Of a stretch of 64,000 nt of DNA, positions 1 to 64,000 are shown piece by piece. A model generated the notes under the pieces. That model ran no database searches, was not told the origin of the DNA, and saw nothing but the letters and a program-made list of their open reading frames with translations. A program made the position numbers and the translations under genes. The stretch lies in the NCBI GenBank assembly GCA_051294375.1, contig CM119264.1:15525473-15589472 (forward strand). Reading direction: 5' to 3'. Numbering within the stretch: position 1 is the first letter of the stretch; each line of letters begins with the position of its first letter. The stretch is from Paraspadella gotoi (Eukaryota > Animalia > Chaetognatha).

Positions 1-791
1 AGTGCGACTTGAGCTTTCTTACCCAAGAAGGTCTTGACAAACATATAAAACGCGTTCACAAACGTAAAGAGGTTGTTGATGAATTCGATGATCGAGACGT
101 AAAGACGGAGAATGTTGAAGACAACTTTGCAGTGATAAATCGTTCGGATACTGCCTCTCGATCTATAAAGAAGGAAACGGCGCCCGTTAAGCGTGAAGAA
201 GAGGAAAAAATCTACTTCGATGATGATGACGACGACGACGCCTTCAACTTAGACGATATGAAGTTCGACTTTCTTAACGAAGACAGTAATGGCGAGGGCG
301 ACGAATCAGTAACAACAAGTCAATCTGATGCCAGTTACATGCCAGAAGACTTCGCCGAATCCTCGAAACGAGGAAAGAGGGCCGAAAACTGTTATCCTTC
401 TATGCCAGTGCGAGAAAACGATCAGTGGCGGACAGCCGCGGAAGGTGGACGGCGGGAAGGTCGAATCGAGAAGGAGGAGAATGTCGAGACAGAAATCAAG
501 GAGGCGGAGGAGGAAGATGAGGAGCTGGAGAGAGAAATTGAAGTGGACGAAGAAGTATATGAGTCGACTTTGTACGAACAAAGGACCGAAAAGTTCGATC
601 TGGAAGGAGATTCAGAGGCGGCATATAACTCGTTTGCCGAGGAGTACGTGCTGGCAGTTGGACTAAAACCATGTTATGTACCAATGGAGAAGCTCAACAT
701 CCTTCCAGAATTTGTATTCAATTATAGCCGCATCATCAAGCCCAAAAAGCTGATGAAGGGCCAAAATAAATTTAGAGCTTCTCAGAAATGA
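1..791 (+). CDS. 3' terminal exon of a C2H2 zinc-finger protein with acidic C-terminal tail (5'-partial)
   Basis: The frame from position 3 reads CDLSFLTQEGLDKHIKRVH (C-x3-F-x5-L-x2-H-x4-H), then ~240 aa rich in D/E; stop TGA at 789-791; GC content well above the flanks. Confidence 0.8.
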   Translation, partial: CDLSFLTQEGLDKHIKRVHKRKEVVDEFDDRDVKTENVEDNFAVINRSDTASRSIKKETAPVKREEEEKIYFDDDDDDDAFNLDDMKFDFLNEDSNGEGDESVTTSQSDASYMPEDFAESSKRGKRAENCYPSMPVRENDQWRTAAEGGRREGRIEKEENVETEIKEAEEEDEELEREIEVDEEVYESTLYEQRTEKFDLEGDSEAAYNSFAEEYVLAVGLKPCYVPMEKLNILPEFVFNYSRIIKPKKLMKGQNKFRASQK

Positions 792-1917
792 ATTGTTTCT
801 TCATAAGTACGTAAAATTAGTTCATAAGTTTGGACTAAACTTACCGAAAATAAATGACAAGTAACAACTGTATCAGTGTGTCATGTCTAGTCTCCCTGAA
901 ATTATTTGGAAGCTAATATATTTCTAATATATTATAAATAGTAAATTCGTATTACAGACCTATGCAAAAAAAAAGAGGTAACTCTGAAACATTGCCCAAA
1001 TAAATCTTTTTAGATTACTTTATTATGAAAAATATTTTAGGTCAATAAACTTTATGGAAAAAGGAACCAATGGTGCAAATTTGGTTCAAATTTAACAATC
1101 AATTTGTAAGCAATGATTTTTAAAAAGTAACTTCTCAAACAAACCAAAGAAAAATTTACATATTTTAACCTTTTGTGTTTAGGGTATTATATCTTTGGAA
1201 TGACTAGACCGATTTTTTTTAACAATACACATATGTATTCCTCTTTCAAAAATCAATTCGTTTTATGCCAAATTTTTTATGATACATGAATACAATGCGC
1301 AAAAATCAAGGCTGAATGGCACCCTCGGTTTTCCTCGGATCTTCCAAAATGTTTTTCCCCCCCATTTTGTTTTTAAACATTTGTCTTTAGGTTGCTATAA
1401 CTTTTGAATGGCTGGACCGATTTTTTTAAAACTTATACATACTTTTAAAAATCTACAGTCCAGTGCAAAAAAAAGAGGACACGCTTCAAAAATTAAGGCG
1501 CGCTCATTTTACGCACATACAATAAAAATTTATGAATTATAAATATAGATTTTGAAATGGAAAATTCATATTTGTAAGTTAAAAGAAAATCGGTCCAAGC
1601 ATTCAATAGCTATAGCTACCGAAAAAAAAGTGGTCCAAAAAAATTCGTTATTTAAGTCCCTTCAAAATTTAAAAAAATCTGCCAAAAACCGAAAATATTT
1701 TTTAAGCCTTAATTTATGGGCACTGTATTAGTGCTTCGAGCCATTTTAAAACATTTTGGTCCATTGATAGTTTTTTCAGCAATGCATGTTTCATTTGGGA
1801 AGGTTTACAAATCAAACTTCTGAACCACCCTTTTGATATAGATTAGCCCTACCTATATGCATCAATCCCCCGAATCATTTATCAATATTTTCAGAGATTT
1901 TTTAATATGCTAGTAAA

Positions 1918-2065
1918 ATGATACCTCATGACGCTAGTATCGCACTTTCTAAAACTTGCAAAGGATTATCAGATAATCGTGGTTTAACAATGTCATTAGA
2001 CCAACCGCTACCTCAAACAACTATTATTGCTATGTTTGGCCTTCCTGACGTTGCCCCTCTCACAA
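1918..2065 (+). CDS. AAAS: Possible first coding exon of AAAS/Aladin
   Basis: ATG ORF ending ...FGLPDVAPLT at an A|GTAAG donor (phase 1), in phase with the acceptor at 27817. Similarity to Aladin is weak. It becomes adjacent to the rest of the gene if the fold-back region is removed. Confidence 0.35.
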
Positions 2066-3188
2066 GTAAGACGGCTATTTTGATTCTAATGCCAGTAGTT
2101 CTGGATGGGTTTGAAGCTCCTTGATTGGAAAAAAGATTATATTCGTATCGATAAATTTTTCTCTTGGGCGAGATCTTGGTTCGCTTCTGCTTCTTTGTGA
2201 CCGCATTCGTCGTTGTCATTGTCGTCATGCTTTTTTACAATTAGAAATTGTAAAAGTGTGTAACCATAGAAAGTTAAAAATTTATATTTGGTTTTTTATC
2301 ATCAAAGTCTTTTAAAATTATAAGTTTCATATCAATACTCAGGATTTATTTGTTTTATTTACAAAACAATTATATTCATTTTTTATCGTCGCAATAATTA
2401 CGCTTTTGCGCATAATTGGCGTCGTCGTTGTCGTCGGCGTTCCAAATTTTAGATTGCCTTTTTTATGATTAAATTTAGGTGTATGAAGCTGAAAATTTAT
2501 ATACAGCTTCTCATCATCGATGTGCTTAAAATTGGGTCAGGACAGTTATTAAATATGTTTTGTTTACATTTTATCAAAACAAACAAATTTCCTCTCTTTT
2601 ATTTTTATGTTTCCTTCTCTCTCTTCTCTTTCCTCTTTAATTATATGTAGCTCTCTCTCTCTCTCTTTTCCCAAGTGCTGATTCATCGGGAAAAAAAACG
2701 AATCTGCAGCTGGCTCTGCAGGGGCTCTCTCTTTTTCTTTCTTTTCTCCTGCTGCTTCTGCTGCTGCCTTTTGATTTCTTTTTTTTTTTATCTCTCTCTC
2801 TCTCTGCGTTTTTATTTAAAAAAAATTTAATTAGGATTGAACTCGTAAAATTTTGCTATCGCAACATTGGGTTTTTATTTCGTTTTTTTTTTTTTTCTAA
2901 GGGGCTGTGTCTGCTGATCAGTTTTTTTTTTTTTTTTTCTGTTTTTTTCAGAAACTGTTACTTTAATTTTACTCGGTACTTTATTATTTTTTTTAATTGA
3001 CAATCGCAAAATATAATTTTTCTTTCTGTTTATAATTAATTTTCTTTTCTCACATTTATTTTTTTTAGTATCAAAATTTGTCGTCAATCCAGATTGCGAT
3101 TGCGATTGCGACGATCCTTAAGCTTTTAAGATTTTTTTATATAAAAACTATTACAAATTACGATTGATTCTTGTAATAGTGTGATATC

Positions 3189-3445
3189 TGTAGTCGGGCA
3201 TTGCCTATAAGCATGACACTTTCAGTTGTGACCCGGTGGCTCATTGAGTAAAGCCATCAGCTCATGACCACTTGGTACAATCCCAACCCGGTACCTACCC
3301 TGCGGGAAGCGTGAGGATGGCCGTAAGCCACCTTGGGGGCGTGGCAAACCCTCAAGCCTGGTTCCAAGCCCCGTTCCATGGCTGCAAGAGGGGGTTATAA
3401 AAGTTACGGACATTCATCTTCAGCCTATGTAGCGCCTTATCCACA
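3189..3445 (+). mobile_element. Solo LTR, family A (tRNA-like head plus degenerate twister)
   Basis: TGTAGTCGGG...TTATCCACA flanked by the 4-bp TSD TATC (3185-3188 and 3446-3449); internal deletions relative to other copies. Confidence 0.85.
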
Positions 3446-4430
3446 TATCATAGGAAGCTAAAAATTTACAGGGTAGTGATTCAAAACTTAGAAAATCCGT
3501 ATCACTTTCTTTTTTTTATTTTGTGATGCATCGTGTGCATTTAAAGAAAATAAATTAATTAAAGATACTTAACCAGACCTTGTTCTAACTATTAAAGCAA
3601 TGCGACAAGCACTGCTGCAAAAACCACTCCTGCCACAGCACCCAAAAGAATCACAGCTGCTTCATAAATGCTTCTGAAAGATTGAGCTACAGCTCGTAGA
3701 CAGTTTACCCTATGCCATTGATATTTTGGTTGAAAGGCATATGGTTCACCCACTTTAAAACGCCCTTCTTAGCACAGTTTAGGGGAATTAGATGTAGATA
3801 TTTTCAAGCCCAAAAATCATTCAGTCAAAAATTTAAATGTTGCTGCAGCTGAAATCTTTATTTTTTTTTAGCTGTATACAACAATGCCCTTGGTTACAGT
3901 CATGCATAATAACCCTAAGAGTATTGGCTCTTTAATCTTTATACATGTTAAGAAATGGAATCTGAGAACAATATAGAAGACTGCAGCAATAGATTTTTGC
4001 CCAGTAATGTAGTCGGGCATTGCCTTGGTTCACCCCGCCTAGAATCATGACACTTTCAGTTGTGACGCTCGAAAGAAAAGAAAAAACCGCATCCGCGCGA
4101 GGTAGGTACCGGGTTGGGATTGAACACGGTACTAGTGGTCATGAGCTGATGGCTTTACTCAATGAGCCACCGGGTCACAACTGAAAGTGTCATGATTCTA
4201 GGCGGGTGACCTAGGCAATGCCGGATTACATGCCCCCACGATTGTAACCCACCCTGCACTGCACTTCCAGTGGAGGGAGGGAGCAATCTTCAAGCGCAGA
4301 CCAAGGCGGAACACAGGAATGCAAGTTGGAATACGCTCGACGCAGGATGGGCTCACCAGTGTGGATAAGGCGCTACGTGGGCTGAAGATGACTGTCCGTA
4401 ACTTCTATAACCCCCTCTAGCAGCCATGGA

Positions 4431-4510
4431 ACGGGTCCCTGGGCTTGGAACCAGGCTTGAGGGTTTGCCATGCCCCCAAGGCGGCTTACGGCCGTCCTCA
4501 CGCTTCCCGC
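4431..4510 (-). ncRNA. Type-P5 twister ribozyme candidate (family A LTR)
   Basis: Minus strand: GCGGG-AA-GCGT-GA-GGA-CGGCCG-TAA-GCC-GC-[CTTGGGGG..CCCTCAAG]-CCTGG-T-TCC-AA-GC-CCAGG-GA-CCCGT. T1 is TCC/GGA. Predicted U|A cut between 4488 and 4487. Confidence 0.72.
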
Positions 4511-4518
4511 AGGGATAG

Positions 4519-4590
4519 GTACCGGGTTGGGATTGAACCCGGTACCTAGTGGTCATGAGCTGATGGCTTTACTCAATGAGCCACCGGGTC
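4519..4590 (-). promoter_or_regulatory. tRNA-derived internal Pol III promoter in family A LTR
   Basis: GACCCGG-TGGCTCATTGAG (A box)...CTCATGA...GGGTTCAATCCC (B box)...CCGGTAC; tRNA-length spacing. Confidence 0.75.
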
Positions 4591-5235
4591 ACAACTGAAA
4601 GTGTCATGATTCTAGGCGGTGGTGAACCAAGGCAATGCCCGACTACATTACTGAGGCAAAAATCTATTGCTGCAGTCTTCTATTATGTTCTCAGATTCCA
4701 TTTCTTTAACATGTATAAAGATTAAAGAGGCCAATACTCTTAGGGTTATTATGCATGACTGTAACCAAGGGCATTGTTGTATACAGCTAAAAAAAAATAA
4801 AGATTTCAGCTGCAGCAACATTTAAATTTTTGACTGAATGATTTTTGGGCTTGAAAATATCTACATCTTAATTCCCCTAAACTGTGCTAAGAAGGCGGTT
4901 TTAAAGTGGGTGAACTATGCCTTTCAACCAAATATACAATGGCATAGGGTAAACTGTCTACGAGCTGTAGCTCAATCTTTCAGAAGCATTTATGAAGCAG
5001 CTGTGATTCTTTGGGTGCTGTGGCAGGAGTGGTTTTTGCAGCAGTGCTTGTCGCATTGCTTTAATAGTTAGAACAAGGTCTGGTTAAGTATCTTTAATTA
5101 ATTTATTTTCTTAAATGCACACGATGCATCAAAAATAAAAAAAGAAAGTGATACGGATTTTCTAAGTTTTGAATCATACCCTGTAAATTTTTAGCTTCCT
5201 ATGATATGTGGATAAGGCGCTACATAGGCTGAAGA

Positions 5236-5260
5236 NNNNNNNNNNNNNNNNNNNNNNNNN
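5236..5260. other. Assembly gap (25 N)
   Basis: Run of N. Confidence 1.
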
Positions 5261-5672
5261 TCAACTCTAGAACACACTCAAATGGCTTTTTTTTGCAATT
5301 TTACTGTGTTTAGATAAAAAAAATTAACAAAGAATAGTAAATGAATTAAAACACGAATGAAACTTATACATAAAAAATCTAAAAGCATAAGGGATCGTCG
5401 CATCGCATAAGAAAAATCTGATTGACAACAAATTTTGATACTAAAAAATTATATTTGAGAAAAAAATAAATTTATAAACAGAAAGAAAATTAAAAAAAGA
5501 ATAATAAATATAAAACAGTAAAATAACTTAATTCGAGTAAGTAAATATATATTAAAAAAAAATATTATTCTGATTGATATTTAGAATATTTAGGAAAAAA
5601 AAATCTACGAAAATCTCGATGATAAATTGGGAATAAATGGCGATAATAAAAGTTTTTAAAGAGAAAAAATTA

Positions 5673-5712
<40 letters not shown>

Positions 5713-6950
5713 CCAATCGTTTCAGACGAATCAGCCAGTGCAGCAGCAGAGGCACCCGAAAAAAAGAAGAAATCAAAAGCAGAAGCAGCAGGAGAAAAGA
5801 GAGAAAAAGAATAGCCCCTGCAGAGTAGAAAGCGTTTAAATTAACAATATAATAAAAAAAATATATCATAATTATTTTACTGTAATAGGTCTGCAGAATT
5901 CAATGGTGATGACCATTTTTTTGTTAGATATGCATGAGCTTCGCCCGTTCGTAGCATTTTCTTATATATTTTTATATCGATCGATAGAAATAATGTCAAT
6001 ATTGCTCATGCAAAATTTCAAGTCAATGCGGCCAACGCGTTTAGAAATGCAGGCAAAAACCCGCCATTTTTCATCCCTCTTCGTCAAAAACAGATTCGGC
6101 GATCCGAAAAATAATTTTTTTGGTCCACTAAACGTTTGAACTAGCGCCTCGCTTCGTAGTTCTTTTATTTAAGCCGCGAACGATCGAGCGGAGAAGGCGG
6201 TAAACTAAAAAATGCGCGTTTGGGTCTCATAAATTTGGTTGTATTTAAAAAGTCTGACAACATGGGAGAATAAAGTCATTTAAAATGAATTTATATCAAT
6301 GAATAGTGAAGAATACGGCTGACGGTGAACTGCTTGCGGCATCGGTCTTTCACATTTTCAAACTTTGCTGGGCAACAGAAGGGTTTACTTTAATCACTCG
6401 TAACTCTCCTCCTAACACTAGCCACTTTGACAGCGCTGCAAATAGTAGTATATGAATACGATCTATGATTATTATTATTACATCTGCATAAGGCCAACGA
6501 TACATAATGTACAAACTATAATTAACTATGTGGCCATGTACAAAACAAGCTTTCAAAAATAGGACAAATCTGTACCTAAATTATATTTTTGTAAGCTTTT
6601 TGATAGCTTAGAATTTATGAACATTTCTATTAATTTAATACATTTTTTCAATCAACAATAAACAACAGAACAAAATAAAAAGTTTAATAACATTAAATTA
6701 GGATGAAGATAAAAGATAAGAGTTAGATTTTACAATGAGCAACTGAAAATTAAACGTTGCAGCGCAGTCCTTAAATGCACACATTTTCACATGATAACGT
6801 CAATCCTTACTTAAAAAGGTCTGTGGTTCATTACTTCTATGAAAAGTTAAACAACCAAATATAACTAAGAATATGCTACCTTTACTTTCTTATTCCTGAA
6901 ACAATATTTCTTTATATAGTATATTCCTATTTTTCTTTACTTTCACTATC

Positions 6951-7243
6951 TGTAGTTGGCTCATTGCTTTAAGTTCAAAGCATTACACTTTCAGTTGTGA
7001 CCCGGTAGGTCATTGCGTTATACCATCACCTCATGACCATGATGTACCCAATCTCCAATGGTACCACCCGGCGGGAATCGTGAGGATGGCGGTAACCGCC
7101 TTGGGGGCTGGGAAACCCCAACCTAGTGGCAAGTCCAGGACGTTTCATTGTTCAATTGCTGCTGAGGGTCCACAGAAGAAACGGATACCAACTTTGCGTG
7201 GAATGGTCATTCTTGGCTGACCCCATGGTAGAAATCTACTATA
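6951..7243 (+). mobile_element. Diverged solo LTR related to family A
   Basis: TGTAGTTGGC...CACTTTCAGTTGTGACCCGG...GCGGGAATCGTGAGGATGGCGGTAACCGCCTTGGGGG is colinear with family A; 3' boundary approximate. Confidence 0.65.
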
Positions 7244-10216
7244 AAATTAATTCAATGGGGCGGGGGTTAAAACTTTAGTCTTGAAGTCTACTTTTAGGTT
7301 AAAAAAAATTTTTTTTAAAAAAGTTCGATTTTAATGCTTTTTTTATTGTTGCTATTAAAATTACAATATTACTATATAATGATAAAAAAATTTTTTAATC
7401 AATCTTAACTTTTTTTATGGATTCTGACTAGAGCCATAAAAAGTAAATAAAAAATTTAACTACAACTTTCGAAATATTTATGTTTCTTGGTCAAAATAAG
7501 AAAAGGTAATAAAATTATCGAAAAATGATGATGATGATGATTATAAATAGTTTTTCATATTTTTCACATACTTATGTCAAATATCGAAAAAAGAATTATA
7601 CTTGTGTAGACAACTTTTTGCAAGCTACCTGATCTGATCTTAAAAAATAAAAAAATCCAAAAAAGAATTTTAGCCTTTCCTATTTATAAATAAATATTAA
7701 AAAATTAATATATAGAGTATAGAGTAATATAAAAAAATTTATCTATTCAAATATTTTTAAAAATGTCTAAATTTTCGTTTGAGTAGGTGCTAATTCAATT
7801 TCTTAACCACCTTATTGAGTTAGTTCCCCCTAAACCTATGGTCATAAAGAGAAAGACTTCGTTGTCGCCTTGTCGTTGTATTTGTCGTCGTTTTCGCCTG
7901 AACTATTTGAACTTCCAAAAACTTGAAAATTAGTGGATCGTCAGATTCTAATCCGCGTATGCTAAACACATGTTTAAACTTTAAGCTTTTGGAAAGGCTT
8001 TAACTTAAAGCCCTTTCCAAAAGCTGACAATGTTGCATGTTTGTTTAAATGTTTAACAGTGTGGTTAAGTGAGAATAAGCGATCTGCTTACTTTGAATTT
8101 CACTTGGAAAAACCCTACATAAAGTATGATACTATGATTTTTTCAGCTTTTTGAGTACCTTGAACCAAATAATAGCAAGCACGCAATTAACAAACTTATT
8201 AAGCTGACCACTCTTGGGTATGAGATTACTTAATGTCTCAAAAAAGGCCGGCCATTGACTGAAAATATATTTGAATTCGTGATAAATTATTTATTAATAT
8301 CTACGAATTTATAATAAAATATATTAATATTATCTACTGAAAGCCCTTCAAATTTAAATAAAATGACGTACTTAAGAGTACTGTAGTATAAAATTTAACC
8401 GGCCCAGCTTTATTTTAATTAGGCATACTCAAAAACGGACATCTTTTTCCAAAAATCAATAGCTGGAGGGTAAATTTAAGATTTTTATCAAATTGTGATT
8501 GGCAATCTTAAATATTTTTTTCAGGCTCTTTCATAAAGATACTTTATATAAGTAAAAAAAAATAATAATATTTTAAACCAGGTCATAATATTAAAAAAAA
8601 AAAAAAAAAGATTAAAATTTTTAGATTAATTAACTCAAAAAAATCTTAAATTGAACCAAAGCCCCCCCGCGGGCATCTACTTTTTATGTAGAGCTTTCAA
8701 TAAGTATAAAAATGCATTTCTCTTAATTTTTTAAGGGCTTCTCTGAGGATATTACATATTATTAATTCTCCCTAATAAAATACTTTGTTTAAAAAAGTGC
8801 TTAAAAGTTGAAAAAAAATTGAAATTTAAAAACAGTGGGTTTGGAAAATTAAACCAGATTTTAAAAGCTTTTTCCACTCATGTCAAGGCATATCTAAACT
8901 TATCAAAAATTCCTAAAACATTAAATGACTTTAATATTTTCTACTAAACTATTTTAAAAATCAATGAAATAACCACTGGGTTTCCAAATGCAGCTTATTT
9001 TACCACGCGCTTGTAAAATTGTCAACCATGTATTTGCATAATCCGATGTTCTGGAGAGAAGAGATGAAGACGATATTAAAGCTAAAACCTGCCCGAGCTC
9101 AGTTGGCTCTTAGGGCAATACTTTTAAAATTATTCAAAACATTACCAGCGCGCATTGAGCGGTCTTGGAGCGGTCAGAGATTTGCGGAGTACTACTCCGA
9201 TGAGACTTGCCTGCCGCATCTTTAGCTCTACAAAGTTAAAGCTCCGACGTCTTAGGGGTTTACTACTTGCTTAAAAGTATTCAAAGTTTTGCAAATCTCA
9301 TATATATACTATATATACTATTTACTACTCCCTAATACCTATGCTAAGATAATCAAAGACCAGCACATCTTATTATTTAAGATAGAGAAATAGAATAAAG
9401 ACTAATTATGTAACAATGATGGACAACATAACTAAGGACTGTAACCAAAACCTAGCACATAGTAAATTACAAATGCAAACAAATTACTCATAACCAGTAA
9501 ACAGTAATCGAATATGACAGATATTTGACTTGAAAGACGATAGTTGTGACGCGAATTGAGATGAAGTGGTGATGACTGTGAGACGTTTTCAAGGTTTTAA
9601 CTCCTATGACATGTGAATTTCACTGGCTATGGGCGAGCTTCCCGTTTTTTATATCATGTTTAGTAGTTTGTTATGATAAGCTGTTTTCATTTGAGAGAGA
9701 GAGGAAATATGAGGACAATATTAGTTTTATACAGCAAAATGGCGTCACTCCTCCTTCCATCCTCTCCAGTTGAAAGAAGAATCACCGGACGTGAAGCCCA
9801 AGCTGGAGCGTCCACTCCACTGTCGATGGGTGTCGATAGTTCCTCGTCGCGATGCACTCTGATTTATCAAGTCAGCCCCCATTGGCGCGGCGTGTCGTAA
9901 TTTACAGGGAAGCGCATCCGCCACCCTCACGCGCAATGTCGGAGTGCAGCTACTGGAGGCCGGAACGGTCGATACAATCGATACAACACCCCATATAAAA
10001 AATGTAACTGTCGGGGACGCCGCTGTTTCCGTCGAAGCGTCCGCCATTTTTCGGTCGCACAATTTCACATAACTGGCGCGCATCTTCAGGCAGCAGAAGT
10101 CTCGCTGAAACATTCGAAAGATTGTAATCATCCAACATCGACGCCCAGATCTCTCAGCCATTGGAGGCCATGCGTAGTAGAGTGGGAGTACTGGGGAATA
10201 TAAATTTTATCCTGAG

Positions 10217-10441
10217 TGAACAGACAGTAATTATTGTTATGTGTTAATGACAGAACCGTTCAATATAAGCGTCCCTGAGCTTCAGATCAGGCTGTAACAC
10301 CATGTTACAGGCGGGTTAAGCGCCCTGTCCCTTAACTGCCAGACGACGCACCGGGCTAAAACCCCGGACCTTGGGGTTGGAGCGAATGACTTGCCTCTGC
10401 ACCATGGCGCTGATGAACGGTTGTGGATTTAGTCCACCATA
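10217..10441 (-). mobile_element. Family C element
   Basis: Colinear with 40869-41102; twister at 10269-10339 with compensatory T1 (CTG/CAG); TSD not clear. Confidence 0.8.
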
Positions 10442-11462
10442 GATACCTAAATAAAAAATAAAAATAATGTAAAAAATTGTTTATGTAATTTTTTTGAAAA
10501 ATTATTAAATTAAATATTTATCAAATAAATTTTATAATATTGATTAATTTTCTAAATTGTTTCTTTAGATAAAGATCAGCTAAAAAAACGACCTCATATT
10601 TTTATTTAGAGGTTTATAATGCCAGTTTTCGTTCTTTTTAAAAAAGTAATCTATTTACATTATTCATATTTTCTTTTTTAATTTATTAATGCTAATTTAT
10701 TAATATTTATTAAAAAAATAGCAACCATTTTGTTTGGGTAATGATTTAATCCGCTCACAACTTTAAATCAATGCAATTAAAGATGAAAAATAATTAGCGT
10801 ATTTTTAAAAATGCACTTATTTTATACAAATTAAAAATTTAAATAATTCATATCGATTTAAAAAAATATTTTTTTACTTGTTTCATCGATGGAACGGAAT
10901 CAAATCAAATCGGAATCGAATCCGGAATCGAATCGGAATCAGATCGGAATCGAATCGGATCGGCGACTCGAGTGATTTCAACCAAGGACTCGATATTTTC
11001 CAAAAAAATTACTTTAAAAATAAAAAAAATGTTTTGCACCGAAAAATTAATAAAATTGCATTCTAAATATAGTATCATAAATGGTAAGAATTTATCTTTG
11101 ACATTGTTATCTCAGAAATAAAATTTAATAACACAGTTCTGCACGATATGTAAAAGTTAACAGAACAGAACCTTTGGAGACTGTATTTACCTTTGATCCT
11201 CCTTCGTCGCATTCTAATAGATGAAGCAGCGTTAGCAGTGGAAGTTTTCTTGTAGATAGTTAAAAACTATCTGGCACTTGTTGAACTGATGATACTTCAA
11301 GGAAACAGAGTATATGACCGCCAGTTGGGACTCAGCCCATATGAACCAGAGATCGGTTGCGTTTGTCAAAGTTCCGGGAGCTGACGGAGACCGCCGAAGT
11401 TCTGGAGGAGAGAGAAAAGAAAATTAAATAATCCCCGTCGTCATTCTATATCACTCCCAATA

Positions 11463-12760
11463 CCAGACTTTCCCGGGCCCCAGACGAGGATCTTCTAGAG
11501 CCAGCGTCCTCGACGTCTTGATGCCAGGGTGAGACAGGTAAGTGGATGCGCGTCGAAAATGTCGCCGGCGCCATGACGAGTCACCAAAGGACGGGCGATG
11601 CCGGTTGGCAACATCGCAAATGATTGCGACGGCCCCGTCCAGAATGCTTTCTTTCAGTGTCAACGCCGTCTTCTTCGGTCCGGAGTAACGCGCGTCTGGA
11701 TCCATCTTCTGGTCGTTGGCGAGGTTCGCGAAAATCGCTCGTCCGGAGCGGACTACGCCGCGACATCCTCCGAGATGACGAACGCGTGAAAGCGAGTGAC
11801 GACAATGGCCGTCACGTTTTGCTCCAAAACGCCGCCGATGGCGACGTCAGAGGCATCGACTGTGAGAGCGGTCGGCGCGGGTGGATGACATCGTGGCGCG
11901 CGAAGAGCTTCTTTGCGGCGTCGAAAGCGACGGTCCGTTCCGTCGTCCACCCCCGTCCACTGCGGATTTCCTATAGAAACTTGAAAAGTTAATTTTTGAA
12001 CAATAAATATGGTTAAAAATAGAAAAAAAACATTAAAAAAAATTATCAATAATCATATGGCCCCCTGAATTTCATGGTTTCTTTAAAAATTTTTATCAAT
12101 AAAAAAAAACAAAAAGATTTTAAAAAATTGTATTAATAACCCTTTACATAAACTTTTAAAACTTTACCGGAATCTATTAAAAAAATGAAAAATTTTAAAA
12201 AAAAAAATTTTCAAGTTTATATAGTTAAAAAAAAATAATCTTTAAATGCTTCGGGGCGTGCACTAATGCCCCAATAGAAAAAAATAAATTTTTATTAAAT
12301 TATTTTTATACCATATTTTTAACCCCCCTAAAAAAGTCACTTTTTTTTTAACTAATTATTTATTTAAGATATACTTCTATGTTGAGGTTTCAACCTGTTC
12401 CGGGATTTTGTCATGCACACTTTCAAAATCGACAGAGAAATCGGCGGAGGTAGTATTACATAGCGAGGTAGCGTCATCCGTCGTCACTGCATTAAGGCGG
12501 GGGTCAATCACCACAGGACGCGGACGCCATCGGACTTGGAACGACGTGGATAGCACAGGACGACGGACGCAACTATGCCCCACTCCAATTCGGCAAACTC
12601 GCCTTACGCCGCCGCCAGCTTCTCCGGGGAAAGACGTCGTGCCCTCGCGAAACCGGGTGGCCTTCGGTAGTCGGGATGTAATGAACCACGCCAGTGGAGC
12701 CCACAGCGCAGCGGTGGAATGACGAACATGGGGTCGTGAGCTCCGGATCAATCGGTCAAG
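11463..12760 (-). pseudogene. Degenerate Ty3/Gypsy pol fragments (RT N-terminus, RNase H, integrase HHCC), split by an AT-rich insert at ~11973-12379
   Basis: Frameshifted GVVHYIPTTEG..RRLSPEKLAAA; APTALTVDASDVAIGGVLEQ (RNase H); IICDVA..SHPGIKTS (integrase zinc domain). Confidence 0.8.
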
Positions 12761-13164
12761 TTACGGAGCATTACACCATTACACAAGGGGGGGCAACTTT
12801 TTATTTTGTAAACAAAGTTAATGGCATCCTGGAGAACAATGCCCTACTGGGAGGCCTATGGGCAAAACGCAGGAGCAGGTTTTTCTTAATGAAATTAACC
12901 GGAAAAAAGAAGAACGAAATGGAACGGAAGAGAGGATAACGATTTCGGGAAAAAAAATAAAGGAATTCAGGTAAATTAATACTTTTTTTTAAAATATTTT
13001 TATTTATTATATACTAAGGGGGATGTTGTACAAAAAAACCAATATTATTATGGAGTAAAATTATATTACAAAATAAATTATGGTTAAGAAAATAAAAAAA
13101 ATTAAGAATAAGTGTACAGTGTAACTAGAAAACAATTAAATTAAGGTATAAAAAAAAAAATATA

Positions 13165-13320
13165 GTTAGGGGTAAGTTAGAGGGTTAGGGGTAAAGTTTA
13201 GGGTTAGGGAGTAAAGTTAGGGTTAGGGGGTAAGTTAGGGTTAGGGTAAGATATGAAGGGAAAAGGTACAGTTTAGGTTAGGGGTAAGTTATTGGATTAA
13301 CGGGTAAGTTAAGGGTAATT
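13165..13320 (+). repeat. Degenerate TTAGGG-like tract (others at ~17438-17525 and mirror ~29650-29740)
   Basis: GGTTAGGG / GGGGTAAGTTA variants, interstitial. Confidence 0.65.
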
Positions 13321-16300
13321 AAAAATTAAATTAAGTTTCAGTTTAAAAGTATAACATAATTTAATATTTCAAAAATATATTTAAATATTAATAAATTTAT
13401 AAAAATATAATAACATTTACAAAGATAACAGAGTTTTATTTTTTTAATGATTGACAATATCATTTAATAATTCGGAGAGAGTTGAGAGATATCAAGGGTA
13501 AAAGATTGCTCTCTCTCCTATCTCTCCAAGTTAATATCCAAATTATTTATAAAACTATTAAAACTGGTTTGATGAAGGGTCAAAAACAACCAAAAACATA
13601 TCCAATTATTAAAATGATGTGGTTATCACAAATAAAACTTATTATTATAAACATAAATCAAAACAATAAAAAATATTATATTATTTTTTAAACAATAAAA
13701 AAAATCTTAGGCTTGATGAAACTTAAAAACGTTTTTAATATCATTGTTGTTAACCGGTCTTAAATTTTCTTTTCTGTAAAAATCAAAGAAACTAACTATT
13801 TTTTCCTCTTCTTTCTCTTGTTTTCCCATAAAGCTCCAGAGGGTATTCAACTCCGGGATCGCCCAGTTAATTATCTGCGTAATTGTAGACGACGAACAAT
13901 TGAAATACGTTACAGAAATTTTAATATATATTTTTTTAATCGCGATCGACAAAAAACTGGTCGAAAGAATTTGTTATTTTCACCATAACCTCTGATTGCC
14001 GCTTGTTTGTTTAAAATGTACCCTTACATTTAATAATTGGCTTAAATGCAGTAAACAATTACAATATACATATTGAAGGTAACATTGAGCAGTTTCTAAC
14101 AAATTACAATGATAAATATTGTACATTAAATATATTTCAAAACGTAAATACTAAAACGTATCAAATTTCTATGAACGAAATCTTTGAGTTTGTGGCTTTT
14201 AAGGTCCGCGTGTTATGATTTTTGTCCGGCTCGGCAATGACTCTGAAAATGTGGACATATTTTTATCGTCTCACGAGCAGAAAAAAATTACTATTATTTT
14301 TTTTTAAACAAAAAAAAAACACGTGCGAGGCCGGGGCGAGGGTATCTGTATAGTATTGAGCTAATTTGCACCTGAGGACTACTACCTGTGTTGTTGAGTG
14401 GCAGCATGGGCCTGCTGCTGCTTACGCCCTGGAAGCAGCAGTAGCTGCATCGGATAGAAAAGTGATATTGAGACACATAAACACGAAAATTTGGTTTGAA
14501 CGAGGACCTGATCACGCATTAGATGATTAGGCGGTGTAAGAATTTTCGAGAGGGCGACTAGTAGCGATCGAACGAGCGACAAGTAGCAAAAAAGCAGGGA
14601 AAAAACAGCGTGAAGAAACAGCGAAACCAGCGTCCATTAAATAATAAATTTCGGATGAAACCATGAAAACTACGCCTTTGTTCCCCCAGATTTTGAAAAG
14701 TTCAGACACTGAACTATCCAAATATCAAATAATAATGGTAAGTTAACGTCGTCTTCAGGTGCAAATTAAAGCCTCTACTAAAAAAGTTGGTTTTAGGACT
14801 TTTTAATGAGAAAAATTTTAACAAGCGAATAGCTTAGCCGCAATTGCAAGAACACTAAACTAAATATATGTATTTGACGAGTTCTCTTTTTAGTATGAGC
14901 GCTAGACGAGGACAGTTAAACTTGACATAAAATCTTAAATGTAGTATTATGTTTTACTGGCTTTGTTTCATATCAAGACCTTTACCAATTTTCTTGTTCC
15001 CGCAAAGGAAGATACCAAGGACGTTAGAGGTTCAAATACTAATAACACTTTTTAATTTATTTGTTAGGATCAGGTGCAAATATTGTAAATATAGCAATGA
15101 ACGGACATTTTCGAGTAGAGGACCGGTTTTAAAATGCTCAATATTGTACCAGGACCATTATTTATAGCTTTTTTTGCATTAGAAATGAGTTCAACGATGT
15201 TTTAGAGTAGGAAACTTGTAATAAATTTAAAATTCCTTAGGATTTACAGTAAAGTACGAAAAAGAGACAAATCAAAGGAAAACCGCTCGCGGAGTAATCG
15301 TTTAAATGGCTTTAAATACTACTAAACTATTTCTGGTTTAGTGTTCCACCGACTTTAGATACTAAAAACCATGTACTATCAAAAACCATTCGTAGTTGGC
15401 AAGTATTTAAGCGCTACTGGTTGCAACTCGTCATGAACCAAAAAAAGCTGAAAAAAAATTTCGATCCGCTGAATTTTTTTTCTTGCGAAGCGACATATCC
15501 TATTTTTGTATAATTTCATCTTTCTTATCGAAAAATGACAATTTTAATGTATATAAAATGCTAATAAAATAGGGCAAACATTATAAGTTATGATAAATCA
15601 AAATTATTTTTTTTCTAAAATTATATATTATATAAGCTTTGAATATAAAAATAAAGACCTATAAAAAATATTTTTTGGTAAATTATTTTTCAATTTTATG
15701 TTTTATTAAAAGTTAGTTATATTTATTAATAATTATGAATAAAAATTAGGCTAAAGTTAAAAAATAATAATTTAAAAATTTTTATCCCGGATTCGCATTC
15801 CTTGCAAAAAGTTGATATAAGAAAATATAATTTTTATTAAAAATTATGTCATTAAGTTAGTCAAATTTTAAAAAAATTATAATTTTAAGCCAAAAAATTA
15901 TAAAATTAAACAAATATCATAGTTTTTAATATTTTTAACAACTTAATGAAAGAATTTGTTAAAATAGATTTTACTTTCTTATATCAACTTTTTGCAAGGA
16001 ATTCAAAAATCCGGTTTTAAAAATTTCAAAATATTTATTTTTTTACTTTAGCCTATTTTAACTACTAGTTATTAATAAATATAGCTAACAAACTGTTAAT
16101 AAATTTGTAAATAACTTACCAAAATATTGTTATGGGTCTTTATTTTCATATTATATAAGCTAGATATAACTTTTATAAAATTTTGATAATTTTAGTTTCT
16201 CATACTCTACAATGGTTGCGCCATTTTAATAGCACCTTATATGCTTCAAAAATAGCCACTGGCGACAAGGAAGATGAAACTATACTAAAAAATGGTTATC

Positions 16301-16986
16301 ATCATCGAATTCTTCAAACCTTATTCCATCAAAACAATAATGAATGAAATTAAATATTTTATATTTTGTTATCTTTGAACGCTCTACTGCAGAGCCAGCT
16401 GCAGACTCATTTTTTTCCCCTTTGTCTATGAATCAGTGACTAGGGAAAAGAGAGAGGGAGAAAGACATGTAATAAAAAGAGAAAGAGAAAGAGAGAAAGA
16501 AATATAAAAATAAGAGAAAATTTGTTTGTTTTGATAAAACGTAAACAAACATATTTAATAACTGTCCAGACTCAATTTTAAGCACATCGATGATGAGAAG
16601 CTGTATAAGCGATTGCGACGATAAAAACGTCAAGTTGTTCTCCAACTAATGATATACTTATGAATTATGTTTATTAAATATTTAAGTAAGTAAAGATTTT
16701 TTTGGTGTCACTCGCGAACGGACACGGGGTATATATAACGGTTAGGTTAAAATTATTTTTAACCGTTAATAACGGTTAACGGTATCGGAACCAGTACCTC
16801 GTGGTCATGAGCTGATGGCTTTACTCATGAGCCACCGGGTCGCAACTGAAAGTGTCATGCTTATAGGCGGGGTGAACTTAGGAAATGCCCGACAATAGAA
16901 TCACCTCCTTTTCCAACGTCGCAATACTAGATCGAATTTTTTGTGTTGTTTTAATGTGTACAATAATAAAAATTTTTAAACTCACC

Positions 16987-19346
16987 ACTTTCAGAGTATG
17001 CGGATGCCATTCAAAAGCTCGGATTTTCGTCTGGCTCCAATCTTCCCCGAAAGCCGAAAACTGAGTGATCACATTATCAAAGGGTGGTGAGCGATGGGGA
17101 TAAAGTTTAGAGAATATGGAGTAGACCACCGAAAGCTCGCTAACAATCAGAAATACCTACGAAAAACGCGAAAGTGACTAAAAAGTGAATTTAAATTTGA
17201 AAATAAAAATTATTAATTATTGTTTTGAAAATATTGTGGCTGCGAAAAACAGATTCTTGTCAAATGTGATAGCCTCTGAATAAAACTCCACAGAAAAGAT
17301 ATTTTTAGCATAATTTAGGGCGCGATCTAGCATAAACTAATTATGCTAAATATTATGCAAATTATCTATTAGCTAATTTAATGCAAAATTGTTATAAATA
17401 GTAAAGATAAATAATTATAGAAGCTTATAAAAAATCAGGGTTAAGGAGGGGTTAGGGTTAAGAGTGGTTTAGGGGTCGTTTAGGGCAAGGGGTGGTTACT
17501 GGTTAGGGTTAAAAGGTTAGGGTAATTAGTAATATTTTTTTAATTTTTTAAATAAGTATTTTTTAGTTAGTTTTTCAAAAGACGTCAAAACCGCGATCGG
17601 CGAAAGTAAATTTAGCCAAAAATCATTTAGACAGACCTAGGACAAGATTCAAAATATGACCCATTATATGATTCATGAAAAGTATAAAGTAAAACAAAAA
17701 TATATTGGCGTAGCAGTAATTTTCAAACAAAAAAGCAGACCAACAAACCCCCTATACTGAGAAGGCTTCATATTATAAAATTAGGTACATGTTTTTTGTT
17801 ACCAAAAAATTTGAAATTTGCATTAATGATCTTTATGTGAATACAAATAGAACTATCGAGGCGAATTTCAATATTTGACCCTTAAGAAAAAGGGTCATTC
17901 AAATCAACTTCAAACTAGGCCAAAATGGAGTATAGATTCAGAAAGCTGAGCTCATTTGATGCATTCTACACCCTTTTATATCGGTTTTAATTATAATATA
18001 GTCTAGTCTTGAAAGTTTGCATTATCTTGTAAGAGTGATGAGGCCTTAAACCACCAAAGCTGTCCAAAATCAGGGGCAAGATAACTGTTTATTAAAATTT
18101 AAATGAATGGATATTGGATAATTTTAATAATGGTTGTACCAATTTCATAAAAAAAATCTTAAAAGCATAAGGATCGTCGCAATTGCATAAGAAAAATCTG
18201 GATTGATGACAAATTTCGATACTAAAAAAATCAAATTTGAAAAAAATAAAGAAAATCAAATTTGAAAAAATAAAGAAAATAAAAAAAAATAATAATCCAC
18301 GAAAAAAATCCATGAAAATCTCGGATGTAAATTTGGGAAAAAATGGGATAATAAAAAGTTTTTAGAGGGAAAAAATAATCAGAGAAAGAAAGAAGCCAAA
18401 TCATTTTCAGCAGCAGAGACACCAGAAAAAAAGAAAGAAATCAAAAGGCGCAGCAGAAGCAGCAGGAGAAAAGAGAGAAAAAGAAGAGCCCTGCAGAGCA
18501 GCTGCAGACTCAAAAGGCAGCAGCAGAAGCAGCAAGAGAAAAGAGAGAAAAGAATAAGCCCTGCAGAGCCAGCTGCAGACTCGTTTTTTTCCCCTATGAT
18601 TATGAATCAGTGACTAGGGAAAAGAGAGAGGGAGAGAGACATGTAATTAAAAGAGAAGAGAGAGAGAGAAAAAAATATGAAAAAAAAGAGAGAAATTTGT
18701 TTGTTTGATAAAACAAACAAAACATATTTAATAACTGTCCAGACTCAATTTAAAGCACATCGATGATGAGAAGCTGTATATAATTTTCAGCTTCATATAC
18801 CTAAATTTAATCATAAAAAAGGCGATCTATAATTTGGAACGCCAACGACGACGACGCCACTTATGGCAAAAGCGTTACAATATCGTCGCAAACGCAAAGC
18901 GATTGCGACGATAAAAAGAAACCCATCTGAAGAGTTGCAGGTCAAACGAAAAAGCCAATCCATCTGATATTTTTAATAAATTTTTTATTACTGAATTAGA
19001 AAAATGTAATAGAGGGATATTTTTAAATTTCAACTTGGTATCATTGAAAATGAAACGTTTTTAAACTAACCCTGAATTCTTCCTAACTGGAACACGTTTA
19101 TCAAAATGTCTCTCTTTTCCATTTTTACTTCCTGAAAAATTACCCCAGTTTTGAACGATGACCTCTAATATTTTTCGCAGAGCAGCTACGACACTCTCTT
19201 CACGTAAAGTGTTCAGGAAGACAGCGGTTGACGGTGCCGAAATGTCTTCAGACGATTGTTGTGCATCCAAAAAGGCCGAACGGGCATCCCATTCTTTCAG
19301 CGACCAAGGCTTGAGCGAGATTCCGATTCACAGGCTGAAAGAGGGA
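16987..19346 (-). other. Inverted duplicate of two AAAS exons (mirror of 27817-30193), lower base quality
   Basis: ORFs 16878..17129 and 19061..19270 are near-identical to the + strand exons but carry single-base deletions; part of the large palindrome arm. Confidence 0.85.
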
Positions 19347-21489
19347 AAAAAATAAGTTTCATTTCAAATACATATATATATACATATATATTACGGCCAA
19401 CATTTTTGTTCTCTCTTATTACTCAAACATTTCTTATGTCCAATGGATCATAGGCTATCTTTATACATAACTGTTGATAATCATTAAGATCGCAAACCAA
19501 TCAAAATATGTACAGAAGGCTTCATATAAAACTACTTGACCAACTTCGGTAACGTTGCATGAATTAATTTTAGGGCAATAGAAATGGGATTATCGAGGGG
19601 ATTTTAAAAATTTTAAATTTAATTAATTAATAAAAACATTTATGAGTAAGCATAAATAATAAAATTTCAAGTCAACTTGACTTTGGTTTTTTGATGCAAA
19701 CTCATTTCCATTCCTCGATTCCATTGACACTTTATATCCTGCTCAATAACACACTTTCCTACCAACACAAAATTTTATCTCATTCTATCCATCCAATTAT
19801 GCATAATTAGAGTAATTACGGGTTAAAATTAGTAAAAAAATTCAAGTAAATGTGACTTATATTTTCTCTATTTAAACTAATTTCCACTCGCACGATTTCA
19901 TCGTAACATAACAAATCATAACATTAACAGACTTCTTAATAATCTATAAAAAAATCTATAAATAAATTGATCTATCAATCATTACCAAACCAACTTGCCT
20001 AATTTCGTCACTTGCATAATTTGGTCAACTGGCATAATTTTATCAACTGGCATAATTTAATCACTTGCAGAAATTGGTCACTTACAGAATTTGGTCAACT
20101 GGCATAATTTGGTCAATTAATCAATCAATCAATAGAAAGAGAGAAACTTTTAAAAATTTAAATAAAGGGGTCTTTTGTTTTTGTAATTTAAACTCTTTTC
20201 CATCAAAAATTTATATCCCGCTTAATCACATACTTTCCTTTACTTTTCAATTCATCTATCAAATTTTAAATAGATATAATAATTATGAATAAATATAAGT
20301 AAAAATAAGTAAATGTGACTTTTGTTTTTCCATTTTAACTCATTTCCACACGCACGAATCCATCGAAACTATGTCAAGCTCAATCATACACTTTCCTACC
20401 CACTAAGGCGTAGTAAAATTTCTAAGTTTAACTTTAATTAAAATTTTAAAAGTGAGGAACATTTATGTATAAAAAAATTTATAATAAATTTTACAATTTA
20501 CGCAGTAGGCCATATTTATACTAGTACTAAACCAATAAATGTTAAAATTTCAAAACAGTAAGATTTTTTTGCAGATTTGGATTTGTCATAAAAAGTTGAT
20601 AAAAAGAAATATAACTCTTTTTGAAAAATTCCTTCATTAAGTGGGTCAAAAATGAGAAAAAGCTGTATTTTAAGCTGAAAATTAACTTTTTATATATTAA
20701 ATATAGTTTTTTAAATTTTTAACCCACTTAATGAAAGAATTTTTAAAAAAGAATTATTTTCTTTTATCAACTTTTGACGAGAATTCAAATCTGCAAATCT
20801 TAAGAAAAGCCTATTTTGAAATTTTCGATTTTATAAGGATAGTACTATAATATAAATATAGCCTACTGCCAAAAATTAAAAAACATAAAATTAATTTTTT
20901 TTTACAAATTAATGTTCACTGAAGGTATGTTGTTCATAATTGACTTCTTTCGGAATAATTTTCTTCTACATTAGGTAACAAGTCAGGGTGTCATTCTGTG
21001 CGTTTTTTAATGTTGTTTAATTTTTAAAAAATAAGATTTTCTCCCGAGCCAGTGGTCTTAAATTCCCTAATAAAAAATAATTTAATTATTTAATGCTTTT
21101 TGTAATTTAATTGATAAATAAAATGAGAATTATAATAATTATAATTTATAATAAGTTTAAATTATTGTTTTCAACAATTTTTAAATTTTATTTATTAAAA
21201 ATTATTATTTGACCTGAGTCAAAATGCTAAAATTATTGATGCAAAAACAAATTATTGATATAATAATAATTGATTATTGATGTAATAGTAATTGATTATC
21301 GATATGATGATAACAATTATTGATGGGATGATAACCAATTATTGATGGGATGATAACCAATTATTGATGTGATATAAAGTCATTCACTGATGTAATTATA
21401 ACATTTACTGTTGTATAATAGTTATACAATAATATGATGATAGTCATTCACTGCATATGATGATAGCATCATTATCGATCGATAGTCTA

Positions 21490-22210
21490 TCATTGATGCG
21501 ATGATAGTCATTCATTGATGCGATGATAGTCATTCATTGATGCGATGATAGTCATTCATTGATGCGATGATAGTCATTCATTGATGCGATGATAGTCATT
21601 CATTGATGCGATGATAGTCATTCATTGATGCGATGATAGTCTTCATGATGCGTGATAGTCATTCATTGATGCGATGATAGTCATTCATTGATGCGATGAT
21701 ATGTCATTCATTGATGCGGATAGTATCATGTCATATGTCATTGATGCGATGATAGTCATTCATTGATGCGATGATAGTCATTCATTGATGCGATGATAGT
21801 CATTCATTGATGCGATGATAGTCATTCATTGATGCGATGATAGTCATTCATTGATGCGATGATAGTCATTCATTGATGCGATGATAGTCATTCATTGATG
21901 CGATGATAGTCATTCATTGATGCGATGATAGTCATTCATTGATGCGATGATAGTCATTCATTGATGCGATGATAGTCATTCATTGATGCGATGATAGTCA
22001 TTCATTGATGCGATGATAGTCATTCTATGATGGATGTAGCATTCATTGATGCGATGATAGTCATTCATTGATGCGATGATAGTCATTCATTGATGCGATG
22101 ATAGTCATTCATTGACGATGATAGCATTCATTGACGCGATGATAGTCATTCATTGACGCGATGATAGGGCATTCATTGACGCAATGATAGGCATTCATTG
22201 ACGCAATGAG
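21490..22210. repeat. 22-bp minisatellite (TTGATGCGATGATAGTCATTCA)n; mirror at ~25040-25710
   Basis: About 30 tandem units with no unique spacers. Confidence 0.92.
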
Positions 22211-23241
22211 TCATTAAAACGAACAAATGCGTGTATGAAATAAGAGAAAGAAAGAAAGAGAACAAGAGAGAGAAGCTGGACAACCGCTGGACAGCCGCTG
22301 CAGAGCTGAACTCGTTTTTAGACGAAACAGAAGAAGAAGAAATGAAAAAAAAATAATAAAAAGAGCGACATATAATTAAAATAAAGAGCGATATATAATT
22401 AAAACAATTATAATTCGTAGTAATTTTCAATAAAATTGTTTTGTAAATAAAACAAACAAATTCGAATATTTGATATGAAACATTACAATTTCAAAGATCT
22501 TGATGATGTCATATCTACAGAGTAGTGAATCAAATTTAGAATAGTATTTACCACCAGATTTTATAGGCAAAAAGTTATTGTCTTTTTATAATATACTAAA
22601 ATAATCATGACGTTTTCTCTTTCTAATATAGGTTTTATTTTTTTCATTTTTTACAATACGCTGCGCTACTAAAAAGAATGCAATATTGGTCGAATTTGCT
22701 CTGCGCCGGTTTCGAGCTTAAAACCATTACTAAATATGTTTAAGTTTATGTTTCCCTAGCACTATGTTATATTATTAAAAAGGCTATTAAGAATAGGTAT
22801 AACTACTATTTTAAGCCCTGCGCTCAAGCGCAAGTCGATTAGGGCCATTTATAAGGATGCTGCAGGTAACAATTGTAAAAGAAAAATTCTAAAGAAAGAA
22901 ATGAAAAACTCTATTTAGAAATATTTACGAGGACATCTTATCTTTACTATCCTATAGCCATTAAACTGCCGCAGTTTAACAAGACCTATTTTAACCTTAA
23001 TTAATAAAGCAATTTTAAGATGCTGTAAAAATTTCTTTTTTTTCTCAAGTACACACTGTATCAGCCACTCTGGTTAAGTACCATCTCTGTGAACTTATGA
23101 AATCAATAACTGATGTAGTTGGGACTCTCTGTGTAAAATATAATATTTTTATTATTTTTATATTATTATATTATTATAAAATATAAAATTGCTTAATGTA
23201 ATCTACTGCAGCATCAGATGAAGAAAAATACTTTTTATTAC

Positions 23242-23866
23242 TGTGGATAAGGCGCTACGTGGGCTGAAGATGACTGTCCGTAACTTCTATAACCCCCTCT
23301 AGCAGCCATGGAACAGGCCCTGGGCTTGGAACCAGACGAGGGTTTGCCATGCCCCCAAGGCGGCTTACGGCCGTCCTCACGCTTCCCGCAGGGTAGGTAC
23401 CGGGTTGGGATTGAACACGGTACCTAGTGGTCATGAGCTGATGGCTTTACTCAATGAGCCACCGGGTCACAACTGAAGTGTCATGATTCTAGGCGGGTGA
23501 ACCTAGGCAATGCCCGATTACATGCCCCCAGATTGTAACCCACCCTGCACTGCTTCCAGTGGAGGGAGGGAGCAATCTTCAGCGCAGACCAAGGGCCTGG
23601 AATCAGAAGGTTGGAATACGCTCGACAGGATGGGCTCACCAGTGTGGATAAGGCGCTACGTGGGCTGAAGATGACTGTCCGTAACTTCTATAACCCCTCT
23701 AGGCAGCCATGGAACGGGTCCCTGGGCTTGGAACCAGGCTTGAGGGTTTGCCATGCCCCAAGGCGGCTTACGGCCGTCCTCACGCTTCCCGCAGGGTAGG
23801 TACCGGGTTGGATTGAACCCGGTACCTAGTGGTCATGAGCTGATGGCTTTACTCAATGAGCCACCG
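23242..23866 (-). mobile_element. TRIM family A: complete 3' LTR (23242-23522), internal domain (23523-23642), 5' LTR truncated by the fold-back
   Basis: Two direct LTRs; PBS complement at 23632-23641; flank TTAC (= GTAA); same LTR-specific variants as the 4101-4647 copy; twister motif at 23714-23792. Confidence 0.88.
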
Positions 23867-26800
23867 GAGGACGGCCGTAAGCCGCCTTGGGGGCATGGCA
23901 AACCCTCGTCTGGTTCCAAGCCCAGGGACCTGTTCCATGGCTGCTAGAGGGGGTTATAGAAGTTACGGACAGTCATCTTCAGCCCACGTAGCGCCTTATC
24001 CACAGTAATAAAAAGTATTTTTCTTTCATCTGATGCTGCAGTAGATTACATTAAGCAATTTTATATTTTATAATAATATAATAATATAAAAATATAAAAA
24101 TATTATATTTTACACAGAGAGTCCCAACTACATCAGTTATTGATTTCATAAGTTCACAGAGATGGTACTTAACCAGAGTGGCTGATACAGTGTGTACTTG
24201 AGAAAAAAAAAGAAATTTTTACAGCATCTTAAAATTGCTTTTATTAATTAAGGTTAAAATAGGTCTTGTTAAACTGCGGCAGTTTAATGGCTATAGGATA
24301 GTAAAGATAAGATGTCCTCGTAAATATTTCTAAATAGAGTTTTTCATTTTCTTTCTTTAGAATTTTTCTTTTACAATTGTTACCTGCAGCATCCTTATAA
24401 ATGGCCCTAATCGACTTGCGCTTGAGCGCAGGGCTTAAAATAGTAGTTATACCTATTCTTAATAGCCTTTTTAATAATATAACATAGTGCTAGGGAACAT
24501 AAACTTAAACATATTTAGTAATGGTTTTAAGCTCGAAACCGGCGCAGAGCAAATTCGACCAATATTGCATTCTTTTTAGTAGCGCAGCGTATTGTAAAAA
24601 ATGAAAAAAATAAAACCTATATTAGAAAGAGAAAACGTCAGTGATTATTTTAGTATATTATAAAAAGACAATAACTTTTTGCCTATAAAATCTGGTGGTA
24701 AATACTATTCTAAATTTTGATTCACTACTCTGTAGATATGACATCATCAAGATCTTTGAAATTGTAATGTTTCATATCAATATTCGAATTTGTTTGTTTT
24801 ATTTACAAAACAATTTTTATTGAAAAATTACTACGAATTATAATTGTTTTAATTATATATCGCTCTTTATTTTAATTATATGTCGCTCTTTTTATTTATT
24901 TTTTTTTCATTTCTTCTTCTTCTGTTTCGTCTAAAAACGAGTTCAGCTCTGCAGCGGCTGTCCAGCGGTTGTCCAGCTTCTCTCTCTTGTTCTCTTTCTT
25001 TCTTTCTCTTATTCATACACGCATTTGTTCGTTTTAATGACTCATTGCGTCAATGAATGCCTATCATTGCGTCAATGAAATGGCCTATCATCGCGTCAAT
25101 GAATGACTATCATCGCGTCAATGAATGACTATCATCGCATCAATGAAATGACTATCATCCGCATCAATGAATGACTATCATCGCATCAATGAATGACTAT
25201 CATCGCATCAATGAATGACTATCATCGCATCAATGAATGACTATCATCGCATCAATGAATGACTATCATCGCATCAATGCAATGAATGATGCTATCATCG
25301 CATCAATGAATGACTATCATCGCATCAATGAATGACTATCATCGCATCAATGAATGACTATCATCGCATCAATGAATGACTATCATCGCATCAATGAATG
25401 ACTATCATCGCATCAATGAATGACTATCATCGCGCATCAATGAATGGACTATCATGCGCATCAATGAATGACTATCATCGCATCAATGAATGACTAATCA
25501 ATCGCATCAATGAATGACTATCATCGCATCAATGAATGACTATCATCGCATCAATGAATGACTATCATCGCATCAATGAATGACTATCATCGCATCAATG
25601 AAAATGAACTATCATCGCATCAATGAATGACTATCATCGCATCCAGATGAATTGACTATCATCGCATCAATGAATGACTATCATCATATCAGTGAATGAC
25701 TATCATCATATTATTGTATAACTATTATCACAACAGTAAATGTTTATAATTACATCAGTGAATGACTTTTATCACATCAATAATTGGTTATCATCCCATC
25801 AATAATTGGTTATCATCCCATCAATAATTGGTTATCATCATATCGATAATCAATTACTATTACATCAATAATCAATTATTATTATATCAATAATTTGTTT
25901 TTGCATCAATAATTTTAGCATTTTGACTCAGGTCAAATAATAATTTTTAATAAATAAAATTTTAAAAATTGTTGAAAACAATAATTTAAACTTATTATAA
26001 ATTATAATTATTATAATTCTCATTTTATTTATCAATTAAATTACAAAAAGCATTAAATAATTAAATTATTTTTTATTAGGGAATTTAAGACCACTGGCTC
26101 GGGAGAAAATCTTATTTTTTAAAAATTAAACAACATTAAAAAACGCACAGAATGACACCCTGACTTGTTACCTAATGTAGAAGAAAATTATTCCGAAAGA
26201 AGTCAATTATGAACAACATACCTTCAGTGAACATTAATTTGTAAAAAAAAATTAATTTTATGTTTTTTAATTTTTGCAGTAGGCTATATTTATATATAGT
26301 ACTATCCTTATAAAATCGAAAAATTTCAAAATAGGCTTTTCTTAAGATTTGCAGATTTGAATTCCTCGTCAAAAGTTGATAAAAGAAAATAATTCTTTTT
26401 TAAAAATTCTTTCATTAAGTGGGTTAAAAATTTAAAAAACTATATTTAATATATAAAAAGTTAATTTTCAGCTTAAAATACAGCTTTTTCTCATTTTTGA
26501 CCCACTTAATGAAGGAATTTTTCAAAAAGAGTTATATTTCTTTTTATCAACTTTTTATGACAAATCCAAATCTGCAAAAAAATCTTACTGTTTTGAAATT
26601 TTAACATTTATTGGTTTAGTACTAGTATAAATATGGCCTACTGCGTAAATTGTAAAATTTATTATAAATTTTTTTATACATAAATGTTCCTCACTTTTAA
26701 AATTTTAATTAAAGTTAAACTTAGAAATTTTACTACGCCTTAGTGGGTAGGAAAGTGTATGATTGAGCTTGACATAGTTTCGATGGATTCGTGCGTGTGG

Positions 26801-27816
26801 AAATGAGTTAAAATGGAAAAAACAAAAGTCACATTTACTTATTTTTACTTATATTTATTCATAATTATTATATCTATTTAAAATTTGATAGATGAATTGA
26901 AAAGTAAAGGAAAGTATGTGATTAAGCGGGATATAAATTTTTGATGGAAAAGAGTTTAAATTACAAAAACAAAAGACCCCTTTATTTAAATTTTTAAAAG
27001 TTTCTCTCTTTCTATTGATTGATTGATTAATTGACCAAATTATGCCAGTTGACCAAATTCTGTAAGTGACCAATTTCTGCAAGTGATTAAATTATGCCAG
27101 TTGATAAAATTATGCCAGTTGACCAAATTATGCAAGTTGACGAAATTAGGCAAGTTGGTATTGGTAATGATTGATAGATCAATTTATTTATAGATTTTTT
27201 TATAGATTTATTAAGAAGTCTGTTAATGTTATGATTTGTTATGTTACGATGAAATCGTGCGAGTGGAAATTAGTTTAAATAGAGAAAATATAAGTCACAT
27301 TTACTTGAATTTTTTTACTAATTTTAACCCGTAATTACTCTAATTATGCATAATTGGATGGATAGAATGAGATAAAATTTTGTGTTGGTAGGAAAGTGTG
27401 TTATTGAGCAGGATATAAAGTGTCAATGGAATCGAGGAATGGAAATGAGTTTGCATCAAAAAACCAAAGTCAAGTTGACTTGAAATTTTATTATTTATGC
27501 TTACTCATAAATGTTTTTATTAATTAATTAAATTTTAAAATTTTTAAAATCCCCTCGATAATCCCATTTCTATTGCCCTAAAATTAATTCATGCAACGTT
27601 TTACCGAAGTTGGTCAAGTAGTTTTATATGAAGCCTTCTGTACATATTTTGATTGGTTTGCGATCTTAATGATTATCAACAGTTATGGTAAAGATAGCCT
27701 ATGATCCATTGGACATAAGAAATGTTTGAGTAATAAGAGAGAACAAAAATGTTGGCCGTAATATATATGTATATATATATGTATTTGAATGAAACTTATT
27801 TTTTTCCCTCTTTCAG

Positions 27817-28008
27817 CCTGTGAATCGGAATCTCGCTCAAAGCCTTGGTCGCTGAAAGAATGGGATGCCCGTTCGGCCTTTTTGGATGCACAACAATCGT
27901 CTGAAGACATTTCGGCACCGTCAACCGCTGTCTTCCTGAACACTTTACGTGAAGAGAGTGTCGTAGCTGCTCTGCGAAAAATATTAGAGGTCATCGTTCA
28001 AAACTGGG
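27817..28008 (+). CDS. AAAS: AAAS/Aladin exon
   Basis: tttcag acceptor and G|GTAAT donor; ...WDARSAFLDAQQ...VIVQNW; phase-compatible with the next exon. Confidence 0.7.
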
Positions 28009-28231
28009 GTAATTTTTCAGGAAGTAAAAATGGAAAAGAGAGACATTTTGATAAACGTGTTCCAGTTAGGAAGAATTCAGGGTTAGTTTAAAAACGTTTC
28101 ATTTTCAATGATACAAGTTGAAATTTAAAATATCCCTCTATTACATTTTTCTAATTCAGTAATAAAAAATTTATTAAAAATATCAGATGGATTGGCTTTT
28201 TCGTTTGACCTGCAACTCTTCAGATGGGTTT

Positions 28232-29015
28232 CTTTTTATCGTCGCAATCGCTTTGCGTTTGCGACGATATTGTAACGCTTTTGCCCATAAGTGGCGTCGT
28301 CGTCGTTGGCGTTCCAAATTATAGATCGCCTTTTTTATGATTAAATTTAGGTATATGAAGCTGAAAATTTATATACAGCTTCTCATCATCGATGTGCTTT
28401 AAATTGAGTCTGGACAGTTATTAAATATGTTTTGTTTGTTTTATCAAAACAAACAAATTTTCTCTCTTTTATTTTCATATTTTTTTCTCTCTCTCTCTTC
28501 TCTTTTAATTACATGTCTCTCTCCCTCTCTCTTTTCCCTAGTCACTGATTCATAATCATAGGGGAAAAAAACGAGTCTGCAGCTGGCTCTGCAGGGGCTT
28601 ATTCTTTTTCTCTCTTTTCTCTTGCTGCTTCTGCTGCTGCCTTTTGAGTCTGCAGCTGGCTCTGCAGGGGCTCTTTCTTTTTCTCTCTTTTCTCCTGCTG
28701 CTTCTGCTGCTGCCTTTTGATTTCTTTCTTTTTTTCTGGGTGTCTCTGCTGCTGAAAATGATTTGGCTTCTTTCTTTCTCTGATTAATTTTTTCCCTCTA
28801 AAAACTTTTATTATCGCCATTTATTCCCAAATTTACATCCGAGATTTTCATGGATTTTTTTCGTGGATTATTTATTTTTTTTTTATTTTCTTTATTTTTT
28901 TCAAATTTGATTTTCTTTATTTTTTTCAAATTTGATTTTTTTAGTATCGAAATTTGTCATCAATCCAGATTTTTCTTATGCAATTGCGACGATCCTTATG
29001 CTTTTAAGATTTTTT
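28232..29015 (+). mobile_element. HINE/DINE-1-like (Helentron-derived) family 1, representative copy
   Basis: Subterminal inverted ATCGTCGCAA / TTGCGACGAT, ends in T-runs, CTG/CT-rich body. Other full or partial copies at ~2380-3137, 30556-30800, 31780-32245, 32452-34497, 42504-42930, 44204-45172, 58610-59230, 63845-64000, plus mirrors. Confidence 0.65.
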
Positions 29016-30020
29016 TTATGAAATTGGTACAACCATTATTAAAATTATCCAATATCCATTCATTTAAATTTTAATAAACAAGTTATCTTGCCCCTGATTT
29101 TGGACAGGCTTTGGTGGTTTAAGGCCTCAATCACTCTTACAAGATAATGCAAACTTTCAAGACTAGACTATATTATAATTAAAACCGATATAAAAGGGTG
29201 TAGAATGCATCAAATGAGCTCAGCTTTCTGAATCTATACTCCATTTTGGCCTAGTTTGAAGTTGATTTGAATGACCCTTTTTCTTAAGGGTCAAATATTG
29301 AAATTCGCCTCGATAGTTCTATTTGTATTCACATAAAGATCATTAATGCCAAATTTCAAATTTTTTGGTAACAAAAAACATGTACCTAATTTTATAATAT
29401 GAAGCCTTCTCAGTATAGGGGGTTTGTTGGTCTGCTTTTTTGTTTGAAAATTACTGCTACGCAATATATTTTTGTTTTACTTTATACTTTTCATGAATCA
29501 TATAATGGGTCATATTTTGAATCTTGTCCTAGGTCTGTCTAAATGATTTTTGGCTAAATTTTACTTTCGCCGATCGCGGTTTTGACGTCTTTTGAAAAAC
29601 TACTAAAAAATACTTATTTTTTAAAAAAATTTAAAAAAATATTACCTAATTACCCTAACCCTTTTAACCCTAACCAGTAACCACCCCTTGCCCTAAACGA
29701 CCCCTAAACCACTCTTAACCCTAACCCCTCCTTAACCCTGATTTTTTATAAGCTCTTATAATTATTTATCTTTACTATTATAACAATTTTGCATTAAATT
29801 AGCTAATAGATAATTTGGCATAATATTTAGCATAATTAGTTTATGCTAGATCGCGCCCTAAATTATGCTAAAAATATCTTTTCTGTGGAGTTTTATTCAG
29901 AGGCTATCACATTTGACAAGAATCTGTTTTTCGCAGCCACAATATTTTCAAAACAATAATTAATAATTTTTATTTTCAAATTTAAATTCACTTTTTAGTT
30001 CACTTTCGCGTTTTTCGTAG

Positions 30021-30193
30021 GTATTTCTGGATTGTTAGCGAGCTTTCGGTGGTCTACCTCCATATTCTCTAAACTTTATCCCCATCGCTCACCACCCTTT
30101 GATAATGTGATCACTCAGTTTTCGGCTTTCGGGGAAGATTGGAGCCAGACGAAAATCCGAGCTTTTGAATGGCATCCGCATACTCTGAAAGTG
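30021..30193 (+). CDS. AAAS: AAAS/Aladin exon
   Basis: LASFRWSTSIFSKLYPH...IRAFEWHPHTLKV resembles Aladin LCRWASSLHGSLFPH...RVFAWHPHTNKF; tag acceptor and gtgagt donor. Confidence 0.88.
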
Positions 30194-30283
30194 GTGAGTT
30201 TAAAAAATTTTTATTTATTGTACACATTAAAACAACACAAAAAATTCGATCTAGTATTGCGACGTTGGAAAAGGAGGTGATTC

Positions 30284-30397
30284 TATTGTCGGGCATTTCC
30301 TAAGTTCACCCCGCCTATAAGCATGACACTTTCAGTTGCGACCCGGTGGCTCATTGAGTAAAGCCATCAGCTCATGACCACGAGGTACTGGGTTCCG
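30284..30397 (+). mobile_element. 3'-truncated family A LTR (mirror at ~16787-16897 on minus)
   Basis: Matches the LTR start through the tRNA-like B box, then stops. Confidence 0.75.
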
Positions 30398-31896
30398 ATA
30401 ACCGTTAACCGTTATTAACGGTTAAAAATAATTTTAACCTAACCGTTAATATACCCCGTGTCCGTTCGCGAGTGACACCAAAAAAATCTTTACTGTACTT
30501 AAATATTTAATAAACATAATTCATAAGTATATCATTAGTTGGAGAACAACTTGACGTTTTTATCGTCGCAATCGCTTATACAGCTTCTCATCATCGATGT
30601 GCTTAAAATTGAGTCTGGACAGTTATTAAATATGTTTTGTTTACGTTTTATCAAAACAAACAAATTTTCTCTTATTTTTATATTTCTTTCTCTCTTTCTC
30701 TTTTCTCTTTTTATTACATGTCTTTCTCCCTCTCTCTTTTCCCTAGTCACTGATTCATAGACAAAGGGGAAAAAAATGAGTCTGCAGCTGGCTCTGCAGT
30801 AGAGCGTTCAAAGATAACAAAATATAAAATATTTAATTTCATTCATTATTGTTTTGATGGAATAAGGTTTGAAGAATTCGATGATGATAACCATTTTTTA
30901 GTATAGTTTCATCTTCCTTGTCGCCAGTGGCTATTTTTGAAGCATATAAGGTGCTATTAAAATGGCGCAACCATTGTAGAGTATGAGAAACTAAAATTAT
31001 CAAAATTTTATAAAAGTTATATCTAGCTTATATAATATGAAAATAAAGACCCATAACAATATTTTGGTAAGTTTATTTACAAATTTTATTAACAGTTTGT
31101 TAGCTATATTTATTAATAACTAGTAGTTAAAAATAGGCTAAAGTAAAAAAATAAATATTTTGAAATTTTAAAACCGGATTTTTGAATTCCTTGCAAAAAG
31201 TTGATATAAGAAAGTAAAATCTATTTTAACAAATTCTTTCATTAAGTTGGTTAAAAATATTAAAAACTATGATATTTGTTTAATTTTATAATTTTTGGCT
31301 TAAAATTATAATTTTTTTAAAATTTTGACTAACTTAATGACATAATTTTTTAATAAAAATTATATTTTCTTATATCAACTTTTTGCAAGGAATGCGAATC
31401 CGGGATAAAAATTTTTAAATTATTATTTTTTAACTTTAGCCTAATTTTTATTCATAATTATTAATAAATATAACTAACTTTTAATAAAACATAAAATTGA
31501 AAAATAAATTTACCAAAATATTTTTATAGGTCTTTATTTTTATATTTCAAAAGCTTATATAATATATAATTTTAAAAAAAAATAATTTGATTTATCATAA
31601 CTTATAATGTTTGCCCTATTTTATTAGCATTTTATATACATTAAAAATTGTCATTTCCGATAAGAAAGATGAAATTATACAAAAAAATGGTCATCACCAT
31701 TGAATTCTGCAGACCTTATTACAGTAAAATAATTATGAATATATTTTTTTTATTATATTGTTATATTTAAACGCTCTACTCTGCAGGGGCTTATTCTTTT
31801 TCTCTCTTTTCTCCTGCTGCTTCTGCCTTTTGATTTCTTTCTTTTTTTCTGGGTGCCTCTGCTGCTGCCACTGCTGATTCGTCTGAAACGATTTGG

Positions 31897-31934
<38 letters not shown>

Positions 31935-32997
31935 TAATTTTTTCTCTTTAAAAACTTTTATTATCGCCATTTATTCCCAAATTTACATCCGAGATTTTCG
32001 TAGATTTTTTTTTCCTAAATATTCTAAATATCAATCAGAATAATATTTTTTTTAAATATATATTTACTTACTCGAAAATAAGTTATTTTACTGTTTTATA
32101 TTTATTATTCTTTTTTTTAATTTTCTTTCTGTTTATAAATTTATTTTCTTTTCTCAAATATAATTTTTTTTTAGTATCAAAATTTGTTGTCAATCCAGAT
32201 TTTTCTTATGCGATTGCGACGATCCCTTATGCTTTTAAGATTTTTTATGTATAAGTTTCATTTCGTGTTTAATTCATTTACTATTCTTTGTTTAATTTTT
32301 TATCTAACACAGTAAAATTGGCAAAAAAAAGACCATTTGAGGTGTGTTCTAGATTGAATTTTTCAAAGATTTTATATCATAAGAAATCCCTATTAATGGT
32401 CTAATCAATGGCTGAATTATCGTAATGTTGAATAAATTTTGAGTAATGATTTTTATTGTCGCACTCGCTTAGCGTTTGCGACGATATTGTATCGCTTTTG
32501 CCCATAAGTGGCGTCGTCGTTGTCGTCGGCGTTCCAAATTATAGATCGCCTTTTTATCGTCGCAATCGCATAAGTGGCGTCGTTGTCGTCGTCGGCGTTC
32601 CAAATTATAGATCGCCTTTTTTATGATTAAATTTGGGTGTATGAAGCTGAAAATTTATATACAGCTTCTCATCATCGATGTGCTTAAAACTGAGTCTGGA
32701 CAGTTATTAAATGTTTCGTTTACATTTTATCAAAACAAACAATTGTTTTCTCTTTTATTTTCATATTTCTTTCTCTCTCTCTTTTCTCTTTTAATTACAT
32801 GTCTCTCTCCCTCTCTCTTTTCCCTAGTCACTGATTCATAATCATAGGGAAACAAAACGAGTCTGCAGCTGGCTCTGCAGGGGCTTATTCTTTTTCTCTC
32901 TTTTCTCTTGCTGCTTCTGCTGCTGCCTTTTGAGTCTGCAGCTGGCTCTGCAGGGGCTCTTTCTTTTTCTCTCTTTTCTCCTACTACTGCCTTTTGA

Positions 32998-34240
32998 TTT
33001 TTAGTCCGATCTGCTTATCAGCAGATCCCGACTCTATAATTCACTTTGTCGATCCGTCGGTCCGCCCCTCAATATTGTCGGGCACTAACTTATATCATGT
33101 CAGAACATCGAATTATGATAAATTATGCAAAAAAAAAAATGATGTCCATCCGTCTGTCCGTCCGTCCGTCCGTCCGTCCCACCTTAGCAAAAAACACCAA
33201 TTACTCGTGATTGGATGGATGGATTTGAATGAAATTTTGTGTGTGGGTAGGGAAGTGTGTGATTGAGCTCGATTTAAAGTTTCGATGGAATCGTCTGAGT
33301 GGAAATGAGTTTAAATAAAAAAAAAATATAATTCACTATTTGAACACCAATTGCTCATGAATGGATGGGGCGATTGACCTGGAATTTTGTGAGTAGGAAA
33401 GTGTGTGATTGAACAGGAAACCAAGTTTCGATGGAATCGTTTGAGTGGAAATGAGTTTAAATGGAAAAAAACAAAACTGTTTCACTAATTGATTATGATT
33501 TTTTTCCTTTTAAATGTATATGCAGGATGTATTAATAAATCAAATAATTAATCAGTTAATTAATCAATTAGTCAATTTATTAATCACTAATTAATTTATC
33601 AGTCAATCAATACGTCCATCCGTCCCACCTTAGCAAAAAGCCCCAATAACTCATGATTGGCTGGTTGGATCGGAATGAAATTTTGTGTATGGGTAGGAAC
33701 ATGTGTGATGAAGCTGGATATAAAGTTTCGACGGAATCATGTGGATATGAGTTTAAATGGAAAAAACATAAGTCGCATTTACTAAAATCTTTTTACTTAT
33801 TTTAACCAATAAATACTCTAATTAATCATAATTGGATGGATAGATTGAGTTCAAATTTTGTGTGTGGGTAGGAAAATGTGTGACAAAGCTTGATATAAAG
33901 TTTTGGTACGAGTGGAAATGAGTTTAAATGAAAAAAATATGAGTCACAATGACTTGACTCTTTTTACTTATTTTAACCCATAATAGATTGAGATGAAATT
34001 TTGTGAGCAGGAAGGAAAGTTTGTAAAGAAGCTAGATATAAAGTTTTGACGGAATTGTGCCAGTGGAAATGAGTTTAAATGGAAAAAATATAAGTCACAT
34101 TTACTTTATTTTAAGGACATCGATGATGATAAGCTGTATATAAATTTATAATTAATTATTAAATATTAAAATTAATTAATTATTCGATTAATTAACTAAT
34201 TAATTTTTGTAGGCAGATCCGATATTGTTTGCTCAAACTT
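32998..34240 (+). mobile_element. HINE/DINE-1-like family 2 with CCGT microsatellite, representative copy
   Basis: 5' GATCTGC..GCAGATC hairpin, (CCGT)n tract, 3' GCAGATCCGA..GTTTGCTCAAAC hairpin; inserted in T-runs inside a family 1 copy. Other copies on minus at ~37055-37928, 49333-50153, ~51000-51653, 53305-53760. Confidence 0.68.
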
Positions 34241-34960
34241 GTTTTCTTTTTTTCTGGGTGCCTCTTCTGCTGAAAATGATTTGGCTTCTTTCTCTCTCTC
34301 TCTTTCTCTGATTAATTTTTTCCCTCTAAAAACTTTCATTATCGCCATTTATTCCCAAATTTACATCCGAGATTTTCATGGATTATTTTTTTTTCTTTTT
34401 TTTTTTTCAAATTTGATTTTTTTAGTATCAAAATTTGTTGTCAATCCAGATTTTTCTTATGCAATTGCGACGATCCTTATGCTTTTAAGATTTTTTAATA
34501 TATATTTACTTTATTATTTTATTTTATTTCAATTTACTTCACTTTAGTCTTTACTTCACTTCGTCAGTCTGATTCAGGTTTCTGGGAATGTTGACAGTGT
34601 TTAGAGAGGTCGTATTCGATCAAACTGCGGGCTAAAAGTAAAACAAAAGTACCTTCAATAATGTTTTATATTTATTTATTTATTTTTTTCTGTTTATAAA
34701 TTAATTTTCTTTTTTCAAATTTGATTTTTTTAGTATCAAAATTTGTCTTCAATCCAGATTTTTCTTATGCGATTGCGACGATCCTTATGCTTTTTAGATT
34801 TTTTATGATTAAATTTGGGTGTATGAAGCTGAAAATATAGCGCTGAAGTGATCGGGTCATTGGCGTGTTATTGGTTGAGATGACATTTTTTTACTGAATA
34901 TGAAATTGGATGACCATTAAATAAAAGTTGTTTTACATAAGTAAATATCAATTTAATCTT

Positions 34961-36480
34961 GGCAGTGATTTCTATTCGGGTATTTTCAACAATAGAATTG
35001 AAACTTATATAACTATTATTTCTTTTTTTTCCACTGATTAATATAAAATATGCTTTATTTACAAAAAACGGTTGGCTATAGTTATTTTCTCCTTATAACA
35101 TCGAACTCACTGGGTGAATTCCTATGCTTTCAAAATACGGTAAGACATAATTTCTTTTACCTTAAGATGAAACTAAAACGATTTTTCATGGTAAGGGCAA
35201 CTTTTAAAGATTAAATTGCTCGTCAGATCTATCACGTTTTTTAGATTAAGCAAAAAAACGGCACGCTATATTTTAAAACTCTTTTCCATTTTTTCCACTA
35301 TTTTTTTCTCTCTTGAACCTTCTCTCTGTCCCTCTTTTTTCTCTCTTTCTCTCTGTCTTTCTCTCCCTTTCTCCGACTTTTCTGTCTTCATATTTTTCTG
35401 TGTCATCCATTCTTTTCTTCCTTTACCTTTATTTCTCTTCCTCTCTATCTCTGCTTTTCTCTCCCTCTCTGATTATTTTTCTTCCCTCTTTCTTATCTTT
35501 TCTTTTCTCTTAATTGTTTTCGTTTTTCCCCTTCTCCCATATATTAATTTCTTTCCACTCTTTCTCTCTCTCCCTACAACTTTTTTTCACACATGCTCTC
35601 TCTTCTCTTATCTTTTTTTCATTCTCACTCATTTTTTGCATTTATATCATACTGGATGTATAAAAATCTTTAAAATGTATTGTAAGAAAAAAAATCTTGG
35701 GTAGCGTATGGTTTTATTCAAAGTTTGGTTGCCTAGCAGATTTAAAAAATTGACTGATTTTTGCGGAAATTTTTTCCGCAAAAACCTGTCGATTGAGAGG
35801 GAAAAAATTACTGACGCTTTCCATTACATTAAAAGAATGCGGTTTTTTTAATTAGTTAACCTTAGTATATTTGTCATCTATTAAAACTATAAAATAAGTC
35901 AAAAACCGAGTTTTAGTTCAAATAAAACGCACCTCACAAATCCTCACAAATTAAAAGTTGACTTAAAATTTAATTTCTGCAAAACTATTAAATTTTTTGC
36001 CCTAATTTTTTAGGTACCAGAAGCACCGTTGAAAGGGAATATTTGATTGACTTGTGGACATTTTGAAGTATTTTCGTTTAACAAATTGTAATAAAATGTA
36101 AAAATGTAATTTTTTTACTAGTCAATTTAAAAATTAATTTATAGGCAAACAATGGATGACCAACGGCAAATGAACCCACTCAGTGGTAAAGAAGATAAGA
36201 AGTACCCGAAATCCGGAGTAAAAAATTTTTTTTCAATGATCTTGACGTTCAAATCTCAAAAAAAAGTCAAAATGGACAAAAATGGACAGAATTTTTTTTA
36301 TTAAAAGTTGCAAAAATTATATCGATTCTTGATTAGAAAAAGCAGCAGATGATTTTAATTAATCCGTAGTCCAGCCCACTTTGTCTTAGGGTTCAAATTT
36401 AATCAATTCTGTTGATAATATTCTAGCAATATTGCAAAAAGTGGTTTTTTTTGCTGAATTCCTCGATAGAAATCACTGCC
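34961..36480. mobile_element. Non-autonomous TIR DNA transposon (~1.5 kb) with CT-rich interior
   Basis: TIRs GGCAGTGATTTCTAT / ATAGAAATCACTGCC; TCTT on both flanks; second copy at 59232-62748. Confidence 0.78.
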
Positions 36481-38061
36481 TCTTATGAAATTAAAATATA
36501 ATAAACGTTCAGTACACTTTGCTACAGAATAAAGGAAAAAAAAACTTATCCAATTAGAAATGGTACGCATTTTTTTGGTGTCACTCGCGAACGGACACAA
36601 GGTATTTTAACGGTTAAATTCGGTTATTTTATGTTATTTTTTGTTTTTATTGGTTGTTTGTTTTTATTTTGTGTTTAGTTTTTGTTTTTATTTTATTTTT
36701 ATTTGTTATTCTTTTTTTAAAAGAAAAGTATTTTTTTCCTGTCCTCTCCTTTCCTGTCCTCTCGTCTTGCTATCCCTTTCTCGCCATATTTTGCCCCCTC
36801 TCTTCTCCATTTTTTTCCCTACTTTTTTTCCTTTATTTTAAACCCTTTTAATATTTTTTTTATATCCTAATCTCTCTAATTCTTTTTTCCCCTCACTTTA
36901 TATCCTTCTGTACCTTATTTTTTCTTTCTCTCTTTTCCCCTCCTTTCTCCCCCATTGTTTTCTCTTCTTGTGAAGAAGTTTTGTCTTCACGCTTACGGAG
37001 ACAAACGATTTTAGCTTCTCCCGTTAACATGAGTTTCACTGATGTTTTGAAGAACAAGTTTGAGCAAACAATGTCGGATCTGACCACGATCATTAGCGGT
37101 AATTAATTAATTAATTAACACAAACTATATAAAGTAAATAATTTAATTAATAAATTAATTAATTTGATCCGAAATGTTTGTTTTTAGGTCTTTTCGTTAC
37201 TGACCACGACAAAAGCAACGACGAATGATTATGGCGATGACAACAATAATGCCGATAAAGATTGACTTGATTGATTGATTAATTTCATTAAATAATTAAT
37301 TAAATTATAAATAAATTGATTGAATGATTAATTAATAGATAACTAAATATTGTTTGATTGAAAGAATAATTGATCGATTAATTGACCGATTAATTATTTA
37401 TTAATTGATTAATTATTTGATTAATTAAAACATCTTTCATTTACATTTAATATAAAAAGAAAAAGAAACAATTAAAAAAATAGGCTTTTTGTTTTTTTCC
37501 ATTTAAACTCATTTCCACTAACTCCTACCTGCATACAAAATTTCATATCAATCGCCTCATCCACTCATGAGTAATTGGCGTTCAAATAATGAAATATATA
37601 TTTTTTTTTGTTTTTTCCATTTAAACTCATTTCCACTCGCATGATTCCATCAAAACTTTATATCCAACTCAATCACACACTTCCCTACCCACACACAAAA
37701 TTTAATTCCAATCCATCCATCCAACGAGTAATTTGAGTTTTTTGCTAAGATGGGACGGACAGACAGACAGATGAACGGATTTTGGGTTTTTTGTTTTTTT
37801 TGCATAATTTATCATAATTCGATATTCTGACATATATGTAAATGCCCGACAAGATTGAGGGGGCGGACCGACGGACCGACAAAGTGAATTATAGAGTCGG
37901 GATCTGCTGAAACAGATCCGACTAAAAAGAATTATATTATATTAACTTTTTGCAAGGAATCCAAATCTGATCTTCATGGTAATTATCCTTTCTTTTTCGT
38001 TGTTTGAGAGATTAACAAAGTTTGATTTTATTTTTGCAACGAATTTTATTTTACAAGAGCA

Positions 38062-38096
38062 GACATGTTTCGGCTCACAATACGAGCCTTCATCAG
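38062..38096 (-). ncRNA. Minimal type-I hammerhead ribozyme (Penelope-type)
   Basis: CTGATGA-AGGCTC-GTATTGT-GAGCC-GAAA-CATGTC with palindromic stem III (ACATGT). Confidence 0.8.
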
Positions 38097-38311
38097 CGCA
38101 TATGAGTTGTGAACTTGATACAAGTTTTTAGTTAGTCTCTCTCACCAATTTTCACTTCTTTTCAAAACTTATTCAAACTAGCCACTTCTAAAAATCTGTC
38201 CTCACCACTGATCACTGTCCTTACTCAATTCTTTGTTGGAAACCTTTAGCCCTCTCTCTCTCTCTCTCTCTCTTTTTCTTTAACTTGTATCAAGTTCACA
38301 ACTCATATGCG

Positions 38312-38346
38312 CTGATGAAGGCTCGTATTGTGAGCCGAACCATGTC
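38312..38346 (+). ncRNA. Minimal hammerhead, inverted partner copy (GAAA changed to GAAC)
   Basis: CTGATGAAGGCTCGTATTGTGAGCCGAACCATGTC; right arm of the inverted repeat 38017-38125 / 38282-38401. Confidence 0.65.
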
Positions 38347-38783
38347 TGCTTTTGTAAAATAAAATTCGTTGCAAAAAAAAAAAAAAAAAATCAAACTTTG
38401 TAATTTTTTTAATTTTAAGATTAGATTTAACATTTTGAAATTTTAGCTATTATATACTTATTGCTATATAAAAATATAGCTCACTGGTGCCCATTATTGT
38501 ATAAAATTAAAAAATAAATTTACCAAAGTATTTTTATTGGATTTTGTTTTCATGTTCTATATGCTAAATTTTAATTTTCTAAAATTTTATCATTTTCACA
38601 TCATTCTGTGAGAGCTCTGATTCAGAAAGAGAGCGTCGCTCGTATCAAGTGACCCAACGGCGACAAAAAGTTCGGTCGAAACGTCGGCCGAATCGTCGGC
38701 CGAATCGTCCGCCATAGTTGTCCAAACCGACATCAACTGGTTAATTCCGTTCTCTTAAAAATATTCATATTATTTTGGGACAG

Positions 38784-39156
38784 GCGGTGGCTACGCATGA
38801 CGATACGATTCATGTTTACTACGGTCTCTCGGCCGAAAAGACGCTCATTCCAACGCTCAAACACCCGCGTCAGAAAAACGTTGCCGATCTTAAATGGCGA
38901 CCTTATTCCTCGTCTGGCCTTGGTGTTGCTGTTCAGGACGGCATTATTCTTTGGACGGTTGACCCAAACTCTCTCTCTGCCCGACCAGCGTCGTCCAGCG
39001 TCATGTTTTTTACTTTGCCGGGCCACCGACCAGTCACTTCTTTGGCCTGGGGCACCTACTCAGGGATGCTCTTCTCGGCTTCTCCGTGCGACGGGAAGGT
39101 CGTTGCCTGGGATGTATCTCGAGAGGGCGTCACCGCTCCTCTCATTGCCGTCAGTG
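38784..39156 (+). CDS. AAAS: AAAS/Aladin exon (WD40 repeats)
   Basis: AVATHDDTIHVY...LKHPRQKNVADLKWRP...WTVDPNSLSARP...PGHRPVTSLAW; cag/gtgagt boundaries; phase 0 join to the previous exon. Confidence 0.92.
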
Positions 39157-39405
39157 GTGAGTGATTTTTTTCCGGTAGGGTTTGTTTTGTTTTGTTTGTT
39201 TTTATCCTCTCAATTTTTTACCAGCGCGAGGATGCGCCGTATATGACATCGAGATAAGGAAGAATAAAATATAATGTTTTACTTGATAAATTAACGTGGG
39301 GAGGAAGAGGATGGTTTGTTAGATCAGGAGGGTAGTGCGGGGTAATTCGAAACGGGGGTATTTATTGTCACTCGAGAAGACAATTTCTAAATAAAAGAAA
39401 GAATC

Positions 39406-39477
39406 TATCCAATTCGGGGATCGAACCCGAACTCGAGCGCTGGGACGCCAAGATTCCCAATCTTTAGCCACCAGACG
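39406..39477 (-). mobile_element. tRNA-derived SINE head or tRNA pseudogene
   Basis: TGGCTAAAG A box, GGTTCGATCCC B box, imperfect cloverleaf with a CCC-containing loop. Confidence 0.55.
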
Positions 39478-40230
39478 ACCACAAGATCCTCTTCTCTAAA
39501 TCTCAACTTCAAGAACTTAATTTGATAAGAAGTCTTGTTTTATGGCAACCAAACTCATTCAACAGAAGATGTCTCATTGGTAGTGGATCTATTGTTTACT
39601 TTATGATTTGTTTGCTGAAGATTATTCAGTCTATCTTTTTGTCTCCATTTGAAAATAATTGTTTTTATTTGATCATCAAATGTAATTAATACATTATCTA
39701 CTGATGAGAAAGACTTCTTGAAATCAAAGTTAAATCCATCGTCACACCTTCCCTGCAATATTACGTTCCAAGAGATAGTCATCTTTGGCACCAATATCTT
39801 AGAACTGTAACTCAATAAGTGCCACGCCCACTTCATCACGCTTTGGCGAGACTCCGTGACCCGGCCACATATTTCGGAACGCTGACTTATAAAATTAAAT
39901 AAAATAATTGTGTAAAAATTTTTTATAATTTTATAAAATACTTTTTTTCTAACCGAATTTTATATTTTTAAAAGCAGATTCACCATAACAATGCGTAATC
40001 ATTGATGTATTAGAGCTAATACATCGAGAAATACATTATAGTCATCAGTAATCACAAAATAAATAAGTTTTTATTTATATATAAACATTCTGTTTTCAAT
40101 AATTTATTTTAAATGTTAAATTGGTAAGCATATTTTTTAAAGATTTGTTTTTCAATCTGGTTGTTAAAAAATTTTAGGTAATAAGTTTAAACACTGTAAA
40201 GGAAAATTTAGAAGGGGAGAATTAAACAAT

Positions 40231-40616
40231 TGAAGAGACAGTAATAATTGTTATGAAATTGGTACAACCAATATAAAAATTATCCATTCATTTAATAAAT
40301 AAGCTATCTTGCCCCTAATAGTGACAAAAAAAAAACTGATATAAATAGGCATGAATCAAATAGACAATGTTTAATAATAACATGCATCGGCAAGTTCAGA
40401 GTCTTTGAGATTGTCCATGATATTGTCTCCAACAACAGAACCGTTCAATATAAGCAGTCCCTGAGCTTCGGATCAGGCTGTAACACGGTGTTTCAGGCGG
40501 GTAGAACTTTGGAACTTTAGAACTTTAGAACCCCGGACCTTTGGGTTGGGAGGCGAATGACTTGCCTCGGCACCAATGGCCACTGATGAACAGTTGGTGG
40601 ATTTTAGTCCACCATA
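40231..40616 (-). mobile_element. Family C element interrupted by a ~180-bp insertion
   Basis: Both termini present (TGAAGAGACAG and CCACCATA) with 4-bp TSD CAAT; part of the ribozyme core replaced by AGAACTTT repeats. Confidence 0.78.
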
Positions 40617-40868
40617 CAATTAATCTCGTGACTCGTTGGTTTTCCAGTCATGAACAAAATCTTTAGTTAAATAGATGGTAAAGAAATTCAAGATACAATG
40701 AATCTACACTAAGAGTTGCAGCCTAAACAACTGCAATAATATTGATTTATAAATTTGATTAGGAATATAAAAACATTTGTAAAAATGTAATAGAGAGACA
40801 TTTTGATAAACGCGTTCCAGTTAGGAAGAATTCAGGGTATAAAAACGTTTCATTTTCAAGGATACAAG

Positions 40869-41102
40869 TATGGTGGACTAAAATCCACCAACCGTTCATC
40901 AGCGGCCATTGGTGCTGGAGGCAAGTCATTCGCCTCCCAACCCAAAGGTCCGGGGTTCTAGCCCAGTGGTCGCCTAGCAGTTAAGAGGGACGGGGCGCTT
41001 AACCCGCCTGTAACATGGTGTTACAGCCTGATCCAAAGCTCAGGGACTGCTTATATTGAACGGTTCTGTCACTAACTCATAACAATGATCACTGTCTCTT
41101 CA
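40869..41102 (+). mobile_element. Solo LTR-like element, family C (tRNA-like head plus twister)
   Basis: TATGGTGG...TCTCTTCA with 4-bp TSD CAAG; the paralogous empty site GATACAAGTTGAAAT is at ~28110. A box at 40910, B box GGTTCTAGCC at 40954. Confidence 0.85.
40977..41050 (+). ncRNA. Type-P5 twister ribozyme candidate (family C)
   Basis: GCAGT-TAA-GAGG-GA-CGG-GGCGCT-TAA-CCC-GC-[CTGTAAC..GTTACAG]-CCTGA-T-CCA-AA-GC-TCAGG-G-ACTGC. Predicted cut at 41000|41001. This copy has a T1 mismatch that is paired in the other copies. Confidence 0.72.
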
Positions 41103-41232
41103 CAAGTTTAAATTTAAAAATGTCTCTCTATTACATTTTTTTCTAATTCAGTAATAGAAAATTCATAAAAAATATCAGATGGATTGGCTTTTTCGTTTGA
41201 CCTGCAACTCTTCAGATAGGTTTCTTTTATAT

Positions 41233-41974
41233 TATGGCAACAGCCGGGTTGCCTGTGATGCCCATTGGGATGGGGCACTCACTGTTGGCTTTGGGGGCTT
41301 CCGACCCTCAGTGACGCATCCAGTCACTGGCGCGGTTACCCTAGGACGGTCTCGCTTTGCCAACGCAGAGGGAAGTCGTTAGGACTGTGGATGGAACACT
41401 ACGCCTGGGATGGTGTGTTCCCCCTCTGAGCCAATGGATTTGGCTGAAGGATGACGGACGTGAGGCGGTGTGAATATACTGCCACAGGATCCCCGGGCCA
41501 AGACATCACTCAGGTTCCTCAAGCCTGAGAGGTGTCTGACAAGACTGTTACCAATAGTGGGAGAGAGAGAGCGCGAGTTGTGGGGCATACGGCGTTTGTC
41601 GTAGCGTACCCCAGGGGCATAGGCGTTTGTCGTAGCGTACCCGAAGTCGGCAGGGCATAGGCGTTTGTCGTAGCGTACCCTGAGAAGGTTGCGTGTTCGA
41701 ATGTAGGGCTCACCACTTATTGGCAACAGCCGGGTTGCCTGTAATGCCATTGGGATGGGGCATCTCACTGTTGGCTTTGGGGGCTTCCGACCCTCAGTGA
41801 CGGCATCCAGTCACTGGCGCGGTTACCCTGAGACGGTCTCGCTTTGCCAACGCAGAGGGAAGTCGTTAGGACTGTGGAGGAACACTACGCCTGGGATGGT
41901 GTGTTCCCCCTCTGAGCCAATGGATTTGGCTGAAGGAGATGACGGACGTGAGGCGGTGTGAATATACTGCCACA
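41233..41974 (-). mobile_element. Full-length TRIM family B (LTRs 41233-41486 and 41718-41974)
   Basis: Two ~255-bp direct repeats (minus strand TGTGGCAG...TGCCATA); 4-bp TSD ATAT (41229-41232 and 41975-41978); PBS TGGTGAGCCC after the 5' LTR; non-coding ~230-bp internal domain. Confidence 0.92.
41284..41364 (-). ncRNA. Type-P5 twister ribozyme candidate (family B; second copy 41770-41851)
   Basis: Minus strand: GTTGGC-AAA-GCGA-GA-CCG-TCCTAGGG-TAA-CCGC-GC-[CAGTGAC..GTCACTG]-AGGG-T-CGG-AA-GC-CCC-CAAA-GCCAAC. T1 is CGG/CCG and P5 is GTTGGC/GCCAAC. Predicted cut between 41338 and 41337. Confidence 0.8.
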
Positions 41975-43711
41975 ATATTATAATTAAAAACGCGATATAA
42001 AATGGCGTAGAATGCATCAATGCTTATAGTGAATACATTTCGGAATCGCCAGGAGCTCAGCTTTCTTGATTCTGTTACTCATTTTGGCCTATTTTGAATT
42101 TGATTTGAATGACCCTTTTTCTTAAGATTATAAATAGTTAAAAACGTCAATGCACCTGATGCTACTAAAAAATTTTAAAAAATTAAAAACGAAATTTAAC
42201 CTTTTTTGGCCCCCAGGGGTCCAGCCCCTCTCTTCTCAGGGGATGAATATTAAAATTCGCCTCGATAGTTCCATTTATATCGTTATTAGAACTCTTAAAT
42301 GTAAAATTTCATGAAATTCGATCAGGTAAGTTTGGTGGGAACAGATTCTGGTCTAAAAAAACCACAATCTCATTCTGTAGAATTTAGTTCAGAGATTTGG
42401 TCCGAACCAATTCTCGGTCAGAAAAACAAGGAGATTATGGATTGCCATTTTGACTTGTTACTTAAGGAGTCTTTATTTATTTACAATGTAATTGGTTACA
42501 TACTTTTTATCGTCTCGTAACGCTTTTGCGCATAAGTGGCGTAGTCGTCGGCGTTCCAACTTATCGATCGCCCTTTTGATAATTAAATTTGGGTGTGTGA
42601 AGCTGAAAATTTATATACATCTTCTCATCATCGAGGTCCTTGAAATTGGGTGAGGACAGTTATTAAATATGTTTTGTTTACGTTTTATCAAAACAAACAA
42701 ATTTCCTCTATTATTTTTATCTCTCTCTTTTCCCGAGGCTGATTCATCGGGAAAAAAAACGAGTCTGCAGCTGGCTCTGCAGGGGCTTTCTTTCTTTTTC
42801 TCTCTTTTCTCCTGCTGCTTTTGCCTTTTGATTTCTTTCTTTTTTTCTGGTTGCCTCTGCTGCTGCCGCTGCCGCTGCTGATTTGTCCGAAAACGATTTG
42901 GCTTCTCTCTTTCTCACTCTCTTTCTCACTATATATATATATTAGGCCGGAACAGGTTGAAAACTAGAAGTTCTTTCAAATAAATAATGATAAAGTGACT
43001 GTTAAAGAATATGAAAATAAAAATAATTTTAAAAAATTATCTTATTAATAAGCGCACGGAAGCATTTAAAGATTATCTTATTACTATATATAGTTAAAAA
43101 TTTTTTTTGAATTTGTCAATTTTTTTTAATGGATTCTGATAGAGCTTTAAAAGTTAGATAAAGGTTATTAATACAAATTTTAAAAATTTTTTTGTTTTAT
43201 TGATAAAAATTTTAAAAAATTAGAAAATTCAGCCAATGATGATGATGATGATGATGATGATTTTTTAACGTTTTTTCTGTTTTTAACCAATTTCTTGTCA
43301 AAATTTTAAAAAATTGTAGTACTAACTTTCATTTAACTTTTCAAGCTCTATAAGAATCCGTTCTTAAAAACTAACTTTTTTAAAAAAAATTTTTGTCATT
43401 TGTTATATATTAATAAATATTTAAAAGCTTCAGTGCAACAACCCAATGAACTAATTCAAAAAGTTGCATTGAAAATCGATTTAGTAATAGAAGGAAAAAA
43501 GGAATTTTTTTGAGAGAATTAAAAGTTATAAAAAGTGTTCAATTTTGGCCCGCCTTAATATATATATATTAAGCCAAGTTAATATTATAAATAACTTAGT
43601 CTTCAAGTATCAAATTCGATTTTTTTGTATCAAAGTTTATTATGGATCTAGATTTTTTTTATGCGATTTCGACGATCCTTATGCTTTTAAAATTTTTGTC
43701 TTATTATTGAG

Positions 43712-43995
43712 GTGGCGGCGTTACTCTAATCTCGTTCTCACCCGACGGTCATCGTCTCTTGGTTGCAACACCTTTCTCGGAGTTTCAAATTTGGAGTTCT
43801 GGATCGGACTGGACGAACGAGAAATGGACAAATCTTCGTAATCGAGTCATTGCCTGTACCTGGAGTCCAGACAGCACGACGCTTCTCTTTGCTGTAGACG
43901 GGGACAGCCTATTATATTCTGTCGACTTTCAAGCTGAATGGAACAGCGATGGGGAGAGGAAGAGCGAGGAACAGAGGGCGCGTTCCATTTTGGAC
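43712..43995 (+). CDS. AAAS: AAAS/Aladin exon (WD40 repeats)
   Basis: GGGVTLISFSPDGHRLLVATPFSEFQIW...CTWSPDSTTLLF...ARSILD; gag acceptor, gtgagt donor. Confidence 0.9.
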
Positions 43996-46900
43996 GTGAG
44001 TGATCTGAATAGTAATCGGTTTTGCGGTAGCCCAGGACGGGTTTACGGTGCTCTCTCACTCATCTAATCAATGCCTGAGAAGAGGGGGCAAACCCTTTCT
44101 TTCACGGTTAATACCCCGTGACACCAAAAAAATCTTTACTATACTTAAATATTTAATAAACATAATTCATAAGTATATCATTAGTTGGAGAACAACTTGA
44201 CGTTTTTATCGTCGCAATCTCAGCATTTGCGACGATATTGCAACGCTTTAGCGCATAAGTGGCGTTCCAAATTATAGATCGCCTTTTTTATGATTAAATT
44301 TGGGTGTATGAAGCTGAAAATTTATATACAGCTTCTCATCATCGATGTGCTTAAAATTGAGTCTGGACAGTTATTAAATATGTTTTGTTTACGTTTTATC
44401 AAACAAACAAATTTTCTCTCTTTTATTTTTCTATTTCTTTCTCTCTCTTTTCACTTTTAATTACATGTCTCTCTCCCTCTCTCTTTTCCTGAGTCACTGA
44501 TTCATAGAGAAAGGGGAAAAAAAATGAGTCTGCAGCAGGCTCTGCAGGGGCTCTTTCTTTTTCTCTCTTTTCTCCTGCTGCTTCTGCCTTTTGATTTTTC
44601 TTTTTTTCTGGGTGCCTCTGCTGCTGCCACTGCTGATTCATCTGAAAACGATTTCGCTTCTTTCTCTCTCTGATTAATATTTTTCTTCTAAAAACTTTTA
44701 TTATCGCCATTTATTCCCAAATTTACATCCGAGATTTTCTTAAATATTCTAAATATCAATCAGAATAATATTTTTTTTCAATATATATTTACTTTATTAT
44801 TTTACTTTACTTTACTTCATTTTAGTCTTTACTTCACTTTGTCAGTCTGATTCAAGTTTCACTTTCTTTTGTCTGGGTATGTTGACAGTGTTTAGAGAGG
44901 TCGCATTCGATCAAACTGCTCGCTTATGCGGGCTTAAAGTAAAACAAAAGTACCTTCAATAATGTCTCTCCAGACTAAGCACTTGCTAAAAATAAAACTC
45001 GAAAATAAGTTATTTTACTGTTTTATAATTATTATTTTTAATTTTTTTAAATTTTTTTAAAAAATTTTTATTTTCTTTATTTTTCTCAAATTTGATTTTT
45101 TAATATCAAAATTTTTCGTCAATCCAGATTTTTCTTATGCGATTGCGACGATCCTTATGCTTTTAAGATTTTTATGTAGAAGTTTCATTTCGTGTTTAAT
45201 TCATTTACTATTCTTTGTTAAATTTTTTATCTAACACAGTAAAATTGGCAAAAAAAGACAATGTTCTTGATTGAATTTTTCAAAAATTTTATATCATAAG
45301 AAATCCCTATTACTGGTCTAATCAATGGCGTATCTGAATTATCGTAATGTTGAGTAATTTCTTAGTTATGATTTTTATTTATTTTTTTAATTGTAAATCT
45401 TAGGTTTTCTTTATACAATTTGTCCAATGAGAAAAATGAAGAAAAATAATTTAAAAAAAATTTATCCAATGAGAAATGGTACGCATTTTTTTGGTGTCAC
45501 TCGCGAACGGACACGGGGTACAACAGTCTCAAGTGTACTGCCATGAATACAGTTATAAAAAATGCATTTACTGTACTCGTTGGATCCAGAAGTTCTTAGT
45601 TTTAATTTTTAAAATCAATCCTTGAGGGCATGGGGAAATAGAAGGAAAAAATCATATTGTGGAAGACCACGACATAGAGAGTAGGGAGACATTTATTATG
45701 TATGAGGTAAAACATTGAAGAGACATAATATAGTGAATATGTTGAAACATAGGCAATAACATGTGTACAGTTCGAAGGTTGAAAACGGTTCTCTCGTGGC
45801 TACGGCCACGACGGAAGAAACCCGTTGAAGCCCGGGACGACGAGACCAATGACCGGAGTTCTGAGGTCATGTGGTCGTTGAGGGAAAAGAGAGAGAGAGT
45901 CGAGGTAACTCGGCCTCAATATGTATATTTCGCGAAGAGAAGAGACGAGAAAATGTATCGCTAGAAAAAATAAACCGAGGAGCAGGAGGAGGAGGAAAGA
46001 AGAGGAAGGGGAGAATGGGATGCCAAGTTCCTCTGCGTCCTCCTTCTTGACCAAGATGTCATGTCCAGGCCCCCAATGACGTGGCATGACATCGTCATGC
46101 TTCCCTCTGGACTAAAAAAGTGAGAGAAGTCACAAACTAAAAATATTGGATTTCTATGAAAACCTATTTAAATTATTTATATTATTATAAGTTCATTTTT
46201 TAAAAAAATTGTCAGTCACTGACAAGTTATGCCACTGCACCATGACTGATATTGATTCTTAAAGAAAGATTCTTAAAGTCTGAGCCAAAAATGCGGCAAA
46301 CTTCTGACGCAACCATGGTCGTAAGTCTATTTCCATCAGTTTAGGGCAAGTATTTTTGCATTTTCCAAAGGCTGGTTGCCTTCTTTGGTCTTGAGGAACA
46401 TGTTGTTGAGGGGGAATATAGAATTTTTCAGTGCAGGTTTGAGGGATCATGTTATTAATTATCAATTATTATAATTATTAATTATTCACGTAGCTATAAT
46501 GTATTCTTTCCAGGGTCCAGTTCTTTCATTTTCTGATTTTGTTTCCCATTTCTTGACCGGAGAATGATAAGAGCAGGCTTAATTTTTGTGTTGATTCTTG
46601 CAAATTGATTCCTTGCAAATTGATTTTTTGCAAATAAAGTTTTTCCTTAGATTTCTTTGATTCTCAAGTGCAGACCGACTTACCAACTGTCAGTCTTGGC
46701 AACCTTGGTTTGAGTTGAAACTGAATCAGAAATGATGGCAGTTAGGGTAGTTTGGGAAGAAGTTGAGTAAGGAATTTTATTCTGAATAGATTGATTGCAA
46801 CTGGCCTTAGCTTTTGCGGCCTGGGTTGAAGCATTGGCTTGGGTGAAATAAGTTTGAGCTGAACTGGAGACAGATTGGGTTTTTAAAGGCAGAGGGGACA

Positions 46901-47133
46901 TGTGAGTATTATGCACCAAAGTAAGTAGGTAGATACATTATATTCTTGTCCAGAATTCGTGGGTTTGCATTATTAGTTTTCCAAGTTGCCAATATATTCT
47001 AGGTCGTCAGTATTGATTTGATCTTTAAAGTTTATCTCTGCAATTTTCGGAGTTATGCTCAAGATTTAGGGTAAAAAGGATCAAATTAATTAATTACCGC
47101 TAATAATCGTGGCCAGTCCGACATTGATTGCTG

Positions 47134-47370
47134 TATGGCATCAGCCGGGTTGCCTGTGATGCCCATTGTTGGCTTTGGGGGCTTCCGAACCTCAGTGACG
47201 CCTCCAGTCACTGGCGCGGTTACCCTAGGACGGTCTCGCTTTGCCAACGCAGAGGGAAGTCGTTAGGACTGTGGATGGAACATTACGCCTGGGATGGTGA
47301 GTTCCCCCTCTGAGCCAATGGATTTGGCTGAAGGATGGTGAACGTGAGACGGTGTGAATATACCGCAACA
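47134..47370 (-). mobile_element. Solo LTR, family B
   Basis: Colinear with 41233-41486; 4-bp TSD GCTG on both sides; twister motif at 47168-47248. Confidence 0.88.
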
Positions 47371-47472
47371 GCTGCATGAAAACCACGCTTGTTAGTTTTG
47401 CGTGTATTCAATTATTACTCAATATTGCGTGACAAGAGGGTACATACTTAATACTTTTTTATAAATTGTTAG

Positions 47473-47590
47473 TTGAGTAAAATCGACTTCGATGGAATGG
47501 ACGGTGAGATTTTTGATGGTGCGTCGGTCCACCAAATGGAGTGGGACCCTAGTGGCGAACGTCTTGCTATCTCTCTTCGTCCGCAGTCGG
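47473..47590 (+). CDS. AAAS: AAAS/Aladin exon
   Basis: LSKIDFDG...VHQMEWDPSGERLAISL resembles Aladin HSMVWDPSGERLAV; tag/gtaag boundaries. Not in the ORF track. Confidence 0.9.
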
Positions 47591-47812
47591 GTAAGAAAAC
47601 ATCTCGAGACTTATATTTACCAAAAAAAAGTTTAGAGTAATTGTTTATTTACAGTAATATGCAAAAAATATGCACTGCTTTATTTGAGCCTTTAAAATAC
47701 TTTTTTTAAAGGCTGTAAATAAAAATGTTGGTATGTAATGATGTATATCTTTAAACCAACATAATTTATTTTAAATAATTTTAAATTTTAAATTTGAATG
47801 TTTTTCTATCAG

Positions 47813-48081
47813 GTCACCGCGCAGTAGTCGCCATTTTTGTTACGCGGTTCCGTCGTAGTGTTTTTGGTGGCTCCAGTCGCGTTGAATTTTTTCCGGGCAT
47901 GATCATTCGTGGTAATGACGACGAGCCATACGCGGCCAAAATCACTTATTGTCCGAGATACCCTCCCGGTGCTGAACCCTCGTGGTATCCTGGAGCTCTT
48001 TTGGCAGTTGTTTGGGCAAAAAATGGTGAGAAAATCATTACGTCATATCTTATTGATCTCAATTATAGATACCTATTGTGA
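47813..48081 (+). CDS. AAAS: AAAS/Aladin last coding exon
   Basis: HRAVVAIFVTR...PGMIIRG...GALLAVVWAKNG; cag acceptor in phase 1; TGA at 48079-48081. Confidence 0.82.
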
Positions 48082-48479
48082 TTAAAAGCTTTCTCTTTCC
48101 GTAAAAAAAAAAAATCTTAAAGTATAAGGATCTCGCCAAGGTATAGTATCAAAGAAAATTAATGAAAAAGTACTATAATCTAATTTGCATATTGCAGTAA
48201 ATCTTAAAAAGTGAATATTCAAACAAAAAATATTTGAATCGATATGAAACAAAGAAAATGGATACACATTTCAACTTCCTCACTGCCTCACTAATGGAAC
48301 TTGATGATAACTAGATACATTGTTTGGTAGTTAAACCATAAACTGGCAAAATAAAGATAGAAATTGTTTTTTATTTTTGAAAGAAGATTATTATTGACTA
48401 CTTAATAGAAGTGATAATAGATGCGATGATAATTATTCACTGATATGATGATAATCGTTCATTGATGCTATGATAACTA

Positions 48480-48680
48480 TAGTAATTAATTGATTGATGT
48501 ATTTGATTGATTGATGTAATTGATTGATGTAATAGTAATTGATTAATGTAATAGTAATTGATTGATGTAATAGTAATTGATTGATGTAATAGTAATTTAT
48601 TGATGTAATAGTAATTTATTGATGTAATAGTAATTTATTGATGTAATAGTAATTTATTGATGTAATAGTAATTTATTGAT
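48480..48680. repeat. 19-bp minisatellite (TGATGTAATAGTAATTTAT)n
   Basis: Direct tandem units; related flanking units at ~21270-21400. Confidence 0.85.
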
Positions 48681-49409
48681 GCGATGATAACCAAAGGATT
48701 GATGCTATGATAACCAAATGATGGATGCCATGATAATCATTCAGTGATGCAATGATAGAGAGAGAGAAAGACAGAGCTGGACAGCTATTGGAAGGCCGCT
48801 GTACAGTCACTGCAGAGCATGAAATTTGAAGAAATAAAAAAAGGCAAAAAAATGTTACAATTGTTTACAATTGGAAATTGTTATAATTTTTTCCAATCAT
48901 AGGTTGTAAAAGATTTTATTTTCATTTGTATTAAAATTAAGATATAGCTTCTCCTTAAAAAGGTCTTTATTTCACATGTTTTTTATTGATTCAAAGATTT
49001 TTTTATGAATTTCATCTTTAATATTATTTACTGCAATATGTAAATTAGATTAAAGCATTTCTATATACTAATTTGGATATTATAATGAGTACAATAATCT
49101 CATTTGTATATTGTAGTAAATCATAATAAAGTAGAAATTCAAACAAAAAATACTTGAATCCAAATGTAATATGAAAATTTCAAAGCTATTTCAAGATGAG
49201 AAGCCATATCTAAATTTTTAACTTATGATTATTGCAGACTTTTATAAAACTTAATCGTAATTCATAATAAATTTTATTTAAAAAAAAAAGGAAGTCCAGG
49301 CCAAAACTATAAAAGCATAGTTTTTATATAACAATGTCGGATCTGCCTACGATAATTAAGCAGTAATCAGCTAATCAGATGATAAACCATAATATTTTTT
49401 TAAATTTTT

Positions 49410-49630
49410 TTTCCACTCGCATCATTTTTTCAACTCTCATAATTTTTTCAATTTGCATCATTTTTACAATTTGCATCATTTTTTCCACTCGCATCATTTC
49501 GTTAACTTGCATCTTTTTTTTAACTTGCATCTTTTTTTTAACTTGCATCTTTTTTTTAACTTGCATCTTTTTTTTAACTTGCATCTTTTTTTTAACTTGC
49601 ATCATTTTTTAAAATTGCATCATTTTTTTC
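49410..49630. repeat. 18-bp tandem repeat (AACTTGCATCTTTTTTTT)n inside a family 2 element
   Basis: Tandem units; explains the spurious MQVKKK and TCIFFL ORFs. Confidence 0.85.
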
Positions 49631-50710
49631 ACATTAATTAATTAATTAAAACATTTATAAGTAATAATTGGTAGTAATATATTAAAGATTAAAGTAAATG
49701 TGACTTATGTTTTTTCTATTTAAACTCATATCCATTGGCCCAATTCCGTAAAAACTTTATATCTAGCACACTTCACACACTTTCTTACCCGCACACAAAA
49801 TTTTATCTCAATCTATTAATTCGAGTAATTATGGGTTAAAATAAGTAAAAAGATTTTAGTAAATGTGACTCATATTTTTTTCTTTTAAACTCATTTCCAC
49901 TCGCACGATTCCATCGAAACTTTATATCCAACTTTCCTACCCACACAGAAAATTTCATTCCAATCCAACCACCCAATCACGAGTTATTTGAGCTTTTTGC
50001 TAAGGTGAGATGGACGGACATCATTTTTTTTCATAACTTATCATAATTCGATGTTCTGACATGATGTAAGTGAATGCCCGACAAGATTAAGGGGGCGGAC
50101 CGACAAAGTGAACTATAGAGTCGGGATCTGCTGAAAGCAGATCCGACGAAAAAAGCGTGACGCCGACGACAACGCCGACAACATCACAAAGAAGCCTGGC
50201 CTTCGCTTTATCTCGCCAAGATATAATGGTTTATTTCTATATTAACCTCATAGGGCGCGTTTCCTATCACCCTCTTCACTTCATTCCGTCTCCGAGCCAA
50301 ATTTCTGTCACGCTTAATTCCTCTGTGATCGCATTTTCACGCGTGGAAGCCTCTCTGGATGTACTTGAGGCTAACATCTTTAGAGGAGGTCTTTCTCTTT
50401 TTACATCGCCAACGTGACTTTTTTCTCGCTTCTTTTGTTGTTACAGATACGTATATATATTATATAGATTAATTGTCTCATGATTGTTAAAATACAGAGT
50501 CTAAAAAAATGCTCACGGCCCAATAACGTAACGACTACCTATTAATTCCGTAATCATTTGCAAAAGTCAAAACTAGTTATAAAAATTTGGAGCTCGGTAA
50601 CACGTTTTGCTCATGATTTTAATTAGGCTGTTAATATTTTGAATTTGTTTTTTAAGATCTTATCAAAGAATACATGTATAAATTTGTAGCTAAAAACTGT
50701 ATGAACTATA

Positions 50711-50875
50711 ATGAAGCGGCTCAAGTTGTGGATACACAATAAGGAATTTGACGAAAACGAATTGGTTTTGAATCCACGAGAATTTCCCGACCTGAAGATC
50801 GGTGACGTCTTTGAAGTTTATCACCCTGAAATAGACAAGGAAGTTCCACCTGGACAACCTCGAGTTTTGCTACAG
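50711..50875 (+). CDS. DEPDC5: DEPDC5/Iml1 (GATOR1 subunit) first coding exon
   Basis: MKRLKLWIHNKEFDENELVLNPREFPDLKIGDVFEVYHPE...LLQ resembles the DEPDC5 N-terminus; CAG|gtttg donor. Confidence 0.9.
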
Positions 50876-51679
50876 GTTTGTCTATTTTCTGTGTCGTTAA
50901 CGCCTTAAGGCCAGCGATCAGTCAATTTAAACATAACTTCATATATATATTCTATTTTAAAGTTTAAACACCACCTCGCATCTCTATCGTAAAAATTCCA
51001 GAAAAAAAGAATGGCTTTTTTTCAATATTTAACAAAAACAACGACGATGATGGCGACGACAATAATGACGATAACGATTGACTTGATTGATTAAATAATT
51101 AATCAATTAGTTAACTGATTATTTGATTAATTAATACATCTTGTATTTACATTTAATATATAAATAAAAAGAAGCTTTTTCAATTAGGGAAACAGGTTTT
51201 TTGTTTTTTCCATTAAAACTCATTTCTACTCAGACGATTCCATCGAAACTTGATTTTCAGCTTCATCACACACTTTCCTACCCACAAAATTTCAAGTTAA
51301 TTGTCCAATCCACTCATGAGTAATTGGCGTTAAAATTGTGAAATTTTTTTTCCCCATTTAAACTCTTTTCTACTCGCACAATTCCATCAAAACTTCATAT
51401 CTAGCTCAAGCACACACTTCCCTACCCACACACAAAATTTCATTCCAATCCATCCATCCAATCACGAGTAATTGGTGTTTTTTGCTAAGGTGGGACGGAT
51501 GGACAAACGGACGGACATCGTTTTTTTTGCATAATTTATCATAATTCGATATTCTGACATGATATATGTGGTTGCCCGACAATATTGAGGGGGCGGACTG
51601 ACAAAGTGAATTATAGAGTCGGGATCTGCTTATAATTAGATCTGACTAAAAAAGGCTGAATGTTAAGATTTAACTTAAA

Positions 51680-51895
51680 ATTATTGTTATGTGTTAGTGA
51701 CAGAACCGTTCAATGTAAGCAGAACCTGAGATTCGGATCAGGCTGTAACACCGAGTTACAGGCGGGTTAAGCACCCCGTCGCTCTTAACTGCTATTCGAA
51801 CACAGGGCTAGAATCCCAGACCTTTGGGTTGGGAGGCGATTGACTTGCCTCCTGCACCAATGGCCGCTGATGAACGGTTATTTTATGCCACCATA
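51680..51895 (-). mobile_element. Family C element, slightly 3'-truncated
   Basis: Colinear; twister at 51719-51792 with T1 CCG/CGG and P1 GGTGCT. Confidence 0.8.
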
Positions 51896-52053
51896 CCATG
51901 ATGGAAAACAAAATTGTCGCGGTTACTTTCCAGCTATTTTTCGGCATTTTAATGTAAGAATCATTGTGATTAAACTTTGTTTTGTTGTGTCTTGAGATAT
52001 TTGAAATTAAAGACAAAGTCTTGATACATCAACGATTTTATTTTTATTGTTCA

Positions 52054-52087
52054 GACAAGTTTCGGCTTTCATTCAAGCCTTCATCAG
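52054..52087 (-). ncRNA. Minimal type-I hammerhead ribozyme (Penelope-type)
   Basis: CTGATGA-AGGCTT-GAATGA-AAGCC-GAAA-CTTGTC; adjacent sequence resembles the 38126-38281 spacer. Confidence 0.75.
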
Positions 52088-52342
52088 TGCTTTGACAATT
52101 TTCATGATTTCCAAATTTACTTTGGGAGAGAGAGAGAGAGAAAAGAAATGGCCAACAAAGATTCACAGGACAGTGGTGAAATGTGAGGACAGGTTTAAGT
52201 TGGTAGAGAGAGAGAGAGAATGTGAGGGAAAAGAAATTAAGTTTGTGAGTGAAGGAGAGAGAGAGAGGGAGAGACAGAGAGGCAGAGGTTAATATTTGGT
52301 AAGAAAAATTACATTAGATAATGTACAACAATAGTAAATTTA

Positions 52343-52821
52343 ATAAATAAGTAAACAGACTTAAACTAAAATATTTAAATTAATTCAGATTTAAATGAAT
52401 AAAGAAGTGAAATTTAGATGAAATGGAAATAAAGATGTTGAGAGATAGTTAAGTGAAAGAGTAAGTGAAAAATAAGAAAAAGAAAAAGCTCAAAATGAGC
52501 CGTCGGCCTGAGAGATATTTGAGTTGCACTTGGCCTCTTTTCGCCTGGGTTTCTACCGGACCCGTCCATGTCGCACTCTACCACAATAGCCTCTCAGCCT
52601 ATGACAAACCAATGACCCGACCAAATCGTCAGCATCCCCCATTGTTGACCCGAGGGGGGGCCAGCTCATTTTGAGCTCTTTCTTTTTCTTATTTTTCACC
52701 TACTCTTTCACTTAACTATCTCTCAACATCTTTATTTCCATTTCATCTAAATTTCACTTCTTTATTCATTTAAATCTGAATTAATTTAAATATTTTAGTT
52801 TAAGTCTGTTTACTTATTTAT
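52343..52821. repeat. Fold-back element: ~157-bp near-perfect inverted arms around a ~163-bp GC-rich spacer
   Basis: 52343-52500 is the reverse complement of 52664-52821. Confidence 0.88.
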
Positions 52822-52837
52822 ATATATATATTATATT

Positions 52838-54165
52838 ATTCCTCCCCAAGGGATTCCTCCCAATGGAATTGCTCCCACACGGGATTCCTCCAAAAGAAAT
52901 TCCTCCCACACGGGATTCCTCCCAAAGGAATTCCTCCCATGCGGGATTCCTCCCACACGGGGTTCCTCCCCACAGAATTCCTCCCCATGGAATTCCTCCC
53001 ACGCGGGATTCCTCCCACACGTAATTCCTCCCACACGTAATTCCTCCCATGCGGGATTCCTCCCACGCAGGATTCCTGCCACGCCAGAATGCGGGTCTCT
53101 CGATCCTCCCAATGCGGATTCCTCCTACGCGGGATTCCTCCTACGCGGGATTCCTCCTACGCGGGATTCCTCCTAACGCGGGATTCCTCCCAGCGGGATT
53201 CTCCCAACAGCGGGCTTCCTCCCACGGCGGGATTCCTCCTACACGGGATTACTCTCACATGGGATTCCTCCCACGGGGGATTCTCCCACGTCCAATAAAA
53301 AAAAAGTTTGAGCAAACAATGTCGGATCTGCCTACGATAATTAAGTGGTAATAAACTAACTTGGTCAACTTGCATAATTTAATCAACTTGCATTATTTGG
53401 TCAACTGGCATAATTTGGTCAACTGACAAAATTTGGTAAACTGGCATAATTTGGTAGACAGGCATAATTTGGTCAACAGGCATAATTTGGTCAACCTGCA
53501 GAATTTGGTCAACCTGCAGAATTTGGTCAACTGGCATATTTTTGTCAAATGGCATATTTTTGTCAAATGGCATAATTTGGTCAATCAATCAATCAGAGAG
53601 AGAGAGAGAGAAACTTTAAAAAATTCAAATAAATGTGTCTTTTGGTTTTCTAATTTGAACTCTTTTCCACAACTACGATTACATCAAAAAATTTATATCC
53701 AGCTTTATCACATACTTTTATTCCCACAAACAAAATTGTATTTTAATGAATCAATTTTTTTCATTGAAACAAGAACATGCAACTAGAAAGTTAATCACAA
53801 TTTAAGGGGAGGAATCCCGTGTGGGAGGAAATCAGTGTGGGAGTTTTCCCGTGTGGGAGGAATCTTGTGTGGGAGGAATCCCGTGTGGGAGGAATCCCGT
53901 GTGAGAGGAATCCCGCGTGGGAGGAATCCCGTGTGGGAGGAATCCTGCGTGGAAGGAATTCTTTGGGGAGGAATCCCGTGTGGGAGGAATCCCGTGTGGG
54001 AGGAATTCTATGGGGAGGAATCCCATGTGGGAGGAATTCCTTGGGGAGGAATCCCGTGTGGGAGGAATCCCGCGTGGGAGGAATCCCGTGTGGGAGGAAT
54101 CCTGCGTGGGAGGAATACCGTGTGGGAAGAATCCAGTTGGGAGGAATCCCGTGTGGGAGGAATAC
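52838..54165. repeat. Two inverted arrays of a 16-bp GC-rich unit (CCCGTGTGGGAGGAAT) at 52838-53290 and 53806-54165, flanking an 18-bp array (53361-53585)
   Basis: Units read directly from the sequence; the arrays are reverse complements of each other. Confidence 0.88.
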
Positions 54166-56304
54166 CACAGCCACCACTGACATGATAACCATGACCTTTT
54201 ATATCTTGTAAAATGGGGGCAGTAGAGAAATATAAAAAATTCGATCATTAAGTCAGTCAATGAACCCTTTCCAATGGGCTATTATGAGAAATATTTTTTT
54301 CTTAATTAAAATGGATGATAAATAATAGAATTAAATTCATTGCTATATTTAAAAGAAAATTATCAATACAATTTAACACAATGATGTCTTGCTTTGTCAA
54401 ACATGTTGCCAGCTATATAATTTTTTAAAACTTTATGATAAACAAGCAGTGATTCAAGCTTTTAGTTTGCAGTTAAAGATAATGAAAAATGACGATTTTT
54501 TTTCACAGACAAGAAGGTAGATGTCCAGATTGTTTATATCAAGCTGAAAACATTTTTGTATTTATCATTTTTGATATTTAAAAAGATATTTTATCAAGCT
54601 ACAACATAAATTTTTGCTTTTTTTTTTTACTTTAACTGAAAAATATAAGCAATTTTATGGAATAAAAAAAATTTAATAATAATCAGAATGTAATTTAATT
54701 CAGTCTTTCCTTTTTCAAATTACAAAAGAAAAATAAAAAATTTCATATGCCTTCATTGAAATTTTTAAAGCAAAAAACTGTTATACTTTTAACTCTGATT
54801 TAAACAAAAGCTGTGTAAAGATTTATGGATTCAATTTAATAAAACTCTTTTAGAAAGGTGTCCCATGATTAGGGCTTTAATTTGATACCACACCCACCTT
54901 GCTACCTCTTTTCTTTCAAAAGTTATTTAAAATAATAACTTTTTTTAAACTACGCAGTACAAATCTTTAAATAAAAATTTTAGCAAAGCGGGAGTATCTC
55001 ACTTATTTCTATTAGTACAATACTTAAATTTCAAAATAAAACTTGAAGAAATTTTTTTTGTCATTTAGAGACATATCACTTTCAGATGTACCCCTCGTAT
55101 AACAATTGATTTATTTATTTCTCCAAAAAAGCCTAATTAGAAAAGTTGAAATTTTTTCAAATTGTTGGAAAAAAATTTCGTCCAACCTATGCTCATTGAG
55201 AATAATGGTTTTGCATAGAAAATCAAAATATCAAAAAAATCAAAAAATCTGCCTCTAGAAAAATCGAAAGGCTAAAGGCTGATTTTTTTAGAATTGCAAA
55301 TTTTTTTTCCTAACTCAAAATCAATTATTCTCAAGTTTCAAAATATTTTTTTTCAAAATCATTCAATCAATTTTTTTTATTAATTTAAAATGTTTTTATG
55401 ATTTTTTTTTGTTTGAAAGAATTGAAAAAAAGTAAAAAAATATAGCAATTATATAAGGTTTTTGAAAATACCTCTAAAATATTAAATAATTAGACACAAG
55501 GAGAGTAAGAAGAGAAAACTTCCCATTCATAAAAAAAAAATTTTGGGGGAAATTAAGTAATTCTTTTTTTTCTGTTACACAAATTATTTCTTTTATTTTT
55601 AAAATATTTTTAAAATAAAATTCTGAATGTAGTAAGTCATATCTTTTCAAATACAAAGCAAGCTTCAAGCAAATATACGATTGGGAAGAATTCTTTAGAA
55701 AAAAGAGTTCATCTAAGTTACAGGGGTGGGACCCTATATCGAGACAAAACTTAACATCCTGCCCTGTCTGAACGATTTGAGATACAATAATAAAATTAGT
55801 GGCAAACGTTTTTTCTGGATTTTTACTTTCACATACAATTAAACAAATTAAATTTTTAAGCAACTAAAAGGTATTGTGGATGTTTTCAAAACATTTAGTC
55901 GTTTTTATGCGCGCGCATTGTATTGCATAGTGCATACGATAAAAGCCATACTTGTTAATATTTTTAAGTGGTCGTTTCTGAACATGACTGGGTTATGTCT
56001 TATCGTCAATTCACCTGATTTTAAGCTTTTCATCACTATTCAAATTCAACCTATTTAATTTTTTGAGAGAAAGAAGAGAGAGACACATGTAGAGTAAAAG
56101 AGAAAGAGAAAAGAGCAAAAGATTAAGAGAGAATATTTAAGTATTATTTGCCTGCTTGACCACTTTGGCTATCAGCGGGCTTTCTTTTACTTTGTTTCTG
56201 ACACACTTTCTGTTTTACTCTTTAATATTGTTAAAAAATCTTTTTCAATTGTTTTAAGCATCCATGGTATATCCTTTCTTTTCGTTGTTGTATAGAGATT
56301 TACA

Positions 56305-56414
56305 AGGAATTTTGAATTGTTACAACGATTTTATTATTAATAAGTTGCAGACTTGTTTCGACTCATGTCTGCAACTTATTAATAATAAAATCGTTGTAAC
56401 AATTCAAAATTCCT
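56305..56414. repeat. 48-bp-arm palindrome, likely a truncated inverted Penelope-type end
   Basis: Arms 56305-56352 and 56367-56414; the centre retains CGAAACAAGTC (minus) and CATGTC hammerhead 3' remnants. Confidence 0.7.
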
Positions 56415-57051
56415 GTTTTAAGCAAAATATTCATTATACACTACTAACTAACTTTTTACCCTAAAAAAAATCTTAAAAATACGAAGATTTTTAAGGTCAC
56501 GTGACCGATATTGACCAATCACAGATATCGATTGGCTATTTTTTTAGAAATTGAAAAAAAGGGGTGTGATCCCGAATATAGATCCTCTTGATAAATAAGA
56601 GGTGAAAACAGTTGGAGACAACCTCTTTTGGAAGTATTTGTATGCATTAAATAATTTTATGCTGTTGAGAAATAATCTTTTTATTCAGTTTTAGGGAGGT
56701 CATATTACATATTAAAACTTATTTACTGGCCAATAAATATATTTGACAATGAAATTAATCGACTTTTCCAAACCGTGACAATTTTTTTTTCCATCATGGT
56801 AGAACCATATTTATGACTGAGAGATGGATACATTTATATTCATCCATTTCTCAGTCACTTAAGTGGGGTGTACTAAGTAATAACTTTTCTTGACAATTTC
56901 TTCGTAACTTCTTTCGAAATTATTTATTTTACTTTTCCTAAATAAAAGTAATGTTGATTGGCTCAGTGGTCGTCAGGAGCAAAAAGGTAAAGAGAGAAAG
57001 GAGAGCTGGTTTTAGAGAATGCATTGTACAATTGGGCCCTCTTTCCACCAG

Positions 57052-57312
57052 GTCTCAACCTTACGCGAGGATTTCGCCCAGAAGGAGGTAGTGAGTGTCG
57101 AACAGACAGTGGCTAACGCTTTTAATCTCCGTAACTACAAAGATGTCTTCATCAACCGCGTCGACGCTCGTGAAGTCGTCCTCGATCTTGTCGAAATTAG
57201 CTTCAAGGAACAGTACATTAGTCGTGCAGACATGTGGAATCTCAAAAAAATTCTTGTTGGAGGCTGTGTTTATCTACAGAAGAAGATAGATTTTTTCAAC
57301 GCCCGGATGCAG
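57052..57312 (+). CDS. DEPDC5: DEPDC5 exon
   Basis: VSVEQTVANAFNLRNYKDV...LDLVEISFKEQYISRADMW...CVY; cag/gtatt boundaries, phase 0. Confidence 0.92.
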
Positions 57313-57970
57313 GTATTTTTCCTAGTTTTGGCATATTAAAAAGTTCAGATTTTAATTAATAAATTATTGCCCGAGGCATATAAAGAATATGAATATAAAG
57401 AGCATGAAGAAACGATGGTCGGTGCTTTACCGAAAAGAAAAGCAACGTTACAATGTTCAATGATCCTGAAAACGCTGAAAAGATTGTTTATGAGTTAGTG
57501 ATAGGGTGTGCCAAATTTCTAAAGTTTTGAGCTCTTTTCCCGCTCTTTGAGCCGTAGGCCTCTCGAACTAATTGATCTCCATTCTCCAGGAATGCTGACT
57601 ATTGACTAATTTATTGACGGGAGAGGACAAGTTGAAACTTTTCCTCCAGTTTCGACTTCTGAAATGTATCATGCTCGACATTTGGGTGAATCTGCGATCT
57701 TATAAGTTGACCTCGGTCTAGAAAATAATTAAACCTTTTAATCTCTCTATATTGATATCTTCTCTCAAAGTTGAAGCTTTAGTAGGGATTAGTAGGAAGT
57801 CGCTATATCGAAAGAAGCCAGCGGTTTTTATTTCGCCAGACGGGCTTAAGCCCATCTTGGCGTGATTTTGGTTCGCCTCTGCTTTTTTGTGACCGTTGTC
57901 GTCATCGTGCTTCTTTACAATCGAAAATTGTAAAGTGTGTAACCATAGGAAGCTAAAAATTTAGTTATAG

Positions 57971-58248
57971 TATGGCAACAGCCGGGTTGCCTGTGATGCC
58001 CTTTGGGTTGGGGCATCTCGCTGTTAGCTTTGGGGGGCTTCCGACCCTCAGTGACGCATCCAGTCACTGGCGCGGTTTCCCTAGGACGGTCTCGCTTTGC
58101 CAACACAGAGGGAAGTTGTTAGGACTGGATGGAACACAATGCCTGGGATGGTGTGTTCCCCCTCTGAGCCAATTGTATTGGCTGAACGATCGTGGATCCC
58201 CGGGCCAAGACATCACTCAGGTTCCTCAAGCCTGAGAGGTGTCTGACA
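57971..58248 (-). mobile_element. Deleted family B TRIM (LTR plus part of internal domain)
   Basis: Matches the LTR, then jumps to the internal GGATCCCCGGGCC...GGTGTCTGAC segment; twister TAA mutated to AAA. Confidence 0.8.
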
Positions 58249-59419
58249 GGACAGGTTAAGATTGGGAATAATTTTAGGGGACGAAATAGAATAGACATGT
58301 AGTGAAATGTTTTATTTGTCAATGAATAAATATTCAAATGTATGAAAGTTCGATGATGAATCTTCAAGAAAGTTTTTTCCCGACAATAGGCTAGGCTGAG
58401 AGAAAGAGAGAGAGTGTGAAAGATAAATGAAATACTTCTTTTTCTTATCTTTCACTCTTTTTTTTACTTTTATTAAACCTCAAATCTTTATTTTTAATTT
58501 TTTTAATTTTACTAAATTATTTTTCAGTTCCGGAAACCTGAAATCTGAACATGGAAGACGACTTTAGGATTTTATAAAAATTTGTCTGGATGTCTGGCTA
58601 TTGCCCATTGAAGCAATTTTTCAATGTCTCCTTCTCTCTCTCTTTTCTCTTTTAATTATATGTAGCTCTCTCTCTCTTTTCCCCAGCCTCAGGCTCGGAA
58701 AAAAAAAACGAGTGCAGCTGGCTCTGCAGGGGCTTTTTCTCTCTTTTCTCCTGCTGCTTCTGCTGCTGCCTTTTGATTTCTTTTCTTTTTTTCTGGCTAC
58801 CTCTGTTGCTGCCGCTGCTGATTCGTCTCTCTCTCTCTGCGTTTTTATTTAAAAAAAAATGAATTAGGATATAACTCGTAAAATTAGGCATCGAATTTGT
58901 GCATTTTGCTATCGCAACATCGTGTTTTTATTTTGTTCTTTCTTTTCATCACTCTCTCTTTATTTTTATTTTTCTATCCTTTCTTTCCTATCTTATCCTT
59001 TCTTTCCTATCCTTTCCTTCTATCCTTTTCTTTCTATTCTTTCCTTTCTTTCTATTCTTTCCTTTCTTTCTATTCTTTCCTTTCTTTCCTATCCTTTATT
59101 TCCTATCCTTTCTTTCTATTCTTTCTTTTTATTTATTCTTTTCTTCTTTTTCATTGTGTTTATGAATTAATTTTCTTTTCTCAAATTTGATTTTAGTATC
59201 AAAATTTGTCATCAATCCAGATTTTTCTTATGGCAGTGATTTCTATACGGGTATTTTCAACAATGAAATTGAAACTTATATAAATATTATTTCTTTTTTC
59301 CCACTTTATTTAAAAAAACGGTTGGCTATAGTTATCTTCTTCTTAAAACATAGAACTCACTGGCAGAATTTCTATGCTTTCAAAATACGGTAAGACATAA
59401 TTTCTTTTACGTTAATCAT

Positions 59420-60770
59420 TCTACGCATTCGACGCCCTTGCCAATCACGAGCGCGCCGGCTCGATGCAGAGAAGCTGGCCGTGGCGAAAAGGGAATTAGA
59501 GAAGATGGTATCTCTAGGAATTGCAAAGCGAGGAAAGTCGGAGTGGTCTTCGCTGCTGCACGTCGTCTCAAAGCCCGATGGAGGCTGGAGATGCTGTGAC
59601 GACTACAGGCGCCTCAACGCCCAGACCATCGACGACCGATATCCGGTCAAACTCCTCACGGACTTCAATTCGCAATTGGAGGGCAAGACAATTTTTTCGA
59701 AAATTGACTTGCTCAAGGGCTACCATCAAATCCCAGTCAATCCCGATGACATAAAAAAAAACGGCAGTGATCACTAGAGTGGAGCACTGGGGAACATAAA
59801 TTTTATTTGAGTGATCAAACAAGGATATTTAGACGTGAGATAGTATGATTAAGGAGTACAAAAAATATTTTTCTTATATTGTTTGGGGAACAGTATCATT
59901 AATTACAATATATTTATAGTAATATTCTTATAAAATCATAAATTTTCAAAATAGTTTTTTTTAAATTTTTTTATTAAAGATTCTAATTCTTCATAAAAAG
60001 TTAGATCAAAAATATAAAATATGTTATTAAAAATTTCAATGTCTTCAGCGTCAAAAATGGAAAAAAAAGGTCAAATTCTTTACTTTTTTACACTTTGTAG
60101 TAGAAACTATTATATGATGATACGTTTTGGTCATTTTTCGCAGCTTTAAGTTTAACCTAAAAATATCATAAAACATATTTTACAAAAGTTTTTCAGTTTT
60201 TTCCGGCGAATCCAAAACAGTTCTTAAAATTAAAAAAATATGATTTTAAAATTTTATGATTTTATAAGGATATTAATATAAAAAAAATTTAATTAATGAT
60301 ACTGTTATGTAATTTTTTTTAAAAAAAGGGCTTAATTATTTTATATTACATATACAAAGGCAGCAAAAAAACATTGTTCCATCGCTCAATCTTTTCATCA
60401 CTCCACCCTAGTGATCACGCCTTTCGGATTGTACGTCTTCCCGCGTTGCCCATTCGGTCTGAAGAACGCCGGGCAAGATTTCCAAAGGTTGATGGATGAA
60501 ATTCTAGGTGATATTCCTCACATCTTTGCTTACTTGGATGACATCCTCGTAGCGTCGTCATCGCTGGAGGAACACTTGGCAGACCTCGAGCGAGTCTTCA
60601 AGGCACTCGACGACAATGGATTGGTGGTCAACATCAAGAAGTGTCTGTTGGGCCAAGAGTCGCTCGAGTTTCTAGGGTTCCTTGTCGATAAGAATGGCGT
60701 ACGACCTTTGCCAGAGAGAGTCCAAACACTTCAAGAGAAGACGCGACCAACGTCAATCAAGGAGCCGCGC
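59420..60770 (+). pseudogene. Ty3/Gypsy reverse transcriptase fragment (CsRN1-like), interrupted by a hAT MITE
   Basis: ARRLDAEKLAVAKRE..DYRRLNAQTIDDRYP..FSKIDLLKGYHQIP..KTAV|ITPFGL..PFGLKNAGQDFQR..YLDD. Confidence 0.9.
59775..60410. mobile_element. hAT-type MITE
   Basis: TIRs TAGAGTGGAG / CTCCACCCTA; perfect 8-bp TSD GTGATCAC (59767-59774 and 60411-60418); removing it restores KTAVITPFG. Confidence 0.9.
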
Positions 60771-63097
60771 CACTCCGCTTTCTCTTCCTCCTCCTCCTCC
60801 TCCTTCTCCCCCCCCATCTCGATTTCCCCAAATCGACCCCACCTTCCCCCCGACCCACCCTTACCCGCTTCCCCCTTTTTGCTTCCATCTTCACCTTCCT
60901 TTCAGTCTCCACGCGAAGCTACTCCACCGTCAAAAGGAAAAGGAAGCATAACAACAACAACAATCTCGAAGTCAAAGAAGATGAGCCAACGTGTAGTCTA
61001 AGGCGTAGTGCAAGACTTGCGAGATCATACAACAGCGGAAAATCGTCCACATATGCAGTAGTATTAAAAGAAACTACTAAAACGTCAACAAAACAACAAC
61101 TGAAACTTTATTACCTTTTGTACAAAATTTTATATTGTAGAATATTATCAACATTTTTCCACACTTAAAACGAATTTATATTTTTTGATGGAAATATTAA
61201 TACCATTATATTCCAACAGCGGGGATGTGGACAATTAAGATTAGCCAGAATCTAAATCTTTTTGTTTTTATATGATTATATTTTCTCCACTATTTTTAGC
61301 ATTTTGTTTATTAAACGTTACCTGTACTTGTTAACTGAATGATTTCAGTCTCATGTTAATAACATTAAAACAATGTTTCTCTCTCATCATGCTTTTATTT
61401 AAATTCTCCAAATGTAATGAGTACATTATAACTACAATTAAATAATCAAATCAAAACGAATAATGTTTCTAGCCACATATCTGCCCTTATTAAGATGAAA
61501 CTAAAACGAATTTTTATGGTAAGGGCAACTTTTAAAGATTAAATTGCTCGTCAGATCTATCGTGTTTTTTAGATATTAGGCAAAAAAAGGGCACACTATA
61601 TTTTAAAACTTTTTTCCATTTTTTCTACTATTTTTTTTCTCTCTTTAACCTTCTCTCTGTGCCTCTCTCTTTCTCTCTATCTTTCTCTCCCTTTCTCTGT
61701 GTCTTTTCTTCTTTTACCTTTATTTTCCTTCCTCTATATCTCTGCTTTTCTCTCCCTCTCTGATTCTCTTATCTTTTCTTTTCTCTTAATTGTTCTCGTT
61801 CTCCCCATATATTAATTTCTTTTCACTATTTCTCTCTCTCCCTGAAACTTTTTTTTCACCCATGCTCTCTCTTCTCTTATCTTTTTCTCATTCTCATTCA
61901 TTTTTTGCATTTATATCATACTAGATGTATAAAAATCTTTAAAATGTATTGTAATAAAAAAAACATTGGGTAGCGTATAATTTTATTTAAAGTTTGGTTG
62001 CCTAGCAGATTTAAAAAATCGACAGAATTTTGCGGAAATTTTTTCCGCAAAAACCTGTCGATTGAGAGAAATTAATTTACTGACGCTTCCCCTTTCAATA
62101 AAAGAAGGCGGTTTTTTTTAATTTTTCAACTTTAGTATATTTCTCATCTATTAAAACTATAAAATAAGTCAAAAACCGAGTTTTAGTTTAAATAAAACGC
62201 ACCTCACAAATCCTCTCAAATTATAAATTAAAAATTAAAAATTTTTTGGCAGCAAAACTATTAAATTTTTTACCCTAATTTTTTAGGTACCAGAAGCACC
62301 AACAATTGGGAATATTTGATAAGAATTATGGACATTTTGAAGTATTTTCGTTTAACAAATTGTAATAAAATGTAAAAATGTAAGTTTTTGACTAGTCAAT
62401 TTAAAAATTAATTCATAGGCAAACAATAGATGACTAACGGCAAATGAACCAACTCGGAGGTAAAGAAGATAAGGACCCGAAAGCCGGAGTAAAAAATCTT
62501 TTTTCAATGATCTTGGCGTTCAAATCTCAAGACAAAAGTCAAAATGGACAAAAATGGACATAATTTTTTTATTAAAAGTGGCAAAAATGATATTGATTCT
62601 TGATTAGAAAATGCAGCAGATGATTTCATTTAATCCGTAGTCTAGCCAACTTTGTCTTAGAGTTAAAATTTAATCATTTTTGTTGGTAACATTCTAATAA
62701 TATTGAAAAAAGTTTTTTTTTACTAAATTCTTCGTAGAAATCACTGCCCTGAAAATAACAGATAATCTGGATATAGTGACTTGATAATCATGACCTTTTA
62801 TGTCTTGCGTAATGGGGGTAGTAAATAAACCCAAAAGATTTAATCATTAAGTCAGTCAATAAAACCATTTCAAATAGGCTGTTCTGCGAAATTTTTTAAT
62901 GAAGAAAAAAAATTAGAAAAATGGTTAAGTTTTTTTTAAGCGAGATTTTTGCCTAGGATAGCAATATATAGTATTTTCTGATGTGAGGCACTCTGTTTAA
63001 AATGATTTCTATCCATTTTATTCATATCATATATTCATTATTCATATATTATTAAGTGAGAATAATATTCACAGAAATGGTACAATTTGTTTGACAG

Positions 63098-63205
63098 GTT
63101 CGTGAGATGTGGAGTCGGGGCGAACGCGTCGCCTGCGGTGCGATATCAGAAAACACCCGCATCGTTTTTCGCTCCTCTACTGCCAGCATCTCCATCTTTA
63201 TTCAG
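63098..63205 (+). CDS. DEPDC5: DEPDC5 exon
   Basis: VREMWSRGERVACGAISENTRIVFRSSTASISIFIQ; cag/gtacag boundaries. Confidence 0.92.
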
Positions 63206-63276
63206 GTACAGGGCTTGAGGAATGAGCTCGTTTTCATCTTCCCTCTGGTTTTTTTCACAAAATTTTGTAATCCCAG

Positions 63277-63416
63277 ATGAGTGTTGAAATGTGGGAGTTC
63301 GATTCCAATGGGGATCTTTATTTCGAAAAGAGCGTTACCGGATTTTTAACGGAACTATTTTCGCGATGGAAAGACGACCACTGCAATCATGACGTCACGA
63401 TCGTATTGTTTTCAAG
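63277..63416 (+). CDS. DEPDC5: DEPDC5 exon
   Basis: [32 protein letters not shown]...[10 protein letters not shown]; the donor reads GA rather than GT (see findings). Confidence 0.88.
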
Positions 63417-63483
63417 GAATTTCATTATTGCTACTATTTTTTTAAAAACAAATCTTTGGCAATAATGATAATATTAATAACAG

Positions 63484-63610
63484 GGTTTTCTATGAAGCCG
63501 AATCTTTGAACGATTTTCCTGCCGATATGCGACACTGTATTTTGCAAAATACAAGCGGAATATTTTATGAAGATTATTATTTAGTACCTGTTCAGAATGA
63601 GAGATACGAG
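63484..63610 (+). CDS. DEPDC5: DEPDC5 exon (gene continues beyond window)
   Basis: VFYEAESLNDFP...FYEDYYLVPVQNERYE resembles DEPDC5 TFYDAKSVDEFP...FYEDFYKVVVQNER; cag/gtaagt boundaries. Confidence 0.9.
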
Positions 63611-64000
63611 GTAAGTACTTCAATTCATGTGTCTAAATCAGCGGATTTCTAATTTTTTTGCTATTTATCTTTGATTTTAATGAACTTCTGAAAAATTAAA
63701 CAAGTTTGAGCAAACAATGGTCGGATACTGCCTACGATTTAAATTAATTAGATTAATCGATTAATTAATTAATATGACTTAATATGTAATAATTAATTAT
63801 TAATTATATATTCAAACTATATTCATCATCGATTCCTTTAAATGGTTTAGGACAGTTATTAAAATGTTTGTTTACTTTTATCAAAACAAACAAATATCCT
63901 CTATTTTATTTTTTCTCCTCTTCTCTCTCTCTCTTCTCTCTCTCCTCTCTCTCTTTTATTTTATGCAATTGCGACGATCTTTTAATGCTTTTAAGTTTTT

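Follow-up and report, generated by a model that had tools for sequence, protein, structure and literature searches.

Short LTR elements with a predicted P5-permuted twister fold in an animal genome: candidate LTR retrozymes

The family B element and its relatives

The window, by which we mean the whole 64-kb stretch of DNA that was analysed, contains short LTR elements of three families, A, B and C (Table 1). The family B element comprises a 5' LTR, an internal part and a 3' LTR of 257, 231 and 254 nt, respectively, and its two LTRs are 96.5% identical over the 256 nt compared. Exons of an Aladin gene (Pfam PF25460) lie on the plus strand on both sides of the element, and the best named relatives of a close homologue of this Aladin-like gene are metazoan. 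From the position of these exons, the B element is read as an antisense insertion in an intron of an animal Aladin gene. Fragments of a reverse transcriptase, which we take to be Gypsy-like, occur at 59394-60998 of the window.

An earlier note on this DNA described families A and B as units of the form LTR-PBS-internal-G tract-LTR. The anatomy of both families and the coordinates of the B element agree with that description, but only one of the three B copies is a complete two-LTR unit. The PBS of A and B starts 1-2 nt past the LTR and resembles a tRNA-Trp PBS, the comparison being with PMC10886601 Fig. S2 rather than with the host tRNA. The complementarity of the B PBS extends into the tRNA T-arm, with 19/19 letters matching a phage tRNA, as against 0/200 shuffles. 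The PPT is a run of only 4-5 G.

Table 1. Features of the three families, in window coordinates
Feature	Coordinates	Strand	Remarks
B element	41233..41974	minus	742-bp non-autonomous LTR element, two LTRs of about 255 bp
TSD, 5' side of B element	41975..41978		ATAT
TSD, 3' side of B element	41229..41232		ATAT
B 5' LTR	41718..41974	minus	257 nt, starts TG
B 5' LTR, twister fold, P5 to P5'	41770..41851	minus	predicted cut between U41825 and A41824
B PBS	41683..41715	minus	tRNA-Trp-like
B internal repeats	41583..41680	minus	3 x 28-29 nt, each hairpin-capable
B G tract, weak PPT	41491..41494	minus	4 Gs, 4 nt upstream of 3' LTR
B 3' LTR	41233..41486	minus	254 nt, TG...TA
B A-box and B-box	41388..41433	minus	A-box 41433-41423, 0 mismatches; B-box 41398-41388, 3 mismatches; 36 nt apart
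B likeness to 5S rRNA internal control region	41378..41410	plus	27/30 letters, 2 small indels, by eye
B 3' LTR, twister fold	41284..41364	minus	predicted cut between U41338 and A41337
B solo LTR	47134..47370	minus	TSD GCTG; P4 mismatch
B fragment	57971..58252	minus	partial internal region and 5'-deleted LTR; cut-site U altered
A two-LTR element	23242..23867	minus	5' LTR cut by fold-back; PBS 23641-23632; 3' LTR 23522-23242
A, second assembly view of the insertion seen at 23242	4088..4647	minus	5' LTR complete
A solo LTR	3189..3445	plus	TSD TATC; decayed twister
A LTR, old and decayed	6951..7168	plus	far end not located
A LTR head	30284..30395	plus	truncated upstream of twister; mirror at 16794-16892
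C single unit	40869..41102	plus	TA...CA; TSD CAAG
C unit	40231..40616	minus	TSD CAAT; interrupted; twister 5' half lost
C unit	10217..10441	minus	no TSD; several defects
C unit	51680..51895	minus	3'-truncated; T2 mismatch

The family A element at 23242 has a 3' LTR of 281 nt and an internal part of 120 nt; its twister U residues lie at 23770 and 23367, 403 nt apart, and its A and B boxes are separated by 45 nt. The second view of this insertion has its twister U at 4488 and its PBS at 4358-4349. Family C is represented in the 64 kb by single units only. The twister layout of the unit at 40869 spans 40976-41051 and, in this copy, has a single T1 mismatch.

There are two fold-backs within the window, one pairing 3417-4066 with 4588-5235 and ending at an N gap, the other pairing 15503-23378 with 23867-31685. 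Both turns lie inside a family A element, and GTAA ends the 5' flank of one A view and starts the 3' flank of the other. Based on these two observations, the A copies at 4101 and 23242, previously listed as separate, most likely represent a single insertion that appears twice owing to a fold-back artefact. The LTR head at 30284 and its mirror at 16794 are most likely another single insertion seen twice in the same way. The copy counts of family A are inflated through the assembly artefact. The large inverted repeats were also considered as real biology; this possibility was rejected and they were read as fold-back artefact.

All three families had been credited with 4-bp TSDs. Such a TSD (TATC, ATAT, GCTG, CAAG or CAAT) was found in five of the nine copies checked as single units, but GTAA is obtained only by joining the two assembly views and the C copy at 10217 has none. 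The remaining copies without a confirmed TSD are B57971 and C51680, which are truncated, and A6951, whose far end was not located. The view that the families share no obvious primary sequence did not hold: 36 of 66 columns are invariant between the A and C cores, and A and B have 10 nt of PBS in common, with only three matches in the window at ≤1 mismatch.

We compared the region 40700-42300, which covers B and C elements, with contigs from sequencing runs. Run X1 contributed 1803 contigs that covered all 30 bins of the region, non-coding flanks included. X1 is probably DNA; it may be the window's own source and is therefore not counted as independent support. At precisely 40869, 28 X1 contigs switch from the C unit to differing flanking sequences, and single contigs span the B and C elements as empty sites would. 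At the mismatched T1 position of C40869, 78,090 of the 81,581 depth in X1 has a letter that pairs, and the letter of this copy is in the minority. Four small contigs of run X2, which bears another organism label, contained B- and C-like pieces; no such pieces were found in runs X3 and X4.

The predicted twister fold

Both B LTRs and the family A LTRs have the layout P5-P2'-GA-NNN-P1-UAA-P2-GC-P3-P4/L4-P5'. The fold in the B 3' LTR comprises a P5 of 6 bp, a P2 of 3 bp plus a C.A mismatch, a P3 of 7 bp and a P4 of 3 bp, together with pseudoknots T1 (3 bp) and T2 (2 bp); P1 is an 8-nt palindrome at 41346-41339. The corresponding P1 of the B 5' LTR (41833-41826) is two letters off as compared with the other three B copies. 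Both twister motifs of A and of B are on the same strand as the PBS. The parts of the fold are those named for the twister in the available text of PMC8501958, the catalytic G and the A that follows the cut site among them.

To search for this layout, we used a descriptor composed after the sequences had been seen and specifying GA, T1', P1, UAA, P2, GC, P3, P4, loop 4 and a strict T1. It matched five times in the window, i.e., in both B LTRs and in three views of A LTRs. By contrast, 200 block-shuffled windows yielded two matches (0.01 per window), and 20,000 shuffles of each LTR yielded none. As an outside test, viral contigs were scanned using the A/C letters. Thirteen of the 16 loci obtained were submitted to Rfam with four metagenome loci, and six of these 17 were type-P5 twisters above gathering. 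The descriptor recovered five of the six Rfam-confirmed phage twisters and no non-twister locus. The twister layout in the LTRs of A and B is not a chance occurrence. The descriptor passed two of the four B LTRs and none of the four C copies; the layout attributed earlier to the intact LTRs of every family was recovered in A and B, and no C copy in the window has it intact.

Twelve core letters (GA, UAA, GC, U, AA and GC) are conserved across A, B and C. The T1 pairs differ in all three families (GGA/UCC in A, CCG/CGG in B and CGG/CCG in C), and P3, P4 and P5 vary as well, pairing being retained throughout; this three-family covariation was obtained by parsing rather than with a pair-counting tool, and MAFFT could not structurally align B with A and C. 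Between A and C, 95.3% of 64 cells were paired and 5 of 16 pairs had changed on both sides, as compared to 14-52% paired in slid controls, a result obtained from four sequences only and with the structure derived from the same sequences.

The Rfam twister-model check proposed in the earlier note was unfavourable, all scores being below gathering. The Twister-P5 model aligned end to end with A LTRs at 17.6 and 17.3 bits (gathering 37.6), the twister-P1 model gave partial matches to both B LTRs at about 16 bits (16.2 at best; gathering 67.2), and a small-window scan of family C gave no match. No hammerhead was found in the Rfam scans of A, B and C, and a scan of the whole window at E ≤ 1 returned nothing relevant and no hammerhead. 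Two home-made covariance models, R1 (from A and C) and R2 (from phage P5 twisters), both missed the B LTRs. On A and C, R2 matched only the P4/L4 part; this model is partly circular in that the phage set was chosen using A-like letters.

Comparison with other twisters also revealed departures. P2 is imperfect in all three families, with the C.A mismatch in B and a bulge or mismatch in A and C, versus a perfect P2 in 111 of 116 phage P5 twisters and a 3-bp P2 in 66 of them. A search for B-type T1 letters among 144 prokaryotic and viral loci gave one poor match and no credible twister, and an exact-pattern search for the B core had 0 matches in viral and in metagenome contigs. The A/C core matched four times in metagenome contigs, and none of these was a twister or a relative. 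According to nested folding without pseudoknot terms, the unconstrained monomer lies ∼8-13 kcal/mol below the twister-compatible monomer. An intramolecular P1 of at least 2 bp with a perfect P2, by which a type-P5 twister is recognized, was not found, nor did any of A, B and C reach Rfam gathering for a twister. Overall, the sequence comparisons support the prediction that the A and B LTRs hold a P5-permuted twister fold.

P1 palindromes, LTR heads and a possible cycle

P1 is a palindrome of 6-8 nt in A, B and C, and its central tetramer is different in each. A palindromic tetramer is expected by chance in ∼1/16 per family, or ∼2e-4 for three families if these are independent. A and C are related, yet both central letters of the P1 tetramer have changed between them. 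P1 alone forms no hairpin; its self-duplex was calculated at −10.7 (A), −11.0 (B) and −8.3 (C) kcal/mol. The P1 of a monomer amounts to 1 bp (A, C) or 2 bp (B) and reaches 6-8 bp only as a pair. Relative to two monomers, a strand-swapped, twister-compatible pair gained 16.3 (A), 13.4 (B) and 11.7 (C) kcal/mol. Among the phage matches to the descriptor that were listed, 116 were distinct, from 97 of 164 loci, and P1 was a hairpin of 14-39 nt in 115 of them; the T1 letters were fixed in both the long-P1 and the short-P1 scan. The latter, performed on 23 phage loci, gave one poor match and no credible short-P1 P5 twister.

Since a normal hairpin would need a longer P1 than this palindrome, cutting may depend on pairing, as in the double hammerhead. 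According to the available text of PMC7229834, an axolotl hammerhead with a one-bp helix and a palindromic tetraloop cuts efficiently only as a dimer. P1-P1 pairing in an LTR-to-LTR transcript of the present elements is nested. Its probability in whole-transcript ensembles was 0.013 (A) and 0.0 (B), and the P1 of the B 5' LTR, with its two deviating letters, pairs with the 3' P1 at only −4.8 kcal/mol.

The LTRs had also been described as having a tRNA-like A/B-box head. We tested A-box and B-box patterns on the LTR heads against 1000 shuffles each. The pattern was matched by 4/1000 shuffles for the A 5' LTR, 15/1000 for the A 3' LTR and 23-35/1000 for C. The putative boxes are thus above chance in the A 5' LTR and modestly so in the A 3' LTR and C, but not in B, for which 124-125/1000 shuffles matched and whose 5' LTR has no pair of boxes. 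A and two of the three C copies have their boxes 45 nt apart. No tRNA was called by ARAGORN or Rfam, and comparison of the heads with two phage tRNAs (9/200 shuffles for A, 24-59/200 for C and 111-170/200 for B) was not clearly significant. Judged from these patterns, the case for a tRNA-type Pol III head is fair in A, plausible in C and unsupported in B.

One stretch of B, which runs antisense to the twister and the PBS, resembles the internal control region of 5S rRNA given in PMC6962460; Rfam did not confirm this likeness. Pattern scans for a tRNA-Gly or 5S origin of the heads were unproductive. The lack of T runs was rejected as evidence of Pol III transcription, as 37-69% of shuffles also lack them. 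The predicted circles are 59% and 65% paired, with z about −1.9; self-pairing of >70% is quoted for animal retrozymes in the available text of PMC4918200.

Our preferred reading, which we hold tentatively and rate as slightly short of evenly balanced, is that these short non-autonomous LTR retrotransposons are LTR retrozymes and that the two twisters of one LTR-to-LTR transcript cooperate in cutting. Transcription would start upstream of the 5' LTR twister and extend into the 3' LTR; in A and C the tRNA-like Pol III head is its probable promoter, and for B host read-through would also do. The two palindromic P1s would then pair, and the 3' half of the first twister would fold with the 5' half of the second, giving an ordinary type-P1 twister with the whole unit as its P5 loop; the outer halves would form a second active site. 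Cutting at both sites between U and A would release a unit without terminal repeat. The sizes proposed earlier for this unit, 487 nt for B and 403 nt for A, match the spacings of the predicted cut sites.

By analogy with plant retrozymes, a host ligase would circularize the unit, and the circle, with one short P1 left, would resist re-cutting. Solo LTRs in host introns would likewise be weak cutters because they have only one short P1, as in the circle. Finally, a Gypsy-type element acting in trans would reverse-transcribe the circle from a tRNA-Trp primer, and full units or single LTRs would be inserted by integrase with 4-bp TSDs. The circle model for plant retrozymes, as given in the available text of PMC4918200, also yields single LTRs directly, with 4-bp TSDs.

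Within the same retrozyme cycle, each twister could cut alone, using a P1 of 1-2 bp closed by a tetraloop, with the palindrome incidental. Such a P1 can be drawn with 1 bp in A and C and 2 bp in B, P5 and P3 are available to hold the fold, and twisters without P1 are described as still cutting, inefficiently, in the available text of PMC8501958. In all five cores tested, however, closing the short P1 is energetically unfavourable; chance is also an unlikely source of three different palindromic tetramers, and the 23 phage loci offered no credible precedent for a short-P1 P5 twister. We consider cutting by single twisters unlikely. It is also conceivable that the twister cuts while the template is an uncut, terminally redundant Pol III transcript, as in an ordinary TRIM, so that cutting limits or processes the RNA. 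A transcript starting ∼50 nt into the 5' LTR and running through the 3' LTR would have ample redundancy for strand transfer, and such transcripts of Cassandra and Helenus allow normal strand transfer according to the available text of PMC10886601. Moreover, the element ends are LTR termini rather than cut sites and the predicted circles are only modestly structured. However, the circle route is what has been published for plants with this layout, and LTR-terminal ends and single LTRs with TSDs are expected from it as well; a catalytic core would, besides, not be kept in three diverged families unless the element benefited from it. We judge an uncut template to be decidedly improbable.

Loss of cutting was considered as well, the structure being either a twister relic or a non-catalytic dimerization or packaging structure in a Helenus-like TRIM. 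Palindromes serve as dimerization signals of retroelement RNA as well. The sub-threshold Rfam scores, the imperfect P2, the unusual T1 letters in B and C and the failure of the descriptor on all four C copies and on two of four B LTRs would be consistent with a structure that no longer cuts. This reading nevertheless appears rather improbable: the helices have turned over, but the single-stranded catalytic letters persist, as do both pseudoknots, and the common variants of the B and C cores in run X1, among the rows listed, sit in the P3 loop, apart from one position at which the window copy has the minority letter. A coincidental resemblance within GC-rich repeats would be helped by the post hoc descriptor and by the failure of the covariance models on B, but is scarcely tenable and already largely refuted by the shuffles of LTRs and windows and by the recovery of Rfam-confirmed phage twisters. 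A Penelope-type or RTE-type element was rejected, since these elements end in LTR termini rather than at cut sites and have 4-bp TSDs and a PBS.

Our preferred reading of paired twisters in an LTR retrozyme can be taken further. It is possible, if on the whole doubtful, that the elements contain an obligate, dimer-dependent 'double twister' that senses unit length and belongs to a set of interchangeable ribozyme modules in a wider, so far unrecognized class of Pol III-driven, Gypsy-mobilized animal LTR retrozymes. Under such an arrangement, only two-LTR transcripts would be cut, the circle and intronic solo LTRs would be spared, and the other module would be the type III hammerhead of Synergus Helenus-2.

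Relation to known elements

The analogy with plant LTR retrozymes drawn in the earlier note is supported. As described in the available text of Cervera, Urbina and de la Peña 2016 (PMC4918200), these are non-coding and have two LTRs, each with a self-cleaving motif (predicted in the present case), a PBS, a PPT and a 4-bp TSD. Solo LTRs, high GC content, a unit RNA without terminal repeat and an inferred Gypsy helper are further common traits. A and B carry a motif in both LTRs in the sense of the PBS, but not the type III hammerhead of the plant elements: they have a predicted twister, an animal host and a palindromic P1. The window elements are also smaller (LTR of 234-289 nt, unit of 403-487 nt), their PBS is tRNA-Trp-like rather than of the tRNA-Met type, and their circles are inferred.

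A and B likewise conform to TRIMs in having two short LTRs around a non-coding part, a TSD in the 4-6 bp range, a PBS and a PPT. Helenus, Ajax and Cassandra ('TRIMp3'; Kojima 2024, PMC10886601) are, as far as the available text goes, similarly small TRIMs with, in animals, a 4-bp TSD and a Gypsy-like PBS, which in animal Helenus includes tRNA-Trp; Helenus/TRIMp3 LTRs have tRNA-like A/B boxes, for which there are candidates in families A and C. The tRNA part is usually in the 3' half of the Helenus LTRs examined and is followed by a T run, whereas the LTRs in the window have the head in the 5' half, then the twister, and no T run. A word search of the main text of PMC10886601 did not find 'twister' and found ribozymes only in a reference title. 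The 10-mer of the A/B PBS was likewise absent from a word search of the supplement, and no relative was seen by eye in the parts of it examined.

By eye, the LTRs of Helenus-2_SyJa and Helenus-2_SyUm from Synergus, in the same supplement, have a type III hammerhead behind the tRNA head; Helenus-2_SyJa is listed there with a tRNA-Trp PBS. Synergus Helenus-2 thus appears to have the same layout with another ribozyme, unremarked in the text, which supports the design. These LTRs show that sequences of ribozyme-bearing animal TRIMs have already been deposited.

The predicted folds and the type-P5 twister (RF02684) have the same order of parts, core letters and T1 and T2 pseudoknots, and A aligns end to end with the model. 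They differ in having a palindrome instead of a hairpin as P1, an imperfect P2, a P3 and a closing P5, and a T1 that is flipped in B and C. The Perere-3 T-variant twisters of Schistosoma mansoni (Liu et al. 2021, PMC8501958) are also tied to an animal retrotransposon. According to the available text, however, Perere-3 is non-LTR and autonomous, and its single 5'-terminal type-P1 ribozyme sets the boundary of the element; the twister of the window elements is internal to the LTRs and doubled. The type I hammerheads of amphibian non-LTR retrozymes (Cervera and de la Peña 2020, PMC7229834) have a comparable minimal helix and palindromic tetraloop and, in the available text, cut efficiently as a pair, the unit RNA being circularized by RtcB in vitro. 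Unlike the window elements, these retrozymes use a hammerhead and form tandem repeats without LTR, PBS or PPT.

In the available texts of PMC7229834, PMC7761336 and bioRxiv 2026.07.22.740005, LTR retrozymes have type III hammerheads and occur primarily in plants, and animal retrozymes are without LTR, PBS and PPT. Twisters are linked to Perere non-LTR elements in those of PMC9695139 and PMC8501958; further background on retrozymes and twisters is provided in parts of PMC6765202, PMC10085705, PMC11722881 and bioRxiv 2022.07.19.500677. No twister in an LTR was found in the open full-text literature; subscription papers, Roth et al. 2014 and Repbase reports may bear on novelty. A comparable design was found described only in plants, with a different ribozyme. 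The earlier label of a 'new system' is too strong given that the parts are known, but the combination of ribozyme and LTR is new: on sequence grounds, it would work like an LTR retrozyme with a twister fold.

The reviews and the 2026 preprint cited here split retrozymes between plant LTR elements with type III hammerheads and animal non-LTR repeats with type I hammerheads, and twisters are linked to one non-LTR family. If the present reading is true, an animal LTR element with twisters breaks both divisions, and the ribozyme would be an exchangeable part. Twister ribozymes would also gain a second defined role, and TRIMp3 elements and retrozymes would be linked. A twister that naturally depends on pairing would represent a new arrangement for catalysis. 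As this fold is missed by the Rfam models, more such elements may be hidden in genomes.

Head and primer site of family B

In the LTRs of family B, one of three short LTR-element families with a predicted type-P5 twister fold, the 3' LTR of the element at 41233-41974 contains a stretch that by eye resembles the 5S rRNA internal control region, and the corresponding stretch of the other B LTRs does likewise. This stretch could be either an eroded tRNA head or a 5S-type promoter serving transcription of the other strand. Primer-binding sites (PBS) are customarily 18 nt long, and the complementarity of the B primer site exceeds that length. This long site was perhaps copied from its primer.

Features of the window
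Feature	Position	Strand	Basis or remark
5S rRNA internal control region likeness	41378-41410	+	by eye; antisense to twister and PBS
B primer site	41683-41715	-	complementary to ~33 nt of tRNA 3' end, T-arm included
Exons of Aladin gene and of DEPDC5/Iml1 gene	27789-50417 and 57016-57339		Pfam, for two of the Aladin exons and for DEPDC5/Iml1
Broken reverse transcriptase and RNase H-like pieces	59394-61001 and 11451-12052		PF00078; RNase H-like by eye
Minisatellites, periods 22, 19, 18, 16 nt	21300-22215, 25036-25900, 48478-48705, 49370-49685, 52838-54166		
Fold-back duplications (n=2)	3417-5235; 15503-31685		turning points of both within one family A insertion

Ribozyme motifs of phages and of Helenus-2 LTRs

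Type-P5 phage twisters were numerous in the viral contigs, frequently with several on one contig, and helix P2 was 3 bp long in 66 of the 116 among the matches listed. In Helenus-2_SyJa-LTR and Helenus-2_SyUm-LTR, from DataS1 of PMC10886601, all parts of a type III hammerhead can be made out by eye behind a tRNA-like head, and its loops are complementary; the text of that paper does not remark on it.

Genes, repeats and fold-backs

Pfam confirmed PF25460 for two Aladin exons and identified PF12257 and PF23013 in those of DEPDC5/Iml1. The reverse transcriptase and RNase H-like pieces derive from a Gypsy-like element; the RNase H-like piece had no Pfam match, and no matching PBS was found near these pieces. 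The predicted twister cut site coincided with the turn in neither of the two fold-backs, which likely originated by amplification or as long-read chimeras.

Family C and a possible further family

Among the twister layouts oriented in sense to the Aladin gene, that of the C unit at 40869-41102 alone is complete, and its mismatch in the pseudoknot T1 is a minority variant (one case). The remaining four copies within Aladin introns are antisense or truncated. One contig of X1, a probable DNA run, returns from 41081 to 40868, possibly representing a tandem or two-LTR C unit. A contig of X2, a run labelled as a different organism, has in common with B 34 nt around the PBS and LTR end and diverges on both sides; its sequence may represent an additional family.

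Follow-up and report, generated by a model that had tools for sequence, protein, structure and literature searches.

What purpose might be served by a short palindrome that stands, in LTR after LTR, where a ribozyme motif would have a helix? The question arises at positions 41339 to 41346 of the window, the whole 64-kb stretch of AT-rich animal DNA analysed here. The original prediction was that this site is the P1 helix of a twister ribozyme, reduced to a self-complementary sequence, such that cleavage would depend on pairing with a second copy. Our analysis indicates that the feature is real: it is a variant twister in an animal TRIM that resembles LTR retrozymes, with self-cleavage predicted from the sequence.

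Short LTR elements with a variant twister

The window includes exons of two host genes:

38745-39164 and 43711-44067, plus strand: Aladin (AAAS) exons, PF25460 (profile positions 33-150 and 153-249)
57016-57339, plus strand: exon of the IML1/DEPDC5 gene

Its sequence is that of a noisy long read or an unpolished assembly with fold-backs. The stretch 15503-23378 recurs inverted at 23867-31685, and 3417-4066 recurs inverted at 4588-5235; both fold-backs turn within LTRs of the family called A below, at about 23867 and 4066-4088. Since the arms differ almost entirely by indels (104 gap events and 9 substitutions in 7554 aligned columns, six of the nine substitutions being three swaps of adjacent bases), these duplications are probably products of amplification or read chimeras. 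Tandem arrays with units of 22 bp, 16 bp and 18 bp are found at 21300-22215, 25036-25900, 52800-54280 and 49370-49690. The LTRs that concern us belong to three related families, listed here with the state of the link, as we call the stretch between the T1 strand and the cut site:

Family B
41233-41974, minus strand: non-coding two-LTR element of 742 bp, LTRs of ~254 bp (TG...TA), core of 233 bp
41233-41486, minus strand: its 3' LTR, TG...TA, target duplication ATAT after it
41487-41719, minus strand: its internal non-coding region
41720-41974, minus strand: its 5' LTR, ATAT before it, second twister with the cut-site U at 41825
41715-41707, minus strand: PBS-like motif TGGTGAGCC, common to families A and B
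47133-47370, minus strand: solo LTR, target duplication CAGC, link intact, P4 changed
57970-58252, minus strand: 3' LTR with its 5' part deleted, plus a piece of internal region; link intact at 58086-58079
Family A
23242-23867, minus strand: element with both LTRs, the 5' one truncated where the fold-back turns at 23867
4088-4648, minus strand: 5' LTR (4648-4360, link 4494-4489), internal region and partial 3' LTR
3189-3445, plus strand: solo LTR, link TGGCCG, 3' strand of P4 deleted
6978-7168, plus strand: decayed LTR, link TGGCGG
Family C
40869-41102, plus strand: solo LTR, TA...CA, duplication CAAG, sense in an Aladin intron, one mismatch in T1
10216-10441, minus strand: LTR, link GGCGCT at 10324-10319
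51680-51896, minus strand: decayed LTR, link GGTGCT, G of T2 lost
40222-40617, minus strand: LTR split by an insertion, duplication ATTG, link lost

Families A and B have the layout of a TRIM, in which a brief non-coding core is flanked by a pair of short LTRs, with a ribozyme motif in each LTR; family C is seen in the window only as solo LTRs, with no two-LTR element. The PBS-like motif starts with TGG and lies directly 3' of the 5' LTR in both A and B. In A, a short stretch of G precedes the 3' LTR and may be read as a polypurine tract; B has none that is clear. Target duplications are of 4 bp (ATAT and CAGC in B, CAAG and ATTG in C, GTAA across two A pieces), with none found at the C LTR ending at 10441. 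The GTAA stands in the flank before 4648 and in the flank after 23242, and the A elements at 4088-4648 and 23242-23867 are probably the same insertion. Family B is abundant: four runs gave 6672, 9268, 3086 and 550 contigs, with 3086-9268 in the three DNA runs. The internal region of the B element contains three copies of a ~28-nt repeat (41583-41680). A joint from 41716 to 41232 was considered as the junction of a circle and rejected, being the placement of contigs on the other LTR.

Upstream of the twisters are segments that resemble tRNA promoters:

4518-4590, minus strand: tRNA-like segment of 73 nt that precedes a family A twister, its A and B boxes at 44-nt spacing
23396-23468, minus strand: tRNA-like segment, family A, directly upstream of the twister
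40902-40974, plus strand: tRNA-like segment, family C, directly upstream of the twister
41422-41433, minus strand: A-box-like motif in the family B LTR

Using general A- and B-box patterns, we found both boxes at 44-nt spacing in four of the five LTR halves tested (both A and both C, not B), an arrangement met in 4-9 per 2000 shuffles; this tRNA-spacing test took the place of a looser first one, dropped as uninformative because 122-169 of 1000 shuffles matched. The family B LTR has no B box at tRNA spacing. ARAGORN reports the segments of A and C only at a relaxed threshold, with none at its default, and none of the four sense strands examined has a run of four T or an AATAAA.

The motif of the B 3' LTR, all on the minus strand, can be laid out as follows:

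41284-41364: P5-permuted twister motif
41364-41359 and 41289-41284: P5
41355-41353: P2'
41351-41350: GA
41349-41347: T1'
41339-41346: link TCCTAGGG, self-complementary, with a predicted 8-bp duplex with a second copy
41338-41336: UAA, predicted to be cut between 41338 and 41337
41335-41332: P2
41331-41330: T2
41329-41309: P3
41307-41305 and 41296-41294: P4
41304-41297: L4

This order, P5-P2'-GA-T1'-P1-U/AA-P2-GC-P3-P4-L4-P4'-P5 with the cut at the slash in UAA, is that of type-P5 twisters in the accessible portion of PMC5408937, and it agrees with the twister table in the consulted part of PMC8501958. The likeness extends to the conserved GA, UAA, T2 and L4, which are retained across all three families, and to a covarying T1. 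The UAA cut-site loop and the GA before T1' are present in A, B and C, with G replacing the U before the cut site at 58078 in the B copy at 57970-58252. T1 occurs in four compensating versions (UCC/GGA, CGG/CCG, CCG/CGG and CUG/CAG), the CUG/CAG of the C copy at 10216-10441 being changed on both sides relative to the CCG/CGG of the 51769 copy, and T2 is GC/GC with L4. P4 has 3-5 bp, P5 has 5-7 bp and P2 has 3 bp with a bulge or mismatch. Unlike a standard type-P5 twister, the motif has a P1 that is a 6-8-nt palindrome, a P2 of three pairs, no Rfam match and a predicted pairing of copies. Within one strand P1 comprises just 1-2 pairs, at +2.7 to +5.6 kcal/mol; because a full P1 would form only as a duplex of two copies, we class the motif as a variant of type P5. 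Rfam gave no match at the gathering threshold and seven at E<=5, none a twister or a hammerhead. A pattern spanning the families matched five times in the window and never in 100 shuffles.

For comparison, 25 of 59 loci in viral contigs (L001-L059) parse cleanly as type-P5 twisters with long P1 hairpins, many of them from phage contigs of 70-150 kb. Their 10 distinct links are 20-27 nt long and all form hairpins, and their P2 has four pairs, as against three with a bulge or mismatch here. Two of the loci, L005 and L006, are type-P1-like twisters 2.9 kb apart on one contig. A scan of viral contigs for short links gave no full parse among the 120 matches listed, and a metagenome scan with the link left free gave 118 loci with no credible twister and no new family; the few metagenome loci that passed T1 and P4 lack the rest of the motif and lie in GC-rich DNA.

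The weakness of P1 and P2 raises the possibility that the motifs cut in neither form, with competing folds winning and the structure serving another RNA role. Such a reading would account for the missing Rfam match and for the fact that unconstrained folds never display the full set of twister helices. Nonetheless, the phage twisters likewise miss the active fold in the same energy model, the retained core and the compensating versions of T1 argue for a working ribozyme, and family B, abundant in the three DNA runs, has an invariant core. We regard a complete loss of cutting as improbable.

The palindromic link and its retention

The plus strand of 41339-41346 reads CCCTAGGA and the minus strand TCCTAGGG, which fills the whole gap between T1' (41349-41347) and the TAA (41338-41336) of the B 3' LTR. 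Re-reading of the coordinates confirmed the claim of a palindromic link of 6-8 nt between the T1 strand and the cut site in three families; in all three it occupies the gap from T1' to the U exactly, with zero spare bases. Family B has TCCTAGGG in three copies and TCTCAGGG in one. Family A has CGGCCG at 4494-4489, 23776-23771 and 23373-23368, thus in both its 5' and 3' LTRs (the last two positions being those of the element at 23242-23867), and again in the fold-back mirror at 23872-23877 on the plus strand. Two A copies were absent from the original list: that at 3189-3445 (the "3203" copy), with a TGGCCG that is still self-complementary, and the decayed one at 6978, ~76% identical, with a TGGCGG that is not. 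Family C has GGCGCT at 10324-10319 and, on the plus strand, 40994-40999, and GGTGCT at 51775-51770; its 40616 copy, the twelfth copy overall, has lost the link. Counting each LTR in the window once, 9 of 11 links are fully self-complementary with G-U allowed, the two others being the decayed A 6978 copy and the B 5' LTR. This count leaves out the mirror at 23872 and merges 4488 with 23770 into a single LTR, given their common diagnostic bases and the GTAA in both flanks. GGTGCT had been offered as support for the palindrome, which it does not provide: in that copy (51680-51896) L4 has changed from AAGC to AATC, such that the G of T2 is gone as well, and its duplex reaches just -3.8 kcal/mol. 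The change from GGCGCT to GGTGCT would fit CpG decay.

The link had also been described as too short for a hairpin. That is nearly right, but a tetraloop closed by a single pair (A and C) or by two pairs (B) is possible, at +4.1 (A), +5.6 (C) and +2.7 (B) kcal/mol.

The 5' LTR of the B element at 41233-41974 has an aberrant link:

41826-41833, minus strand: link of the B 5' LTR, reading TCTCAGGG

The original prediction allowed for either a mutation or a base error. TCTCAGGG differs from TCCTAGGG by a swap of neighbouring bases, the type of error that also occurs between the fold-back arms, and the two LTRs of the element differ by six gaps, this swap and one further substitution. Among the matches listed, contigs placed on the B 5' LTR, none of which spans the locus, have A at 41830 in 1028 of 1121 depth units in run X1, 9627 of 11164 in X4, 414 of 500 in X5 and 17 of 19 in X9. 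A second swap, at 41701-41702, is contradicted by most contigs among those listed. The matter thus settles towards a base error: in our judgement, TCTCAGGG is very likely a long-read error rather than a private mutation.

The three families differ in the bases of the link and retain its symmetry. From the centre outward, the pairs in A, B and C are G-C, U-A and C-G, then G-C, C-G and G-C, then C-G, C-G and G-U, as read from a structure-anchored parse (B proved not to be alignable with A and C in MAFFT). The palindrome is thus a case of retention through change, in three related families. The two central pairs would close loops of 0 and 2 nt within one strand, and can therefore form only with another copy. 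The predicted self-duplexes have energies of -10.7 (A), -10.0 to -11.0 (B) and -8.3 (C) kcal/mol, and with the outer bases fixed only 3 (A), 7 (B) and 8 (C) of the 256 possible central tetramers give an equally stable self-duplex. As for the level expected by chance, 42 of 776 4-mers in three LTRs are Watson-Crick palindromes, and 32 of 774 6-mers and 16 of 772 8-mers are fully self-complementary with G-U; since the families are related, the three palindromes are not three independent draws. Variation between copies is in agreement: in run X5 (670 contigs), the only positions between 41280 and 41370 that vary at 2% or more are 41318 and 41322, in the loop of P3, and in runs X10-X12 (1, 1 and 5 contigs) the only differences are at 41316-41322, all in that loop. 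Because almost the whole motif is invariant at the 2% level, the invariance of the B link is weak evidence. Covariation of the central pairs, the absence of link variants at or above 2% in X5 and the energies of the swapped dimers given below all agree with the claim that the link can form a duplex with a second copy. From the modelled pairing, the link looks as if it has been selected to pair with a second copy, and we consider it likely that two links do pair, whatever the purpose.

An alternative, which we consider quite unlikely, is that the link is a minimal hairpin or spacer with a symmetry that is an accident of P1 shrinkage; single copies would then cut, and sense solo LTRs would be harmful and be removed or mutated. 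Loop deletion in any hairpin would leave a palindrome, and there are just three families, related to one another. Against this, there are three Watson-Crick types in the innermost pair and two in the next, which imply that P1 shrank independently three times or that the duplex has been under selection, and so few central tetramers match the observed stability. The same alternative draws on the Aladin intron, which has three elements: the B element at 41233 and the C copy at 40616 are antisense, and the only sense solo, C 40869, has an A-C mismatch that breaks T1. These data give no support to the proposal that solo LTRs in host introns are inert; the elements are too few for a test and, if anything, are as active monomers would leave them. 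The B solo LTR at 47136 was not counted as intronic, because the open reading frames at 47785 and 50112 have no Pfam match. The C solo LTR at 40869-41102 sits within a MITE-like repeat in the Aladin intron, with kin at 18914-19128 and 28024-28236.

Probable pairing of two copies and its proposed consequences

Transcription would, we propose, begin within the 5' LTR ahead of the first twister, with RNA polymerase III as the likely enzyme, and continue through both LTRs. The two links would pair with each other, the base that follows T1' in one copy pairing with the base that precedes the U in the other, and each core would then consist of the P2'-GA-T1' strand of one copy and the part from UAA to P4 of the other. 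In a two-LTR transcript the swapped fold would be nested throughout, the internal region forming a closed domain, and it could start from a kissing duplex of two copies that are each folded in cis. Both cut sites, which lie 403 nt (A) or 487 nt (B) apart, would be cleaved, releasing a unit of ~403 nt or 487 nt. Because it is without a terminal repeat, this piece would need circularisation, which is likely, as in retrozymes (PMC4918200, PMC7761336); the circle could then serve as template for a Gypsy-type reverse transcriptase that primes at the PBS. With one link only, the circle would cut itself slowly, and in its predicted fold the junction lies inside a helix that is not part of the twister.

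The energies favour the swap. Relative to two cis copies, the swapped homodimer is lower by 16.3 (three A copies), 13.4 (B 3' LTR) and 11.7 (C 41000) kcal/mol, and by just 2.7 kcal/mol for the TCTCAGGG copy. In whole transcripts, the swapped fold is below the cis fold by 8.9 kcal/mol for A and by 1.3 kcal/mol for B, where one of the two links is the aberrant one. Left unconstrained, the B transcript already folds with both P5 helices paired crosswise. In this model, which ignores pseudoknots, the swapped folds of whole transcripts still lie above the unconstrained minimum, by 21 kcal/mol in B and 30 kcal/mol in A.

The behaviour of single copies is harder to read from such models. In single-copy folds the link or its neighbours are caught in competing helices. 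At 23700-23776 on the minus strand, the A link and the cut-site U pair over seven bases with a stretch ~60 nt downstream; on the modelled fold, this is possibly a built-in off state of the single copy. The active monomer fold lies 7.8-20.7 kcal/mol above the best fold (six copies; model without pseudoknots), a gap that was considered as a sign of silent monomers and rejected because it overlaps that of the phage P5 twisters (8.0-14.7 kcal/mol, 10 links). The model therefore offers no indication that a monomer is inferior to an ordinary twister.

This leaves room for an unlikely alternative, in which each twister cuts well alone, with the link as a P1 of 1-2 pairs and a tetraloop, and the palindrome has a different pairing function: it would be, for instance, a kissing or dimer-linkage site that unites two RNA genomes for packaging or strand transfer, or would keep the LTRs close to each other. 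Palindromic dimer-initiation sites occur in retroviruses and Ty elements. Covariation points to pairing between copies, not to its purpose, and the overlap with the phage controls is in keeping with active monomers. Moreover, P1 is dispensable in the accessible part of PMC5408937, where twisters without it cut at almost the wild-type rate, and in the consulted text of a large screen, limited to type-P1 twisters, P1 flaws did not reduce cleavage (PMC11662667); the portion available of PMC8501958 calls P1-less cutting inefficient. The exact fit of the palindrome between T1' and the U in three families, with no spare bases, argues against a pairing site unconnected with cleavage, as does the same anatomy in hammerheads with dimer-enhanced cutting (in the source text available for these).

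The prediction that cleavage is confined to two-LTR transcripts thus stands only in its first part: pairing is favoured, but silence of the single copy is not established, P1 being dispensable and the energy gap overlapping that of phage twisters. We lean slightly towards a domain-swapped pair that would cut far better than a single copy, with strong enhancement by pairing. The preference for pairs is probably quantitative, a strong enhancement, rather than absolute. A stricter version, which we offer tentatively as the less probable one, is that the twister is an obligate or near-obligate swapped dimer, a counting device that would cut when there are two LTRs per transcript and be silent in the circle and in solo LTRs, within an animal LTR retrozyme with tRNA-derived promoters that has converged on the dimeric hammerhead design. 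Even so, silence of solo LTRs would be a matter of concentration, since solo LTRs that bear promoters could pair in trans.

Relation to known elements and ribozymes

The precedent invoked in the original prediction, hammerheads that cleave as dimers, is exact: the accessible text of PMC7229834 and PMC4209133 describes 1-2 pairs capped by a palindromic tetraloop. Among axolotl hammerheads with one or two pairs and a tetraloop, monomers cut 6% and 22% and dimers much better (PMC7229834, part consulted), and in PMC4209133 the need for a dimer is interpreted as protecting monomeric circles. Dimer-dependent hammerheads of type I occur in amphibian retrozymes and in Penelope-like elements (PMC7229834, PMC4209133 and PMC6765202). 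Like them, the motifs described here have 1-2 pairs and a palindromic tetraloop by the cut site, occur in tandem copies and would form a swapped double ribozyme, the swap here being predicted. They differ in ribozyme class and in their host, here a true LTR element with a PBS-like motif and 4-bp duplications. Twisters are known to do without P1, which makes reliance on a second copy less compelling here than in hammerheads. Dimer-gated cutting is known for hammerheads, with no twister case in the literature searched (most subscription papers fell outside its scope); within the same scope we found neither a natural dimeric twister nor a twister in the LTR of a TRIM. The dimer of the rice twister is a crystal artefact only (PMC5408937, accessible part), and the consulted part of PMC10085705 reports that no new twister permutations were found. 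If the pairing of copies does gate cleavage, a second ribozyme class would have reached the same answer to the survival of a self-cutting circle, and there would be one reason why nature keeps a helix that can be dispensed with in vitro. A twister requiring a complementary partner to fire would also amount to a simple two-input RNA switch.

Plant LTR retrozymes (PMC4918200 and PMC7761336, accessible text) are likewise non-coding, with a ribozyme in each LTR, a 4-bp duplication, a PBS (a PBS-like motif here) and solo LTRs. Here, by contrast, the host is an animal, a twister replaces the type III hammerhead and the LTR has tRNA-like boxes; the unit is 403-487 nt rather than about 600-1000 nt, and the circular RNA is a proposal. 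Metazoan retrozymes lack LTRs and a PBS according to the consulted part of a review. If the proposal is correct, the elements described here would extend LTR retrozymes to animals, and would point to a class of twisters missed by Rfam in very abundant repeats.

Helenus TRIMs (PMC10886601, portion available) have LTRs in which a tRNA-derived segment carries A and B boxes; a tRNA-like counterpart with both boxes is seen here in A and C, and the A box only in B. Also in common are 4-bp duplications in animals and, putatively, a Gypsy-type PBS. In the accessible description their tRNA-like segment is mostly near the 3' end of the LTR, before a T-rich stretch, whereas here it is upstream of the twister, with no T4 run. 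A search of the accessible Helenus consensus file (PMC10886601) with nine twister strings found no twister context, in a search that would miss strings broken by line ends, and a short-string search of that file did not find the PBS string TGGTGAGCC of the window. Another animal retrotransposon, Perere-3 of Schistosoma mansoni, has T-variant twisters with a weak or variable P1 (PMC8501958, part consulted); these are of type P1 and single, at the 5' end of a non-LTR element, with P1 derived from the target site, and the word dimer is absent from that paper.

Two remnants in the window are of the Gypsy type, with no twister LTR beside either of them in the window:

59394-60800, plus strand: remnant of a Gypsy-type reverse transcriptase, interrupted by an AT-rich insertion
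11756-12052, minus strand: Gypsy-type RNase H fragment, weak match

Our guess is that the mobilising partner is a CsRn1-like element; CsRn1 has a tRNA-Trp PBS and a 4-bp duplication in the accessible text of PMC2582038.

Follow-up and report, generated by a model that had tools for sequence, protein, structure and literature searches.

The window analyzed here, a single stretch of 64,000 nucleotides, holds two families of short LTR elements, A and B, in both of which an earlier note had recognized an extended or bipartite primer-binding site reaching past the acceptor end of tRNA-Trp into its T arm and variable loop. The locus raises the question of how such a site is built, which tRNA it fits, and what kind of element carries it. 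The reading to which we give moderate confidence is that A and B are LTR elements combining a split tRNA-Trp site, similar to that of yeast Ty1, with predicted twister ribozymes in their LTRs, and that they probably function as LTR retrozymes of animals. On the observational side, this reading is built on the element layout, the target site duplications (TSDs), the complementarity to a proxy tRNA, and a twister-like parse with compensatory T1 pairs.

Short non-coding LTR elements in animal DNA

The window is AT-rich and repeat-rich. Exons of Aladin (AAAS) lie at 38775-48027 on the plus strand, with further pieces at 30035-30271 and 16911-17150. Their closest relatives stand at 63-68%, and since the named relatives are all animals, albeit distant ones, the window DNA is taken to be animal. 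A dispersed, GC-richer repeat of 200 bp with a tRNA-like look, possibly a SINE, occurs at 40890-41089 and 51680-51879, and minisatellite arrays with units of 16-22 bp occupy 21300-22200, 25036-25900, 48478-49685 and 52930-54200.

Families A and B consist of TRIMs, non-coding LTR elements of short length, with 4-bp TSDs. Both have direct terminal repeats and a length below 1 kb, which is the TRIM criterion; the duplications were found at the full copy and the solo LTR of B and at the solo LTR of A. In each family a core primer-binding site of 10 nt, scored against a proxy tRNA-Trp, begins 1-2 nt after the 5' LTR ends, and only short G-runs precede the 3' LTR as candidate polypurine tracts (PPTs). 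The features of family B are as follows.

41233..41974, minus strand: full-length TRIM, 742 bp, TSD ATAT, antisense in an Aladin intron
41718..41974, minus strand: 5' LTR, aligned with the 3' LTR
41233..41486, minus strand: 3' LTR, the repeat that pairs with the 5' LTR
41706..41715, minus strand: core primer-binding site, complementary to tRNA-Trp 67-76
41701..41705, minus strand: spacer opposite tRNA 59-66, mostly non-complementary
41683..41700, minus strand: second block, complementary to tRNA-Trp 41-58
41487..41497, minus strand: short G-run adjoining the 3' LTR, likely the PPT as judged by position only
47134..47370, minus strand: solo LTR, TSD GCTG, with an altered base in the twister loop
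57969..58252, minus strand: fragment made up of a 3' LTR with a deletion and the PPT side, with the twister motif retained

The two LTRs of B are identical in 249 of 252 aligned columns, with 7 gaps. A single stop-to-stop frame of 143 amino acids is its only coding capacity, and a Pfam search with this frame returned no match. In the public run X1, 5,453 variant contigs align to B, which suggests that the family has many copies, depth not being copy number. Both the full copy and the solo LTR are antisense in Aladin introns. Adjoining the primer block, the internal region holds three copies of a repeat of ~29 nt (41583-41682), the copy number of which differs among contigs of the public runs.

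The plan of family A resembles that of B, and its full length of ~680 bp was pieced together from partial copies. A1 and A2 are partial full elements, each cut at the center of a palindrome.

23242..23867, minus strand: copy A1, with the 5' LTR from 23643, truncated at the center of a 16-kb palindrome
4088..4647, minus strand: copy A2, with the core site at 4349-4358 and the twister at 4439-4503
3189..3445, plus strand: solo LTR, TSD TATC
23632..23641, minus strand: A1 core primer-binding site, complementary to tRNA-Trp 67-76
23618..23625, minus strand: A1 51-58 block, 5 Watson-Crick and 3 G-U pairs, with its A2 counterpart at 4333-4340
23602..23613, minus strand: A1 38-49 block, complementary to tRNA 38-49, missing from A2
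23593..23599, minus strand: A1 1-7 block, pairing with positions 1-7 of a tRNA of the L002/L004 gene type, missing from A2
4529..4583, minus strand: A-box- and B-box-like motifs in the A LTR at tRNA spacing, a possible Pol III promoter

The palindromes are large inverted duplications at 15503-31685 and 3417-5235, with arms 95-98% identical and centers inside family A LTRs; one center adjoins the palindromic P1 of the A twister, and the duplication at 3.4-5.2 kb adjoins a gap of 25 N. They are likely fold-back reads or amplification chimeras, and because of them letters that occur in a single copy in the window may be noisy. Since the left flank of A1 and the right flank of A2 both read TTAC, A1 and A2 may be one insertion at one locus, read twice and noisily.

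The Pol III-like boxes of the A LTR, TGGCT and GGTTC, lie 44 nt apart upstream of the twister; no T4 run occurs in the element, but YGG is lacking and Rfam gave no tRNA match over the box motifs. The B LTR has an A-box-like motif only.

A split site complementary to tRNA-Trp

Complementarity was scored against the tRNA-Trp gene of locus L004 with CCA added; L004 and the similar L002 are proxies of unknown species and may differ from the host's own gene. The letters at 41683-41715 and of both A motifs read as the earlier note gave them, in plus-strand letters, but the elements run on the minus strand. The core is complementary to the proxy at 10/10 positions in B (41706-41715 against 67-76), in A1 (23632-23641) and likewise in A2. 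As lettered in the window, 41683-41702 of B matches proxy positions 41-60 at 20/20. In runs X1, X5 and X9, 82-93% of the depth is T at 41701 and more than 99% is A at 41702; the window letters at these two positions are thus the minority form, and the block common to most B copies is 18 nt, opposite tRNA 41-58. Its partner comprises the 3' strand of the anticodon stem, the variable loop, the 5' strand of the T stem, and the T loop. In A1, 23602-23613 matches proxy positions 38-49 at 12/12, and the three departures in the 51-58 block are all G-U compatible, in A2 as in A1.

None of 2000 dinucleotide shuffles reached the longest Watson-Crick match of B (maximum 13) or of A1 (maximum 11), and the duplex z-scores are -7.3 and -4.6, respectively. 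All matches of at least 12 nt to the tRNA body adjoin the B and A1 sites, with none elsewhere on either strand of the 64-kb window. A2 retains the core and the 51-58 wobble block, as scored against the proxy tRNA-Trp, and lacks the 38-49 and 1-7 blocks, either through noise or through decay; its duplex z-score is -0.7, and 489/2000 shuffles were as good. The 38-49 block is therefore present in one of the two complete A internal regions. The 1-7 block of A1, noticed post hoc, arose in 203/20000 shuffles (~1%) and can pair with the 38-49 block; positions 1-7 form the partner strand of the acceptor stem to which the core is complementary, and the match to exactly the L002/L004 type offers indirect support for the host having that gene type.

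The bipartite site claimed for both families thus holds for B and A1, as core plus blocks, and is curtailed in A2, which lacks the 38-49 block, and in most copies of B, where the block is 18 nt. That the pairing extends past the acceptor end, to the variable loop and the T arm, is backed by the shuffles and by duplex energies, as scored against the proxy tRNA. With modifications ignored, predicted binding strengthens from ~-13 kcal/mol for the core alone to -37 kcal/mol with the blocks in B and A1, and only to -16 kcal/mol in A2. In the predicted fold of the B monomer, the mean probability of being unpaired is 0.75 in the block and 0.39 in the core; with the core thus predicted to be partly hidden and the block accessible, the block could be the landing site of the primer. 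The missing variants in the block and the twister core are not significant, given the low background rate.

Identity of the likely primer tRNA

A metagenome scan with the window motif gave six loci, four of which (L001, L002, L004 and L005) are tRNA-Trp(CCA) genes that end like the core; L003 and L006 are non-tRNA matches, judged to be chance, and no element like A or B was found among the six. The tRNA-Trp end given in the earlier note has one mismatch to the core, and it is these genes that supply the matching end. L002 and L004 sit in tRNA gene clusters, which we take to be of animal type, with dense genes in the conserved order Ala, Ile, Arg, Thr, Leu, Asn, Trp, Asp. Directly upstream of the Trp gene in L002 is what appears by eye to be the end of a 5S rRNA-like sequence.

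A tRNA that fits better than tRNA-Trp had been named as grounds for rejecting the primer. Among 25 non-Trp tRNAs none was found for B, where tRNA-Trp gives -72.8 kcal/mol and the best of the others -43.5, nor for A1, where the separation is smaller (-60.2 against -50.8 kcal/mol); for A2, Trp is not separated from the 25 others.

Predicted twister ribozymes in the LTRs

Scanned locally with Rfam, both families gave weak twister matches on the element strand, and a structural descriptor placed the motif in the following LTRs.

41779..41842, minus strand: predicted type-P5 twister, B 5' LTR, cut predicted between 41825 and 41824 (Rfam twister-P1, 16.2 bits, and descriptor)
41293..41355, minus strand: predicted type-P5 twister, B 3' LTR, cut predicted between 41338 and 41337 (local Rfam and descriptor)
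23320..23382, minus strand: predicted type-P5 twister, A1 3' LTR, P2 one base short (descriptor)
23722..23785, minus strand: predicted type-P5 twister, A1 5' LTR (descriptor)
4439-4503, minus strand: predicted twister, A2 (descriptor)

The matches fall below the Rfam gathering cut-offs, at 17.3 against 37.6 bits for A (P5 model) and 16.2 against 67.2 bits for B (P1 model, partial). Over the whole window, Rfam returned no tRNA and no ribozyme, and ARAGORN no tRNA. Parsed by hand, the motif runs through closing P5, P2, GA with a T1 strand, a palindromic P1, N-A-A, P2, GC, P3, and P4 with its conserved loop. T1 reads UCC/GGA in A and CGG/CCG in B, all three pairs differing compensatorily even though the LTRs do not align. 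T2 (GC), P3, P4 and P5 pair in both families, with P5 of B a 6-bp pairing, and the conserved P4 loop and the N-A-A site are present. P2 falls short of the 4 bp of twister: that of A lacks one base, and that of B has 3 bp with a C-A mismatch; P1 consists of 6-nt palindromes with little or no loop, for which pairing in trans is possible. In a review of twister, P1 is described as dispensable, and changes in P2 length as possibly disrupting the active site (PMC5408937).

The descriptor was tuned on these A and B sequences, two earlier versions having missed A through the P4 register, and gave seven matches in the window, all in A and B LTRs on the element strand, one of them a palindrome mirror copy; in shuffles it gave 0/5000 per family. 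The solo LTRs of A and B do not fit it, nor does an old copy near 7 kb. Of the variants listed for the B 5' LTR, all those inside the motif either restore the palindrome of P1 or fall in the loop of P3. Folding of the monomers is mildly stable (z -2.0 and -1.4, 40 shuffles), and a hammerhead core, sought on both strands of B, A1 and A2, is absent. The LTRs of both families are thus predicted to hold type-P5 twister ribozymes that score sub-threshold in Rfam.

Probable kinship of the families and a candidate helper

The LTRs of A and B align with a score of 21, which 100 of 500 shuffles equaled, and the description of A and B as two unrelated families is true of linear alignment only. They have in common the TRIM layout, the 4-bp TSD, the Trp core and the T-arm block, and their LTRs hold predicted type-P5 twisters in similar positions. 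Because these features are shared, common descent appears likelier than convergence. Contigs in X5 (three), X9 (two) and X10 (one, from a second organism) match B only over ~41687-41720, with different flanks. To judge from these letters, a third family would keep only the LTR end, the core and the T-arm block in common with B, and it could be another TRIM or an autonomous helper. Its upstream letters resemble tRNA D-arm positions 10-20 by eye and also form a hairpin, which makes the resemblance a lead only.

Enzymes for such elements could come from a lineage represented in the window by a broken gene.

59436..60764, plus strand: broken Ty3/Gypsy reverse transcriptase (RT), pieces 59436-59765 and 60405-60764, its lineage a candidate helper

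The pieces are split by an AT-rich stretch of ~640 bp, and the fragment has no LTR or primer-binding site in the window; weaker Pol remnants lie at 11.8-12.7 kb. The RT has many relatives at 63-75% identity and, by motif likeness, may belong to the CsRn1 clade. A CHCC Gag motif was seen in 0/79 long relatives, and the four inspected all start at the protease, so that Gag lies outside those records. Searches of viral contigs gave no match to the B twister or to the tRNA/leader pattern, and no locus related to an RT relative. The tRNA-Trp site and 4-bp TSD described for the CsRn1 clade of Ty3/Gypsy would suit a helper (PMC2582038, PMC3630058).

Comparison with known systems

The closest parallel to the split site is yeast Ty1, in which a 10-nt primer-binding site complementary to the acceptor end is followed just 3' by boxes that pair with the T and D arms and are needed for packaging and initiation (PMC4974528), with a gap of a few bases between the site and BOX0 (PMC7969010). 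As in this arrangement of PBS, BOX0 and BOX1, a short gap separates the core of A and B from 3' boxes that pair with the T arm (PMC4974528, PMC7969010). A short core with nearby 3' T-arm boxes is found in B and A1, and in A2 with the 51-58 box only. Unlike Ty1, described with tRNAiMet and short boxes, the elements are non-coding animal TRIMs complementary to tRNA-Trp, with a single 18-nt block in B.

Ty3 and Drosophila gypsy are likewise Gypsy-type elements with a short core and a second site directed to the T or anticodon arm (PMC4974528, PMC1635307). The parts of the Ty3 site lie at the genome's opposite ends (PMC4974528), and the second site of both is placed at the far 3' end, whereas that of A and B adjoins the core. 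The second site of gypsy binds tRNA and is reported as dispensable for cDNA synthesis (PMC1635307), so that complementarity does not prove need.

Plant LTR retrozymes resemble A and B in having a self-cleaving motif in each LTR (predicted in A and B), a non-coding center with primer-binding site and PPT (both putative in A and B), a 4-bp TSD, and a proposed Gypsy helper (PMC4918200, PMC7761336), with which they have a 3' box in common (PMC4918200). They differ in their type III hammerheads and tRNA-Met site, as against a predicted twister, tRNA-Trp, an animal host and a smaller monomer. Since they have neither the hammerhead nor the Met primer, A and B are not classed as members of the plant type. 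Published descriptions assign LTR retrozymes to plants and give them hammerheads, and they state that animal retrozymes are without LTR, primer-binding site and PPT (PMC7761336, PMC4918200). Twister variants in Schistosoma Perere-3 and other RTE elements offer a precedent for a twister in an animal retroelement, with a weak P1 tolerated; unlike A and B, these are described as non-LTR, autonomous elements with a single 5' ribozyme and no tRNA primer (PMC8501958). Animal TRIMs, including Helenus, are similar in size, 4-bp TSD, Gypsy dependence and, as in the A LTR, Pol III-like boxes, and some wasp Helenus have a Trp primer (PMC10886601, PMC3532108, PMC4558846, PMC6934838). As described, they differ from A and B in having no split site or ribozyme, two wasp Trp sites being contiguous (PMC10886601). 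Among the titles and abstract openings of the literature covered, with subscription journals and Repbase outside that coverage, no twister-bearing LTR element was found.

Alternative explanations

The elements might be plain TRIMs with a Ty1-like multipartite site, their twister-like folds being dead relics or some other structure, and their RNA linear with ordinary R ends. The sub-threshold Rfam scores and the imperfect P2 of both families speak for this, and the A-box and B-box motifs could by themselves define a Helenus-like Pol III TRIM (PMC10886601); on the other hand, P1 is the dispensable helix of twister (PMC5408937). We consider it somewhat unlikely, given the three both-sided T1 changes between LTRs that cannot be aligned, and T2, P3, P4, P5 and the N-A-A site intact in seven copies. 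Decidedly less probable is that the second block is a decaying, functionless relic, left when RT read the primer past A58 and captured the 3' half of the tRNA. The blocks are indeed colinear with the tRNA, and part of the block is lost in A2. Position 58 of tRNA is usually m1A, which cannot pair, and the blocks of both A and B take it in. Yet positions 59-66, nearest the core and the first that read-through would copy, are not mirrored, the departures in A are all compatible with wobble, and the block persists in A, B and the third family between flanks that cannot be aligned.

The version in line with the earlier note, in which two unrelated families arrived independently at a longer site that lets them win the helper's primer, seems very improbable. 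A and B do lack linear similarity, and exact copies of the B block numbered zero in the Helenus supplement text and in a file with one CsRn1 element, but the common twister type and layout point to shared descent, and the third family could be a helper bearing the same block, much as plant retrozymes and their helper have their 3' box in common (PMC4918200). A reading of the block as a Pol III B box in antisense, or as the head of a tRNA-derived SINE on the plus strand, is scarcely credible: the block does read there as tRNA sense, T loop included, but the base matching tRNA C61 is missing, no A box lies upstream, ARAGORN and Rfam report no tRNA, and A preserves the ability to pair rather than the letters of the box.

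Proposed cycle and significance

In the favored reading, that of animal LTR retrozymes with a split tRNA-Trp site, RNA across both LTRs would arise from Pol III (in A) or from read-through, and twister cleavage at U-A in each LTR would release a monomer of 487 nt (B) or 403 nt (A1), which a host ligase would circularize, as in plant retrozymes. The Gag of a Gypsy helper would package the monomer and unzip tRNA-Trp onto the core and the T-arm block, with the extra block pairs compensating for a core of 10 nt. RT would then extend the tRNA, the G-run would prime the plus strand, and integrase would yield the 4-bp TSD. The elements hold no mirror of tRNA 59-66, which makes it likely that the RNA template passes the site on and that it is not copied anew from the primer as far as A58; in that case selection would maintain the blocks. 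A fuller proposition, which we regard as possible rather than probable, is that A, B and the third family form an old lineage of animal LTR retrozymes, in which active type-P5 twisters, maybe paired in trans through the palindromic P1, would give rise to small circular RNAs, and the helper's tRNA-Trp would be unzipped over its acceptor, T arm and variable loop, as well as over the displaced 5' strand in the case of A.

To judge from the letters, the split site would be a known, Ty1-like design, here in an animal TRIM with tRNA-Trp, and its carrier is, on the predicted folds, probably a new retrozyme variant. Taken by itself, the split primer site brings the Ty1 design of yeast into an animal TRIM and onto tRNA-Trp. 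If the LTR twisters are active, LTR retrozymes would gain a second class of ribozyme and reach into a second kingdom, and twister would acquire a defined role in the LTR cycle. If the reading is true, these elements would provide a system of 400-500 nt for testing the capture of a helper's primer by a parasite RNA.
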